Below are positions 1 through 64,000 of a stretch of DNA of 64,000 nt, one piece after another; within the stretch, counting starts at the first letter, position 1; every line of letters begins with the position of its first letter. A program made the translations under genes and the position numbers. The DNA is from Raillietiella orientalis. Its lineage: Eukaryota. Location: NCBI GenBank assembly GCA_036172245.1, contig JAYWIR010000018.1, forward strand, positions 3,596,001 through 3,660,000. Direction: 5' to 3'. A model generated the notes under the pieces. It made no database searches. It saw nothing but the letters and a program-made list of their open reading frames with translations, and had not been told where the DNA came from.

Positions 1-31
1 AAAAAACTTCTTTCACAAGCTAAAAGGATAC

Positions 32-3000
32 AAATTGAGGAATCACTCTGTGAAAGATGGAGTTTTGGAATCCAAAACCAAGTTCATGGGTGCATAAACA
101 ACGGAAATTCTCAGCTGTCTTGGGAGCAATGTCATAACGAAGAAGAATTGTGATTCGACCTGCAGCTACTTTACCAATTTTCATGTCCAGGTATACTTGA
201 ATATTTTTCTTCATCTTTTTAGCTATAGACTCATCCTATTTACTCACAAATTACTTTCTATAAACAAAATTGGCAAACATACCATCATGTCTATTTCCTC
301 AGATCCTTTTTTTGCTGAACTGTCATTTTCACTACCTTCCTTGTTTGAATTCTTCTCTGAATCTTCAATTTCCGCAGCTTTATCTTTCTCAATAGTAGCA
401 CCTGCGTATCTTTTGAGCCACTCGTCGTCTGCCCAAACAGGTCGAGAAGACCATTCTTTCAATTTAGGAGGTTTGGCTAAATTTACCCGAATTGTCCTGC
501 CGAATAATTCAGAGTCATTCTAAAAACAATTAAGAGCAGAAAAACAACTACATGAATAAAGTACAAACATTTATTAATGAAGTGAATGTTTCAACATCAT
601 CTTACACAAGAAATAATGCAAATGTTTCTGGTGTAGCAACATAGAAGATGTGATTTTATGTTGTGAATGAAACAAAATAAAAATAAAACAGCCTTGACAG
701 CAGAATAGATTACACCTATCACTTTGTGGTTTAAGTCATTCCCATAAAGTTATTATGAAATAGATGTTATGAACCAAGAAAATCTTGGATAAACTGGCAA
801 ATGTGAGCAACTGAATTATATTAGGAAATACTCAACAATAAACAGTTGCAACAGCTCACAGTTTCTAACTAAAAACAATTGAAAATTAATGCAGACCACA
901 CAATACTTTTGCAGTCAGTGCCATGATATAGGATTATTTATCCAAAAATCTATCTAAAAAATCTATCTTTTACAGGATTTTAACGAGTTGAAAAAAATCT
1001 GAGGAATATCAACATTCTATGAAAAAGAATGCAACAGTACCAGCACATTTGCACAAATAGTTTATAAACATATAATTGAAAATATATTTTTCATCCAATT
1101 TAAGCACAGCAGTTTAATAAACTGCTATTTTTCCAATAAAAAAATGCAAACTTTTAATGACGAATTGAACTTAATTTTTGTTTCACTTAAGAACAAGCTT
1201 CCAGCAACTCCCAATATGTAACTTACTAAAATTCTGAGAAAACATAATAAACATAATTTGAAATATAATATTTTTATGCGACTTAAAGCATCCTGAATAA
1301 TTCCTCATTAAATCATTAAACCTTTCTGACAAACCAATTTTTTGAACATTAAATGAATTATGATTGAACAATGAATTATGATTTTCTGAATATTTTTTCA
1401 GGCAGCACCCTTTTTCTTTATACAATAATACTTGATAGCGTGAATATGTTATTACTATTTTTCTTAATTCTATTCATTTTCTATAAGATCGTTAATTGTT
1501 TGGTTTCAATCAAGAATATCACTATGTGAAAATCACACAATGATATTCTTTAATTAAAGTAATTCTACGAACTAAAAAGAGTATAACATGTATAATAGTA
1601 ACATTAATGTTTGCAAGAACTTGTAGCTGCAAAACATCTATCCAAATCCTTATACTTTGTTTAGTTACAATGAAATGTTGATGCATATAAACAACATAAC
1701 ATTAATTTTGACAATAAAAAAATCAATACAAATGATGCTTGTTATTTATCTCAAAATTTATAAATTCATTGCAATAGAAATTTTGAAAAGCAACAATAGC
1801 ACCGAAAAAGACACAACTGTTTACCATGTTGTCAATAGCACTGAGTGCATCACCTGCTGTTTCATATTCAACAAAAGCAAATCCACGATGTTTCTCTGTC
1901 TCATAATCTAAGGGTATCTGAATATCTATGATATCTCCAAAAGGAATGAAAGCAGCATTTAGAATTTTCTCATCAACTTCTTCTGCTAATCCCCCTAATG
2001 AGAACAGATTACTAATTTCAATAAGAACAACAATAACATTATAATTACAATAGTGTAAATATATTTCAAGCATCACATGCATAAGAGAAAACTAGGATTA
2101 AAATACATCCATGTTAAGACTGCAAGACAAAGGTTGCATTTTATTATTCATTTTCACTATAAAATGTTTATTCACATTTACACTATCTTGCAAATAGAGC
2201 AAAACATGAGTTTATTCAAAATTTATACACTTTACAAATTCATTGCCAACATTCAGCAGTAGGAGCACATTATCTATTCTTTGAAATAATTATTCCAGAT
2301 TACTGTTTGGCAGCACAGATAATAACACTTATATTAGCTGATACTAACAAAATTTCGAGACATTGCTTCACTAAATATTAAACTGATCCACTCAGCACTT
2401 GCATTACTGTTTATAAATGCCATACCTCAAACAATAACTCAAAATGTAAATTAACTTGAACATAAATGCTTAAGCATTAATATTACAAATAATTTAGCAG
2501 ATCCATCTGAGGGTAATAAATGTAAAGACAAATTGGAGTTTAATTCACATTCATGAGAACAGTTTCCTAATTATTATGCTAATAAGTAATTTACAATAGG
2601 TGCATTCAAATTCTTTGATACACATACTACTAGCATTAATTGCAGAACAAGGCACTAATCATTCTTGACATTGAAAAAACAGTTTTGCAAGAAATCCTGA
2701 AATACTACTCTTATTTCAGAATAAATCAATAAGAACTACCACTTTTGCATAACACAGAAGAAATGCTTTGAAAAAAAGAATCATAAAATTGTTTGTCACT
2801 TTAGGGTAAACCAATCTACGAAGACCAAGAATTCTGACCAAGACTAAGAATGTACTGTAAGGTATAAAAAAGAGACAACAAGTCTCTAAAACCTCTGTAC
2901 CAATGCAAGTGCTTTACGAATTCTGAATAAATATGTACAAATTCACAACCTAAAAAGGCGCGTGACTGATTGATGATGAATTAGAAATTACTCACAAACC

Positions 3001-3452
3001 TATGGCATCAGTTATCAAGATAATCACCCTTATTTTTGCATCAGCATTAGAAAGTAAAAAGAAAAACACATATCCACAAAGCAATTTATCATGATGATTT
3101 CCCATACTACGTTGTATGGTAATACTACAGATCCTCAAATGCTATTCAGTATTCGAAGTCTTAGCAATTACAACGCCAATGCAACCTTTTGTACAAATGG
3201 TTCAATCATGAGGTTTGATTCGACTTTTATGGGATACTAACAACAAAGCTGACTTAAGAAAATTATAAATATTTACAAACTAAAGGATTTTTGAATTTTA
3301 ATGTACTTCCTTGATACGCTGATTGTACAGTTATCTGATTTGAGTGCTACACTTATAAATTTGACCTGGCATACATAACATTCCTCAGTGCCATTCAGTA
3401 CAAATCAGTCATTCTTACCAACGTAAACTGTTCGCTTTAAGTTGGTAGTCAT
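32..3452 (-). CDS. PPIE: Peptidyl-prolyl cis-trans isomerase E (cyclophilin-33; RRM + cyclophilin domain), 3' part outside window
   Basis: Exons 3452-3419, 1994-1825, 519-283, 235-32 join in frame at GT-AG boundaries: [55 protein letters not shown]...[17 protein letters not shown]...[10 protein letters not shown]...QVYLDMKIG...[32 protein letters not shown], the RRM-cyclophilin architecture of Cyp33. Confidence 0.96.
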
Positions 3453-4336
3453 CAGTACAAAAACGTTGTTAATCTGACTTAAATATGGTTATGATTTCGT
3501 TGGACGTGGGCAATATGACTTTCAGGACCTCCTCTTTGAACTCGGGCAGCCGGCACTACTACCACCACCGTGCAGTGCAAACGTGCGGTAGTCTAGGTTA
3601 CCGTTGCGCCAGGCTCATTGAAGTCACGAGCAACTCTAGCGTCGGATGCAAATTTAATAGTTAAAAGGATATTTTTCAGACAGGTAATTTTTTTTACCAT
3701 AGCATTCTTCGAAACAAGGATAGTTGCTTGCTGGACAATTCCAAGGCACACAAAATCCGTGTTTTGTGAGCACTTTATAACGTGATGCTATATTCTGTAT
3801 GGTATTCATATTACAGTTTTAAATGACAGAACACTATCACTTATAATTGTGATTTGTGTTTTCAGTAATTTGTTCTTTCTTTTTGTCTATGGAAAATGTT
3901 CATTTGAAAACTGTGATTATAAGTATCAGTTATACATTCAGAAATATGCAAACCTGTGTGACTATAGGATTCTGTGAGAATGAGCTCTATGACTTTAAAA
4001 CCAGGAATGTGTTAATCATGTGTTAATTGTTGACATAGTATGAATCAGTTTTTGGAATTCATGACGTGATATTTATTTTCATTTATTAATAATGTTGATA
4101 GTTAAAAATAAATATAGGATTAGTAATCATTCACCAAACTAGTACATTCTTTCTAATAAATGTTTGTGTTAGTGGGCAATAAGGTTTAAAAGATTAAAGT
4201 ATTTATGCAGTTCAAAAAAGTGACTTAGGAAGCGAACAATGAGTTTTTATTGGGTAATGGAGGTGTCTTTCTAGGAATTGTTCACGAATTAAGGCATAAA
4301 TTTTCATTTTTGGCAGCAAGAGTACTGGTACAAAGT

Positions 4337-7300
4337 ATGCTAAAATTGGTGCGAGAATATAATACGCTAGAAGAATGGAATAAGAAGACACATTTGTCAT
4401 GTGCTGGAGTGGAGAATGCTCAAAAAGAAAACGTGCACTTGCAGTACATTACATCCCTCTTAAGACAGCGACTGACTGTTGCCTCGGACTACTGGAACAG
4501 CAAAACCAAGGACGAACTCCATGACAGGTGGGGTTCTGTGCTAAAGGAATGGAGGGGGATGCGAGGGAGATTTGCACCCATTGCATGCTCCTCTTCAGGA
4601 ATCAATTTTTTTTTTTAATCATCACACTTGAGATCCATGCCATCTTTTTCAGTTCGTTTATTCTCTGCACACGAACAGTTCCTATGAGCCATTGCCAGAT
4701 TCCCATTGTTCGCATCAATAAATTAGTAATCCGCATCGATAAAACGTTTTGTCTTTCAAATTCATAAATTTCTCAAAGTTGAATTTTGAATAAGACTTGC
4801 ACCTGTTATTGAATTACCTGTAGTTATTTTTGTTACTTCAGCTTAGGAATCCACAGTATTATTATTGAAAACAAATTTTGTATCTACCTTTGTGCTGTTC
4901 GAAATCCTTTCCACATCATGATATTCTTGATGATTACATTGATAAATAATACAGATGCTGCATTAATCAGGGAAGGAAGTCTATAAGATAATTTTAGATA
5001 TATCCATCAAAAATTAAGACAAGTTTTCACATCAGTGGCATAATGTTTAACGCAAATGATTGTTTCGTTAACAACAATCGTTTCAGCACTTTGACAGAAC
5101 AAGTTCAAATTGTGATGATTCATTTCTCATTTGATGATTACGGTTTAGATTTGTGACGAACAATTATTATTCAAACGTCCATTTTCTTTTAATAAGGACT
5201 CTCACGTGAAGTCGTGAGCTACATGAAACATCTGTTTTTGAACTAACTTTTAAGTTGTTGACTTTAAGAGTTATCTTAAAGTTAACTTTTAAGAAAACAG
5301 CACGGTTTGTGCTTGTTATATCAGCGACACCAACATCACTTTTGCCACCATCTTCACATTACAGCAGTTTTTAGCACACTACACCAATTTCTCATTTCCT
5401 TAAAAATGAAATGTCCAAGGCCTATTCGAACTTCAGGCAATGAAAATTAAAAGGAAATGAGAAATCATCGAATGTTTGCAAAATAAAACATACTTTCAAG
5501 GTAGCTTTGCACTTGTTTTAAAATGATGTTTGTTACAGTGTATGTATTTGAATGTTCGAATGTGCTGTTGGAATCGATGGATAGTATAATGAAAATAACG
5601 AACAAAAATGTTTGAATTCCATTGCACGTTTTCATATTTTTCTTCCTTTTCCTGCAGTTTTTTTTTTTTTTCCTTCTGGTCAGTTCAAAGTAGCGTTAAG
5701 TGAAAATTTTTCAAGTTCCTTACATTTATCTTTTCATACTTATAAGGAATGTTTGCATGCATAGCAGGGAAAGAAAGGAAAGGAAAAAAAAGATCGCCAG
5801 ATAAATACATTATATAACAATTTCATTGGAAAAACGACGCATGATGGCGAATTTGTTAATTCACAAATATTATCGTAAACGTAACCTCAGCTTCACAACT
5901 TAATGAAATATGCGTATATCATAATTTATTTTCAGGATTAGAGACGTAAACATGTGCATTTCACACATCAAGCATTATCACAAGGTTCTAAGTAGTGAGA
6001 TTGAGCTTATGGAAAGATTTAAAAAAAAAGCAAGATCCTTCATTGAACAATTATTTGACCCATATACAGCATGTGTGGAAGTTTTAGAAGTACTAAATTG
6101 CAAGCAGGACCCTATTAAAAATTACATGGAAAAATACATACAGGAAGTAATGTTGTTTAATTCGAAGGCAAAGTATTTATACCATTTCAGGAAATCCGTA
6201 CTATTCTTCATCATAAGAATCATTTGGCTGATCTCGTATCACAAATATGGAAGTTTTCTCTATCATTAGAAGTGTTTTTAGGTTTCCTTGATATTCACCT
6301 ACAGGATAAAACTGAAGCAGCTGGAATTGATCTGGAGCAAATTTCTTTGCAAAGTTCTTCTTTAGGAGTATCTCGAAAATTCAACGTCGTTGGAGTCCAA
6401 TTTAGGTATGTATACAGTCTGCTCTGAAGCTGATTCTTTTTTAAAAATAACTCACTGGTTATGTGGACAAAGGTAATAACTATTGAATTTGAGACTGGAT
6501 GGCGGTTCCTCAATTTCTTGATTTTATTCTAAATGGGAATTGGACAAATTTTTGAATGCCTTAAATTTGGATTTGTTTTTTTAATACCTTATAGTCGTTT
6601 GCAGGATTTTCATTTGCATTGGACATTGTCAAACTTCTTACAAACGCATTCGGTTCTAATTTTCTCAAGATCTTTAAAACTGTGGTAATCTGTAATACGG
6701 AAATATTTGTACTTTTAGTGAAGAGAACGCAATTATTTCAATTTTACTTTCAACAAACTTAAAGTTTAACCCTTTGCACTCCAAGCGATTGTGGACACGA
6801 CCGACCAGCAACTCAGCAGAATTTCGCAATCAAAAATATGACAAGCGATGGTTTTGCTTTGAGAAGAAAAAAATTATAATGCTGTTCATTCGTCAGGTGT
6901 TTCGCTGCGATTATTCTTTTTGCAAAGCTGTTGGTTTCTTCGATGATCCTCTTGACAAGCTCTTCTGTGAATGAAATATTCTATTGGTTCCCCAATGTTA
7001 GATGCAGTGTGCGGTCCAGTGACCCTGGGCGATACTGTAAAATGAATCCCTTTTGGAATTCTTTCTCTATCCCTCATATCGACCCCCATTCATCTTCCCC
7101 GAAAGAGTTTTCACTCTGAATAATTCCGAGTCTTCGTCGCCGTTTTGCAATAATTTCGCTGTCAATAGAACTAATTCCAGAATCTTCATCACTTGCACTA
7201 TCTTCAGATGCAACATTGATGATACAGTTAAACATCAGTTAAATTATCATCAACTGGGTATAAATGAAGTTCTTCACTTTCACTCGATTCAAAATTTTCA

Positions 7301-10300
7301 TAATCCCTTTCCTCTTTATCTCATATCTTGAGCAAATTGCTTTGCAACCGGCTGATGGCAATTAGAGAGCAACTTTTATAGAAAAGTCGAGGTCCTCTTC
7401 GAAAACGGACAAACTTTAAGAAATCATGGTTGCAACTTTACACTGTGTAACGTTTGCAGAGCAGTGATCTGTAACAGGAAACTGCTAGCGATCACGGAGC
7501 TTGTTGGCACTCACTTTGTATGCCGACGAACGGCATACAAAGTGAGTCCGTAATGTAAAGAATGCAGAAGAAACTGTGGTCCCCATCCCAACGCATCCAC
7601 AATGCGTAGAATGCATGTCCCCTCAGCGGAGCCAGCGGATCTGTGGCGCCATTTTGAATGTCCCCCTCAGCAGTGGAGTGCAAAGGGTTAAGATAGTTAT
7701 CCAATTTAATTAACGGATTATCTTTTAGTGGTACTCTTAGTGTTCATCCATATCATTATGGATATGATGTCACGACGGAGACATACATCATATGTTTATA
7801 GATCATTCTGTTTTGTGTTTGCACATGTGTGATTCTTCTACTGTCGAAAAGTAAACACTGGCAAAATGTTTGGACGGAATACGAATCTGCTGCAATCTTG
7901 CAATTGCTCCATTGAAAATTCGAAGATCAAGAGCAAGTAATCAACTTGCGTTGTTGCTTAGACAATAAAACAAAAAGCTTCGATATAAACAGATGGCCAA
8001 TGCTCGTAATTAAAAGGTGAGAGTTTTGTTTTTAATTCAGTGAAGAACGAGCAATTATTTTCTCCTATTGATAACATCAAAAAGAATGTAACACTAAAAC
8101 ATTAGCAATCAACATTGCAATTGGCCCTTGAGCTGTCATTGCGGATATCATGCTTGAAAATTAACGAACTTCAATGCTCTGCCTGCATCGAAAATTGCAA
8201 ATTAAAGGAAACTTGGATATCACAAGTATTCGAAACAAAAATAATAAAAACAAAATCAATCGAATATTATGGCTCATTTCTGGTAATTTTGGAAAGGCAT
8301 CCGTAAAATTATTGCTCTTAGGATTGACTATTAGGATGAGCTTGAAAAGCAGGTGTCATATAGTCTTGAATATAATGGTATTTGTGTTCAAGAATATTCA
8401 AAGCATTTGTACGAAGATGTACGAATACTTCGAATATTTTTGAATTGATTAGTACTCATGCAACGATGTTAATCTGTTCCCCTATTATTCAATCGAACCA
8501 AATAAACTGGAAGTGGTGCTGATTTTGGGTGAAATGCATGAATTATTTTTCAATGGCTTACGAATTCATATCGAAATTATAAATTCTGATAAATGGCAAC
8601 ATCAATCATTACATTCAGCAGGCAAAGATGATTTTCGAAGATCTTATAAACTTATCCAGAAGATGGACTTCGCCTCGATCCAGCCGGGCTGCTGTCAGCC
8701 AACGCACCAATTCGGCCGATGCTGATGGGCTCCGTGTACACAGTTGCAATCCATGAGCGAGTTGTGCTGCACCCTGAGCAGTATACCACGCCCTGTACGA
8801 CGAATTCTTCAGGAAAACAAACACGAAGTTGGAATTTTCGACCAGACTCGCCTTATTCTTTGGTTGGAATCTGTAAAATAATCTAAAGTTAAATAATTGC
8901 ACAATTCTAAATTACGATTTTTGGAAGGATACTACGGTCATAGCGGAAATGGAAATCCTGCCTAACGATGTCTCTCTGAAGTGTCTTGACGAATGTATGC
9001 ACTTCTAATCCTGGAGTAGTTTTCCCATTTTAGAGATCCACTATAAATTGGAACAGAGGGAATCATATGATGAAGTTTTTGATATCTATAAAAACGATTT
9101 CTGAAGTACGTTTGCATTTAAACGATGAACAAAACAAGTTGTTTCAAAACTTCGAAATAGGTTTATAGCCAGAAAAAAAATGTAATTTATTTTGCCTAAT
9201 GATGTACTGCAAGCACCGGAAGATCATTTTTATTTGAAGGAGATTAAGCAATAGTGGAAATTGCTTAATTCATTTTCTTTCCTATAAAAGTAATGCAACT
9301 CAACATCACTGTCTCTTCTTATCACACCGAACAGCAAAAAAGTGCAATTACTTTGACGTAAAGCATCAATAAAGCATCATTAGCGGAATGCTGCTTCGGG
9401 AAGAATCCAAACAATTTCTAAAAGTTTATGAACTTTCTGTAAGAATCATTATGGAAAGCTGCCCTGCATAGAAAATGAGTTTATTCCGATTGGTCCAATA
9501 ACGGAAGAAATTTTAATTGAGCTTTCAAGAAGGTTTTATTTAAATATGCCACCCAGTCTGAATAGACAAATGTGCTTTTCATTTGCGGTTTTCCATCTCC
9601 TATAAGACGAGTGATTGAAATCTTCCATCATGGAGAACTAGGAATGCATTCAAACAGTCGTTTTGCCAAGTAGAGGAGTCCTAGGTGTTGCGAATATTCT
9701 CACATGGTTCTCTTGTCGCCTTAAAGATCAGGAACTCTCAGCATGAAACGAGAGGCCATCCTTCAACAGAGAGCAATAAAATTGTCTCAAAACTGTGTAG
9801 TAATCGAAGGACGTTACCCAAATGATCTTAAGATGAATGGCCTTGACGCAGTATGTACACGATTTTCAATTGAATCTGTGGGATCTGCCACGAAAAAAGT
9901 AAAATCGACCAACTCTTCCTTCGAAAAATTATCGTGCTTAAGTAACAGAGCATGAAAAATCAGTTTTATCCCTCCTATTAATCATGAGCTCCCTGCAGAT
10001 CCATAACTCTGGCGCAGTGGACAAAAAACATGAGTGATCTTCAGGAAGAAATTGAGGCGAAGATGCAACTTTCCATCAAACTTCGTGAAAATTTAAATTC
10101 CGGGCTGAAAGATGCGGAGCATACTCTCGAGGATGTTGGAATCAGAACTGATTTTGCCTTCCGGAACCATTTGCACGAAACGAAGAAAAATATTGCTTCC
10201 CTGGGCTGGAAGCAGCAGCAGGTACGGTGATGCCCGAAACAGGAAAGTCAATTCCTTGTAACTAGTTATCGGAGAACTTTAAAAAAATGCAAAGAGAACT

Positions 10301-10691
10301 TGGAGAGCTGGAAACATGTTTGAACCATCAAGACGAAAGGCTGGAAGTAGCTGAAACTCGGCTGGAAAACCGTGGCATGAGACCACACGACGAAAACTGT
10401 GAAGATTCGGTCCAGAGGAGACTGAAGATGGAAATCAGAAACAGCGAAAGCGGTCGATCCCTCCTCGTTGTAGCTTCGAATGATACCAGGTAAGAGCTTT
10501 AGGTGACATCGAAATTTCAAATTTATTTTAGGAGTGCACTTAAAAGTACTCTTCAGTTGAAAGCTGCTGTTGAAAGTTGTATTTCGAAGAGAAGAGACAG
10601 GTTGCAAGAGGAAGAAAAGGCTTTCGCCTGTTTATCTGATAAGAGGAAATTGTTTTTCGAAAGTGTGAACCGAATTATGCACAGTTGCTGA
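4337..10691 (+). CDS. Tektin, Tektin-2/Tektin-B-like, divergent (about 407 aa)
   Basis: Exons 4337-4527, 5936-6146, 6191-6405, 9999-10221, 10266-10489, 10532-10691 join in frame with GT-AG (1224 nt). Tektin-like motifs: LEEW near the N-terminus, LHDRIRDVN, LQDKTEAAGID, SITLAQW, TDFAFR, LEVAETRLENRGMRPHDENCED (canonical RPNVELCRD). The start codon is inferred. Confidence 0.85.
6770..7687 (-). mobile_element. Internally deleted piggyBac-superfamily DNA transposon in tektin intron 3
   Basis: Perfect 14-bp TIRs CCCTTTGCACTCCA (6770-6783) and TGGAGTGCAAAGGG (7674-7687), with TTAA on both sides (6766-6769, 7688-7691). Minus-strand frameshifted transposase N-terminal remnant (PIEYF / FTEELVKRIIEETNSFAKK, about 6900-7090). 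Confidence 0.92.
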
Positions 10692-13600
10692 CAGGAAAAT
10701 CACACCGAGTGGGAAACGTCCATCAGTCGTATCCTTGTACTTAATTTACAGGGGGGTCGTCGTGCACAAAGTTTGCATGCGCGCTTTAGTATGTCGTCCA
10801 ACTATTTTTGTAGTGCCGAATAAATATCCATTTGAAGTGTACTTCGAAGTGCTTTGCTGTGTGAAATGCTGCCCCAACCAAGCTGGAAGCTGCGACCTGC
10901 TAACACTCGGACTCGGGAAGGGCAGCGAAATACTGCCTCGAGGGTGTACTTTAAATCTTATTAAAATGGATGAGAAAGGAGTCATGCAACCAACAAACTG
11001 ATTCTGGAAGAAAATAAATATGCAAACTATGTGGAAAGGTCGTTTGGATCGGTATCCTGAGCGAAATAATCAATTATCTTTGATGTGGCATTGAAAATGT
11101 ACCTCAAGTTCATCTTTCCTTGCAAAGTGAAACAGGAAACTGTTGACTTACATCCCCCGTGTTGGAGACCCCCAATCTCACTGGAAGCACCAAAGCTTAT
11201 TCTGTGAACCTTACGGTGTTCAAAAAGGAAAGCACTTTGTCCGAAAATCTGATTCCTTCAATGAAAACAACAGTTGAACCATAGTGACATCGAAAGACGT
11301 GAAAGGCCGTAATCACATTAAAATAACGGTCATTTCAGATTGCTTCAATTCATCTCCGATATGATAAATTCACTGCAGAAAGTGTGTCTTTCAAATGAAT
11401 TTGTTTCACAATAACTCTGAGGCTCCGTTTGGTTATACACTTGTAAATCGCGGCGGTAGTTTAGTGCATAAAAAAGCTCCCTTTGCATCCGTGTTCCAGA
11501 GTCTTCCGGAGAAAGTTATTTTTTGTCCCAATCCCATTTATTCCCTCGAGGACACTTATGCTATCGCCACGTTTCTTTTGCTATGTGTTTTTTCCGCCCG
11601 CATCAACTCTGTGAACGTATGGAAGCTGACTGTTCGGTTCCCATGTGCACGTCTCTTCTCCGTGTTTTCCGCTTCCCACCATCCATCCAATCGGCGATTG
11701 CTCCGTGCGTTCCAGCAGTTTCCACCGAATGGACCGGCAATCTCACAGAAGGGAATCGCGACCGCATCCACGACCTTCATGATATGAATTTCATGGATGC
11801 CATGAAGCACGAGCACTTTTCGGATTGCATGCAATCGGGTTGGCCTTTCTGTAGAATCAGCAGAGTAGAGCAGTGCACAGCATCAAGCAGCGAAGTAAAA
11901 TCAATTGGAGAAATGATGTTTTTCTGATTTTCAGATTTCATTATGTGCCTCTGCGTACGAACGAAAAAGAGAAAGTACAGTTTTTGTTAATCTATATATC
12001 AATTTGCACAATAGGCATATGTGTTCATTTTTTTCATAATCTTAAAAAAATACTCTAATCCATATATAATAGACATATTATTAATTACGGCAACATATAT
12101 AATAAACATATATTTATTTATGATCTTTGTAATATATATTAATCTATATGCAAATGTACATATACAAATGTTCATTATATCCATGTTAATGAATATGAAA
12201 CATGTATGTTAAAATGAATTTCCGTATGGATATATATATCCATATAAAGGTAGGTATGTATATTAACATGTAAATTGAACGTGCTTATTTTTATGATCAT
12301 TCGGACACAGCTCGTGAATTGCGTGGAAGTTTCGTACGCTCTTCCGGCATTGTACCAATTTGCCTCATTGCTCGGACGAAGCTTCTCGCTCTTTCTCTAA
12401 GGCAAACTTTGCAAAGCATCAGCTTTTTTTTTTTTCAAAAGGCTCGTATTTAATTTGCATGATGATCGTCGTGCTCTCCTTTCCGCCGCAGTTTGCTCCC
12501 AATGCAAAGACTCAATGGTTTTTCACAAATTCCGAAATCCGTGCAATTTCGCCGTGGCAATGAGAAAATTTGAACCAAATTTCAATGGAAATGGAAGGAA
12601 CATCGAAATGGAATGCATCCTAAAAAATTGGCGTTTTTTTCCTGCAATGGAATTCGAAAAATTTCCACGTCAAACAGTGCGAATGAACATTTCTCGATGT
12701 GTAATTAATCAGAATCCTAAAATGCTGGAAGGTGTTAAGTAAGTTTTCCACCTGAGATGCTAAAATGAAAACGATAAGAAATCTTAGTGGAACTTTGCAG
12801 AGCTTTCCGGAATTTTCGAAGGTGGGGGCAAAATGTACAAAATATCGATTCATTCATGTTCGATAAATTGGAATTCAGTGATAGTGAGTCTCTGCCTGCT
12901 TAGCAATGAAGCACGAGCAAAAACTGCGTCTTTTTCAAATTGGCAAAGCTATTGTAAATCTTTAACTACATTTAACAGAAATCACGAAGTGTCATCATCT
13001 CCAATTCCTCGAAAATAAGTTTCCTTATTGAATTCAAATATGCCTTCAAAATGCATCCATGGAAACATAATACTAATGAATTAACACTGTTTACAATTAT
13101 GTGTTCCGTTCAGTATTTTACTGCTATCCCTGATTCCAGTGCTTGAATCGCTCCGTGCTGCTGCCGTGAGCAGAAATCTGTGGTACGCCTATCTGCATCC
13201 ATGTGCTCGTCCTTGGAGTCCTTGGACATCCATTCCAGATGGATGTTTGCGGTTTTCTTCAGCGTCAGAATGGACCGGAACTGTCTGTTTTGTGTTGGGT
13301 AAACCAACTGCTCGAGGGCTGTCGGCTGTTCTCACAGAGTGCTCGTGGTACGGCAGCACAGACTCCGTGTCGTTGACTTCCTCTTTGGTACTGAGCAAAC
13401 CGCAGTGGAGCAGAGGAAGCAGAATGCGCCCAGTGAGAATTATTCTCTTGCAACAGATCCGACCGTTTCCGTCCACTTTCAGTGCCTCACGAAATTGGAT
13501 AGAAAACACGAAAAAGGTACTGATTCCAATTTCGTTCAAATTTCAATCGAATTCTCAATGGATTTCGAAAAGTCCCGAATGGAACGGGAATGGACTTCGT

Positions 13601-16069
13601 GTTTGGGTGGAATTCTGCATGCAGTTTGGACAACACCATACAAAGCAGGGATATCTATGGCACACATTGTAATTATTTCTCAGTCTGAAATTTCAACGTG
13701 CTGGTGGAGGAAAGGAAACGATTTTCGCCGACAGAGTAGAAGAAGGAATGGGCGTTGGAAAAGAGGCAGCCGAGTTGGCAGTAGATTGTGCGTTCCAGTC
13801 AGTCTGAGAAATGGAACCTGACCAAGAAGGACCAAGAAGGCCGTAGGTGTTTTCAGTGGATGCTCAGAGGTCAAAATCGTGGTAACTTGAGCTCCTGAAG
13901 ATCGTGTAAATTGAGGAAGGGCTGCGTACTCACGTATTTTTTAACGTTGAGACAAAAAGAAACTCTTCATCATCCAAATTTCTGTGCCTCTGCATTTCCG
14001 TTTTTCGGGTTTTGCCTTTCGTCCACAATCCTTATTCCTTCATGGGGTTTCTCACGATCACCCTACATTTGCTTGCTCTACTTTGAAGTGTCTCAATCAG
14101 CCAACAGTTCTTTCTTTGAGTTTCTCTCCGGCAGATTCTATCTGGAGCGCTGTAAACCGAAATCGATTAACAGTGCATCTCCAGAGAGAGACGGGATGTT
14201 CTTGCAAAATGGAAGTTTGCAAAATATCTCCTTTTGTTAAAAGCCCCTTCGAAGCACAATTTCGTTCTTTCCTTTGCTTATTTATCCAAATCTTTTTGAT
14301 GAATCCTTTTTTGAGTTCCTTGTAGCAGAACAAAGCCTTGCTCTGAAAGCGGCTTCTCTCCACACAGATGTTGATGTTGGGGTGAAAAAAATCCAAGTCC
14401 TGCTCTCGTTAGCGGTCCTGATGAAGAGCTCTTGCATGGAGGGCTTGTTGAAGTCGGAACCAAGGAAGGAAGAAACAGAAATGCACAAAAAATAACGATG
14501 GAAAGGAATAAACTCCGAGCATCCACGCTTAGGAGACAGAGACCCAGCTAGGGCCCGCAAGTTCAAGTTTTCGGGATGGAACCGAATACTTCCGGAGAAG
14601 CAAGCCTCTCAAAAGGAAGGAATGCAACGGAAGAATGCGTGAAGTTTCATGCATCATCCCTAGAGTTTTTCTCCACGTTCTGATGCTAAAACATAGGCAT
14701 GTATACGAGGTGGTACTTGGAAAGTAACCGAAGAGTTCGTTCAGCAAATAAGACTTCTCGGCTATACTTTTCCACTTCCTTTACTGAAAGGGTTTTAAGG
14801 ATGTTTCTTTTCAAGCACGTCCAACGGCCCTCATGTATGGATACAAAACTCAATCTGCTCAAAACCCTGCAGTTCATAAAGATTCTTTGTTAAAAACAAA
14901 TATGATTACTTTTTAAATTTTCATTGCTTAGTGAAAGAGACTGTGATCACTTGCAGTGTGAAATTTCGAAAACAGCTCTGTTTGGCCGAGTTGGATGGCG
15001 ACTGCAGATTTTGTTTTCTTCTGGGCTTCGACAACTCCACAGACGTGGTACTCAGTGGCGGAAAACAAATCGTGCAAGTGAAAGTGAAAGCAGCTGCTCT
15101 TTTGAGAGATTCCAGGATCCAGCACTCCTCAAGCATCGGAGCATTATCCCTTCAGCATTGCAGTTTTAATGCGGAAAAAGAATAAACGATGATTAAAATT
15201 TACTTCTCAATGCCTCAGGACATAAGGCGCAGGACAATTTTTTGCCATGTTCAGCTTCCGGGTTTAGCCTCCACTTCTTTGCTTCATCCTCGCTCTCATA
15301 ACTAAAGTGCAGTTCTCCATAACGAACAAGAGGAAAAGAAAAAAAAAATGAAAAGAATTTCTTAATGCCGTAAAAGAACCCTGAAGTTTCTGTACTTTTT
15401 TTTATTGGTATACCCGTCCGTACTCATACTCTGTGGAATAGTCCACAATCCTGTGGATGCTGCGTCGCGCAACTTCGGATCAGTCGCGTAGTCCTGCAGC
15501 CGCCACCGGGCCAAACCGACTTGACCTTCCTCCCTCCCTCACCAGGTTGATGATGCTGCGGCGCCTGGTGCTTAGAGATGCGTTGCTCAGCATCGACTGT
15601 GCACATTTCAGCAGGCTCGCGCCTGTACGGGTGAAGATTGCGTGGGAGGAATCCGACGTGATGGGATATTCTCAAAAACTCACGTTGCAGGAGAGGGAAG
15701 GATAGAGATGAGACGGAAAAAAAACAGAAACGAGGAAGTCGAACCCATACAAAAAACAAAAGCGTCACGAGTGCATCATTCATCCATCCCAGCAAACACC
15801 TCGTGCACTGCGTGCCTTATGCGGACCGAGTTGGTTTCGAGTCGCAACCTGCAAAGGGAAAGCCAAGAAAATTGAGGATAGGGCGATTCTCGCCTTACGT
15901 TGGAGTGTTTCATTATTGTGCATTCAAGAATTTGCACTTCCAACCAATAATGAATTAACAATATTTCACGTATTTTCAAGGCGGACATTTGAATAGCCAA
16001 ACACTTACATTCGAAATGCAATTCTGACATTTGTAATGACCTCCACATGCCGCGTTTTGGAAAGCTACA

Positions 16070-19000
16070 ATGACTCCCAGGAGAATTTCGACTCGCTCCA
16101 TGAATGTTAGCAGCCACCACACGGTCAAGCTGAAAAAACTCTCGCGGAAGGCAACCACCTCCACTCCCGTGTCCAGCGGTTGCATGGAGGAATTCCCCGT
16201 CGGCAATGAAGTGTCCAACATCTGGAAGGAGCTGAGGGAGAAGAAACAGCTCTGCGACGGGGTTATTCGGACCACGGACGGCGTCGTCTTCCACATCCAC
16301 CGCGCTATTCTTTCCGTAGCCAGCCCTTACTTTAAAGCTCTATTTACCAACAGCCTAAAGCAGGGCAACCCGGAGACCACGGAGGTCCTGTTCGACATCA
16401 GCGGCGACATCATGAACCTGATCCTCGATTTTATCTACACCGGGAAGTGCAAGATCACCAGCCAGAACGTCGAGAAGCTCCTGCCCGTGGCGGACCACTT
16501 CCAAGTTCTTGGGGTGGTCAAGTTCTGCTGCGAGTTTCTAAGCCGCGAGCTTAGACCCGACAACTCCCTCGGCATCTACAAGTTCGCAAAACATTACTTC
16601 TGCAAGGAGCTGGAGGCGAAGGCGAGAAAGTACATACTGGTCAGGTTCTCGGACTTGGTCGCCCAGAGCAACGAGTTCGTCCTGCTCCCCGAGGAGGAGC
16701 TTGAGGACTTCCTCAAGGACGACGAGCTGAACGTCCGCAACGAGGAGCTCGTCTTCGAGGCTTTGCTCAAGTGGGTCGAGTACGACGCAGAGAGGCGCTC
16801 TGGCAAGCTGGCGAGCCTTTTCCACTGCGTGCGCTTCGGACTGATGAGCTACAAGTATTTCACGGATATCGTGTGGAAGAACTCGCTGATCTCCAGCAGC
16901 CAGGTATTCCGTCCGAAAGTCGAGGAGCACCTCTCCACGTGAGCGCAACCTGCCGGCCCTCACTTTCTCCACAGCCATGTTCAGTGGCTCTGCGCGCATG
17001 CGCACGAATCGGCTCGTTCGCGATTGCCGCGTGCCTAGCGAAAGATGCCATGTCAACAGTGATGGCAAGCAGCAATTAAAGAAGGCGGGGGAGGGAATAT
17101 GAAACGGAATGCTTTTCCCCATCATCTCTGTGATCTCCTTTCGCAAAATTTCTCGCCCTTTCCATCCCGAAGTGGTCAGAGTGCACGCTCGGCAGGTTCC
17201 GCTGTTGACCGCTCAAGCGGTCTCGCTCCGCGTTTCCAGTCGCTGCCTGAGGATGACGAAGAGAGAGGACAGCAGAGTCGGCAGCGGATGAGATGAATTT
17301 TCTATTGCTTCCAGGAGTGCCAAGCGTCCCTTTACCCATCCTCCGTGTTCCTGGCCCAGCTTGATTCTTCAGGAGGAGAGACGGACCTTAACGACCCCCT
17401 TGCGAGACCACGAATTCCTCATGAAATTCTCTTCGCTATCGGCGGGTGGAGTGCAGGAAGCCCTACGAGTTTCGTCGAGACCTACGATACTAGGTACCGT
17501 TGTCAACTGATCTTGGGAAGTGACCTTGGGACCAGGGAGGGGGAGAACAAAGTAGAAAAAAATGGCATGACTTTTTCCGAAAGAGCCGACCGCTGGTTCT
17601 TGTCGGTGAACACGGACACCACGCCTCGGGCCTACCACGGACTGGTGGAGCTCAACGGACTGATCTACATGATCGGCGGCTTTGATGGGAACGAGCACTT
17701 CAACACTGTCCGCTGCTTCAACCCAGTGACCAAAGTTTGGAAGGAGCGTGCCTGCATGTACACCCCCAGATGCTACGTCAGCGTGTGCACCTTAGGTACA
17801 GGAGACATAAGCGGAGCGCGTCTTACGCGTCTTACACCACGAGGCTTGGTGCCTCTTTCCTGCGGCTGCGCCTCGGCTTGTCTGTGTCCTTCTCTTCCTA
17901 AAAGTTGAGAAAACAATACCTACCCCGTCTTCCTTTAACGAAGCGGGCCATAGTACCCCAATCAGGGTGTCGCCAGCGTCGCATGCCGTGACCGCGGGCT
18001 GAGCGTTCCTACCCGGCTTAGGGGGCCGGAAAGGAACACCTCAGAAGGATGGGAACTCAATAAAGGCGTGGAAACCTTAACGCTGCGTAGCTCCCATCTC
18101 TTGCGAAGAGATTCGTCAGATCTCCCTGCAGACTCCGCTACCGAAGCTCAGAAGGAGAAAAAAAGAGAGAGCAGCCACCGAGTCTCGCCGGCTTAAGGAA
18201 ACTTCCGGAAAACGGCGTGATGTGCGATCCTGCGCGGTTCCCGCGAGTGCTCTGAAAGAGCGAGCACGAGCAACCGACCCACGCTTGAAGTCTCGAGGAC
18301 CAGAGGATGACCCAGATTAACCGCTGCTTCCAGACGGGCACATCTACGCGATCGGCGGATACGACGGGAGGTCCAGAATGAACAGCGCCGAAAAATACGA
18401 CCCCGGGATCAACCAATGGGAGCTGCTCCCGTCCATGCACAGGCAGAGGTCGGACGCCAGTTCCGCGTCGCTCGACGGGAAAGTTTACATCGCCGGGGGC
18501 TTCAACGGACAAGAAGTGCTGAATAGCGCCGAAGTATACGACTCTAGAACAAGACAGTGGTCTTTCATTAGTCCTATGCTGAACGCCAGAAGCGGGGTCA
18601 GCCTGATTGCGTACCACGGCTACCTGTACGCGCTTGGAGGATTCAATGGCTTTACGAGGCTGAACTCTGGTGAGTTGCGGGGCATCTCCCATTTTCCCTT
18701 TCTTTCCCGGTTTCGGCTCGTCCTGCTTTCTGCTCTCGTCAGGTCAATTTTTCGTTCCCACTGACTCTCGTGCATTTTCCCAAGTTCCAAAGGTCACTTC
18801 ACCCTTCTGCCTGCTCCCCGGTGAAGTCACCAGCGGATAAGAGCGCATGCTTATCGTGCGCAACGCGTCTAGAATCCAAGCAGTCCCTCCTCCCTGACAA
18901 TACTGCTGAATGAGGGTAAAACGCCCTTCCTCACTGCGTCCTGCTAGTCACTTCCAGCAGAGGAGCGGAAGAAGTAATAACAGAGCCATGGGGCTTTATA

Positions 19001-20022
19001 AGAGGAGGAGTCTTTCTCTTGTCCGCGCGGGGAGGAGTGAAGGGACGCGGCAGCTCGACTCTTGCGTGTCCTTTGCTCAATTCCGCAGCTCCAAGCTACC
19101 GTTGACGCGGAGACATCCACTCCGATCCCGTTCTTCAACTGCGTCTCTCGCCAGAATCCGTTTCCTGTTGCCCGCAAGGACTCGGCAGCAGAAAGAGGAT
19201 TTCCTCATAGAGCTGCAAACGACTTCGGAGAGCGGATTGCCCTGCTAAGACAGACTTTCTGAGCACGATTGCGTTCCGAAGGAAAAGGCTTTTTCGCCTA
19301 TGTCTCTTCCTTTCTCCTTTTCCCCGCGCAGCACATCCTTTCCCGCGTAAACTGGCGCCTTCTCGTTGCCTCGTGCAGGTGAGAAGTTCGACCCATCCCG
19401 AGGTTCCCAGTGGCAGGAGATTCCCGAGATGTACAGCCCGAGGAGCAACTTCGCCACAGCCACCCTGGACGACATGATCTTTGTGATTGGAGGATTCAAC
19501 GGTAAGCGAGGACAGGGAGAGAGCGCCGCGCAGGCTCTGCAGGACACCCTCCTCCATCCTCCTCTCCCTTCCTGCCCGTCTCGCTCAGCGTCAACAGTTG
19601 CCATTGGCATCCAGAGAACTTGAAGAGGTCGTCCTCTGTTAGCCAGAGTTTGTTGGTCGTGCAGAAGCCCTTCTTCAACCTTCTCTGAATCGTGGGCGAC
19701 TCCCCCGGCATTTTCATGGCAACGGAAGCGGAGTGAGGGCGGAGGGAGGCTGCGGAGAAGGAAAGGAATCTTCCTGTTTATGGGCACCTATGCATTGCCA
19801 GGGACGACGACCATTTCCTTCGTGGAGTGCTACGATGGCGAGAGCAACGAGTGGTACGATGCCTCCAGCATGAATCTCAACCGCAGTGCCCTGAGCGCCT
19901 GCGTGGTCCGCGGGATTCCTAACGCAAGGGACTACTCGTACATCGCTCGCGTCCAGGAGGTACAGGGTCACCTCGAGGAGGAGAAACCGGGTCCGGAAGG
20001 TCCCTCGCAGACTTCATCGTGA
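16070..20022 (+). CDS. KLHL10: Kelch-like protein 10 (BTB-BACK-Kelch Cullin-3 adaptor), about 634 aa
   Basis: Exons 16070-16903, 17315-17493, 17584-17795, 18334-18669, 19379-19501, 19802-20022 join in frame (1905 nt). BTB motif FHIHRAILSVASPYFKALFT and a BACK domain. KLHL10-type kelch motifs RPRIPHEILFAIGGWSAGSPT, RADRW, PRAYHG, RCYVSV, QRSDASS, PRSNF, RSALSACVV. The start could be a later ATG. Confidence 0.93.
18238..18315 (+). repeat. About 79-bp dispersed repeat, copy 1 (KLHL10 intron 3)
   Basis: ttcccgcgagtgctctgaaagagcgagcacgag...tctcgaggaccagaggatgacccag recurs at 23466-23544 with a few differences. Confidence 0.9.
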
Positions 20023-23000
20023 AAGCAGACCCTTCGGGCAGAAAACAGATACCTTCCTCTTCCCTCTCCTCATCATCCGCTTTTTCCTCTTCATCGGGTC
20101 ATGGTGGTGGCGACGGTGGAGAACTCTGCCTCCTTCAGATAGGCTAACACCCATCCATGGGACCCACTCAAGCCCCAACCGTTGCAAGGGGAATGCGATG
20201 GCCAACGGCAGACAAGTCGAGCAAAGGCGTTCGGTCCGCTATTCCGTCCTCCGCCCACCACCTTGTGGAAATTTGACGCTAATAACAAAAACTGGAGAAG
20301 TTTCCACTGCAGCAGATGCTCTTGATCCGGGTCTGGCCTCCACGACAGCTTTCGTCCACTGTCGGAGACACATCTACAAGCAACGGAAGAAAGAAAAAAA
20401 CGCGTTCGAAAAAGAAAGGGAATCGTCCCTCCTCTCATTGGTAGGGAGCATGAACCTCATCCGTTTCCTCTTATAACGGAGTAGTTCCGGAAAGAGTTAA
20501 AAGCAGCGTTCTCTCTTTACGCCAACCGATAGGAAGTGGAAGACGTCTTTTCACCATCTTCCTCGAGATCAGGAACGGGCGACGAAAAGAAAAGTGCACA
20601 GCGTCTGATCTGAACCTGGTCAGTTAGGTGCGCGAGATGGGTTAGGTAAACCAACCCGACTCGATGCCTCTGTGGCATTTATGGCTCGGGAGGAAGAAAA
20701 TTGCCTTCCGCTGGTTATTAGGGGGCGTCCTCAGCATAGGGATTCACTGAAGAACCCCGTGAACGAAAGCTGGGTGGTCATCTCTCCTGCCATCGAAGCG
20801 GAGGGAGCCAGGCGCCCCTGTTTAAAGCAAACGAAAGCTCCTCATACGGTTTTTGCCTTATTAGGAAAACCAGTGAGGTGGATCAACCCGGAGGACAATT
20901 GCCACTGGACATTCAGAGAGTAGGAGAAAAACTCCTCCTGGTGACTTCGCCGCCATCTTATGCCCTTCTTTATCAGGCTGTCCTTTCCCCAGTGGGAGGA
21001 AGGCGCTGCTCTGGTTCGCTTGCCTGCTCTCGGCTGGCAAACGAGCATGAGAGGCGAACGCGAGGAAAAAAGGGATTCGAAAAGTGAGAGGGCTTTGCTC
21101 GAACTCCGGTCCCGCCTCCCGAGTGGGACGAACAGCTCTTCCACGGGGTCACGAGATGCAAAGGCAGAGGGCAGGGCGAAGAGTGTGTGAGAGTGTTTTT
21201 CCGCCCGTCTGCTCGTAAGATTGGCTGCAGCTTCACTTCGCCGTAGCGAACCGGCAGGCATCTCCAGATGGAAATGGTGTTGTGAAGACGCCAAAGAGGA
21301 AATGAAAGAAGAGTTGACATCCTGCAATACTTACAAGTATAAGCACATAACGAACTTTCAGTGAAGTACGATCAAAATCCCGAAGAATCATAAAAGGGAA
21401 ACATATATACCTATTCTTTATAGATTAATATACCAATTTATTTTAATGAACACTGTTATTCATATTTATCAAAACACATATTACTTTTAGCAATATTATT
21501 AGAATATATGTTCTTTTAAGGTCCCTTAACATATTATCGATATAATTAATAATTTTATAATTCTATTACTGATATATACTTGAAAGATTGCAACCTATAT
21601 ATTTATTTATATGCAAACATTGATTTGTAAATATGTATACATACCTATTTATATTTATATAAGCTTATACAAATATTGATATAAATAATAAGCATACATA
21701 TTTATTTCTTATGATTTTCATAATATATATGAATCAAATAGTAAAGAACTTATTTATTATATTACCAAAACAAATGCTAATGAATCTGAGTAAATATACA
21801 TGCTACAATAGTATTGCCATTGATAATATATATGTTAACACATAATAATTATATATATCCAAAAAATTCTATCTATTAATCTTTATATAGCAGCCTATAT
21901 AATAAGCATATGTATTCATTTTGAATTACTTGAATGATATTAAAATAAATTGGAATACGAATCCATACGAAAGAAACATGTATGATTATTATCCAAGTTC
22001 CTTCGGGGTTGTGATCGTTGGACATTTTAGCGTTTAAGAAGTCGTCTGGATGGCTCTGGATGTTGCATGGGACCCCTTCGATGCAATAAGGTGAATGCAA
22101 GTTAGAGGTCGGCAATGCTACCAACTCCATATAGAGAAAGGAGAACATGCGTACCGCTGCTTTAGTAAAATACCATCATGGTTCAGTTACAACGTCGTAT
22201 GGTCTAGAGTGGCTCAAGAAAGGCTTTCATTCTTTGCATTTGAAATTTGGGATCCCATCTTCGTTTCCCTTATTGTATCAGTAGGCCACTGATGGATACT
22301 AGGAGGTACGTCATAAACTTTGTGTATGACGTACTTCTGCTCTTTGTATGTGAAATGAAAGGCGGATAGAATAGTCACGGTATACTTCCAGTATGAGAAA
22401 ATAGCCCTAGACGTCCCTCCATCTCAAGTTCTTCAACAGTTGGTGAAAGACTACATTGCAAAAGATGATGCTTTCCAGCATCCACAGTGTTGTGAATGCT
22501 GTTGCTTTCCTCCATACAGAGACGTGGCTAATTTATGGCACAGTTTTAATGCATGCTCATCTTTTTATTTGCAAGAAAATTGCTGCACTGTCACGGACTG
22601 CAAACAAACTCCGAGAAAATTTTACCATAGCTCAATTCTGAGAGAAGAATCCATAAGTCATTTTTTGCTACAGGAAAAACACATTAGCACCAGAAAGAAA
22701 GAAAGCTCTTTTGAGCACATGTTCCTGAAAGTCACTGCTGCTGGAAGGTTAGCGGTGCTTACGTGGAAAACTCGTGTGCAACCGCTTGTCTCATCCTCAC
22801 TCAGATTGCAAATGGACCCAAATTTAAAACGAAAATGCTGCACGATCATCTGATAGGGAAACATGTACATGAATCGTCCACTCAAGCATTTTGCAACTTC
22901 CATCTTCATAGAATCAGTACAGAAGGGGTCCCCCATCCTGCTGCTTGCATTCAAATAGGCAGCAAGTCGGGAACAGCGGTTCCTGACTCGCTGCCTTAAG

Positions 23001-23465
23001 AGGTTCTCGAAATTCCAATTTGAAAATAGATTATCGTTTAGAGCAGAGGTTCCCAAACCACGGCCCGCGGGCAACTCATGACCCGTCTGCTTTCAGAAAG
23101 TGGCCCGCGAAGCCTCAATATGTAACATAATATATTTTAATAATTACAAAAATTTATTGATGTTCAAATAGATGAATATTATTTTAACGAAAGTCGCAGT
23201 AATGAGCTTATAACTTTAGGCACGCCAGCTTTGTGCCCAGACATCGATAAACTGGCATCTGAACTTCAGTAACTTGAGGTGAAGAACAGTTACAATTGTA
23301 AATTGATTACATTTATAGCGGTTTTTAAAACCAATCAAATGGTTATTCAAAATTGCTAAATAAACATTTGATTCGAAACAGAACATGACTGTAGTGTAGG
23401 ACTCATACTGACAGCTCTTGAAGTTGTAGAATTTGGTTGCTGAAAGTTAAGAATGATATTGCACC

Positions 23466-23544
23466 TTCCCGCGAGTGCTCTGAAAGAGCGAGCACGAGCG
23501 ACCGGCCCCACGCTTGAGGTCTCGAGGACCAGAGGATGACCCAG
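23466..23544 (+). repeat. About 79-bp dispersed repeat, copy 2 (inside hAT element)
   Basis: Near-identical to 18238-18315. Confidence 0.9.
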
Positions 23545-23562
23545 CAGCATGTTGGATTCAAT

Positions 23563-23855
23563 AAAAACGAAAAAAACCACTTGACAAACTCCGCCAGTCT
23601 TTTTATCGTAGTAGTGAAGCTATTTATTTATCTTCATTCCGTACAGATAAAACGACAAACAAACTTGGCGTATCTGACGTCACATGTTTAATTTTTCACA
23701 CTATGTGCACCTTACGTCTTTATAAAATTTTCGGGTTTTTTACCTATATAAGCTGAAACGCGCTTGTAAAGCGTTTGAAACATTAAAAAACGCCAATATT
23801 TAGAAATAGATAGTGAATTACGAGCTACTTAGGGTTTCTTTTGTCTTTTTTTCTG
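23563..23855. repeat. Wolbachia-type intergenic repeat element (endosymbiont-derived nuclear insert)
   Basis: Contains acttgacaaactccgccag, cactatgtgcacctta, ttttacctatataagctgaaacgcgctt and tttcttttgtctttttttctg, which I recognise from memory as a Wolbachia intergenic repeat family. It abuts the hlyD fragment. Not verified by search. Confidence 0.7.
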
Positions 23856-23857
23856 TA

Positions 23858-24313
23858 GAAAAACTCTTATCACTTTTGGCATCTGAAGCAAGACTTATTG
23901 CTATTAGGGGAGGCTTAGACATAATTGAGTTTCCCGATGAAGTCAAAGAATTATCTGATGGCAATCTTGCAAACAAAGTGATGAAAAATCAGATAAGATT
24001 ATTTGATTCTCAGCACAAGAGAATATTTGGAAAAACTGAAATACCGCAACAACGTATACGGCAGTAACATGATGAATTAGTAGGATTGAATTCTCAACTG
24101 GATGCAGCTCTCAGGCAATATGACTTAATAGCTGAGGAATTAGAAACAAAAAGGCAGCTTCTTAGCGGTGGTCACATAGGTAAGCCACGCATTTTGGCTT
24201 TGGAAAAGCAGTTTGCTGAAATTGAAGGTAGAGTTGGTCATTACCGTGCTGCAATATCTCAAGTGCAACAAAAAATTGGAGAAAACGAGTTAGAAATCAT
24301 AAATGTGAAGAAT
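23858..24313 (+). pseudogene. Internal fragment of a bacterial HlyD-family type I secretion membrane-fusion protein, Wolbachia/Rickettsiales-like
   Basis: ORFs 23813-24067 and 24086-24325 share one frame, separated by TAA (24065-24067): EKLLSLLASEARLIAIRGGLDIIEFPDEVKELS...NQIRLFDSQ...QQRIRQ*HDELVGLNSQL...IAEELETKRQLLSGGHIGKPRILALEKQFAEIEGRVGHYRAAISQVQQKIGENELEIINVKN. This is the coiled-coil hairpin of HlyD/AprE; no introns, no N- or C-terminus. Confidence 0.82.
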
Positions 24314-27300
24314 GTGACCTTATAAACATTGATAATTTTATAACGTCGTGGCCCGCTTGAGTACTTAAAATAATAGATATGGCCCTCCACTTGAAATGCT
24401 TGGGAACCACTGGTTTGCATCAATGGAGGATTGGAGGATGGTAGGAGAAAACCCATTTCGCCGCAGCATCGTGAAGTGCGTTTGTTCTTTTCGTAGAAAG
24501 CGAAAAGCGGATGAAAATTCTGCTTACGTCGGATGCTTTTATCATCGGAAACCGACCAATGACGGCTGAGCTTCTGAACAAGCATTTCAACAATCAACAA
24601 GGAACCCCGCGACAGCCATTGTTGCGAATGTTCTGTGACCTTGTAGGGTCAGCCAACGCAGAAGCATTGCCGAACAATGAAATGGATTGCGATTGTTTTT
24701 CTTCTTTTTTTTTTCGCAAGAATAATCCTCAGCTGAGTTGACAATCGCAAACGAGCGGACTGTGAAAATCACAGCACCGTTTGCTTGAGAGCGGAGGAGC
24801 AGAGTCACCCTACATGGCCCAAATGGAATCGAAGCTCCTCGGCTTGAGCAAATGAGAACAAACTGTCCCAGAAACTGACGACTGGATGCAGACCAATCGG
24901 CTCGTTGGCGAGAAAAGGCAAAAGGGGTTCAGCTGCTTCCGCGTGCAAACGGGGTGGCACTTGGATTCAGGATGCTGAACAACCATTTGATCCGAAGGCG
25001 AAAAAGATTACATCCACGGAATCATTTCACCAGTCCACTTATGCTGAATACATCGCACCGTACGCATCTCGGATCATAAGCACTGCACACCTTTTCAGCA
25101 AGAACACACACAAAAACATCAAAAACACGCACACAGGATTCAGTTCTTCGTAAATTTGGATTTTCAATTCGAGAAAAAGCAGTGAGGATCCAAGCTCTTA
25201 TTTAATACGTCGACAAACGAAAGACATAAAAAGAAAAATAATATATATAATATTATATGTAGAAAACGATTTCCAGATGGAAATCCTTTTCTGTCTTCTC
25301 AGTTCTTCGACACGGTTCCACGCCACCCGAGGGTGGGTAGTCTTCAAGATAGGAGGTACCCCGGGAGGGGTCCGCCCTATGAATCCAGGAAGGACTCGGA
25401 GTTCGTTCCTCTCACGCCTGGGGAGGGGTCCCCGGAAATAGGGATCACCTCCAGCCTGGTTGTCTCCGGAGGAGAATCCATAAGGGAATCTCTTTCCCTA
25501 TTCTCTCCGAAGAGACCCTTGGAGGGGTCCGCTCCAGTTTTTCTCTGAAGGGAACCTGGAAGGGATCCGATCCTGTTTTTACTCCTCTGAGGAGAACCCA
25601 GGTGAGGCTTCTGAAATTCAGAAGGATGCAGCTTATCACGTCTCTGCACTCTCTGGAGAGGTGGTGGCGACACACCTACTCCATCAGTCCGACACGGAGG
25701 GATTCCTCCCGGAATGGGGGGTCTGCTCCTTCACAACCGGAGGGGAGCTCCCACTCCTTGATTCCTGGAAGGACAAGGAGGTCGACTCCCATTTGTTCCG
25801 GCCCTCATCGGGGGACATCCGGTTTAAACCGCTACCAGTGCCACACCCAGATTAATGTAGGCCAACCAGCTTCATCTTGTGGGGTGAACTCGGAACCCAC
25901 GACGCTTGGTGGCGCCACGCGCGCGGAGACCACCGTAAGCACACGGCCTCCGACGCGGGCAAAATTAGGAAACACTTCCTGAAGTGTTTCCTGAGCTTGC
26001 GGATCAAAATGAAAGCAAATGGAACATTCGCTGAAGCAAAAAAATAAATGAACAAAAACAAAACCAAAAAAAAAAAAAATTCAATAGAATTCTTGCAAAA
26101 ATTCCTAGGAAACAAAAAAAGGAGAATAACGTCTAAATACGCAAACAGCAGGGCAAAAAAAAAAAACCGGCTGAGGACAACAAATTAAAGATCAGAAGAA
26201 AACCGCACACAGCAAACCGCATCAACAGATTAAGTGTCACTCAATCAGAGAAAGAAAAAAACGCAACAAAAATCAGACTTCAAACGAAACTCAAAGATAA
26301 ATTAACGTTATATCCGATACTTCAAAATTGAATGTAGCACTTCTAAGACCAAATGCTTTTTTCTCCTTAACACTGTCGCGTGGATGACGAAGAATACAAG
26401 CTTTCCATAAAAGTAGCAGCATGCAAAACACACCAAGACAAAAAGAAACGTGTTCTTTTGGTTATGACAAAAAAAATTGATGGTCACCCATTCGGTGCAC
26501 TCCGCAGCAGCGTTCCTCGATTTCCAGTCATCCCGTGGACCAGCTTTCGTACATTTCAGTAGCAGGCGAAAAGCGGTTTCGACATCATAACTTGAAATGG
26601 CACGTACGAAATCGTCAGACCGCGCCTCGGCTTTATGATAACTTCCGAAACAGAATCCCTTCCTCAAGCAATCTGCGTTTCCTCTTACGCTGGGATGACG
26701 CGTAGCATGAATGCCGCTTAGAGCTCCCTGCGACACGTCTCGAAAAACGGCACAGCGAAATCTGTGTTCGCGAATTTCGTGTGTGCATCACACCCGGAGA
26801 TATTGCTTACTACATACAGCTTCAACGGATCTGACGGCTGCGGAATTTCGACCCCCCCCTTCATCAGCGAAAAGAGGAGGCTCCGAGGTATCATTTGGCT
26901 GTTTCGTTAGCGGGATGCAACGTCGAATGTCGCCTACTGCTGCTTGGCGCGGACGCAAGATGTGTTCCCATTCTTTCTGTTTGCACCGCCGCCGACGGCG
27001 AGACGGTCGCCATGGAAACCACACTGTTGCGTTCTCCGCCTCCATCCTTCAAGGAACCATGCTTCCTGGCTACTACCTTCACAGTCACGCAACGTGCTCG
27101 GACTGTTTCGGGACCTCACCCTGACATCGCAGCCGCTGGGCACGAAATCGAAAGAATGCTCTTGCGCGAAAAAGGAAGACTTCTTGAAGATCTGCCGGGT
27201 TTGGAGCGCTCTCCTGCGGGCTTCCCTAAGAGTGTCTCGTCCCCCTCCTCCCAAGTAATTGAAAATTGAGCTCGTTGGAAGCTTCCGTGCGTCGCCGCTC

Positions 27301-28429
27301 GCAATCCTGGCCCCACAGGGAAGGGCTTGCGTAGTCACCTTCACGTACGGGATCCGTATCGCAAGCGAGAAGGGCTGCTTGCTTAGCTAAGCAGCCCGCT
27401 CCCTCCTGCCAGCGAAAGCAAGACAACCCTTGTTCTCACAGTACACGTTACTGCGCTCCCAGCAGCAAAACGACAAAAGATCCCTTGCTTTTGGTTTTGG
27501 CCGCTTCAATGCTTCGCTCTTCCCAATCAACCCGGGGTTCACCACTGAAAGATGCCAGCGACATGTTGAGCCTGCAGCTACGCGACGCGCATCCGAATCC
27601 AGTGCCTGCATCAAAGTCAGGTAACAGGAATTTCAAGAGGCACATGTGCTTCCATCTGGCAACCGAGAGGAAGAATATCCCTGGGAAATAATGGATGCTC
27701 GAAAGTTTAGGATGCTGACAGAATGTGCGATCCTGCGATTGTTCAGTTGTCTTCGGAATCACCAAACACCCGTCGATGCAAGTGTGGTACACTCTTGACT
27801 AAAGACTCATTATCTTGCTCCTCCTGCTCGCTCCATTTTGCACAGGAGAATGCGCACATAGCTATTGAGTAATTTCCGAACCTCGCTGCTGTCAGTCAGC
27901 ATCAAAAGATCTTTTCGACTCTACTACTTTGCAAGGCGCATTACATTTATCGCAGAAAAATAAGATTCCCAGCTTGAAATTGCGGCAACATGGCTCCCTT
28001 GGACAAGCAGAAATCTAACGGCTAAGTATGAAGCACAAAAACGTGCCGACAGCATGCACGGCAGATGTGACTCTACGTAAGATGCATCCAAAACCTGGTA
28101 AACACTTACCGATATTCCGGGAGTTTTTCTCATCGAAAGTGTTGCGTCTTTCCTCCACGTAAATTCACCAAGGAACTGGTACGTTCGCTTTCACCGTTTG
28201 CTCGCATAGGTGGTTCATAAGCCGGCTGGCTGGAGATGGCTGCAGCTCTCTCCCCCCCTCTCCCTCCCGTCGGAGTGGATCCACGTTCGCGCGAGCGACA
28301 CACCTCGCCGCCTCCCCTGGAACGGCGGGCGGTGGCGTGCTACCACCGCCATCCCTGTGCGACTCCGTCTCCGCGGAACCGCCTCCCAGAGAACCACCTA
28401 TTTCCGTTTTCCTCCACAGAAGGGAAGAT

Positions 28430-28846
28430 GCTAAGGTGCTATGCGAAACTGTTGGAGCAAATCCTTACTATGTGCTAACGAGTAGCTGTTTACTCCTATT
28501 TTCAAATCACTAAAGGTATCCAACGAGCGGCAACATTTGTTCGTTGCACAGCCGACAGGACACTATTCCACGAAAGGACACGCGTTCCATCGTGTTTGCG
28601 AAACCTGAAAATACTGCTTACTTCAGCAGGGAACTTGCGCGCGATCTGTTTTCCTACGAGCACTTCCCACGACTGCGAAGAGTTGGAAAGAGATAGTTGG
28701 ACGTCCTTCGGCGTTGCGTCAACGTCATGGTACGGCCTGCGTGCCGGTGACTCGGCAAGTTCCGAACTCTTTCGGATGTTGTAGGGCCTATGGCCCTACA
28801 CATGTTTGTTTGCTCGTTGGAATAAACGCCCCGGCGCACCCGGGTG
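28430..28846 (+). mobile_element. 3' fragment of L1/Tx1-type non-LTR retrotransposon
   Basis: RAATFVRCTADRHYS...AFHRV resembles the ORF2 C-terminus of the 62006-63283 ORF (KAADFIRSAAGWRHLY...GIHRR). Ends in AATAAACGCCCCGGCGCACCCGGGTG (28821-28846). The left boundary is approximate. Confidence 0.7.
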
Positions 28847-29659
28847 TCGAAGAAGTCACGGTCTTTGCAGCTTCGCGGAACTAACATCAATGCAGTTTTC
28901 AGTTTGGAATGCATAGAATAACAACGGTGACGAAGGTTTGCGCTAACCATCATACCATGAGATACGCATTCAATGGTGATGTTTGCAAGTGGTTGTGTCG
29001 ACGTGTGCTTGTAATTGAGATTCTCCGACCCGTACCGACACCGGAGAAAAACTCAAAAGATAACTTAGTTTCTGATTCTCGGGTTCATCTTGCTAGCTAA
29101 GAGCAAAGTGCATTTCATCTCATGAGGAATGCGCTTAAAAAAAAAAAGCATGCTTCGAACCCACTGTAACTTTCTTCCGCTAAGAGGTCACAGATAATTT
29201 TCTGCAATAATTCGAGATCTGCGCAACGGATGCACAAAATACCAGTAAGCACTTTCACAAAAGAGATCGTGCAACGTGTGCTTCTCAGTCTGCTGAGTAG
29301 TTCTTTCGCTCCTCTGCTTCCCATGATACCAATTCATAGGACCTCCGAGAAACGGATCGAGTTGTGCCACGGTCGGACTCGGATCTGTTTTCAATGCGCT
29401 CCCGACTTGGCTTTGCTTGTTGTTGTCGCGTCGGAGAGAGGCAGAAATGCAGCAATTCACCACTGAAAGGTGTAAAGAGTACATCGGAAGATCGTCCTCC
29501 GAAACCATGAAGGCGGGCATTCGTCTCCGAAGTTTCTCCTGCGCCCTCACAAATAATACAGCTGGCGGGGGAACACAGCACCATGGAAGCCGCGCCCTCT
29601 GCAGCGGCCATGACGGAGGCCAAGGCCTACATCGCCTACGGATAGCACTATAGCCTACT

Positions 29660-30367
29660 ATGCAAAGCAAGCAGGGCTATCGATGATCGTACTGCGCGTT
29701 CCTTGGAGGAGGAGCAGTGCAGACCGAACGTGAAGAAAAACGATATTGTATTCGAGCTTACTCAAAAGGCCACCCGACGGGGATCACGATCAGAAGCGGA
29801 TATCAAGATGTAGAGCTGACCTGAGAGGCGGGTCCAGCGCAAAGACTTCCGCGAACCAGCGTGAAGATCGAAGACCTCTAGATCTTACCCGTTCGGGTGG
29901 ACGGCCCCATCGTGGTCCACCTAAGGAACATTTCCGTATGGATGCCACCGCGAGCCGTACAGGAAGAACTCGAAAAATTCGTCCACGGTCTGGGGACAAA
30001 ACTCAACAAATTCCGCGTATTTGACAGCATCCTTAGTGTGCTCGCCGCGGTACAAATCACGGTGGACAAAGACTCAGGGCTTCCACATAAACTGGTGATC
30101 CGTAGAGAACCCAGCGACCACTGGTACGTGAGGAAGCCGATGTACTGCGGCAACTGCGAGGCCACCGGGCGACTCAAAGAAAGCAGCTCCAACATTGCAT
30201 GCCGCCAGCACTATGCGAAGGAGCACACCGAAGAAGTGTGCCCCAAAAAGGTTCCGTGTGATGCGGCTCCAACCAGCAGCAAAACAAACGCAGAAATGAA
30301 AAAACCTGGCAAAGTCAGGTCAAAGAACGATAAAAAGTCAGCCGAAAAGGCCACGTCGACCGCTTAG
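29660..30367 (+). mobile_element. Degenerate ORF1 (gag-like) remnant of a non-LTR retrotransposon
   Basis: VVHLRNISVWMP...CGNCEATG...CRQHYAKEHTEEVC parallels the ORF1 at 37235 (CGNCGKEGH...C, CSYCKMLGH...C); the zinc knuckles are decayed. Confidence 0.6.
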
Positions 30368-30759
30368 TCCTTGGAAAAGCAGAATGCAGAAGTAAAAGGA
30401 GAGAAGCTGGCCAATGGTCAGATGACGAGTGCAACAACGTCGACAGATCCGCGACGCTGCAAACAAGAGACGGACGTGTGCTAATCTCGCTTTGGTGGGT
30501 TTGGTGGTGAGAAGAACGGTAAAGCCTGATACTACCACCAATGAAGGCAAAGTGGCGACGTCCTCATCGGCCTTCGCCTAGAAAGCCTTGTGGAGCACGG
30601 TACGAGCCAGGATGGCGGGGCCGGGCCGGGACAGGCATACTCACCATCGAGAAGATCGGAATGCCGGTGCAGTTCAAACACAATTTGCCACAATTTGAAT
30701 TTCAATATAAAACAAGCAACTGAAATACAATACAAGAGAAGTTATTAGGGATTTGCAAC

Positions 30760-31445
30760 AGAGTGCCAGGACGTGGCCGGGAATTTGCAATCTAGTGCAA
30801 AGGTGAAACCGATGACTTCAAAGTGGGTAAATAGTAGAAAAGTAAGGAAATTCGGACGAATTCAACATTTTTTGCGGAATAAAACCTCTTTTTCTATATT
30901 GAAAATGTTGGTTGCCATAGCAACAAGACAAAACGCAGTCCACATCACACACCTTATAATTGGGAATCCCGAGAGATTTCAATATAAATACAGGAATGGG
31001 CATTCAGTGCAGGAGGACTTACTTGAGATTTCCAATTACGAGTCATTACGTCACCAGGGATTTCTAATTGAGTGCAAAAGTTGAACCGTTCACTTGCAAG
31101 TAGTGAAAGGAAGAAACTTCGGACCACTTCAAAAATCTTTCGGAAAACAATTTTATTTTTTGAATTTAAAACATTGGTTTCCACAGCAGTAAGACCGAAT
31201 ACAATCTGCTCCACCCTTCTGATGTTTGGGAAAACCACTGATTCCAATATAGGAAAAAAAATGGAGATTCATTGCAGCAGTCGCTATTTGGGATTTGGAT
31301 TCAAGTGCAAGAACGTCCATGGAGATGATTAATACAATGCAAAATTTGAACCGTCTACATTCAAATCAGGAAAGGGAAGAAAAGTGTAGAAATTAGGGCC
31401 ACTTCAAAAATCTTTGCGCAATGCAATTTATTTTTAAGGATGGAC
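30760..31445. repeat. Three diverged tandem units of about 270 bp
   Basis: A core resembling tgcaaaa-ttgaaccg...ggaccacttcaaaaatcttt...ttttatttt recurs at about 30796, 31073 and 31339 (spacing 277 and 266). Confidence 0.6.
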
Positions 31446-31449
31446 CGAG

Positions 31450-32100
31450 AGCCAAAAGGCTTAAGAAAAAGGTACGAGGCTTCGATTTCGATAAATGCAT
31501 AGAAGCAGCCACGTCCTCATGTTCAACGGGTAACGCAAACAAATTATTCTCAGTTTGAGGAGATGCCGCCCTATAATACAATTTTGATCCATATGATTCT
31601 CTTTCAAATCCAAAGATGCAGAGCTCGCTGCACCCGCCGTATAATCCATAAATCAGGTTCAACGTGACAACGAATACCAGCCATACGCACCTTCTGGAAC
31701 ACAGTATGCATTTTCTTCACACTCACAGCATCCAAGCAAGACAAACAATCCAAATCATCATCCAGATGCATATGCAAGTAACATGCTACAACAGCATCAC
31801 CGATCAGCAGGCACTGAATCCACCACCGTAAGCAAGGAATAAGCAGTTGGAAACGTCGAGACACAAAACGCAGCCTTATAATGGCTACGCACCCGAATAC
31901 GCGGCGGTATACGCCGCGCATATTTGATTCTGGGCCTAAGCTTATAACGTTTATGCAAGAAGCGCCGCTTTCCTAAAGCACGACGCTTCTTTGCTACAGG
32001 ACGAGATATAAATCTCTTCCTCTTCCGAGAGACAACCGGCACAGCCTCCACTCTTCGAGACGACTGAATCTCTTCTGACGAAAGCAACAATGCACACCAT
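31450..32100 (-). pseudogene. cap: CRESS virus capsid protein, N-terminal and central part (frameshifted)
   Basis: Arg/Lys-rich N-terminus RKRKRFISRPVAKKRRALGKRRFLHKRYKLRPRIKYARR. After a frameshift comes FQKVRMAGIRCHVEP, resembling the YxIxxVxVxFxP strand of circovirus-like capsids. Divergent from rep across the origin. Confidence 0.75.
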
Positions 32101-32254
32101 TTTTGAACCCCTCCCTTACATGACTCCTACGAACAAAACACCTAGCGACGAAAGTGCGAAGCTATTTCAAGGTCAATGAAAATTCCTCAAGGAGCAAGTT
32201 ACGACACGCACGAAAAACGAGTACGAACGAAGGTGGGCGGGGCAAGGGGAACGA

Positions 32255-32286
32255 AAGTGGGCGGGGTGACACTGACCCGCCCACTT
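32255..32286 (-). other. Rolling-circle replication origin stem-loop with nonanucleotide CAGTGTCAC
   Basis: Perfect 11-bp stem AAGTGGGCGGG / CCCGCCCACTT with a 10-nt loop reading TCAGTGTCAC on the minus strand. Iteron-like direct repeat GTGGGCGGGG at 32233 and 32257. TATATATA at 32286-32293 lies upstream of the rep ATG (32330). Confidence 0.88.
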
Positions 32287-32329
32287 ATATATACTCGCAC
32301 CAAAATACACATTCGAATCAGTGACGAAA

Positions 32330-33452
32330 ATGCCTTACAAATCGCGTTTTAACTGGTGTGCCTCTTTGAACAACTATTCGCAAGAAGAGTACAAAACCAT
32401 AAAACATTGGTGCGAAAATCATGCAAAATTCGCAATCATAGCAAAGGAAATCGGAACCGACCAAACGCCTCACCTACAAATTTATCTCCAATTGATAGAA
32501 ACGAAAACTATACTGCAACTGAAGGCATTTCCCTTCAAGAAAGCTCATCTCGAAGCCAGCAAAGGTTCAGCCCAATCCAACATAACATACTGTTCCAAAC
32601 AGGACCCTTCACCCTGGCAACACGGAACGCCCCTTACGCAAGAAGAAGATACTTACAAAGACGAAGTAAGCTATCCATAATTTTATAAAAACAAGTTTAA
32701 ACGGAAAAAAAATATTCTGACGGAACCGGCCGTGAAGTCGACTCGCTTGTGACAGAGAACCAACTATAAAATAGTTACCTAGTCTCTAACCAGTCTTCTA
32801 AGACTAAGCCATTGTGTACCTCTACTTCCAGATTCTACAATTAATAAGAGACGGCAAAACGGAAGCATGGATCCTAAACAATCACACAAAATTCTACGCA
32901 AAAAATATGAATTTCGTTAAAAAATGCTTCCGACAAGTACTAAATCCCCTAACCAAAGACCCATTATCAGGTCTGCAGCTGATGCACTGGCAACTAAACC
33001 TATTCTCAACACTTAAATCCGAACCTCACCCGAGAAACGTATACTGGTTCAGTGATCCTAAAGGAAATAGCGGCAAAACGACAACAGCAAAGCATCTATA
33101 CTTACGAGGTAATGCAATATACCTTACAAGCTGCAGAAGGTCAGATGCAGCCCGCTTATACCAAGGCCAAAAAATTGTTATACTGGACTTTTGTCAAGAT
33201 TACAAACATAGAGTGCAATAAGGCTTCATTGAAGCAATAAAAGATGGAATAATAATCGATCGAAAATATCAAGGAAAGATAAGGTTATTGAGCACTCCAC
33301 ATGTGGTTATCTTTGCCAACTGGGATCCCGATTACTCAAGATTAAGTGAAGACCGCTGGATCGTCAAAAGAATTGACGAACCACAACGACAGAAAACAAC
33401 CTTTACAGTAAACGAAGATGGACTTATACTTCAAAGAAATCACATTCAATAA
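32330..33452 (+). pseudogene. rep: CRESS virus replication initiator Rep (HUH endonuclease + SF3 helicase), spliced, one premature stop
   Basis: Exon 32330-32665: motif I CASLNN, II PHLQ, III YCSK. Phase-0 intron 32666-32831 (GTAAGC...CTAAC...TTCCAG). Exon 32832-33452: Walker A GNSGKT, Walker B VILD, motif C VIFAN, LSEDRW. In-frame TAA at 33219-33221 (VQ*GFIEAIKDG). The terminal TAA overlaps AATAAA. Confidence 0.95.
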
Positions 33453-33688
33453 ATAAGACTTCTTATTGACCAATTCATTTGTCTGGGATTTTTGAATTCC
33501 GAATACACACTTCGATGAACACGAACAACAGGCGCAAACTAAGTCGTACGATTTCCACTCAACCAAGTAGAGGGAACATTAAAACCAGATATATGACGAA
33601 CCAAATGGAAAGTGAAACCCTTAACATTCACCTTCATATCATCCGAAGAATAACAATCCAGCCAACGACACTTCTAGTGTAATCCCAC
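33446..33688 (-). pseudogene. cap: CRESS virus capsid protein, C-terminal part
   Basis: One minus-strand frame with two internal TAG: KCRWLDCYSSDDMKVNVKGFTFHLV...PVVRVHRSVYSEFKNPRQMNWSIRSLIY*. It has the W(L/I)D...G...VYxEFK pattern of circovirus-like capsid C-termini and ends convergently over the rep stop. Confidence 0.7.
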
Positions 33689-33689
33689 T

Positions 33690-33820
33690 GAAGACGAAGG
33701 CGACGTGCCCGCCTTGTATCGCTCAGCTAGAATGACGCTCCTACCTAAAAGTGAAGACCTCAGCAAACAAAACTGGCGTCCGATCACGATTGTGAACACA
33801 GACGCCAAGTTGGTGGTTGC
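33690..33820 (+). mobile_element. Reverse transcriptase fragment of non-LTR retrotransposon
   Basis: GDVPALYRSARMTLLPKSEDLSKQNWRPITIVNTDAKL matches GDVPASFRSAKVRLLPKGGDLRSMNNWRPITIVNADAKL in the 59869-60963 RT. Confidence 0.88.
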
Positions 33821-36640
33821 CACCCGGTCACGCCGGGGCGTTTATTATAAAGTCACTATAATTCGAGGTACTAGGCCCCACTACGGCCAACACAACAGGA
33901 CCTGCGGGGAGTTGTCTCCCCAAACTGTAAGCGGTGCGGGGAAGTGGAAACGCTCCCGCACCTGCTCCTGGACTGCGGTGCCCTCCTAGGACTGTGGCGG
34001 AGGCTGGCCTCAGCTCTCCTGCACCAGGGGACACCGCAACAGACTTGATGCGCCGCTTCTTCACGCCAGGCTGCCTGTCTTTGGGTGCTGTCGTTGCAAC
34101 CGTGTGTTGCACCCGCGCCATCGACAAGCCCCACCGAGAGTTGGAGAAGCTGGCCATCCTTCGTCAGCCCACCGGACTAGCCAGCGCAAGCATGTCGTCG
34201 GCTGCCGAGTGGGCCCACCTACCGGAGAGCGTGAGGAGAGAGATCGCCGGCATCCATCGCCGGTTCTGAAAGGAAGGAACGGCCGAACCAAAGACCCCTG
34301 TCCCCTGCCCTCCATATTTTTATTTTTATTCTTTTTTAGTAGTGTATCTGTGGTCCCCTCCCTCCCGTTCCGGACTTTCGGCATACCGACCTGCGTGTCA
34401 GGGATCCCACCCCCTTCGTCTCTTGTTTTCCCCTTTGTCCAGGAACTCTGTTCCCGGATAGTTTTTTAATAAACGCCCCGGCGCACCCGGGTGATAAACA
34501 ACAGGACCTGCCGGGTCGCCGGTGCGCAGACCGGCGCGACTCCCCTCGGCAGCGGAAGTTGATGGGGGAAAAAACAAAAAGAAAAATAAAAACAGAAAAA
34601 AAAAAAGAGATTTGGGAGGGAGGGGAAGGGATCACAGTCCATTGGGAGGAGAGTCCATCCTTTCCAGGATGCCCTCCAGGTCCATCCGTATAATTCCCAG
34701 GTGCAGCCATCTGATCGCAAGTCGCAGGTAGCGGACTGCAAGTTCGACAGCATCCCTCTCGTAGTTCGGTCTTTTCACGTCTCTCCAGCACGTCACAATC
34801 CCTCGGATGCAGCAGAGTGCCTCCAGGGCTGCGGCTGGTCGCAGGGCGTCCCGCACGAACAGAACCCGACAAACATCTCTGGGCTGGCTGCCCACCTGGA
34901 TCCGTAGGGAGGTACCAAGACGCTCCCACAGGGGTCAGAAGGCAGCACAATCAACAAGGAGGTGGAGGAGGGATTCCAGCTCCCCGCACCTGATGCAGGC
35001 CGGATTCACTCGACCCCGTGTCCAGTGGTGGCGGCGTGCGTTGCAGGGTAGGCCCCAATGCAACAACAGAAGCGCCGACTCCTGCCACTTCAGGGGGAGG
35101 ATCCTCGAACCAATTAAAACCGGGAGCCACTTCAGGTCATCCGTAGAGATGCCCAGCAGCTCGCCCCTTCTCATTAGTCCGCGCGGGAGGACACTTCGGG
35201 TCGTGGCATCGGCCAGCTGCCCCATGGTCCAACGGCTCATCAGTTTCTCTCTGCCTGCGATATGGCAGGAGAATTGCCACCTAGGCATGCGGCTGCTGGG
35301 GAGCGCCCTCCTTAGGAAGGGAATCTCCGTAGCTAGGGGGGTTGTCTCTGGCCACGTGCTCCTCGAGGGACACTCGAGTATCTTCCGCAGAGTGCAGCGG
35401 GCGCAGGCGCCGTGTCACAGGCAGTTCCACACCTCGTGGCTCCTCTCATTTATCTTCGCCCACGTGCCAGTTGTCTCCTCCAGCCATGAGGTGGAGTTGG
35501 CGAAGCTGCAGACCATCCAGCCGTTCTCCGTAGCCAGCGTGGCCATGCGTCCAGGGAGAAGGCCTCAACTTTTGATCTTCCGGCCACGGCACAGAAGATA
35601 CGACGCGAGACCTTGGGTCCCGGATACACGGCAGGCAAGGAGGTGGGCCAGAACGCAATGAGGGGTGCTCCATAACTTCGCTGCGATGGCTATGGTGCGC
35701 CATCACAGCTGGATCTCCATCCGCTCCAGCGTCAGGAGGCCGAGACTGCCATCCCGACGTGGAGCACAAAAGTCCTTCAACGGGCCTTCCTCTTCCCCAA
35801 AGGGCTATCCTCAGGAGATCCTTCGTCCGTTTCTTCAACTGGGGCGGGACGGGCAAACAAAAAGCAGGGGGAGGAGGATGGGAACCGCGAACGCGTTCCA
35901 CACCGCAGCCCGTTCCGGCAGGAGAAACTTGCCGTCCAAGAACGGGCCGATCGCCTACTCTACTTTTCGGAGACGACCTGACCAGGCTTCCGCAAGGCAG
36001 AAGTCCCCCAACGGGACACCCAGGTACCTGGCCGTGGGGATCCCCAAGCGGATCCTGTCAGGCCGTCCAACCCACGTCACACCAACCGCCACCACCGACG
36101 ACTTGTTCATCGCGTTCTCTTGTGTTTCGGACTCACCTGAGAGCAGGCGGAGATTGAAGTTTCCCGTTATCAGTGGGCCTTCCTCAAGTTCGTGTGCGCC
36201 AGCCAATCGTGCTTTAGCGTTTCCAGCAACACGGTGCGGTCGTGGTACCCCTGGGAGTGTATACGTTCGTGACGATCAGGTCGATCGAGTCAGACCACCT
36301 GAGGATCAGCTGACCGACCCGACCGTCGTCATCGAAACGCGCGCTCTTCACGGCAGCGTTGATGGCTGGCTTCATGAAAAACGTGACGCCACAGGTGTAG
36401 CGAGCGTCGCATTGCCTGTACAACAAACCCCCCGCGATCGTCTCGATCTCCTGGACGTCTGCCGCGGTGATCACGTGGATCTCCTGCAGCAGGGTCAGGA
36501 CGAACTCACGCAGGATGTCGGCTGTATCCCTTCTGTTGCCGTCGTCGCGCAGCCCGTTGACATTCCAACAAGCCTCGCGGATCCGACGGCGACAGGAGAG
36601 CCCGGGTGCTATTTCCGGGAAATCGGCGCTGCGGCGTCCG
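33821..36640 (-). mobile_element. L1/Tx1-type non-LTR retrotransposon with RT core deleted, interrupted at 33906-34497
   Basis: APE endonuclease (ACWNVNGL, LLQEIH, CGVTFF, DGR, TNVYTP, TGNFN) fused at about 36115 to post-RT sequence (NKSSVV...RYLGVPLG). C-terminal CIRCGELESLLHLLVDC. 3' terminal motif at 33821-33846. Confidence 0.88.
33906..34497 (+). mobile_element. 5'-truncated non-LTR retrotransposon with 14-bp target-site duplication
   Basis: TSD ACAACAGGACCTGC at 33892-33905 and 34498-34511. ORF2 end EWAHLPESVRREIAGIHRRF*. 3' motif at 34468-34493. Confidence 0.9.
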
Positions 36641-36644
36641 CCAC

Positions 36645-36935
36645 CTGTCGAGTGGGTCCATCTTCCAGAGAACGTTAGGAGCGAGATCGCCGTCATCCAT
36701 AGCCAGTTCTGAAGGAAAGGAACGGCCCAAACCAAAGACCCCTGTCCCCTACCCTCCCCATATCTTTATTTCTATTCTTTTATATGTGTATTTGTGGTCC
36801 CCTCCCTCCCATTCCGGACTTCCGGTTTACCGACCTGCGTCTTGAAGATCCCCCCCCTTCGTTTTCTCTGTGTCCTTTGTCCGGGAGCTCTGTTCCCGGA
36901 TAGTTTACTAATAAACGCCCCGGCGCACCCGGGTG
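36645..36935 (+). mobile_element. 3' end fragment of the same non-LTR subfamily as 33906-34497
   Basis: EWVHLPENVRSEIAVIHSQF*, a 3' UTR alignable to 34204-34493, and the terminal motif at 36910-36935. Confidence 0.88.
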
Positions 36936-36939
36936 AGAA

Positions 36940-38688
36940 ACAACCGACCGACCGTCATTGTTCGGACGTGCATTCTTGCGCTCAGGCTTTGGAGTTCCTT
37001 TTGCGGTTGTTGAATTTTTTGGGTGTGGTGTAATTTTCCGAGGAAAATGAAGCATACGCCTGAACCTATGGATGTGGAGGAACTCCTCTGCCCTGCAGGA
37101 CCCTCCTCGGAGGAGAATGGAGCCTCCGCTGCTCAAGGCAGAGACGGCTAACGAAGGCCCAACCGGACGAGGCAGAGCTCCGGGCTTATGTAGCCCAAGG
37201 CTTCTAGCCCACGCTCTCCTACAAGGTTAGTGCCTTGTATACGGATGGGACGGGAGACCAGCTCTGGAGCGAGCTGGAACGCGTCGGGGTCCGCGAGAAC
37301 GACCTCCTGGAGTTAATGCCTGTGAGCGCGGTGGGCCATTGGGAGGTGCACTGCAAAGATGCAGCCCTCGTCCAGCGCCTGCTCCGAACGCCCCTGAAAA
37401 TCAGGGGTAAGGAGGTCGTCCCCTCGGCCCTGGACCGTTCGTTCGTGATCCAACTCTCGACCATTCGGCCGGGAATCGCCGACCACGACCTGATCGTTGC
37501 ATTGGAGGCGTTCGCCACCGTGCACGCATTGTGGAGGCGCGTGAACCCCGTCAAGAAGGTTCCGCGCCTCTCTCGCGGACTCGACACGGCGCGCGTCACC
37601 ATGGACGACCGGAGGCTGCTGCCTTCGCAGATCCTCCTCGGTGACGACGTCGTGTTTCTTCGGTTTGCCGGACAAACCCTGGCTTGCGGCAACTGCGGCA
37701 AAGAAGGCCACCGTCCGCGGAAGTGCTCCACACGCAGTTGCAGCTACTGCAAGATGCTAGGCCACTCCATCAATGAGTGCGCCGAGCTCAAACGCAAAAG
37801 GCGGTCGAGAACGTCCCCGCAACATCGCCGTCCGCGCCGATTCCATCTGCCCCATCGTCGGGCAAGAAATCTGGCGCAAACGAGGCTTCGCAGCGGAGTA
37901 GCCCAAAGTCCGATTGCGCGGGCGTGTCTGGGAGCAAAGCTCCCCAAAAGTCCTCGCAAAAGAACAAAAAGCTGCCCAAAGCAAGCCCCGAGAGACCCAG
38001 CCTGCCGAAAACATCCGACAAAAGGCTAAACTGCCGCCTCCGTCCGTTCCCGCCCCGGAAAGAAATGGCGGTGACACACTCAGGACGTCCACCGTAGCAC
38101 CAAAAAAGGGGTCGCGCTCCCCTCCGGCCGCGAAAGGCAAGCCGGTCACGGCGAGCCGATCCTCAGAAAAGGCTGCAAAGCTTTGCGCGATTCCGAAAAA
38201 TCCTACCACTCTGCCCGCAGCTTCCGGTGAGGATATGCAACAGGCAGATATGGCGAGGGAAAAACTGGCCGCCATTGCCCAACGGAAGGCCTTGGAAAGG
38301 ATTCACAGGACCCTGCAGGCCCTTGCGCCCAGCCGAGGCAAACTGGAGAACGGCGAGGCTGGCTGGACTTTCGTTGGGGGAAAGAAGAAGGAGAAGAAAC
38401 CACGCTATCCTTCCCACTTCCCCATCATTAAGGTAGGCGGGGTGAAGAGGCAGCCCCGCGCGCCAAGGAAAGTGCACGAAAAAGTCTCAGCTGCCGTTGC
38501 ACCGTTGCTGCCGTCTCTGTCACCCGCGACAAAAGCGCAGCTGCCGACGCCGAAATCCCGAGAGGGGGATCGGCTAAGAAGGCACCCTTCACCAGTGCTG
38601 GACCAGCTCCGAGCTGCAGCCAAAGAGACGGCAGGCAAAATGCCCGCCACGCGCGCGAAATTCGGACTCCGAGGTAGAATCCGATTTT
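36940..38688 (+). mobile_element. 5' part (UTR + ORF1) of L1/Tx1-type non-LTR retrotransposon, frameshifted and 3'-truncated
   Basis: ORF 37235-38029 has an RRM-like region and two CCHC knuckles (CGNCGKEGHRPRKC, CSYCKMLGHSINEC). A Lys/Pro-rich tail with GWTFVGGKKK follows in another frame. Confidence 0.85.
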
Positions 38689-39447
38689 CACCCGGAAATC
38701 GCAGGGTCGTTTATTTAAAAATAAACTTTACAAAAAGATGTCAGTGGCTGCAGCAATGCTCCAGCCACACAAGAAGAAACACGGAACCTGCCGGGTCACC
38801 GGTTCGCTGACCGGTACGGTCCACCAAGATAGCAGAGGAAAGAAGGAAAAACAAAAAGATATAACAAAAATAAAAAAATTTATATAAAAACAACATCAGG
38901 AGGGCACAGGAAGGGATCACAGTCTGCTGTGGGGCCGTTATATTCTTTCTCGGATGCCGTCAAGATGTTCTTGGATTGGGAATCCACATGGGTCCATCCA
39001 GTCACTGTCCTCATAAATTCGACTGCGCATTAGACGGCACCCACATCGCTTGGTCCTCCCGTTGCCTTGCTCTAAGCAGCGACGATCCCCAGAAACCAGC
39101 ACAAAGCTGCTAACGAGGCCGCAGGCCGGAGGGCGTCGCAAACGAAGAGAGATCTTACTGCGTCTCTGTGGTTGCCACAAGGGATAACGATTGCCGCGGC
39201 AAAACGGTTCCAAAGGGGCCAAAAAGCCACACAATCCAAAAGGAGGTGAGTGAGGGACTCCCGTTCTCCACACCTCGCACAATTGGGGCTCACCGCTCCT
39301 CAGGTCCAATGGTGTCGGCGGCCGTTGCAGGAGAGTCCCCAATGCAGCAACAATAGCGCCGACTCCTGCCAATTTAAGGGGAGGGTGGAGGTGTTCATCA
39401 GCACCGGGGGCCACTTTAATTGTTCCCGCGGAACATTTAGCAGCTCA
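38689..39447 (-). mobile_element. 5'-truncated non-LTR retrotransposon (ORF2 C-terminus + 3' UTR)
   Basis: LPLNWQESALLLLHWGLSCNGRRHHWT and CARCGERESLTHLLLDC. Variant terminal motif at 38689-38715. Confidence 0.9.
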
Positions 39448-42400
39448 CCCGCCATTGTGAACAGTTGCGCTGACTTGGCGCATCGGGGAGGATGCGCCGC
39501 CACTGGCGACGTCCTCGTACGATTTCGCTTCTCCGCGAAGGCCGTGAACAACGGCGCGCCACCGCCTGTGCTCCGCTTGAGGCGCACGTGTTTCGCGCGT
39601 TTCTGGCGTGTGCGGTACGTTTGCTGGGGCGCTCTTCGAGGCGCTCCCGTCGACGCTGGCCTTTCGCCTTCCAGGTCACCATTGTCCAGGAGCCGTCCTT
39701 TTCACCGATGACGTCCCCCCAGGAGAGTCGCTCTCCTGCGAAGCAACGTCTTGTTTCGCGAAGGTCGCGTCGTGACTGGCGGGTGCTTTCCGAAGTCCGC
39801 CTCGTTGCGCCGGCGCGTTCGTCCAGCCAAAGGCGAACGAACGATCCAGGAAGAGGAGTAGCCAGACTAAGAAATGAAAAGTTCAAAGAAAGGGCTGCCC
39901 GACCCACCATGCCAGTCTGGGACGGGGAAAAGCACCCTCAAACAAAGAAAGATACAAGATACGAACGAGTGAAAGGCCAAACGAGCCGACAAGCGTCTTT
40001 CGCTTCGGCCGTTTCATCGTTTCGCAAAGGCCGCTGATTGCTTGCCTGCTTCTTCGTTTACACGAGGCCACTTATCTGCCGTCTTCATGCTGGCGGCTTC
40101 GATGTTCCCGGTCGCCTCCTTGGGTATCAGTCGCCACTGGAATACGCGGTGGTCCATGACGATGGTCCGCATACAACTGATGGCCGCGATGAGCACGCCG
40201 CTGCGCGTGAAGCCATGGATGACGTACGTGTGAGTCTTCCAGGCGTGGAGGCGCAGGAGCGCCTCCAGGCACCCTGGCCGTGGCCTGCACGGCACCGCAC
40301 TCGAAGAGCATGTGCACAACCGATTCCACTGCTCCACACTCTTCAACGCTGGGGCATCGTCAACTCCCCCGGAATCGAAGAGGGCGTGTTGCTCCGCAAA
40401 AGAAACCTCAAAGCAACGCAAATAGCAGCTCATCCACGCATGCATTCACGAGAGTCTGCCAAATCGCATTTCGATCCGTGCAAAATGTGGCTTTCCATCC
40501 TCGGCCCATTGCTTTCCGAATGGCATGCGTTCTCGCGAAGGAGCAAATCCATTGCAAGGCTGCGCTGCATCCACACACGTGTTGCTCGTAGACATTCGAA
40601 GCTGCGGGACGCACACTATGGCAGGCAATGCACTCCTTCCAAAGCGCACATCGATAGGCATGGAAAATTGCACTCCAAGACACGATTCCCATGTTCCCAC
40701 GTATGCGTTCACCGTGCTCCTCGAAAACACTACTTGAGCCTCTGAATTCGTGTCAGCAGGGACGATTGCCCATTCCTTTTCTTTTCCGCTTGCGGAAATG
40801 AATGTCGTCAATGGAGCTGAGAAGAGGAAGGAATGGGTGCATGCAGCGTACGTTCCGTCTTCTCGATGGAGCCTTTCACTGCAACAACCGGACGTGCGAT
40901 GGATACGCGTCAGCGGAACGAACGTGTACAAACCGAATCCCGCAATTCATCTGCAGCTCGTGCTCACCGCGGAAAGGGGTCGAGCAGCAGCATTTGCGTT
41001 CCTTCGTCTTCCAACTGTTCCGACTTTGCAGCATTGGCTCGCGTGCCTGAGATTCTTGTGAACGGATGCTCCGCGCTGGCGTGCATGAGTTTCGCAATCC
41101 ATCCCGAAAGGACTCCTCCATTCCATACGTGTGATGGTGAGTCGCTGTGTTTCAGCGTGCACGCGTGGCTTTCTGCTGCCCCACACGGTGGCTCCAGTTT
41201 TCGCGTGTCTCCTTCACGACGCGTCACATTGGCACATTGGACAGGAACGTACCTTGGACACAAGTGTTCATGTAGGGAGGTTGCTTGCATATGGCTGCGG
41301 CAGTGTCAACATCATTCTTGCCAGAAAAAGGAATGTGTTGATGCGGGACTGGAGAAATTTTGTCATTCGCAAAGGGAGCTCGCTGGAGGAAGGGTTGCGA
41401 ACTGGAGATGGCCATTCGGTTGCATGGAACGAACAACGGATCAATTTCGCTTACGAATTTCACCGGGAAACTGAGGCAGACTCGTGTTCAAGGCAACTCT
41501 GAATGAATGGATCGTGAAAGACTGCGTTGTGGCAGCTGGTCAACGTACTCATGCATCATCTTTGCAAACCCCTCTCGTCCTTCCTGCTTACCATTTCCGA
41601 GATCCGCTTGTTCGTGATGGACGCGGTCCGCACGGGCAACACTGAAAAAAAATGATCCCGGAAACAGAAGAAAAGACCCGGTCGTTCTTGCAAAGACATC
41701 TTGAAGGATTCCCATTCCGGATGAAAAGAACACCTAGTCCGAAGCAACCACTTTGGCGAGATGTCAATGCTAGTTCTTATCAGCTTCACAAGGGTCGACG
41801 GTAATTTTCGAGAAATTGCCTACCACGCACTTCGGGAGTGCATTGAACTGCTGCCGTCCACCTCACACAGAAGCGTTTCCTCCACGTTCACTCGAAGAAC
41901 GAATACCTTTCGTCAGGGAATACGCATTCGGTGCCGAGTGGCTTTCAGGACAGTACAACTCGGAAGAAGACGCGACTTTCCATTGCGAGTGCAAGTGCTC
42001 TAAGCAATTGCTCACATCCTCCGAAACGCGTTTTGCGTTTGCACGCGCACGCTGCGTGCACATCCGTCCCATCGAATGCGGAGTTCGTGTGGTCGCCAAG
42101 CGGAAAATGTACACACGTGGCCGCAAACCTTTTCCTAGCCAAACATGGCGCGATCCATGCAAAGTGGGTTCGTTCCCAGTTTGGAAAATCCGCACCGTGT
42201 ACGACTGCCGAAAAGTGGGGTGTGAGCACGAATGCTGATTTGGTTGTGGTACGCCTGCGCACTCGAAACCTGGCTTCTATGTCATCCATGGACCACGCAC
42301 ACTCGAAGCAACGCAACCGTGGCATCTGCTTCTCCCAGCCCAACCATTCAGGGATACACAAACACTTTCATTCAATTTTCAGATTCCGGCGCTCATCGAG

Positions 42401-44895
42401 CGGCAGCCGGGTAGACGCAGCAAAGCAGCAGGCGGAAAAAGCGGAGCACGCTGGCCCGCGTGCCGGATTGGCGAGCTGGCGACCTGTCTGCCAGCCGGTC
42501 CATGCGTGCGCCAGCAGCCGAACTGCAGCGCTTTCGTTCGCTGCCAGCGACTGCGAGTCCGCTGGAGGAGCTGCTGCTCGTGCCGCCCGCGGCAACCAGG
42601 CGCCAAGCGGAGCTTTCTGCAGCAGGACAGCCTCCGCCCAGGCTGCCGCTGCCACCGTCCGTGGCGACACTGTCGCCTGCCGCCGCCGCGCAGCTGCTGC
42701 CTTCGATGGAAACACTGCGCTCGCATCCTTCTCCAGGTCCACGATCGGAAGCAGGCGCCTCCTGGACCGGTGTGCACACCGCCGCTGCTGTGTGTCGCGC
42801 GGGACCGTCGTCCTGAAGGCCGCACGCCAGGTCGCAGGTCGCTTCTGCCATGCCGGACGTGAAATACGTCCAGTCGGCGATGAAGTCGTCTGCCGGTGCG
42901 TCGCCTTCATCACGGTAAGAATCCGGGAACGGGACGTCGCTCACGTTTCGCTGCTCCAGGCTGGTCCACGGATCCCATGCGCCGACGCTGCCTCCGTTCG
43001 GCTCCGAGGATACCGAGCTACCGCTGCCACCGTCCGTTTCGCTCGATAGAAACGTCCATTCGGTGCAGCAGGACGACGCCGTTCCGCATCTTGGGTCGGC
43101 TGCGCTGGCGCTGCTGCCGTCCTCCGTCGCCCAGCTCCTGTCCCCGATGACGGCCCGCTCCTCCAGGCTGTTGCTCTCATCCTGGCTTGGAGCGGGCTCC
43201 CGTGCGCACATGGCGCTGGTGGTCCGGCCGTGGCCGTCCCGCCGTGGTCTACCAACCGTTGCTGCGTGTTGGCCGTCGCTACCTCCCGACCACGACGAGG
43301 AAGACGCCGAAGAGAACGTTTCCGACGCTCCCTGCTGCCGCGCCTCAACGTCTACTTTGTCCAGGGCACGCAGCAACTCCTCCCCTACTGGGGTCCTCTC
43401 CTCCACCTCGGCAGTGCCAAAGGGTGCATCCGAGCAATCGCTCTCGCCTTCCACAATCAAAGCATCCTGAGAACCGCTCATCTTGGCACGAAGCAGAATT
43501 TCCTGCTGGCACTCGATGCACGGACACGTTTGCTAAACAAAGAAAGAAATCCATGGAGACGACAACGCATCTTCCGTAAAAGAAATAGCCGGGCAACGGT
43601 TTGTAAACCCGCTTCTCTGTAGCTCGGCCACGTAAGGGATGTGTTTCTTGATTTCATTTTTTCTCATCGAAAAGTTTCAGTCGATGAGGATTATCCTCGG
43701 TGATAAAATTGGGAATTTGTTCGAGGAAGCGGATGAAAGAAATTTCCGTTTTCAGCAGACACCGCTGCACGGATACAGGAACGTTTCTCCCGCTGACGTT
43801 CGGTCAAGAACAAGACTTCCAAACCAGCTGTCAGCAACCTGACAAGGTTGCGTCTTGCGTCTCTCACTTCGGAGAGACAACGTTTATGGCTTCGTTTTGG
43901 CGTGGAGTAGCAGGTTCCAGGGGGTGTGGGGGAGGGGGGACTCCACACATTCCGCCGTGGATCCGCCTCTGCGTACGTGGGACGGTCGTCGCTCCTCCCA
44001 TTGTAGAATCTTCCGTTTCCTGGCCTCCGCATACAAAGAGCAGACTGTTCGGGGGCTTCTCCGGCTGGTAATCGCTTTTCCGTGAGCATTCCTGAAGTAG
44101 CGGATGCCACCATCGCCACCGAATTCTTCTTGTGAATTCCAACTTGTGGCAGAATTTCCGAGATCCTAGGTTTTCGGAGAGCCAGCAAGCAATCTGTGAA
44201 CCCTACACCGCTTGCCCTCTCTGCCTAGCAGCAGGGCTTGCACCATGCCGAAGCGACTGCTCCGCACACCACGAAGCATGCGCAGCTCTTCCCGAAAGTC
44301 TTCCCAACGGCGCCATGCATGAATCGCTCGTGGTGGACGTTTCGCGCCGGAAATCTCCGAAAAGGATGGCGAAATTCGAAACCAGTTCGTGACCCGCTGT
44401 GCGGAACATCTCAATCCGCGGGCTGTCCGTCCATCCATGCACAGCGGTTCGACTGCCCGTGCTCCCACTGCCCACAACTGTCTGCGAAGCTACGCGTGCA
44501 AGACGCGTACGTCCACCTTTGGGACGCAGGCAAGCGTCCAGGGCTTAAGGAATCTTGCCAAGAGAGTTATCTTCGATAAGAATGCCCTTCCGGTATACAA
44601 GGAAACCACAAGGAGAGGAAGGGCCACACGATTTGCCGAAGCGGCCGGCACTTGCACGGAAAAACGCAGCCCCAAAAGTCGCACGCGGGGAAGACGAAGC
44701 GAACCGATTGGAAGACGCGCAATGGCAAAGCGCCGTCGCCATGGAGCGCAGCTGGAAGGCGTTTTCGCCCTCCACCGATCGCGCGGCAGGTAGGCCGCTT
44801 GCAGAGGCGCTCATGGTCCAGCAAAGGGACGCAGCTGTCTGTCGCTTTCGTGAATAGCGGAACCGCTGTCGCGCTCTGCAAACCCCTAACCGACC
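39448..44895. repeat. Copy 1 of a 5.4-kb near-identical direct duplication of highly decayed LINE-like sequence (minus strand)
   Basis: Matches 52728-58283 at offset 13280-13288, with identical ORF translations. ESVVHMLFEC (about 40300-40329) resembles the ORF2 C-terminal zinc finger; the rest is too decayed to classify. Confidence 0.92.
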
Positions 44896-45857
44896 GCCGT
44901 CCCCGCGAATCGACGTAAGCAGCAGCGGCGCGCTTGCACGAGGACCGCTGCTTGTCCTGCGCCCTTCCCGCCCCTGGCTACCAAGCCAGAAAAATAAAGG
45001 CGACTTCCCACCCGGCAACGCGAGCCAAGAAGTTGAGCAGCCGCGTCGCAGGAATCCAGCAGCCCCACGGCTTGCCAGTTTACCGCCGTCCGTATTGCGC
45101 CCTGGTGAATTGACTATACACTATCCATTCCACAAGAATTGGTCCATGTCACTGCTCTTCACTTTCACGCTCAGTCTTCGGGCATCGAGTCACTGGATTT
45201 GTCTGAGGAGTTCGCTCACTTGACCATCTCCTCGAGATAAGTCGAAGCGGCCATACGTCCATAGCTCTTCATCCCAATTTCCCTTCTCCCCAATCCTTCG
45301 ACAATTTCCACAGCTGACATGCCGTTGATTGCGGTCCGCATGTACTCCCCTCTCATCACGATGCTCATGATGAACAGGCAGAGGCTAGTTCGGACCATTC
45401 GCTTTCAACGGGCAACCTCGGTACCAACATTACCAATATTGTACAAGCGTCCGCACCAACATTTCTTCTTTCTTGTTCGTCGGCAGCAACTGGCAGGCAA
45501 GTACGTTGGGAAGTTGGGTTTTCCTGACAAACCCTGCCTTGCACAACTCGTTGCCTGACCAGCGCTTCGATCTCGTGCCGCTCACGACCCATTCGGGGTG
45601 AAGTATGAGCAGGTCAACCCGAGTGTCGGAAGCCAAGTGGTCTCTCGTCGAGACCGAGGTTCGAACCGGCAGCACGTTCACCTGGCGGCATCCGCAACGG
45701 TCGGCGTCCTCACAATGAGCGTCTTCCTCGTCCCAATTGTGCGTCACAGCTTCTCGAATGTTTGCTCCGAGCGTCGCGCGCCGGAAGACGCACACCTGAT
45801 GCTTCCGGAGCTCTCCATACTTGTGTGTAAATCTTGGAAGCATTTTTGCAGTGCGGC

Positions 45858-46235
45858 AAAACACTCCCACCTTTGGACGGTCGCCGCTCTTTGCGAACTG
45901 TCCGCAATCCCGGAAGTTCGCGCTTTGCTTCTGGAAAATCCGCTGCTTGGTTTGCGGAGGGATGCACACGAAGTGTGTTATGTCCAAGGTGGTCGGTCAC
46001 TCCCTCTTCCCGGATCCCTGTACTCTTTGGCACGAGTTGCAGTGGGTGGGTGTTGATCAGTGCTTGCTTCCACGTCTCCCCACTTTCCGCGTTTGCTCAT
46101 TACGGAAGGCGCGAGGCCTCTGGAGGCGTTTCGCAGCTGCCTGCGGCCGCAGAAAGGCGCTTGTCCGATTCGGTGGCACGATCCAGGATTTGTGGCACGT
46201 CGAGCGGATCCACGGATCGCCGCAGCCACCTCATC
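45858..46235. repeat. About 378-bp direct repeat, copy 1 (left of NUMT)
   Basis: Matches 52217-52594 (offset 6359) with scattered substitutions. Confidence 0.92.
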
Positions 46236-46335
46236 CCGTTGAGGGGGGAATGCGAGTTTTGGAATGTGAGTGGTGTTATTGCCAAGTAGGATCGATGGAT
46301 TGGGAGTCGAATGCATTAATTTTGCCATATTGGAA

Positions 46336-47843
<1,508 letters not shown>

Positions 47844-47853
47844 ATACAGTTCG

Positions 47854-47910
47854 TAAGATTTTCAACTTTGAACTTTGAAGGTTAGCATTTGTATTAAACT
47901 TGTAATCTAA
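47854..47910 (-). tRNA. trnW: Mitochondrial tRNA-Trp (TCA) pseudogene in NUMT
   Basis: The minus strand reads aagtttaa...aaccTTCAAAGtt, the typical arthropod trnW anticodon arm. Confidence 0.65.
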
Positions 47911-47979
47911 GGGGGTAGTTGGATGGGTGAGGAAAGTGGTAAATTGTGAATTTCTTAACGATGGAATCTTTTGCTATGG

Positions 47980-48030
47980 GTTAGCGTTGTTGAGTTTGGG
48001 ATTGCAAATCCCATGTTATAGAAGAATTGA
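47980..48030 (+). tRNA. trnC: Mitochondrial tRNA-Cys (GCA) pseudogene in NUMT
   Basis: Anticodon arm TGGGA-TTGCAAA-TCCCA on the strand opposite cox1. A trnY-like sequence lies at about 47913-47976. Confidence 0.65.
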
Positions 48031-48094
48031 GTGTGTTTCGAGAGTACAAGGTAGTGCATGATGCACACTAAAATTGGAGTTTAGGGTGTACGTC

Positions 48095-49060
48095 AAATGT
48101 AGCTTGTAAATGGGCTTGGATGGTAGTAGTTAAGGCAGCATGGAAAGAGTATGAAAAGATAGGAGATGGAGGTTGGACTGAAAGATGGTTTAGGGTGATT
48201 ATGTGGTGTGTTCATGGGGATGGTAGTCCAATATGAAGGTAGATTAGGATGGAGATTGAAGAAGAGATGATTAGGGCGATTGCTTGTGGAGCGGGAATTC
48301 GTTCTAAAGTGCTTCGTTTTGGAAGGAATTCTGGTGGAGGGGGTATGCCGGAGGGGTTTCCTAGTGTGCTGTGAGGAAGAGAGATGTTGGAGCGTAGGGG
48401 GAGTTTGGGATCGGGATGGGAGTAAGTGATTGTGTGTTTCCTTTTTGTACAATTAGGATGGATGCGAGTGTTTTGATGGAGTAGATGATGAAGCAGGAAG
48501 TTCATATTCTGAAGGCTGTGTTTACTGAACAAGTTCTTCATGCTATAGGAGAAATGGATGAGTAGGCTAGAAGTAGTCGGATGGATGGGGTAGTTGGTCC
48601 TCTGATGGGGGCTGCGAGAATTGTTGAAGGTAGGATGATTGGTGAAGGTGAGAGGTGAAGGGATGGACATCGGAGCCCGTTTTTGTGAAGATGGTAGCAT
48701 TTTGGCAGTTTGTCATGGGAAATTCTTATTGATAGTGGGCAATGGTCAACAATGGAATGGAAGTATGGCAAGTTTTGTGTGTATGATTATTGCTATAGTG
48801 GTGGACGTGATGGAGGGGAAGGAGTTGAGAACGATGGAGGTGAATAGAAAGAGTGATGATGAAAGTGCTTGGATGAGGAAATGTTTTACTGCAGAATGTG
48901 TCGAGGAGTTGGTGGATGGGGATGCCATGATGGGGCATATGGAGATTGTATTGATTTCCAGTCTGGATCATATCATTAGTCAATGATTGGTTGATAATGT
49001 AATCAATGTTGTAAAAAAGACTAAAGGTGAAAAAATCAAGGCTGGAAGAGAGGGAATAGG
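48095..49060 (-). pseudogene. nad2: Mitochondrial NADH dehydrogenase subunit 2 pseudogene
   Basis: SAVKHFLIQALSS, KLAILPFH, IRLLLAYSSI, GIPPPPEFLPK; located between trnM and cox1. Confidence 0.9.
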
Positions 49061-49061
49061 G

Positions 49062-49125
49062 GGATGAAAGGGACGGATCATAAATGGGGTATGAGCCCAT
49101 CAGCTTGTTTAGCTTATCTGTGATT
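49062..49125 (-). tRNA. trnM: Mitochondrial tRNA-Met (CAT) pseudogene in NUMT
   Basis: The minus strand reads agataagctaaacaagctgATGGG-CTCATAC-CCCAT. Confidence 0.85.
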
Positions 49126-49879
49126 GAATTGGATTAGGCTTGTGGTAATGGTGCACAACATGTTATATTGATCGAAGAAATCCTTTTTGTAAGGTACATT
49201 GCTTTAGGGGTTGATAGGTTGAGTGGAGTTTTTATTTTCAAAGGAAATGTGCTTCTCAAACTAGAGAACCTTGGCTTAGCTTTTATGGATTGGTATGGTA
49301 TTCTCAATGTTTGAGAGGGAATAGGATATGTGATTTCAAAGCTGAATTGGTTAATAGAATGGTTTGACAATTTGAAAATGTGATGGTGTATGGTTAATTA
49401 GTGTAATTCGCGGTAGGGAAGTAGGTTGAAGCTGCAGATGGATAGGTGAGGATGCAAGATTGTTTAGTGAGTGATTTGTTGAAAAATTTCCGTGTTACCT
49501 AGTATTGGTCAAGGGGTATGTCAATTTAGAAAGAGTTAAGTTGCTGGGGGGCATGGTGTAAGAAGAATGTTGATTGTGGGGTTGCGTATTTATTTTAGTA
49601 TAATTGTACGGTGATGTGGAAGGTAAATGTTGGAATGTATAATTTGTTGGTGTTAGGGAATTTGAATTTGAATATCAGTTATGGAGGGCTGGTGGATAGC
49701 TGTAAATCTTGTGTGAGGGCGTAGTAGTAGTTTGGATTGGAAGGGCTGGTTTTTATTCTGAGCAATTGGTTTGGTTCGCTATTATTCTAAGATAGTAAAA
49801 ATTGATGAATTTCGTTTATTCTAAAATGATTTGAAGTTATAATGTTTGTTTGCAATTGGGAACATTAAGCATTGAACAG

Positions 49880-49933
<54 letters not shown>

Positions 49934-49935
49934 AT
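49880..49935. repeat. (TA)n-(TG)n compound microsatellite
   Basis: Directly visible. Confidence 0.95.
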
Positions 49936-50857
49936 GTATTTATACTTTTTTAATATCTTGTTTTGTCATTATTACGGAACAAATGCAAAAACATTCAAGT
50001 GGATAATTTATTGATTACCATACAATAGTAATTTTATAACTGATTTTAAATATGATGTTTATAGTAAATCTGGAAAGTAAATAACAAAATATTCTTTGAT
50101 TTTTATGGTTACTAAAAGAATGATTTCTTATTGAGGTATCACATGTTACCTTGTATTTAATGAAATGAATTGTCTTCTCAAAAAAAGGTTTTTACTGTCA
50201 ATCGGGTAAATTTCGAATGGATTCATCTTGAAAAGAAGAAATCGTTTAATCGAATATTTGGTTTACATCAAAGAGGAAAATTTCTTATTTGAGTTGAAAC
50301 GAATATGGCAGAAATATCCGCATTAAATTGAGGATTGAATTCTGCTTCAAGCTGTTAGTAAGTCTTTTTACACGTGTCTTGATGGTAGTTCAAATAATAG
50401 TAAAGTGTGCAGGAATTGTTTGAATTTCAAGTATTCAATTTGAATCCTAAAGAAAAATGGAATGAGCGATTCTTCGAAGTTTCGTTAATCTGCGTGGCAG
50501 CAATAGCGGTTCGACGTAAAAGTTGAATTGATTTCGATGTGTTCTTAACTACAAATCAAACTTTTCGGTTTTTTGTTTGCATATTAATTTCGAAGAAGCT
50601 ATTATTAATAAAACGGAACTCGTTTCTCTACTAGAAATAGTGGATATCAAAAAACAAGGAGGAAGACTTTTTTGAGTTGGTGGTCATGAAGATTAGTAGG
50701 GGAGTTTGCTTCATTAATGATGATTCGTTTTTTAATGTTTGTATATCGTTGATTGGGTTCTATAAGGGTGACTAATTTTCTTAAGAAATGGTAATTGAAA
50801 GTTTGAATCAAGATGCAGCATGCAAAAGAAGAATTTGTGAAGTACGGTGTCTTCAAC

Positions 50858-50861
<4 letters not shown>

Positions 50862-50898
<37 letters not shown>
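50862..50898. repeat. (AT)n microsatellite
   Basis: Directly visible. Confidence 0.95.
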
Positions 50899-50900
<2 letters not shown>

Positions 50901-52216
50901 AAATTTAGTATGGACATGGGTAAATTGAACAGAATAAGGATTGAATGCAAATCGCCGGTCGCTCTGATATCAGCTTAGAGAAGTGGTAACACAGCGGCTG
51001 TACCGGAAGGAGTTTCTCGGGAAGGGGGTAATTAACGAAGGAAGGTAAAATTTCCTTCGATGTTGATAATTGTTGAAAATTTTGTTTATTGGAAATACGA
51101 AGTGATTAGTAAAAAATTGGTGAATTTTATGGTGATGGCGAAATGTACCGAAAAGGATGTAAGTAAATAATAATAGAGTGTGAAAAGGAATTATCGTTTG
51201 CATCAGAGTGCTATTAATGGAAACTTTGTTCTTCATGTTGGAATAGTAATGACTGCTATATGTGCGAAAATCCGGTAAAATCTTATTTGGAGGACTTATG
51301 CTGACGAGTTAATATTCCTAATTATGAATGGGTGATAAATTCGGGATCAGCTAATTAGTAGTTGCAAATTGTGAGCTTTTGGGCAGCTATTTTGAGGCTG
51401 TGATACTCTATACTGTTAATTTTAATTTTCCAAGCATTCGATGAATCGAATGTAATGAATAAGAATTCGTGTGAAGTAATGTCCTAGTTGGCCAAATGTC
51501 AGGTAAAATGAAGTTGTAAAGTGAGAGTATGATAAGGAATTCGGCAAAAGTTTGTTTCGATTGTTTCCTAAAGACATTTTCTGATGAAGAATAGAAGGTA
51601 TGGTCTGCTCGGTGTATAATACACAGCTGCGGTATACTGACCGTGCTGACGCAGCGCCAGAATTCGCTGTTCAGTTGGTAGCCTGAATGAAGGATTGTAC
51701 GAAGCGAGGCCGTCTCGTTTTGTATGTTTGCATTGAATGCAATAGTGGGAAACGTATACTGAATTGAAGGGTCGAGGAGACCCTTTAGAACTCTTGTGTT
51801 CTTAGAGGAGTTGAAAGAGTGGTAGTACACGGAGATTCCAATACAATGTTATCTGGGGCGGATAATGAAGAATTCATCTTCATGATTTCGTACTTTTATA
51901 TGAAGTAATAATGATCTCGAAATGAAGAAAAAGTTACCTAGAGGATAAGGGCGTAATTTTCGTGGAAAGTTGCAATTGATACGAAATTGAGCAACCTCGA
52001 GGTTTTATTCGGTCTCTGCAAGATGAGTAAGGTTTGTAGTAACAGTGGGTTCGACTGGAAATCCTACATGAATTGAGTTTCGATCGGTGTAAGCCAGATT
52101 GGTTTCCATCTTGAAATCATAATATAGTGTCTTAGTACGAAAGGATCGGAAAGTTGCAATACTTTTTGAATAAAGAAAAATTTTCACATAGATGAGGGAT
52201 TTTTGTAATGTTTTCG

Positions 52217-52594
52217 AAAACACTCCCACCTTCGGACGGTCGCCGCTCTTTGCGAACTGTCCGCAATCCCGGAAGTTCGCGCTTTGCTTCTGGAAAATCC
52301 GCTGCTTGGTTTGCGGAGGGATGCACACGAAGTGTGTTATGTCCAAGGTGGTCGGTCACTCCCTCTTCCCGGATCCCTGTACTCTTTGGCACGAGTTGCA
52401 GTGGGTGGGTGTTGATCAGTGCTTGCTTCCACGTCTCCCCACTTTCCGCGTTTGCCTAGTACGAAAGGCGCGAGGCCTCTGGAGGCGTTTCGCAGCTGCC
52501 TGAGGCCGCAGAAAGGCGCTTGTCCGATTCGGTGGCGCGATCCAGGATTTGTGGCACGTCGAGCGGATCCACGGATCGCCGCAGCCACTTCATC
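52217..52594. repeat. About 378-bp direct repeat, copy 2
   Basis: Matches 45858-46235. Confidence 0.92.
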
Positions 52595-52727
52595 GCGGTT
52601 CCACCTGGCTGTCGCCGTCGGCACAACAGTTTTAGCCTGACGCGCGTCTTCCACTGTTTCCACAATGTCTTTCGCTGCACCTGTTCTACCTGCTTGCTCG
52701 TCCGTTCGTGCAATCGGCCGAAGGTCG

Positions 52728-55700
52728 CCCGCCATTGTGAACAGTTGCGCTGACTTGGCGCATCGGGGAGGATGCGCCACCACTGGCGACGTCCTCGTAC
52801 GATTTCGCTTCTCCGCGAAGGCCGTGAACAACGGCGCGCCACCGCCTGTGCTCCGCTTGAGGCGCACGTGTTTCGCGCGTTTCTGGCGTGTGCGGTACGT
52901 TTGCTGGGGCGCTCTTCGAGGCGCTCCCGTCGACGCTGGCCTTTCGCCTTCCAGGTCACCATTGTCCAGGAGCCGTCCTTTTCACCGATGACGTCCCCCC
53001 AGGAGAGTCGCTCTCCTGCGAAGCAACGTCTTGTTTCGCGAAGGTCGCGTCGTGACTGGCGGGTGCTTTCCGAAGTCCGCCTCGTTGCGCCGGCGCGTTC
53101 GTCCAGCCAAAGGCGAACGAACGATCCAGGAAGAGGAGTAGCCAGACTAAGAAATGAAAAGTTCAAAGAAAGGGCTGCCCGACCCACCATGCCAGTCTGG
53201 GACGGGGAAAAGCACCCTCAAACAAAGAAAGATACAAGATACGAACGAGTGAAAGGCCAAACGAGCCGACAAGCGTCTTTCGCTTCGGCCGTTTCATCGT
53301 TTCGCAAAGGCCGCTGATTGCTTGCCTGCTTCTTCGTTTACACGAGGCCACTTATCTGCCGTCTTCATGCTGGCGGCTTCGATGTTCCCGGTCGCCTCCT
53401 TGGGTATCAGTCGCCACTGGAATACGCGGTGGTCCATGACGATGGTCCGCATACAACTGATGGCCGCGATGAGCACGCCGCTGCGCGTGAAGCCATGCAT
53501 GACGTACGTGGTGGAGTCTTCCTGCGCGTGTGGAGGCGCAGGAGCGCTCTCCAGGCACCCTTGGCCGCAGTCTTTGGCACGGCACCGCACTCGAAGAGCA
53601 TGTGCACAACCGATTCCACTGCTCCACACCTTCAACGCTGGGGCCCGTCAACTCCCCCCGGAATCGAAGAGGGCGCGCTGCTCCGCAAAGAAAACCCCAA
53701 AGCAACGCAAATAGCAGCTCATCCACGCATGCATTCACGAGAGTCTGCCAAATCGCATTTCGATCCGTGCAAAATGTGGCTTTCCATCCTCGGCCCATTG
53801 CTTTCCGAATGGCATGCGTTCTCGCGAAGGAGCAAATCCATTGCAAGGCTGCGCTGCATCCACACACGTGTTGCTCGTAGACATTCGAAGCTGCGGGACG
53901 CACACTATGGCAGGCAATGCACTCCTTCCAAAGCGCACATCGATAGGCATGGAAAATTGCACTCCAAGACACGATTCCCATGTTCCCACGTATGCGTTCA
54001 CCGTGCTCCTCGAAAACACTACTTGAGCCTCTGAATTCGTGTCAGCAGGGACGATTGCCCATTCCTTTTCTTTTCCGCTTGCGGAAATGAATGTCGTCAA
54101 TGGAGCTGAGAAGAGGAAGGAATGGGTGCATGCAGCGTACGTTCCGTCTTCTCGATGGAGCCTTTCACTGCAACAACTGACGTGCGATGGATACGCGTCA
54201 GCGGAACGAACGTGTACAAACCGAATCCCGCAATTCATCTGCAGCTCGTGCTCACCGCGGAAAGGGGTCGAGCAGCAGCATTTGCGTTCCTTCGTCTTCC
54301 AACTGTTCCGAATTTGCAGCATTGGCTCGCGTGCCTGAGATTCTTGTGAACGGATGCTCCGCGCTGGCGTGCATGAGTTTCGCAATCCATCCCGAAAGGA
54401 CTCCTCCATTCCATACGTGTGATGGTGATTCGCTGTGTTTCAGCGTGCACGCGTGGCTTTCTGCTGCCCCACACGGTGGCTCCAGTTTTCGCGTGTCTCC
54501 TTCACGACGCGTCACATTGGCACATTGGACAGGAACGTACCTTGGACACAAGTGTTCATGTAGGGAGGTTGCTTGCATATGGCTGCGGCAGTGTCAACAT
54601 CATTCTTGCCAGAAAAAGGAATGTGTTGATGCGGGAATGGAGAAATTTTGTCATTCGCAAAGGGAGCTCGCTGGAGGAAGGGTTGCGAACTGGAGATGGC
54701 CATTCGGTTGCATGGAACGAACAACGGATCAATTTCGCTTACGAATTTCACCGGGAAACTGAGGCAGACTCGTGTTCAAGGCAACTCTGAATGAATGGAT
54801 CGTGAAAGACTGCGTTGTGGCAGCTGGTCAACGTACTCATGCATCATCTTTGCAAACCCCTCTCGTCCTTCCTGCTTACCATTTCCGAGATCCGCTTGTT
54901 CGTGATGGACGCGGTCCGCACGGGCAACACTGAAAAAAAATGATCCCGGAAACAGAAGAAAAGACCCGGTCGTTCTTGCAAAGACATCTTGAAGGATTCC
55001 CATTCCGGATGAAAAGAACACCTAGTCCGAAGCAACCACTTTGGCGAGATGTCAATGCTAGTTCTTATCAGCTTCACAAGGGTCGACGGTAATTTTCGAG
55101 AAATTGCCTACCACGCACTTCGGGAGTGCATTGAACTGCTGCCGTCCACCTCACACAGAAGCGTTTCCTCCACGTTCACTCGAAGAACGAATACCTTTCG
55201 TCAGGGAATACGCATTCGGTGCCGAGTGGCTTTCAGGACAGTACAACTCGGAAGAAGACGCGACTTTCCATTGCGAGTGCAAGTGCTCTAAGCAATTGCT
55301 CACATCCTCCGAAACGCGTTTTGCGTTTGCACGCGCACGCTGCGTGCACATCCGTCCCATCGAATGCGGAGTTCGTGTGGTCGCCAAGCGGAAAATGTAC
55401 ACACGTGGCCGCAAACCTTTTCCTAGCCAAACATGGCGCGATCCATGCAAAGTGGGTTCGTTCCCAGTTTGGAAAATCCGCACCGTGTACGACTGCCGAA
55501 AAGTGGGGTGTGAGCACGAATGCTGATTTGGTTGTGGTACGCCTGCGCACTCGAAACCTGGCTTCTATGTCATCCATGGACCACGCACACTCGAAGCAAC
55601 GCAACCGTGGCATCTGCTTCTCCCAGCCCAACCATTCAGGGATACACAAACACTTTCATTCAATTTTCAGATTCCGGCGCTCATCGAGCGGCAGCCGGGT

Positions 55701-58283
55701 AGACGCAGCAAAGCAGCAGGCGGAAAAAGCGGAGCACGCTGGCCCGCGTGCCGGATTGGCGAGCTGGCGACCTGTCTGCCAGCCGGTCCATGCGTGCGCC
55801 AGCAGCCGAACTGCAGCGCTTTCGTTCGCTGCCAGCGACTGCGAGTCCGCTGGAGGAGCTGCTGCTCGTGCCGCCCGCGGCAACCAGGCGCCAAGCGGAG
55901 CTTTCTGCAGCAGGACAGCCTCCGCCCAGGCTGCCGCTGCCACCGTCCGTGGCGACACTGTCGCCTGCCGCCGCCGCGCAGCTGCTGCCTTCGATGGAAA
56001 CACTGCGCTCGCATCCTTCTCCAGGTCCACGATCGGAAGCAGGCGCCTCCTGGACCGGTGTGCACACCGCCGCTGCTGTGTGTCGCGCGGGACCGTCGTC
56101 CTGAAGGCCGCACGCCAGGTCGCAGGTCGCTTCTGCCATGCCGGACGTGAAATACGTCCAGTCGGCGATGAAGTCGTCTGCCGGTGCGTCGCCTTCATCA
56201 CGGTAAGAATCCGGGAACGGGACGTCGCTCACGTTTCGCTGCTCCAGGCTGGTCCACGGATCCCATGCGCCGACGCTGCCTCCGTTCGGCTCCGAGGATA
56301 CCGAGCTACCGCTGCCACCGTCCGTTTCGCTCGATAGAAACGTCCATTCGGTGCAGCAGGACGACGCCGTTCCGCATCTTGGGTCGGCTGCGCTGGCGCT
56401 GCTGCCGTCCTCCGTCGCCCAGCTCCTGTCCCCGATGACGGCCCGCTCCTCCAGGCTGTTGCTCTCATCCTGGCTTGGAGCGGGCTCCCGTGCGCACATG
56501 GCGCTGGTGGTCCGGCCGTGGCCGTCCCGCCGTGGTCTACCAACCGTTGCTGCGTGTTGGCCGTCGCTACCTCCCGACCACGACGAGGAAGACGCCGAAG
56601 AGAACGTTTCCGACGCTCCCTGCTGCCGCGCCTCAACGTCTACTTTGTCCAGGGCACGCAGCAACTCCTCCCCTACTGGGGTCCTCTCCTCCACCTCGGC
56701 AGTGCCAAAGGGTGCATCCGAGCAATCGCTCTCGCCTTCCACAATCAAAGCATCCTGAGAACCGCTCATCTTGGCACGAAGCAGAATTTCCTGCTGGCAC
56801 TCGATGCACGGACACGTTTGCTAAACAAAGAAAGAAATCCATGGAGACGACAACGCATCTTCCGTAAAAGAAATAGCCGGGCAACGGTTTGTAAACCCGC
56901 TTCTCTGTAGCTCGGCCACGTAAGGGATGTGTTTCTTGATTTCATTTTTTCTCATCGAAAAGTTTCAGTCGATGAGGATTATCCTCGGTGATAAAATTGG
57001 GAATTTGTTCGAGGAAGCGGATGAAAGAAATTTCCGTTTTCAGCAGACACCGCTGCACGGATACAGGAACGTTTCTCCCGCTGACGTTCGGTCAAGAACA
57101 AGACTTCCAAACCAGCTGTCAGCAACCTGACAAGGTTGCGTCTTGCGTCTCTCACTTCGGAGAGACAACGTTTATGGCTTCGTTTTGGCGTGGAGTAGCA
57201 GGTTCCAGGGGGTGTGGGGGAGGGGGGACTCCACACATTCCGCCGTGGATCCGCCTCTGCGTACGTGGGACGGTCGTCGCTCCTCCCATTGTAGAATCTT
57301 CCGTTTCCTGGCCTCCGCATACAAAGAGCAGACTGTTCGGGGGCTTCTCCGGCTGGTAATCGCTTTTCCGTGAGCATTCCTGAAGTAGCGGATGCCACCA
57401 TCGCCACCGAATTCTTCTTGTGAATTCCAACTTGTGGCAGAATTTCCGAGATCCTAGGTTTTCGGAGAGCCAGCAAGCAATCTGTGAACCCTACACCGCT
57501 TGCCCTCTCTGCCTAGCAGCAGGGCTTGCACCATGCCGAAGCGACTGCTCCGCACACCACGAAGCATGCGCAGCTCTTCCCGAAAGTCTTCCCAACGGCG
57601 CCATGCATGAATCGCTCGTGGTGGACGTTTCGCGCCGGAAATCTCCGAAAAGGATGGCGAAATTCGAAACCAGTTCGTGACCCGCTGTGCGGAACATCTC
57701 AATCCGCGGGCTGTCCGTCCATCCATGCACAGCGGTTCGACTGCCCGTGCTCCCACTGCCCACAACTGTCTGCGAAGCTACGCGTGCAAGACGCGTACGT
57801 CCACCTTTGGGACGCAGGCAAGCGTCCAGGGCTTAAGGAATCTTGCCAAGAGAGGTATCTTCGATAAGAATGCCCTTCCGGTATACAAGGAAACCACAAG
57901 GAGAGGAAGGGCCACACGATTTGCCGAAGCGGCCGGCACTTGCACGGAAAAACGCAGCCCCAAAAGTCGCACGCGGGGAAGACGAAGCGAACCGATTGGA
58001 AGACGCGCAATGGCAAAGCGCCGTCGCCATGGAGCGCAGCTGGAAGGCGTTTTCGCCCTCCACCGATCGCGCGGCAGGTAGGCCGCTTGCAGAGGCGCTC
58101 ATGGTCCAGCAAAGGGACGCAGCTGTCTGTCGCTTTCGTGAATAGCGGAACCGCTGTCGCGCTCNNNNNNNNNNNNNNNNNNNNNNNNNNNNNNNNNNNN
58201 NNNNNNNNNNNNNNNNNNNNNNNNNNNNNNNNNNNNNNNNNNNNNNNNNNNNNNNNNNNNNNTCTGCAAACCCCTAACTGACC
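52728..58283. repeat. Copy 2 of the 5.4-kb duplication (spans the N gap)
   Basis: Matches 39448-44895. Confidence 0.92.
58165..58262. other. Assembly gap (98 N)
   Basis: Run of n. Confidence 1.
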
Positions 58284-58360
58284 AGGGGAAGGGAAGCTGG
58301 GGGGAAGATGCGGCGCCCGGAGCCTTTGCGGTCGCAGTCGATCTGCGTAAAGTTTTTGAT
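58284..58360 (+). mobile_element. Small RT fragment of the same non-LTR family
   Basis: APGAFAVAVDLRKVFD matches GALAVAVDLRKAFD in the neighbouring RTs. Confidence 0.8.
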
Positions 58361-58363
58361 TTT

Positions 58364-61300
58364 CACCCGGTTTTCTCCGTGTCTTTTATTGAAAAATAAA
58401 CTTTTTGATGAAATTACTTATGGCTGTGGCAATGCTATCGTCAGAAGCCAAGAACCACAAAGCCTGCCAATCCAGCGGTTCCTAGACCGGTACGGTCCAC
58501 CAAGGCAGCAGGGGAAAGGGGAATAACAAAAAACTAAACAAAAAGAAACAAAGGGTTGGAGGGAACGGGAGAGGATCAGTATTGCTGCTGGGGCCGCATC
58601 ATCCCTTTCAGTATGCAGGCAAGCTCTTGTTTGTTGTGAACATCCAGTTAGGGCTATCGCGGCGCCCTCCTCAGGAATTGGTAAGCGTACTGGATGGCAT
58701 CCTGATCGCTGGATCCTCCCGTCGCTTTGCTCCATGCGGCGACGATTCCACGAAGGCAGCACAAGGCTGCTATCGAGGACGCTGGCCGAAGGGCGTCGGT
58801 AACGAAGAAGGCTTTTAGTGCGTCCCTGGGGTTGCCACAAGGGATACCGATGGCCGCGGCTAAGTGGAATTAAAGGGGCCGAAGGACAACACAATCCACT
58901 AGGAGGTGGGGAGGGACTCCCGTTGCCCGCACCTTACACAATTGGGGTTTACCGCTCCCCAGGTCCAGTGGTGTCGACGGGCGTTGCAGGGGAGTCCCCA
59001 GTGCTGCAACAGGAATGCCGACTCTTGCCATATTAAAGGTAGAATGGAAGTGTTCACAAGAACCGAGAGACACTTCAGATGTTGAATCGGACCATCGAGC
59101 AGCGCTCCCCAGCGCAGAAGTCCATTGGGAGACGTACTCGGGGTCGCAGAATCAGTTAGCTGGCCCGTCTTCCACTCTCTCTGCTTCTCCTCCTTCCCGG
59201 AGATTTTTATTGTAACCTCCCACTTCGCCGCAACATCGCTGTCCTGATGTTCCACTAGGGAGTCCTGCGCAGCAGCGAGGGGGATTCTTTCCGACCACGC
59301 TCTCTTCTTAGGATCCTCCAGGATCTCACGAAGCGTGCAACTTCTGTAACCCCCAAACAGGAACCTTTGTTCCTGTTGGGAGCGTTGCATGCCGAACTGT
59401 CCCCACGTGCGAACGGTTTCCTGCAACCAGGCACTACCGTTTGCGGGGAGGCATGTGATCCATCCTTGATTTTTCCTTGCCAGCGCAGCCACCCTTCGTA
59501 GCTGAAGCCCACATCGGTTGATGCGGCGGCGATGGAGTGCAAGAAACGACGTAAGTCCCGCCTTGCCGGTGGCTTGCTGAAGGAGGAGACGTGCAGGGAC
59601 GCACCAACAGGTGCACCGCAACTCCGGCACAAGTGCCAAAATCCGGAACTGGAGCTGCAGCTCCAGCCGCTGCAATGTCAGGAGGCCGAGACCACCGTCC
59701 CGACGCGGAGCGCACAAGTTCTTTAAGCGGACTCGGGCCCTCCCGTTTCCCCAAAGGGCGATACGAAGGAGGTCCTTTGTCCGCTTTTTAATCCTTTCTG
59801 TGGGGAGACAAACAAGAAGCAGAGGGCGGAGAAGAGGAGCCGCGAACGTGTTCCAAACCGCGGCCCGTTCAGGCAGGGAAAAACCTGCTGCCTCGGAACG
59901 GGCCAATCGCCGTCTCTACTTTTTGAAGGCAGCCGGACCACGCTTCCGCAGGGGAGTAGTCCCCCAACGGCACACCAAGGTACTTGAAGTACCTCACCGT
60001 GGGGATTCCCAAACGGACCCAGTCCTGCTGCCCTGCCCACGCCGCACCAACTGGCATCACGCACGACTTCGCCCTGTTCACCGTGAGCCCGGTTCCTCGA
60101 TTCAGCAGGTCGAAGAACTTCTCGACCGCCGAAGCCGGGGTGGACATAGGGAGCAGTAGCAGCAGGTCGTCCGCATATGCTGAAACCGCGAGCGTTCCGG
60201 CGCATTCATGTGGCAGGTGCGCCAGAGTTTCCTTGCACGCTTTCAGTACCAACTCAAAGTAGGTACTGAAGAGCAAGGGGCTCAGGCTGTCTCCTTGCCG
60301 GATCCCACGTCGCACCGGCACGCCGTGAACAGTATGCCCGCTGAAAGTAACATTGATTTGCGCATCGCGCCAGCTAGAGCGCAGATAGGCCAATAATGAG
60401 GCCGGGAAGCCCAAGCGTTCCAAAAGCTCCAGCAGGAGATTCTGGTCGACGCTGTCGAATGCTTTACGCAAGTCGACAGCGACCGCAAGTGCTCCCTCCC
60501 CCATCCGACCAACCGTCGCATGGCTGACGGACTCACCGGAATTCCCAGTGCGCATCAAGCCCCTTTCGTGTTGGAGCTCTAGCCAGGTGGAAGCGTGGAA
60601 CAGGTTCGCCTCCATGCTTCGCCCGGGAACAGCATACGTCTGTTCCGGGCTGATGAAGGCGTTTGCAACCCGTCCCAAGCGCTTAGCCCAAACCTTAGCT
60701 ATCAACTTGGCATCCGCATTCACTATTGTGATGGGACGCCAGTTGTTCATGCTCCTCAGATCTCCTCCCTTAGGGAGAAGCCGCACCTTTGCCGAACGAA
60801 ACGAGGCGGGAACGTCACCTGTCTCGCGTATCAGCAAGGTGAGTTGCTGTACCAGGGGGGTAAGCTCAGCCGCGAAAGTTCGGTAAAACTCCGCGGACAG
60901 GCCGTCCTCCCCTGGAGCCTTGCGCCTCTTGAGCTTTCCGATGGCCGAGATGATCTCGCCCATCGTGAAAGGCTCGTCGAGGGACTTTTTCTCCTCCTCC
61001 CCGATTGCAAGAGCGCCTTCCGAAAGCAGGAGTCGTCAGAAATCCCGCTCGGGAGGCGTTCTTGCGTACAGAGAGGAGTAAAAACGCCGCAGTGGACCGC
61101 GGATCTGAGCGGGTGCCAAATGCTCCTGGCCCTGATCGTCCAGCAAGCTGGCCGATCCTGACTGCCAGGCTTGCCTCTCGGCTCCCGCTTTGTATTCCGC
61201 CAGCCTGCGGATGTCGGGGGTCCTGACGTAACAGCGAGCCTGCAAATACGCTCGTTCGTTACGTACCCCGTCCCCAAATCCCGCAGGTAGGCGGTGCAGA

Positions 61301-61695
61301 GGGAAGTGGTTGCAGAACTCCTGGACCGACCGTTTGAAGCGGTCCCAATCCTGGAGTGTCTGCATCCTGAAGCTCCGTACAAACGTGCGGAGATGTTCCG
61401 TCGCGTCTGGGAGCTTCAGCCAGTTCCCTGGCAAACGCCACGCTGACGAGAGGGGGCCCCTGTCGTGCGGAATGATTTGAACCACGATTGGTCGATGGTC
61501 GGACAAGTCGCACGGTAACTTGCAGCGATTGCCCACACGAGTGCACAGGTGCTCGTCAAGGAACACGTGATCGATGTTGTCCTCCATCCCTGGTACACTG
61601 GCCAACAAATTACAAGTGTGCACCGCCGTGCACACCTCGTTGACCAGGTCCCGCTCGTGATTCGGTCCATCCGGTTTCAGGCGAACGTTAAAATT
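58364..61695 (-). mobile_element. L1/Tx1-type non-LTR retrotransposon, 5'-truncated within APE; ORF2 frameshifted
   Basis: APE C-terminus (IDHVFL, LSDHRPI) at 61036-61701. RT (KAPGEDG, WRPITIVNADAK, DLRKAFD, GIRQGDSLSPLLF, YADD, KYLGV) at 59869-60963. C-terminal CVRCGQRESL at 58899-59906. 3' motif variant at 58364-58390. Confidence 0.95.
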
Positions 61696-61698
61696 TTT

Positions 61699-64000
61699 CA
61701 CCCGGTCACGCCGGGACGTTTATTGACATAAACGAGCTGAAAACAATTGCTTCCAGCTCTCGACTCTGAAAACATGCAGCGGAGATTCACCCCTGACACG
61801 CAGGCCAGGAAAACGGAAGAACATGGACGACTGAGGGGAGTCCAAAAAAAAAAAAATTGTAAATTGGAGGAGTGGGCCAGGGAACTTTGATGTTGCTCCG
61901 CACTCACCGGGAAACTCAAAAGTTTTAGCACCAAAAGGACTGCGGAGCGTATAGAGAAAAGGACGCAAGAACAAAAAAACCAATCAAAAATAAAATCAGG
62001 GCGGATCACCGATTTCGTCGTTCTAAGCCGTTGCTGATCCGGCGATGGATACCGGTTAGCTCCTCCGTTGTGTCTTCATATAAGTGTCGCCACCCAGCTG
62101 CCGACCTGATGAAGTCAGCTGCCTTCCTGATGACACAACATTGCTGTCCAGTATTCTCCAGCACGTCTCGGATCGTGACGATGGCGCGGATGCAACCAAC
62201 AGTGGAAATCGTCGCAGCCATCGAAAGTCCTTGTGTCTGGGAGAACCGTCGCAGCACTTCTCGAGCGGTGTCTCCTGGTGACGGGAGAGCTGCTGCTAGC
62301 CTCCTCCACAGTTCCTGCAGGGCACCGCAGTCCATAACAAGGTGCGGGAACGACTCTGTCGCTCCGCACCGGGCACAGTAGGGAGAAGCCACTCCACCGG
62401 AAACTCGGTGGCGCCGCTCGTTGTAGCGCAATCCCCAGTGCAAGAAAAGCAAAACGTCTTGCTTCCATGCAAGGGGAAACACCGAACCGTCCAAACACCA
62501 GATAGGGACTATAAGTTCTTCGGGGGCAACACCAAGAGCTTCTCCCCACCGAAGAAACCCCTTTGGTGTAGCACGAGGAGTGGCGGCATCCGCAAGCTCG
62601 CTCGTGGTCCATTCGCCAACTGGTTTTGTTCTTCCTGCAATGGTGCAGGAGAACTCCCACCTTGCCGGCTGGCTACTGTCATCTCGAGCCTCGAGGGCAG
62701 ACAGTGCTTCGGCAAGGGGGGTGGCGGCCAAGGAGGAAAGCTTCACCTCGTCCTGCATGACATCTTGGAGTGACCAAGGCTGGAATCGACGCAGGGGGCG
62801 AAGATCTTCACGGCTCATTCCTAAGAATGCAGCCCACGAATCAATGGATTCCTGCTTCCAAGCATTATAGTTCATTGGGCGGCAGGTAATCCACGTACTG
62901 GCTTCCAATAGGGTGGCGATTTTCCTCAAAGGATAGCCAAATCCCTGTTTCCTGTGGCGCAAGCCAGGCACCAAAGAAAGTAATCCTTCACTGCCTGCAC
63001 ACCTTCTCAGGAGGATGCGCGCAGGCGCACACAGGGGGGAAGTCCATAGCTCGGCACAAAGTGCGAGCATCCAGAACTGCACTTGCAGTCCGATTCTCTC
63101 CATCGTCAGGATGCCAAGCCCAGCATCCCGACGTGGAGCAGTGAGGTCTTTCAGGCGGATCCTGGATCGCGCCGGACCCCAGAGAGCGTTCCTTAGCAGG
63201 CGTTTTGCCCGCTCTTTTACCGCATAGGGGGGTCCAAGACAAAAAAGAGGGGTCAGGGGAGGGGGGCCACGAAGGTGTTCCAAATAGCCGCCCGTTCCGG
63301 CAAGGTGAACTTGCCGTTAATGAACGGGCTGGCGGCCAACTCGGCCTTATGAAGGCAGTCCGACCACGCCTCGGCAGCGCCGAGGTCGCCCAACGGAACG
63401 CCAAGGTACTTGAAGTACCCCGCCGTGGGGATCCCCAGGCGGATCCAGTCGGACTGCCCCTCCAACGACGCACCCACAGGAACGACCACGCTCTTCTCTC
63501 TGTTCACGCTCACGCCCGCTCCCCGACGAATCAGGTCGAAGAAATCTTCGACACTGGACGCCGGGGTGGACATGGGGAGCAGAAGAAGCAGGTCATCTGC
63601 ATAGGCAGACACGGCAGGCGTTCCCGGGAAAGAGCTAGGCAGGTATTCCAGCATCAGCCTGTATGCTCTCAGCACCAACTCAAAGAAGATGCTGAAGAGC
63701 AACGGGCTTAAACTGTCACCCTGCCTGATGCCCCTGCGCACGGGAATACCGTACACGTGGCAGCCGCTAAAACAAATGCAAGTTAGCTCGTGGCGCCAGC
63801 ATGCGCGCAAGTACTTGAGGAGTTGAGCCGGGAGACCCAGGCGTTCCAAGAGCTCCAATAGGAGTGCTTGGTTCACGCAATCGAACGCCTTGTGGAGGTC
63901 GACTGCGACCGCCAAGGCACCCGGCGTACCCTCTTGCCGCTTCTGTCGATACCGTGTGCCTTTAGCAGTGGCATTTGTCACGGATCGACTTTGCTGCGCT
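61699..64000 (-). mobile_element. L1/Tx1-type non-LTR retrotransposon (RT + C-terminal zinc finger + 3' UTR), continues beyond window
   Basis: RT at 63253-63981 (DLHKAFD, GIRQGDSLSPLLF, YADD), a frameshift, then 62006-63283 with CARCGATESFPHLVMDC. 3' motif at 61699-61724. Confidence 0.95.

Follow-up and report, generated by a model that had tools for sequence, protein, structure and literature searches.

Three kinds of locus that have been described before come closest to the one reported here. Nuclear Wolbachia transfers (NUWTs) are, in the accessible passages of a survey of filarial nematodes (10.1101/2025.03.17.643741) and of a study of Brugia malayi (PMC3849323), short and broken Wolbachia gene fragments that lie in a host chromosome and can be assigned to a supergroup. 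The same passages give a mean length of 434 bp for the NUWTs of Onchocerca and state that hosts can carry several supergroups (10.1101/2025.03.17.643741). Single-copy Pack-TIRs, which arise by gap filling that does not depend on transposition, carry non-transposon DNA within a TIR element, exist as a single copy, and combine a small deletion with a nearby host source and microhomology. According to the accessible part of the survey that describes them, 56.9% lie within 15 kb of their parent, the median microhomology is 2 bp, and the gaps have a median of 4.6% of the element (PMC8277862). Complex or mosaic inserts of organellar DNA (numts, nupts, numins), with examples from plants, are described, in the accessible text of PMC6215612, as several unrelated non-nuclear fragments joined with the marks of end joining. 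The locus that we have analysed here resembles all three. It lies in the window, by which we mean the whole analysed stretch of 64,000 nucleotides from Raillietiella orientalis. It is very probably a NUWT, and its hlyD part is derived from supergroup F. We read it as a dead NUWT that was formed in place, as repair filler in a dead copy of a hAT transposon, and that has no function; we give this reading a probability of about 0.8.

The surroundings of the locus are those of a host chromosome. The contig is at least 3.66 Mb long, its only run of N in the window is at 58165-58262, and a spliced Kelch gene lies about 3 kb upstream of the element. Pfam identifies BTB, BACK and Kelch domains on this gene, and splicing of the exons that flank its intron at 17796-18333 (GT-AG) gives a single open frame of Kelch repeats. 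The window therefore has the character of animal nuclear DNA, probably that of an arthropod. The whole BTB-BACK-Kelch gene spans about 16040-20022 on the + strand, with one intron checked. Other features of the window were noted in passing. Over about 6 kb at 46001-52000 the GC skew is very strong, reaching +0.62, and this stretch is probably a G-rich tandem repeat. Open frames of equal length occur at 41847-43532 and 55135-56820 and again at 35662-36678 and 58899-59915, which suggests duplicated segments or repeats, one pair being inverted. A reverse transcriptase frame (RVT_1) is found at 59869-61035.

The composite as a whole occupies 23044..24412 and consists of 852 bp of filler (23465..24316) inside a probable non-autonomous hAT element, which we take to be Buster/Charlie-like. 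The left arm (23044..23464, + strand) starts with a 13-bp TIR and, after an internal deletion, continues into the 3' end of the transposase region, and the right arm (24317..24412, + strand) ends in the matching terminal inverted repeat. The two repeats, at 23044-23056 and 24400-24412, are 13 bp long and complementary at 12 of 13 positions. Copies on five other contigs match the left arm at 86-98%, and the right arm is 87.5-91.7% identical to four paralogues over 96-97 bp. The paralogues that have both arms (L041, L042, L043 and L045) are bordered by target flanks that match at 7-8 of 8 positions; the 8-bp flanks of the window element match at 5 of 8. A possible remnant of the transposase lies in one of three open stretches of L042 (weak match to Dimer_Tnp_hAT, E 0.001), where the score of 19.3 bits lies under the cut-off of 21.4. 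All four two-armed paralogues preserve the empty site: between the positions that correspond to 23464 and 24317 they hold 10-12 bp, where the window copy holds 852 bp. The filler itself is not bordered by a target duplication.

The filler begins with host DNA. A piece of 79 bp with 65% GC (23466..23544, + strand) is a copy of 18238-18315, to which it is 95% identical (E 3.2e-26). The source lies on the + strand within the Kelch intron described above, 5.15 kb upstream, and it is the only other match to the 79-bp piece in the assembly.

The longer of the two bacterial pieces (23857..24314, + strand) is an internal fragment of Wolbachia hlyD, which encodes the periplasmic adaptor of type I secretion; it is supergroup F-like and has neither the 5' nor the 3' end of the gene. 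Frame +2 is open across 23810-24322 save for one TAA at 24065-24067, and the first 16 residues of this open frame are repeat DNA rather than hlyD. Translated with an X at the stop, the frame has a single profile match, to TIGR01843 HlyD (E 9.5e-20), over profile positions 88-237 of 422. The score of 70.9 bits stays under the cut-off of 208.65 because the hlyD sequence is a fragment; in Pfam no family was found for it at E 0.1. It covers about residues 158-309 of a reading frame of about 506 amino acids and is thus truncated at both ends. The first-pass annotation had already recognised an HlyD secretion adaptor with a single nonsense codon and both ends lost, and the profile match, the alignment with Wolbachia hlyD, the TAA and the extent of the fragment bear this out. 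As checks it had proposed a search against Rickettsiales genomes and placement in a supergroup, and for hlyD both turned out in its favour. A scan of species-representative genomes reduced 248 candidate stretches to 26 confirmed loci, which carry the titles Wolbachia (23) or Rickettsiales bacterium (3); none is eukaryotic, and the best reaches 93% amino acid identity. At the DNA level 23857-24314 aligns without gaps over 458 nt, at 94.8-95.0% identity with L014 (wPaur) and L016 and at 94.5% with G015, a complete genome of the F clade. A 40-row tree places the piece, on a branch of 0.04, in a clade of 10 rows (support 100/100) together with wPaur, wTis, wMoz, G015 and G035. The accessible text of PMC9903615 assigns wPaur to supergroup F. 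Judged by the sequence, the donor of this piece was a strain of supergroup F.

As about 30% of a gene with one stop codon, the fragment cannot work as an adaptor. A function was considered and ruled out, since there is no start and no end, and the first in-frame ATG, at 23981, lies only 28 codons before the stop at 24065. The 15 private sites among the 458 positions split into 6 synonymous and 9 non-synonymous ones, and living F strains have similar splits, for example 2:7, 5:8 and 9:14. Only the stop and the truncations therefore show decay. Dating by codon position fails to separate the insert from living strains, so that its date is limited to a few per cent divergence. This is of the same order as the 5% of the 79-bp host copy. 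A second hlyD scrap in the host (L010:1501-1646, G000:C4), 146 bp long and 73% identical to F strains, was ruled out as the source. It is far more decayed and represents a separate and probably older transfer.

The shorter bacterial piece (23545..23856, + strand, 33% GC) is a copy of a dispersed intergenic repeat of Wolbachia, with its leader and with the 3' end cut short. Five of five Wolbachia genomes gave 40-50 matches each (40 candidates scored per genome), and the complete genome G015 holds 67-69 near-full copies. Rfam has no match in the window. The repeat folds little better than its shuffled versions (z -1.63; 6 of 100 shuffles fold as well), and we therefore claim no RNA structure for it. 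Across the Wolbachia genomes G001-G060 the family appears as a repeat of about 300 bp with a TTGACA box near its 5' end and with tens to more than 100 candidates per genome (examples are L014:6070, L015:4401 and L017:6070). Orthologous copies differ by 19-31%, compared with 4-13% for the flanking genes, which suggests fast conversion between copies. We found no paper that describes this repeat family in the literature searched, which included few of the subscription papers.

In F-clade genomes a member of this family lies 17 bp downstream of the hlyD stop, and the two pieces of the window could therefore have been neighbours in the other order. The copies behind hlyD have, however, a conserved upstream flank of their own that is unlike that of the window copy. 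The leader of the window copy is instead that of other paralogues, seen in G002, G003, G004 and G035, so that the repeat would have come from another site in the donor. We have rejected an origin from the copy that follows hlyD on this 5' flank; the identity of the repeat body is uninformative here because of the divergence between orthologous copies. The comparison of flanks thus supports the view that repeat and hlyD are non-adjacent donor segments. Both the naming of a Wolbachia-type intergenic repeat, which occurs in tens of copies per Wolbachia genome, and the proposal that non-adjacent donor segments had been ligated were made in the first-pass annotation and hold up. Its boundaries of 23563..24313 were roughly right, the bacterial DNA starting in fact at 23545 (possibly at 23542) and ending at 24314. 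It had also seen that the fragment is embedded in host and transposon DNA, but it had missed the hAT frame, the third, host-derived piece, and the many similar inserts elsewhere in the genome.

These other inserts were surveyed by comparing 12 further host loci with G015. Ten of the 12 hold Wolbachia DNA, mostly as patchworks of non-adjacent pieces at 72-97% identity; L012 and the local host locus L013 have no match to G015. L007:1501-2066 (G000:C35) is a patchwork of five non-adjacent Wolbachia pieces and L008:129-3157 (G000:C56) one of about seven, both at 85-97% to G015. L008 includes frames that are presumably putA-like and dsbD-like. At L002, L003, L004, L005 and L011 (G000:C2, C36, C55, C6 and C56) the same Wolbachia repeat stands beside decayed gene pieces, which we take to be purK-, pyrE- and dnaJ-like, and some of these loci are split by host repeats. 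L009:1159-2128 (G000:C31) is a decayed patchwork of five pieces, the longest single-copy piece of which sits on a long branch and is 86% identical to wCcry and G056 and 80-84% identical to the F clade.

The joins of the window locus point to the way in which it was formed. At the left junction there is one base (23465) that agrees neither with the paralogous hAT copies nor with the source of the host piece, and microhomology is absent. At the right junction a 2-bp insertion, TG (24315..24316), repeats the last two bases of hlyD and is followed by a 2-bp microhomology, AC, between the continuation of hlyD and the hAT. Each of the four junctions is blunt, has gained 1-2 bases, or may share 2-3 bp of microhomology, the last at two of the four. 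The small deletion, the absence of a duplication of its own, the template 5.15 kb away and the blunt or 2-3-bp junctions are hallmarks of break repair with filler. Of 13 matches in the assembly, the other 12 are short or only 68-87% identical, with the exception of the local host piece (these counts are lower bounds). As there is no close second copy of either piece, free bacterial DNA is the simplest substrate.

While the anatomy, the empty site of the paralogues, the nearby origin of the host piece, the affinity of hlyD to F and the stop codon can be read off directly, the course of events would have been as follows. A deleted hAT copy would already have been present at the site, and a double-strand break would have occurred 96 bp inside its right end. 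The break may then have been patched by end joining or template switching, with a loss of 10-12 bp of the element and a gain of 852 bp. The filler would have been laid down in the order of the nearby host intron copy, the Wolbachia repeat and the hlyD piece, the two bacterial pieces having been drawn from separate places in the donor DNA, and the hAT would not have moved since the insertion. The local host piece suggests that the repair took place on the spot and that bacterial DNA was present at a germline break beside nuclear templates. We infer repair in place, in a single event, with the germline as its site and free bacterial DNA as its substrate.

The two bacterial pieces differ in how far they stand from known strains, and the donor lineage can be named with less certainty for the repeat than for hlyD. 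The branch of the repeat is 0.17 and that of hlyD 0.04, and a single young donor alone does not explain both. Two lineages might have contributed to the same repair event, hlyD coming from F and the repeat from a non-F and probably unsampled lineage, through co-infection or through an older insert that was copied again. We regard this as possible but rather doubtful. Among the 67 near-full copies of the repeat in G015 the closest reaches 81.4% identity, as opposed to 94.5% for hlyD; as a control, 23 of 23 fetched repeat copies from G035 match a G015 copy at 92-97%, and six other repeat copies in the host are 89-96% identical to F-clade copies. The best matches lie outside F, at 84-88% in a clade that includes wPsyl and WOLB0025 and at 83-85% in wCcry (12 or 40 candidates scored per genome). 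The former clade, which we take to be supergroup A, is the sister of wStri and wCon. A free tree places the window copy beside these non-F copies, with weak support (83/27). However, an AU test does not reject a grouping with F (p 0.276); it was run on 48 rows made up of the copies nearest to the window, with at most 10 per group and near-duplicates dropped. Four F copies stand on the non-F side of the tree, and F genomes hold a minor subfamily there. A test of diagnostic columns that had given 11 of 11 for a non-F repeat was withdrawn: it had used non-F copies picked for their likeness to the window, and the result vanished with 14 unselected copies from G007. A leader of the TTGGATTCA type is present in F-clade genomes, and none was seen in 400 kb of G007. 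The 19-31% by which orthologous copies behind hlyD differ between F strains also argues that the repeat evolves fast. The insert at L009 ranks the genomes as the window repeat does, but its tree rejects the wPsyl clade as donor (p 0.018) and does not reject F (p 0.26), and the host copies L004 and L006 are likewise just 80-83% identical to F. Double infections as such occur, and the accessible part of one survey reports them in 15 of 93 specimens (PMC9894559). If two donors were involved, the junction would bear physical witness that a single cell had been doubly infected, and symbiont DNA would have come to lie between transposon ends that could in principle spread it. If the same held over the many patchwork inserts of this genome, their junctions would allow co-infections to be dated and would bring an unsampled Wolbachia lineage to light.

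The cargo may also have been captured elsewhere and moved here by hAT transposition, as a mobile Pack-hAT, or its pieces may have arrived by separate events at a fragile site. The window copy does retain both of its terminal repeats. The five hAT copies compared (that of the window, L041, L042, L043 and L045) each have different internal deletions, which points to repeated abortive gap repair in this family, and separate events would agree with the unequal branch lengths of repeat and hlyD. Nevertheless, no second loaded copy was found in the assembly, the 79-bp piece, which separates the bacterial DNA from the hAT arm, originates 5 kb away, and three independent hits in one 12-bp site would be improbable. 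We therefore consider this origin unlikely.

That the junction between repeat and hlyD existed in the donor already is, in our view, very unlikely. In that case the repeat would have broken hlyD, and one contiguous stretch of 770 bp would have been transferred. The repeat is indeed abundant and changes fast, and the two pieces share one strand. However, 57 of 60 Wolbachia genomes match hlyD in a single uninterrupted piece, and normal hlyD precedes the breakpoint in those F loci that were inspected. Moreover, the repeat ends at the junction, short of the end of other copies, and patchworks of several pieces are common among the inserts of this host.

Among the 22 sequencing runs listed, none holds half of the query words; they contain small shares only, and none is from the host or from RNA. 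Four of them were examined and contain bacterial hlyD and repeat pieces together with short, low matches on the hAT. The notion of an assembly artefact or contamination, in which reads from a live Wolbachia would have been built into a host contig, can draw on the fact that the junctions are known from the assembly, but it is barely credible. The 770 bp of bacterial DNA are two non-adjacent pieces with a stop codon, set between both arms of one host transposon, and a diverged (95%) local intron copy also flanks them. All four runs yield an intact hlyD contig over 23857-24314 with 21-25 differences, and no contig in them connects the repeat with hlyD or host DNA with bacterial DNA.

We keep to the reading as a dead NUWT that arose by filler repair within a hAT copy, and on this reading the locus can be set against the known systems. 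Its bacterial gene is a clear orthologue fragment of the Wolbachia HlyD of TIGR01843, 93% identical to wPaur in amino acids, and differs in comprising about 30% of the gene. Taken singly, the locus is a fossil without function and of a familiar kind, a clean if ordinary relic of DNA that leaked from symbiont to host. It records a supergroup F infection in the history of the host, and its value lies in being an unusually readable example of the mechanism, given the empty site of the paralogues and the local host piece. The literature searched, which comprised main texts and few subscription papers, held no Wolbachia filler in a TIR transposon; the supplementary tables of the NUWT and Pack-TIR studies could hold cases. 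In contrast to the NUWTs described, the window insert is a composite that includes a host-templated piece, and it sits inside a hAT for which paralogues show the empty site. Two supergroups at one junction do not appear in the accessible passages of those NUWT papers. Mosaic organelle inserts differ in their donor, which here is an endosymbiont, and in that a local nuclear template is included here. As in single-copy Pack-TIRs, the foreign sequence stands between both TIR termini and is absent from all four paralogues with both arms, and the 79-bp piece has one parent, 5.15 kb away, in line with the cis bias of these elements. However, these elements are defined by a host parent of 80-120% length for the whole internal sequence, and 770 of the 852 bp are Wolbachia DNA without a close host parent. 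The survey, as far as its accessible text sets out the rule, could not have listed such a case, since it required that host parent (PMC8277862). The locus thus works like a single-copy Pack-TIR and at the same time falls outside the definition under which such elements were surveyed.

What the first reader, a model, noticed from the sequence alone, without database searches (positions are those of the whole stretch)
31450..33690. Near-complete endogenised CRESS-DNA virus genome, circularly permuted inside cap
Seen: a spliced rep on +, an origin stem-loop, an Arg-rich cap 5' part running leftwards, and a minus-strand frame (33688-33446) downstream of rep with capsid C-terminal character that ends over the rep stop/AATAAA. 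Inference: joining the two ends restores an ambisense circle of about 2.2-2.3 kb opened within cap, so a whole viral genome integrated. Most described CRESS EVEs are rep-only fragments. The Rep pairs a circovirus-like HUH domain with a nanovirus/alphasatellite-like helicase signature (GNSGKT, GFIEAIKDG, VIFAN, LSEDRW), which suggests an unclassified lineage that this insert would link to an arthropod host.
Basis: partly seen in the sequence, partly recalled or inferred. Interest (0 to 1): 0.88.

Follow-up and report, generated by a model that had tools for sequence, protein, structure and literature searches.

The report
Integrated CRESS-DNA virus copy in arthropod
A decayed, roughly genome-length copy of a small circular DNA virus (replication gene with an intron, replication origin, remnant of a coat gene) sits in an arthropod chromosome, which ties an unclassified virus lineage to an animal host, but the claimed coat-gene tail at its right end is not supported.

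Summary
The core observation holds. Window 31436-33692 (2257 nt) is a compositionally distinct insert. A host 277-nt repeat lies on its left and a 5'-truncated LINE fragment on its right.

The insert contains:
- a spliced rep gene (exon 1 32330-32665, GT..AG intron, exon 2 32832-33452);
- two iterons and an 11-bp stem-loop;
- a TATA box;
- a leftward Arg/Lys-rich frame, as in CRESS capsid N-termini.

Rep has no frameshift. It has one in-frame TAA, between Walker B and motif C.

Rep relatives number in the thousands, but none listed exceeds 46% identity. The nearest named one is a shrimp-associated anicrevirus (36%).

Not supported:
- The minus frame 33446-33688 has two internal stops. Its open runs are no longer than in shuffled sequence.
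- It matches no capsid by Pfam, tblastn or profile comparison, and the fold was uninformative.
- In 16 of 41 ambisense relatives, the 240 nt after the rep stop lie outside the largest opposite-strand ORF.

So the circle may have opened in cap, in the 3' intergenic region, or been trimmed later. This is a near-unit-length CRESS endogenous viral element in an arthropod. Such elements are known from fish and protists, while the invertebrate surveys read here report rep-derived elements. It is a new member of a known kind, of moderate interest.

The parts
31436..33692 (.). Whole virus-derived insert (2257 nt)
   Evidence: Left edge: the host 277-nt repeat homology ends at 31435. Right edge: LINE RT homology begins at about 33693. 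All parts of the insert have GC 0.38-0.49 and AT skew +0.15 to +0.42. All but the 203-nt origin region (GC skew +0.05) have GC skew -0.10 to -0.24. The flanks differ: the left repeat has GC skew +0.08, and the LINE has GC 0.59.
31436..32126 (-). Cap side: decayed putative capsid gene, running leftwards
   Evidence: Stop-free runs of 122, 109 and 93 codons tile the minus strand in three frames. In 2000 shuffles, 35 reach the longest run and 0 reach the third-longest. No capsid similarity was found. The reading path is unresolved: either two frame changes, or one frame with five TGA.
31797..32126 (-). Arg/Lys-rich N-terminal frame (109 codons, no ATG in frame)
   Evidence: 24 R/K in the richest 50 residues. 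Only one other place in the window reaches 22 or more. The largest opposite-strand ORFs of relatives have a median of 14 R/K in their first 50 residues. The nearest ATG, at 32100-32098, is in another frame.
32225..32266 (+). Two iteron-like direct repeats (18 nt, 17 of 18 identical, 24 nt apart)
   Evidence: family D2.
32255..32286 (.). Origin-type stem-loop: 11-bp perfect stem, 10-nt loop (32266-32275)
   Evidence: I3; z -3.35; 1 of 200 shuffles folds as well. The loop 9-mer matches NANTATTAC at 5 of 7 specified positions on the minus strand and 4 of 7 on the plus strand.
32286..32293 (+). TATATATA, ending 36 nt before the rep ATG and starting at the last base of the 3' stem arm
   Evidence: Read from the sequence. 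Its role as the rep promoter is inferred.
32330..32665 (+). rep exon 1: HUH endonuclease domain (motif I CASLNN, motif II HLQ at 32471-32479, motif III YCSK at 32588-32599)
   Evidence: Pfam PF02407 E 6e-10. PCV2 Rep 2hw0 E 2.6e-10. 36-39% identity to P0009 and P0164. Motif names are recalled.
32666..32831 (+). Intron (166 nt, GTAAGC...CAG, phase 0)
   Evidence: The exons abut within one residue on unspliced P0009. The intron is present in genomic DNA of run X1 (record 32622-32772, 0 differences). Five related viral contigs have a GT..AG intervening sequence in the same linker, about 6 codons away. Splicing itself is not shown.
32832..33452 (+). rep exon 2: linker and SF3 helicase (Walker A 33063-33080, Walker B 33180-33191, motif C 33312-33320), stop TAA 33450-33452
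   Evidence: HMMER: 6482 relatives at E<=1e-3, best 150 at 29-46% identity. Invariant G78, G81, K82, N163 and others across 28 aligned sequences.
33219..33221 (+). The only break in rep: an in-frame TAA between Walker B and motif C
   Evidence: It falls on a column that is nearly invariant in the 27 aligned relatives.
33448..33453 (+). AATAAA overlapping the rep stop
   Evidence: There is no AATAAA on the minus strand anywhere inside the insert.
33453..33692 (.). Right-hand 240 nt of the insert: virus-derived by composition, coding status unknown
   Evidence: Same skews as the rest of the insert. The minus frame has two TAG stops. A 70-codon open run lies on the plus strand. Open runs on the minus strand are no better than shuffles. 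No capsid similarity. AF2 pLDDT 36.6.
30699..31435 (.). Left flank: two diverged copies of a host repeat of about 277 nt
   Evidence: 30699-31160 against 30976-31435, 66% identity.
33693..33812 (+). Right flank: 5'-truncated LINE reverse-transcriptase fragment
   Evidence: 59% protein identity to residues 71-119 of the RT ORF at 59869-61035(-). That ORF matches RVT_1 at E 7e-26. DNA match. More LINE pieces follow, including zf-RVT at 33875-34048.

Best explanation
This is a dead, germline-type integrated copy of about one genome length (2257 nt) of an unclassified CRESS-DNA virus (Cressdnaviricota). It lies in TE-rich nuclear DNA of an arthropod.

The source virus was ambisense. Rep and a capsid gene diverged from a short origin region that holds two iterons, a stem-loop and the rep TATA box. 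Rep was expressed by splicing out a 166-nt intron between its nuclease and helicase halves, which implies replication in a eukaryotic nucleus.

The copy entered as DNA, most likely the double-stranded replicative form joined by illegitimate recombination. This is inferred because the intron, the origin and both divergent genes are all retained.

The copy is no longer functional:
- rep is cut by one stop codon before helicase motif C;
- the loop 9-mer departs from the canonical nick site;
- the capsid side has lost a continuous reading frame and an in-frame ATG.

The circle was opened somewhere in the 3' part, downstream of the rep stop. Whether that point lay inside cap, in the 3' intergenic region, or was set later by TE insertion or deletion cannot be told from this copy.
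For: - Rep identity.
- Origin.
- Cap side: the Arg/Lys-rich frame is rare in the window, and three long open runs on the minus strand are reached by 0 of 2000 shuffles.
- One compositional unit, 31436-33692, with sharp edges at a host repeat and a LINE fragment.
- The unit length of 2257 nt lies within the relatives' contig lengths (median 2338.5).
- Host: a KLHL10-like exon at 16040-16942. 57 of 67 hits are arthropods and the best identities are 50-58%. A LINE RT is present.
- A 151-nt record of DNA run X1 spans the left junction with 67 nt on the host side and 84 nt on the insert side, and 1 difference. Another spans the exon 1/intron border with 0 differences.
- There is no other Rep-like piece in the window: 16 of 16 tblastn hits fall in 32300-33460.
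Against: - No capsid similarity of any kind was found for the cap side beyond its basic N-terminus.
- The frames left of about 31800 are 5-7% Cys, against a median of 1.0% in the non-Rep ORFs of relatives. That stretch may be badly decayed or may not be cap.
- The loop lacks a canonical nonanucleotide.
- The right junction is not bridged by any listed record.
- Run X1 may be the sample the assembly was made from, so it is not independent.
- The right edge abuts TE debris, so sequence may have been lost. 'About one genome length' rests on size and composition only.
- Splicing and expression were not observed.
Confidence: 0.8

Rival explanations
1. One genome was linearised inside cap, so the cap 5' two-thirds lie at the left end and its C-terminal 80 or so codons lie at 33688-33446(-), ending at the rep stop.
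For: - The topology is possible for an ambisense circle.
- One cap-side frame (31716-31393) is still open at the left edge.
- The right piece is compositionally viral.
- In 6 of 41 ambisense relatives the two stops lie within 21 nt of each other or overlap.
Against: - The frame has two internal TAG stops.
- Open runs are no longer than in shuffles: 1130 of 2000 reach the observed longest.
- A longer open run (70 codons) lies on the opposite strand.
- There is no Pfam, tblastn or profile match.
- There is no minus-strand AATAAA in the insert.
- 16 of 41 ambisense relatives have 240 nt or more between the stops.
Confidence: 0.25
2. Cap is complete on the left in a single frame (32126 to TAA at 31461-31463, 221 codons) interrupted only by five TGA codons. 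The circle opened in the 3' intergenic region, and 33453-33692 is non-coding viral DNA. The insert would then be a whole genome with point changes only and no indels.
For: - This frame has the fewest stops of the three (5, against 8 and 10), and all five are TGA.
- It ends 25 nt from the left junction.
- Rep also carries only a point change.
- 3' gaps of 240 nt or more occur in 16 of 41 ambisense relatives.
Against: - There is no ATG in this frame.
- Cys is 5.9%.
- There is no capsid similarity, and AF2 of the X-read frame gave pLDDT 35.8.
- CpG observed/expected is about 1 in the insert and the host, so CpG decay does not explain an all-TGA pattern.
- Rep uses no in-frame TGA, so altered decoding is unlikely.
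Confidence: 0.2
3. The insert is a fragment. The LINE and other TE insertions or deletions at the right edge, or the integration itself, removed part of the genome, so neither end marks the original opening of the circle.
For: - The right flank is a mosaic of non-collinear LINE pieces starting exactly at the edge.
- No target-site duplication was seen.
- Relatives' contigs reach 3-5 kb.
Against: - 2257 nt is close to the median of relatives (2338.5).
- The insert already holds rep, the origin and 690 nt of cap side.
Confidence: 0.3
4. It is not endogenous: an exogenous or episomal virus was joined to host DNA by misassembly.
For: No listed record bridges the right junction, and only three 151-nt records of one low-depth run lie on the insert.
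Against: - A record spans the left junction.
- Rep carries a premature stop, the cap side is broken and the loop 9-mer is off consensus.
- The flanks are host repeats at sharp compositional edges.
Confidence: 0.03
5. It is a LINE-mediated retrocopy. Reverse transcriptase switched from LINE RNA to a read-through, unspliced viral transcript longer than one genome, giving [viral]-[5'-truncated LINE].
For: - The insert's right end abuts the 5'-truncated end of a same-strand LINE RT fragment.
- LINE-mediated copying of circoviral elements is reported for carnivores (PMC6372831, passage read).
Against: - The intron is retained.
- The origin and the region upstream of the rep TATA box are included.
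- The cap side is antisense to such a transcript.
- The LINE pieces are non-collinear.
Confidence: 0.03
6. Rep, or its nuclease half, has been co-opted by the host and is still expressed.
For: - Rep has no frameshift over 318 codons, while the cap side is broken.
- Its tree branch is not longer than those of exogenous relatives (0.61 against a median of 0.67).
- The TATA box, splice sites and AATAAA are intact.
Against: - The stop lies before helicase motif C.
- It is a single copy in TE-rich DNA.
- There are no expression data.
Confidence: 0.05

Closest known systems
Anicreviridae (Mulpavirales), e.g. Otevirus soksuewis, the grass-shrimp associated circular virus (P0164)
   Same: - It is the nearest relative that carries a name. 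Both Rep halves are 36% identical.
- Locus L003 shares P0164's recorded contig length (2257 nt) and may be this genome; that identity was not tested. It is ambisense, with a 321-aa Rep and a 297-aa opposite-strand ORF.
- It has a crustacean association.
- Its order also contains Nanoviridae.
   Different: - 36% identity is no closer than hundreds of unnamed metagenomic Reps, which reach up to 46%.
- The tree gives no supported clade.
- Its Rep is not interrupted at this position (L003, in-frame gap).
- No cap similarity was found.
Circoviridae (PCV2 Rep, PDB 2hw0 / 7lar)
   Same: - The endonuclease domain matches at E 2.6e-10, with an HLQ-type motif II.
- The layout is ambisense, with the origin between the 5' ends.
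- The capsid N-terminus is Arg-rich (recalled for circoviruses).
   Different: - The helicase exon gives no match to the full-length PCV2 chain.
- The profile of 28 relatives matches PCV2 only over positions 6-155.
- Rep is spliced here.
- The loop 9-mer is non-canonical.
Whole-genome CRESS endogenous elements: tandem full-length circovirus genomes in cyprinid fish (PMC6372831, passages read); whole genomes in Entamoeba and Giardia (PMC7493932, passages read)
   Same: A DNA-level integration that keeps rep, cap side and non-coding region together.
   Different: - Those have close exogenous relatives (about 70-84% nucleotide identity). This one has none in the collections searched.
- The host here is an arthropod.
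- This is a single unit, not a tandem array.
Rep-only CRESS/circovirus-like EVEs of invertebrates (PMC6069186, PMC4573495, PMC3198968; passages read)
   Same: The same kind of event and the same broad host group. Crustacean and mite genomes hold many such elements.
   Different: - Those reports describe rep-derived pieces: all new elements in PMC6069186, an average of 128 aa in PMC4573495, and 302 Rep-like against 3 capsid-like sequences in PMC3198968.
- Here the origin, the intron and a cap-like part are kept.
- The supplements of these papers were not read and could list longer elements.

Membership tests
Cressdnaviricota Rep | N-terminal HUH endonuclease with motifs I, II, III | tested here: met
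   PF02407 E 6e-10, above the curated cutoff. The alignment to PCV2 Rep covers CASLNN, HLQ and YCSK.
Cressdnaviricota Rep | C-terminal SF3 helicase (Walker A, Walker B, motif C) | tested here: met
   3063 relatives at E<=1e-10. Invariant G78, G81, K82 and N163. PF00910 is only sub-threshold (E 0.022). The domain is cut by a TAA before motif C.
CRESS-DNA virus genome | Stem-loop origin with nonanucleotide NANTATTAC at its apex | tested here: not met
   The stem-loop and iterons are present. The best 9-mer matches 5 of 7 specified positions. 67 of 80 relatives have a nonamer within one mismatch, 37 on the Rep strand and 30 on the opposite strand. The departure may be decay after integration.
CRESS-DNA virus genome | Capsid gene (jelly-roll fold; often a basic, disordered N-terminus) | tested here: inconclusive
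   The basic N-terminus is met. No sequence or profile match was found: 54 hhalign comparisons, all with probability 0.8% or lower. AF2 pLDDT was 35.8 and 36.6, unusable.
Endogenous viral element | Host sequence on both sides in one molecule | tested here: inconclusive
   In the assembly both flanks are host repeats. A 151-nt record of run X1 spans the left junction. None is listed across the right junction. The run may be the assembly's own sample.
Endogenous viral element | Loss of coding capacity | tested here: met
   There is an in-frame TAA in rep. The cap side has no continuous frame and no in-frame ATG.
Endogenous viral element | Orthologous locus in related hosts, or fixation | not testable with these tools
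   No genome is held for the window.
Circoviridae | Rep clusters with circovirus or cyclovirus Reps over its full length | tested here: not met
   The helicase half gives no match to PCV2 Rep.
Nanoviridae / Alphasatellitidae | About 1-kb components with one main ORF each; nanovirus-type Rep | tested here: not met
   Rep and the cap-like side share one 2.26-kb unit. The endonuclease matches the nanovirus-type entry 6h8o only at E 0.18. Similarity of the helicase to a named nanovirus could not be tested, because no such sequence was at hand.
Anicreviridae | Rep groups with the family in a supported clade (the family's demarcation rule is not known to me) | tested here: inconclusive
   36% identity to P0164. 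The tree of 58 rows has 4 of 55 inner branches supported, and none holds the window's row. Only one named member was included.

The most novel reading that the evidence does not exclude
The insert is a recent, essentially whole-genome endogenisation, with point changes only and no indels, of a still-circulating, undescribed arthropod-infecting CRESS lineage with a spliced rep. It would give the first firm animal host for part of the very large cloud of unnamed 'environmental' Reps at 30-46% identity. It would also give a capsid gene of a type with no detectable relatives.
Probability: 0.15. Interest if true: 0.6.

Novelty: new member of a known kind. Interest (0 to 1): 0.45.

Why it matters
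Most CRESS-DNA viruses are known only from metagenomes, without a host. An integrated copy that keeps the origin, a nucleus-type intron in rep and the cap side on one host contig is direct evidence that this lineage replicated in arthropod germline nuclei.

Three of the invertebrate surveys I read in passages describe rep-derived pieces only, or almost only (PMC6069186, PMC4573495, PMC3198968). Whole-genome integrations are reported for cyprinid fish and gut protists (PMC6372831, PMC7493932). A near-unit-length arthropod example therefore extends a known phenomenon and does not open a new one.

It also gives probe sequence for finding the exogenous virus in that host.

Tried and rejected
- **Own genome.** None is held, so copy number and orthology could not be checked.
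- **Earlier findings of this scan.** Nothing on this window or sequence. The items concern other genomes and do not bear on this.
- **IMG/VR scan with exon 2 alone.** It found no relative. The profile scan found 233 of 240 candidate stretches, and the best 80 were kept.
- **Word-index protein search with exon 2.** Only 2 hits.
- **Cap search by similarity.**
  - tblastn of 347 ORFs from the 80 relatives gave nothing outside rep better than E 0.03. The minus-strand hits at 32978-33373 are ORFs antisense to rep in the relatives.
  - hhalign of 6 frames against 9 clusters of non-Rep ORFs gave probabilities of 0.8% or lower in all 54 comparisons.
  - Pfam gave no family, apart from one sub-threshold chance hit (Neil1-DNA_bind, E 0.036) on the 44-aa piece 33539-33673(-).
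  - ESM Atlas on frame 31604-31972(-) gave a best score of 0.79 and recognition 1080, which is no lead.
- **Folds.** AF2 without an alignment gave pLDDT 35.8 for the cap-side frame read with X and 36.6 for the right piece. These give no verdict, and no fold search was run on them.
- **RNA evidence.** No RNA holder is listed, so splicing and expression stay untested.
- **Reads.** Run X1 has no listed record across the right junction and leaves most of the insert uncovered. This gives no verdict.
- **Stem-loop pattern in IMG/VR.** 11 matches, all on contigs of 5.9-125 kb with no Rep nearby. These are chance hairpins.
- **Target-site duplication** around the LINE or the insert: none seen.
- **CpG decay** as the cause of the five TGA: CpG observed/expected is about 1 everywhere. 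Rejected.
- **L001 'intron'.** It was an artefact of the contig's terminal overlap.
- **Rep tree.** Star-like, with no supported placement. The window's row was spread over the alignment by MAFFT, so the tree is weak.
- **Rfam.** No match in the window.
- **Atlas query under another code.** Not accepted, and I dropped it.
Full report
**What is there**

Reading 31000-34200 and listing the frames shows a rep gene on the + strand.
- The ATG is at 32330. Exon 1 runs to 32665 (112 codons).
- A 166-nt stretch follows that begins GTAAGC and ends with a pyrimidine-rich tract and CAG (32666-32831).
- Exon 2 (32832-33452) is in phase with exon 1.
- Exon 1 matches Pfam Viral_Rep (E 6e-10, above the curated cutoff). 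It also matches the solved endonuclease domain of porcine circovirus 2 Rep (2hw0, E 2.6e-10), with CASLNN, HLQ and YCSK in register.
- Exon 2 carries GNSGKT, VILDF, VIFAN and SEDRW. A search of 1.84 billion representative proteins gives 6482 relatives at E<=1e-3 and 3063 at E<=1e-10. The best 150 are 29-46% identical.
- Against the unspliced relative P0009, exon 1 aligns up to its residue 97. The 22 further exon-1 residues fill the distance to residue 121, where exon 2 begins to align. So the 166 nt are an intervening sequence, not a deletion or a join of unrelated pieces.
- Rep has no frameshift. Its only defect is an in-frame TAA at 33219-33221, between Walker B and motif C, on a column that is nearly invariant in 27 aligned relatives.
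- AATAAA (33448-33453) overlaps the terminal TAA.

**Origin region**

Upstream of rep lie two 18-nt direct repeats (32225-32242 and 32249-32266, 17 of 18 identical). The second forms the 5' arm of a perfect 11-bp stem (32255-32265/32276-32286) with a 10-nt loop.
- As single-stranded DNA the region folds better than 199 of 200 shuffles (z -3.35).
- TATATATA (32286-32293) starts at the last base of the stem's 3' arm and ends 36 nt before the ATG.
- The loop does not hold the canonical NANTATTAC. The best 9-mer matches 5 of 7 specified positions on the minus strand and 4 of 7 on the plus strand.
- Among 80 related viral contigs, 67 have a stem-loop nonamer within one mismatch of the consensus: 37 on the Rep strand, 30 on the other, and 13 have none.
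- A nick site on the strand opposite to rep would therefore be ordinary for this group. I read the departure from consensus here as decay, which is an inference.

**Cap side**

Leftwards from about 32126 the minus strand has a 109-codon open frame (31797-32126). Its richest 50 residues hold 24 Arg or Lys.
- Among 33,179 stop-free 50-residue windows in all six frames of the 64-kb window, only this place and one other (58100-58200, +) reach 22.
- In the ambisense relatives, the largest opposite-strand ORF has a median of 14 R/K in its first 50 residues. PMC6186406 (passages read) uses a disordered N-terminus as a criterion for putative capsids.
- The frame has no ATG. The nearest ATG (32100) is in another frame.
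- Further left the strand is covered by open runs of 122 and 93 codons in the other two frames. In 2000 dinucleotide shuffles, 35 reach the longest run and none reaches the third-longest. So coding on this strand is more than chance.
- Two paths fit: two frame changes with no stop, or a single frame to a TAA at 31461-31463 with five stops, all TGA. I could not decide between them.
- Every frame left of about 31800 is 5-7% Cys, against a median of 1.0% in the relatives' non-Rep ORFs.
- Nothing matched: not Pfam, not tblastn with 347 ORFs of the relatives, and not 54 profile comparisons. The single-sequence fold was unusable (pLDDT 35.8).

**Right-hand piece**

The frame 33688-33446(-) exists and ends 2 nt before the rep stop. 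The evidence does not support it as a cap C-terminus:
- It holds two internal TAG stops.
- Its longest open run (44 codons) is reached by 1130 of 2000 shuffles. The longest open run of the piece (70 codons) is on the + strand.
- No family, ORF of a relative, or profile matches it. The fold has pLDDT 36.6.
- No AATAAA lies on the minus strand anywhere inside the insert.

What can be said is that these 240 nt belong to the insert. They share its GC (0.39), GC skew (-0.23) and AT skew (+0.21), while the LINE next to them has GC 0.59 and no AT skew.

Topology does not force the piece to be cap. Of 80 relatives, 41 are ambisense, 22 unidirectional and 17 unresolved. In 16 of the 41, the distance from the rep stop to the stop of the largest opposite-strand ORF is 240 nt or more (range -4 to 570).

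**Edges and host**

- On the left, a diverged host repeat of about 277 nt (30699-31160 against 30976-31435) ends at 31435.
- On the right, protein-level homology to the reverse transcriptase of a LINE elsewhere in the window (59869-61035, RVT_1 E 7e-26) starts at about 33693. That point lies in the middle of the RT domain, so this LINE copy is 5'-truncated.
- More, non-collinear LINE pieces follow. No target-site duplication was seen.
- The insert is thus at most 31436-33692, or 2257 nt. The relatives' contigs have a median of 2338.5 nt.
- The contig is animal nuclear DNA. A KLHL10-like BTB-BACK exon (16040-16942) has 67 relatives: 57 named arthropods, 5 other animals and 5 unnamed. The best identities, 50-58%, are to insects. 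I take the host to be an arthropod and no finer than that.
- One DNA run (X1, kept as contigs, low depth) holds three 151-nt records on the insert. One spans the left junction (31369-31519, 1 difference). One spans the exon 1/intron border (32622-32772, 0 differences). One lies in exon 2 (33057-33207, 0 differences). No listed record crosses the right junction. The run may be the assembly's own sample.
- No other Rep-like piece is in the window (16 of 16 tblastn hits fall inside 32300-33460). The insert has no second copy there.

**How it most likely came about**

The intron, the origin and both divergent gene sides are kept in their viral order. The copy therefore entered as DNA, most simply the double-stranded replicative form opened at one point and joined to the chromosome (inferred). 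A LINE-mediated retrocopy of a read-through, unspliced transcript is conceivable because of the abutting truncated LINE, but it needs several unlikely steps.

The intron implies a virus expressed in a eukaryotic nucleus. At least five related viral contigs (L023, L033, L044, L045, L060) have a GT..AG intervening sequence with stops in all frames in the same linker. By my reading of the alignment it lies about six codons from the window's position. Most relatives are unspliced. An apparent intron in L001 was an artefact of contig overlap.

Today the copy looks dead. Rep is cut before motif C, the loop is off consensus and the cap side is broken. Rep's lack of indels, and a tree branch (0.61) no longer than those of exogenous relatives (median 0.67), suggest a fairly young insert or past constraint. 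Neither is shown.

**Classification**

- The nearest relative with a name is the Rep of Otevirus soksuewis, a grass-shrimp associated circular virus (Anicreviridae, Mulpavirales, the order that also holds Nanoviridae). Both halves are 36% identical to it.
- Unnamed Reps are as close or closer, at up to 46%.
- A quick ML tree of 58 rows is star-like, with 4 of 55 inner branches supported. It places the insert in no supported clade.
- The helicase half does not match the full-length PCV2 Rep chain. This holds for the sequence alone and for a 28-sequence profile, which matches PCV2 only over positions 6-155.
It is a property of the whole group, not of this insert.
- The 'nanovirus/alphasatellite' label could not be tested, because no named reference was available.

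**Novelty**

- Whole or tandem circovirus genomes are reported in cyprinid fish, and four vertebrate cases have both rep and cap (PMC6372831, passages read).
- Whole CRESS genomes are reported in Entamoeba and Giardia (PMC7493932, passages read).
- For invertebrates, the surveys I read in passages report rep-derived elements:
  - PMC6069186: all new elements derived from rep;
  - PMC4573495: 46 circo-like crustacean elements, average 128 aa;
  - PMC3198968: 302 Rep-like against 3 capsid-like sequences.
- I did not read their supplements, which could list longer elements. My literature searches do not prove absence.

I rate this a new member of a known kind: a well-preserved, near-unit-length arthropod CRESS element. 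It is useful as a host link and as a probe for the living virus, but it is not surprising to a specialist.

Noticed in passing
window 31464-32126 (-): All five in-frame stops of the single-frame reading of the cap side are TGA. The other two frames mix TAA, TAG and TGA. CpG observed/expected is about 1, so CpG decay does not explain it. Rep has no in-frame TGA.
   Followed up: partly
window 41847-43532 and 55135-56820: The ORF list shows the same set of ORF lengths (400, 207, 190, 175, 379, 183, 190 aa) repeated at an offset of 13288 nt. This points to a large direct duplication. Two of these ORFs had no Pfam family.
   Followed up: no
window 16040-16942 (+): A KLHL10-like BTB-BACK exon of the host, 50-58% identical to insect proteins.
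   Followed up: partly
window 58100-58200 (+): The only other place in the window with 22 or more Arg/Lys in a stop-free 50-residue window (up to 35). It lies next to the LINE copy.
   Followed up: no
window 34202-34502 and 36645-36944: A 300-nt direct repeat, 85% identical, right of the insert. Together with several LINE fragments, it shows the insert lies in TE-rich, rearranged DNA.
   Followed up: no
P0003 (354 aa): The best-scoring HMMER hit is a protein with the helicase half twice in tandem and no nuclease half. Its source labels it as from a Methylococcales MAG on a 3.9-kb contig. It is probably a concatemeric or misassembled CRESS contig.
   Followed up: no
window, whole: The window holds 98 N. 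AATAAA occurs 86 times, against 46.7 expected from shuffles.
   Followed up: no
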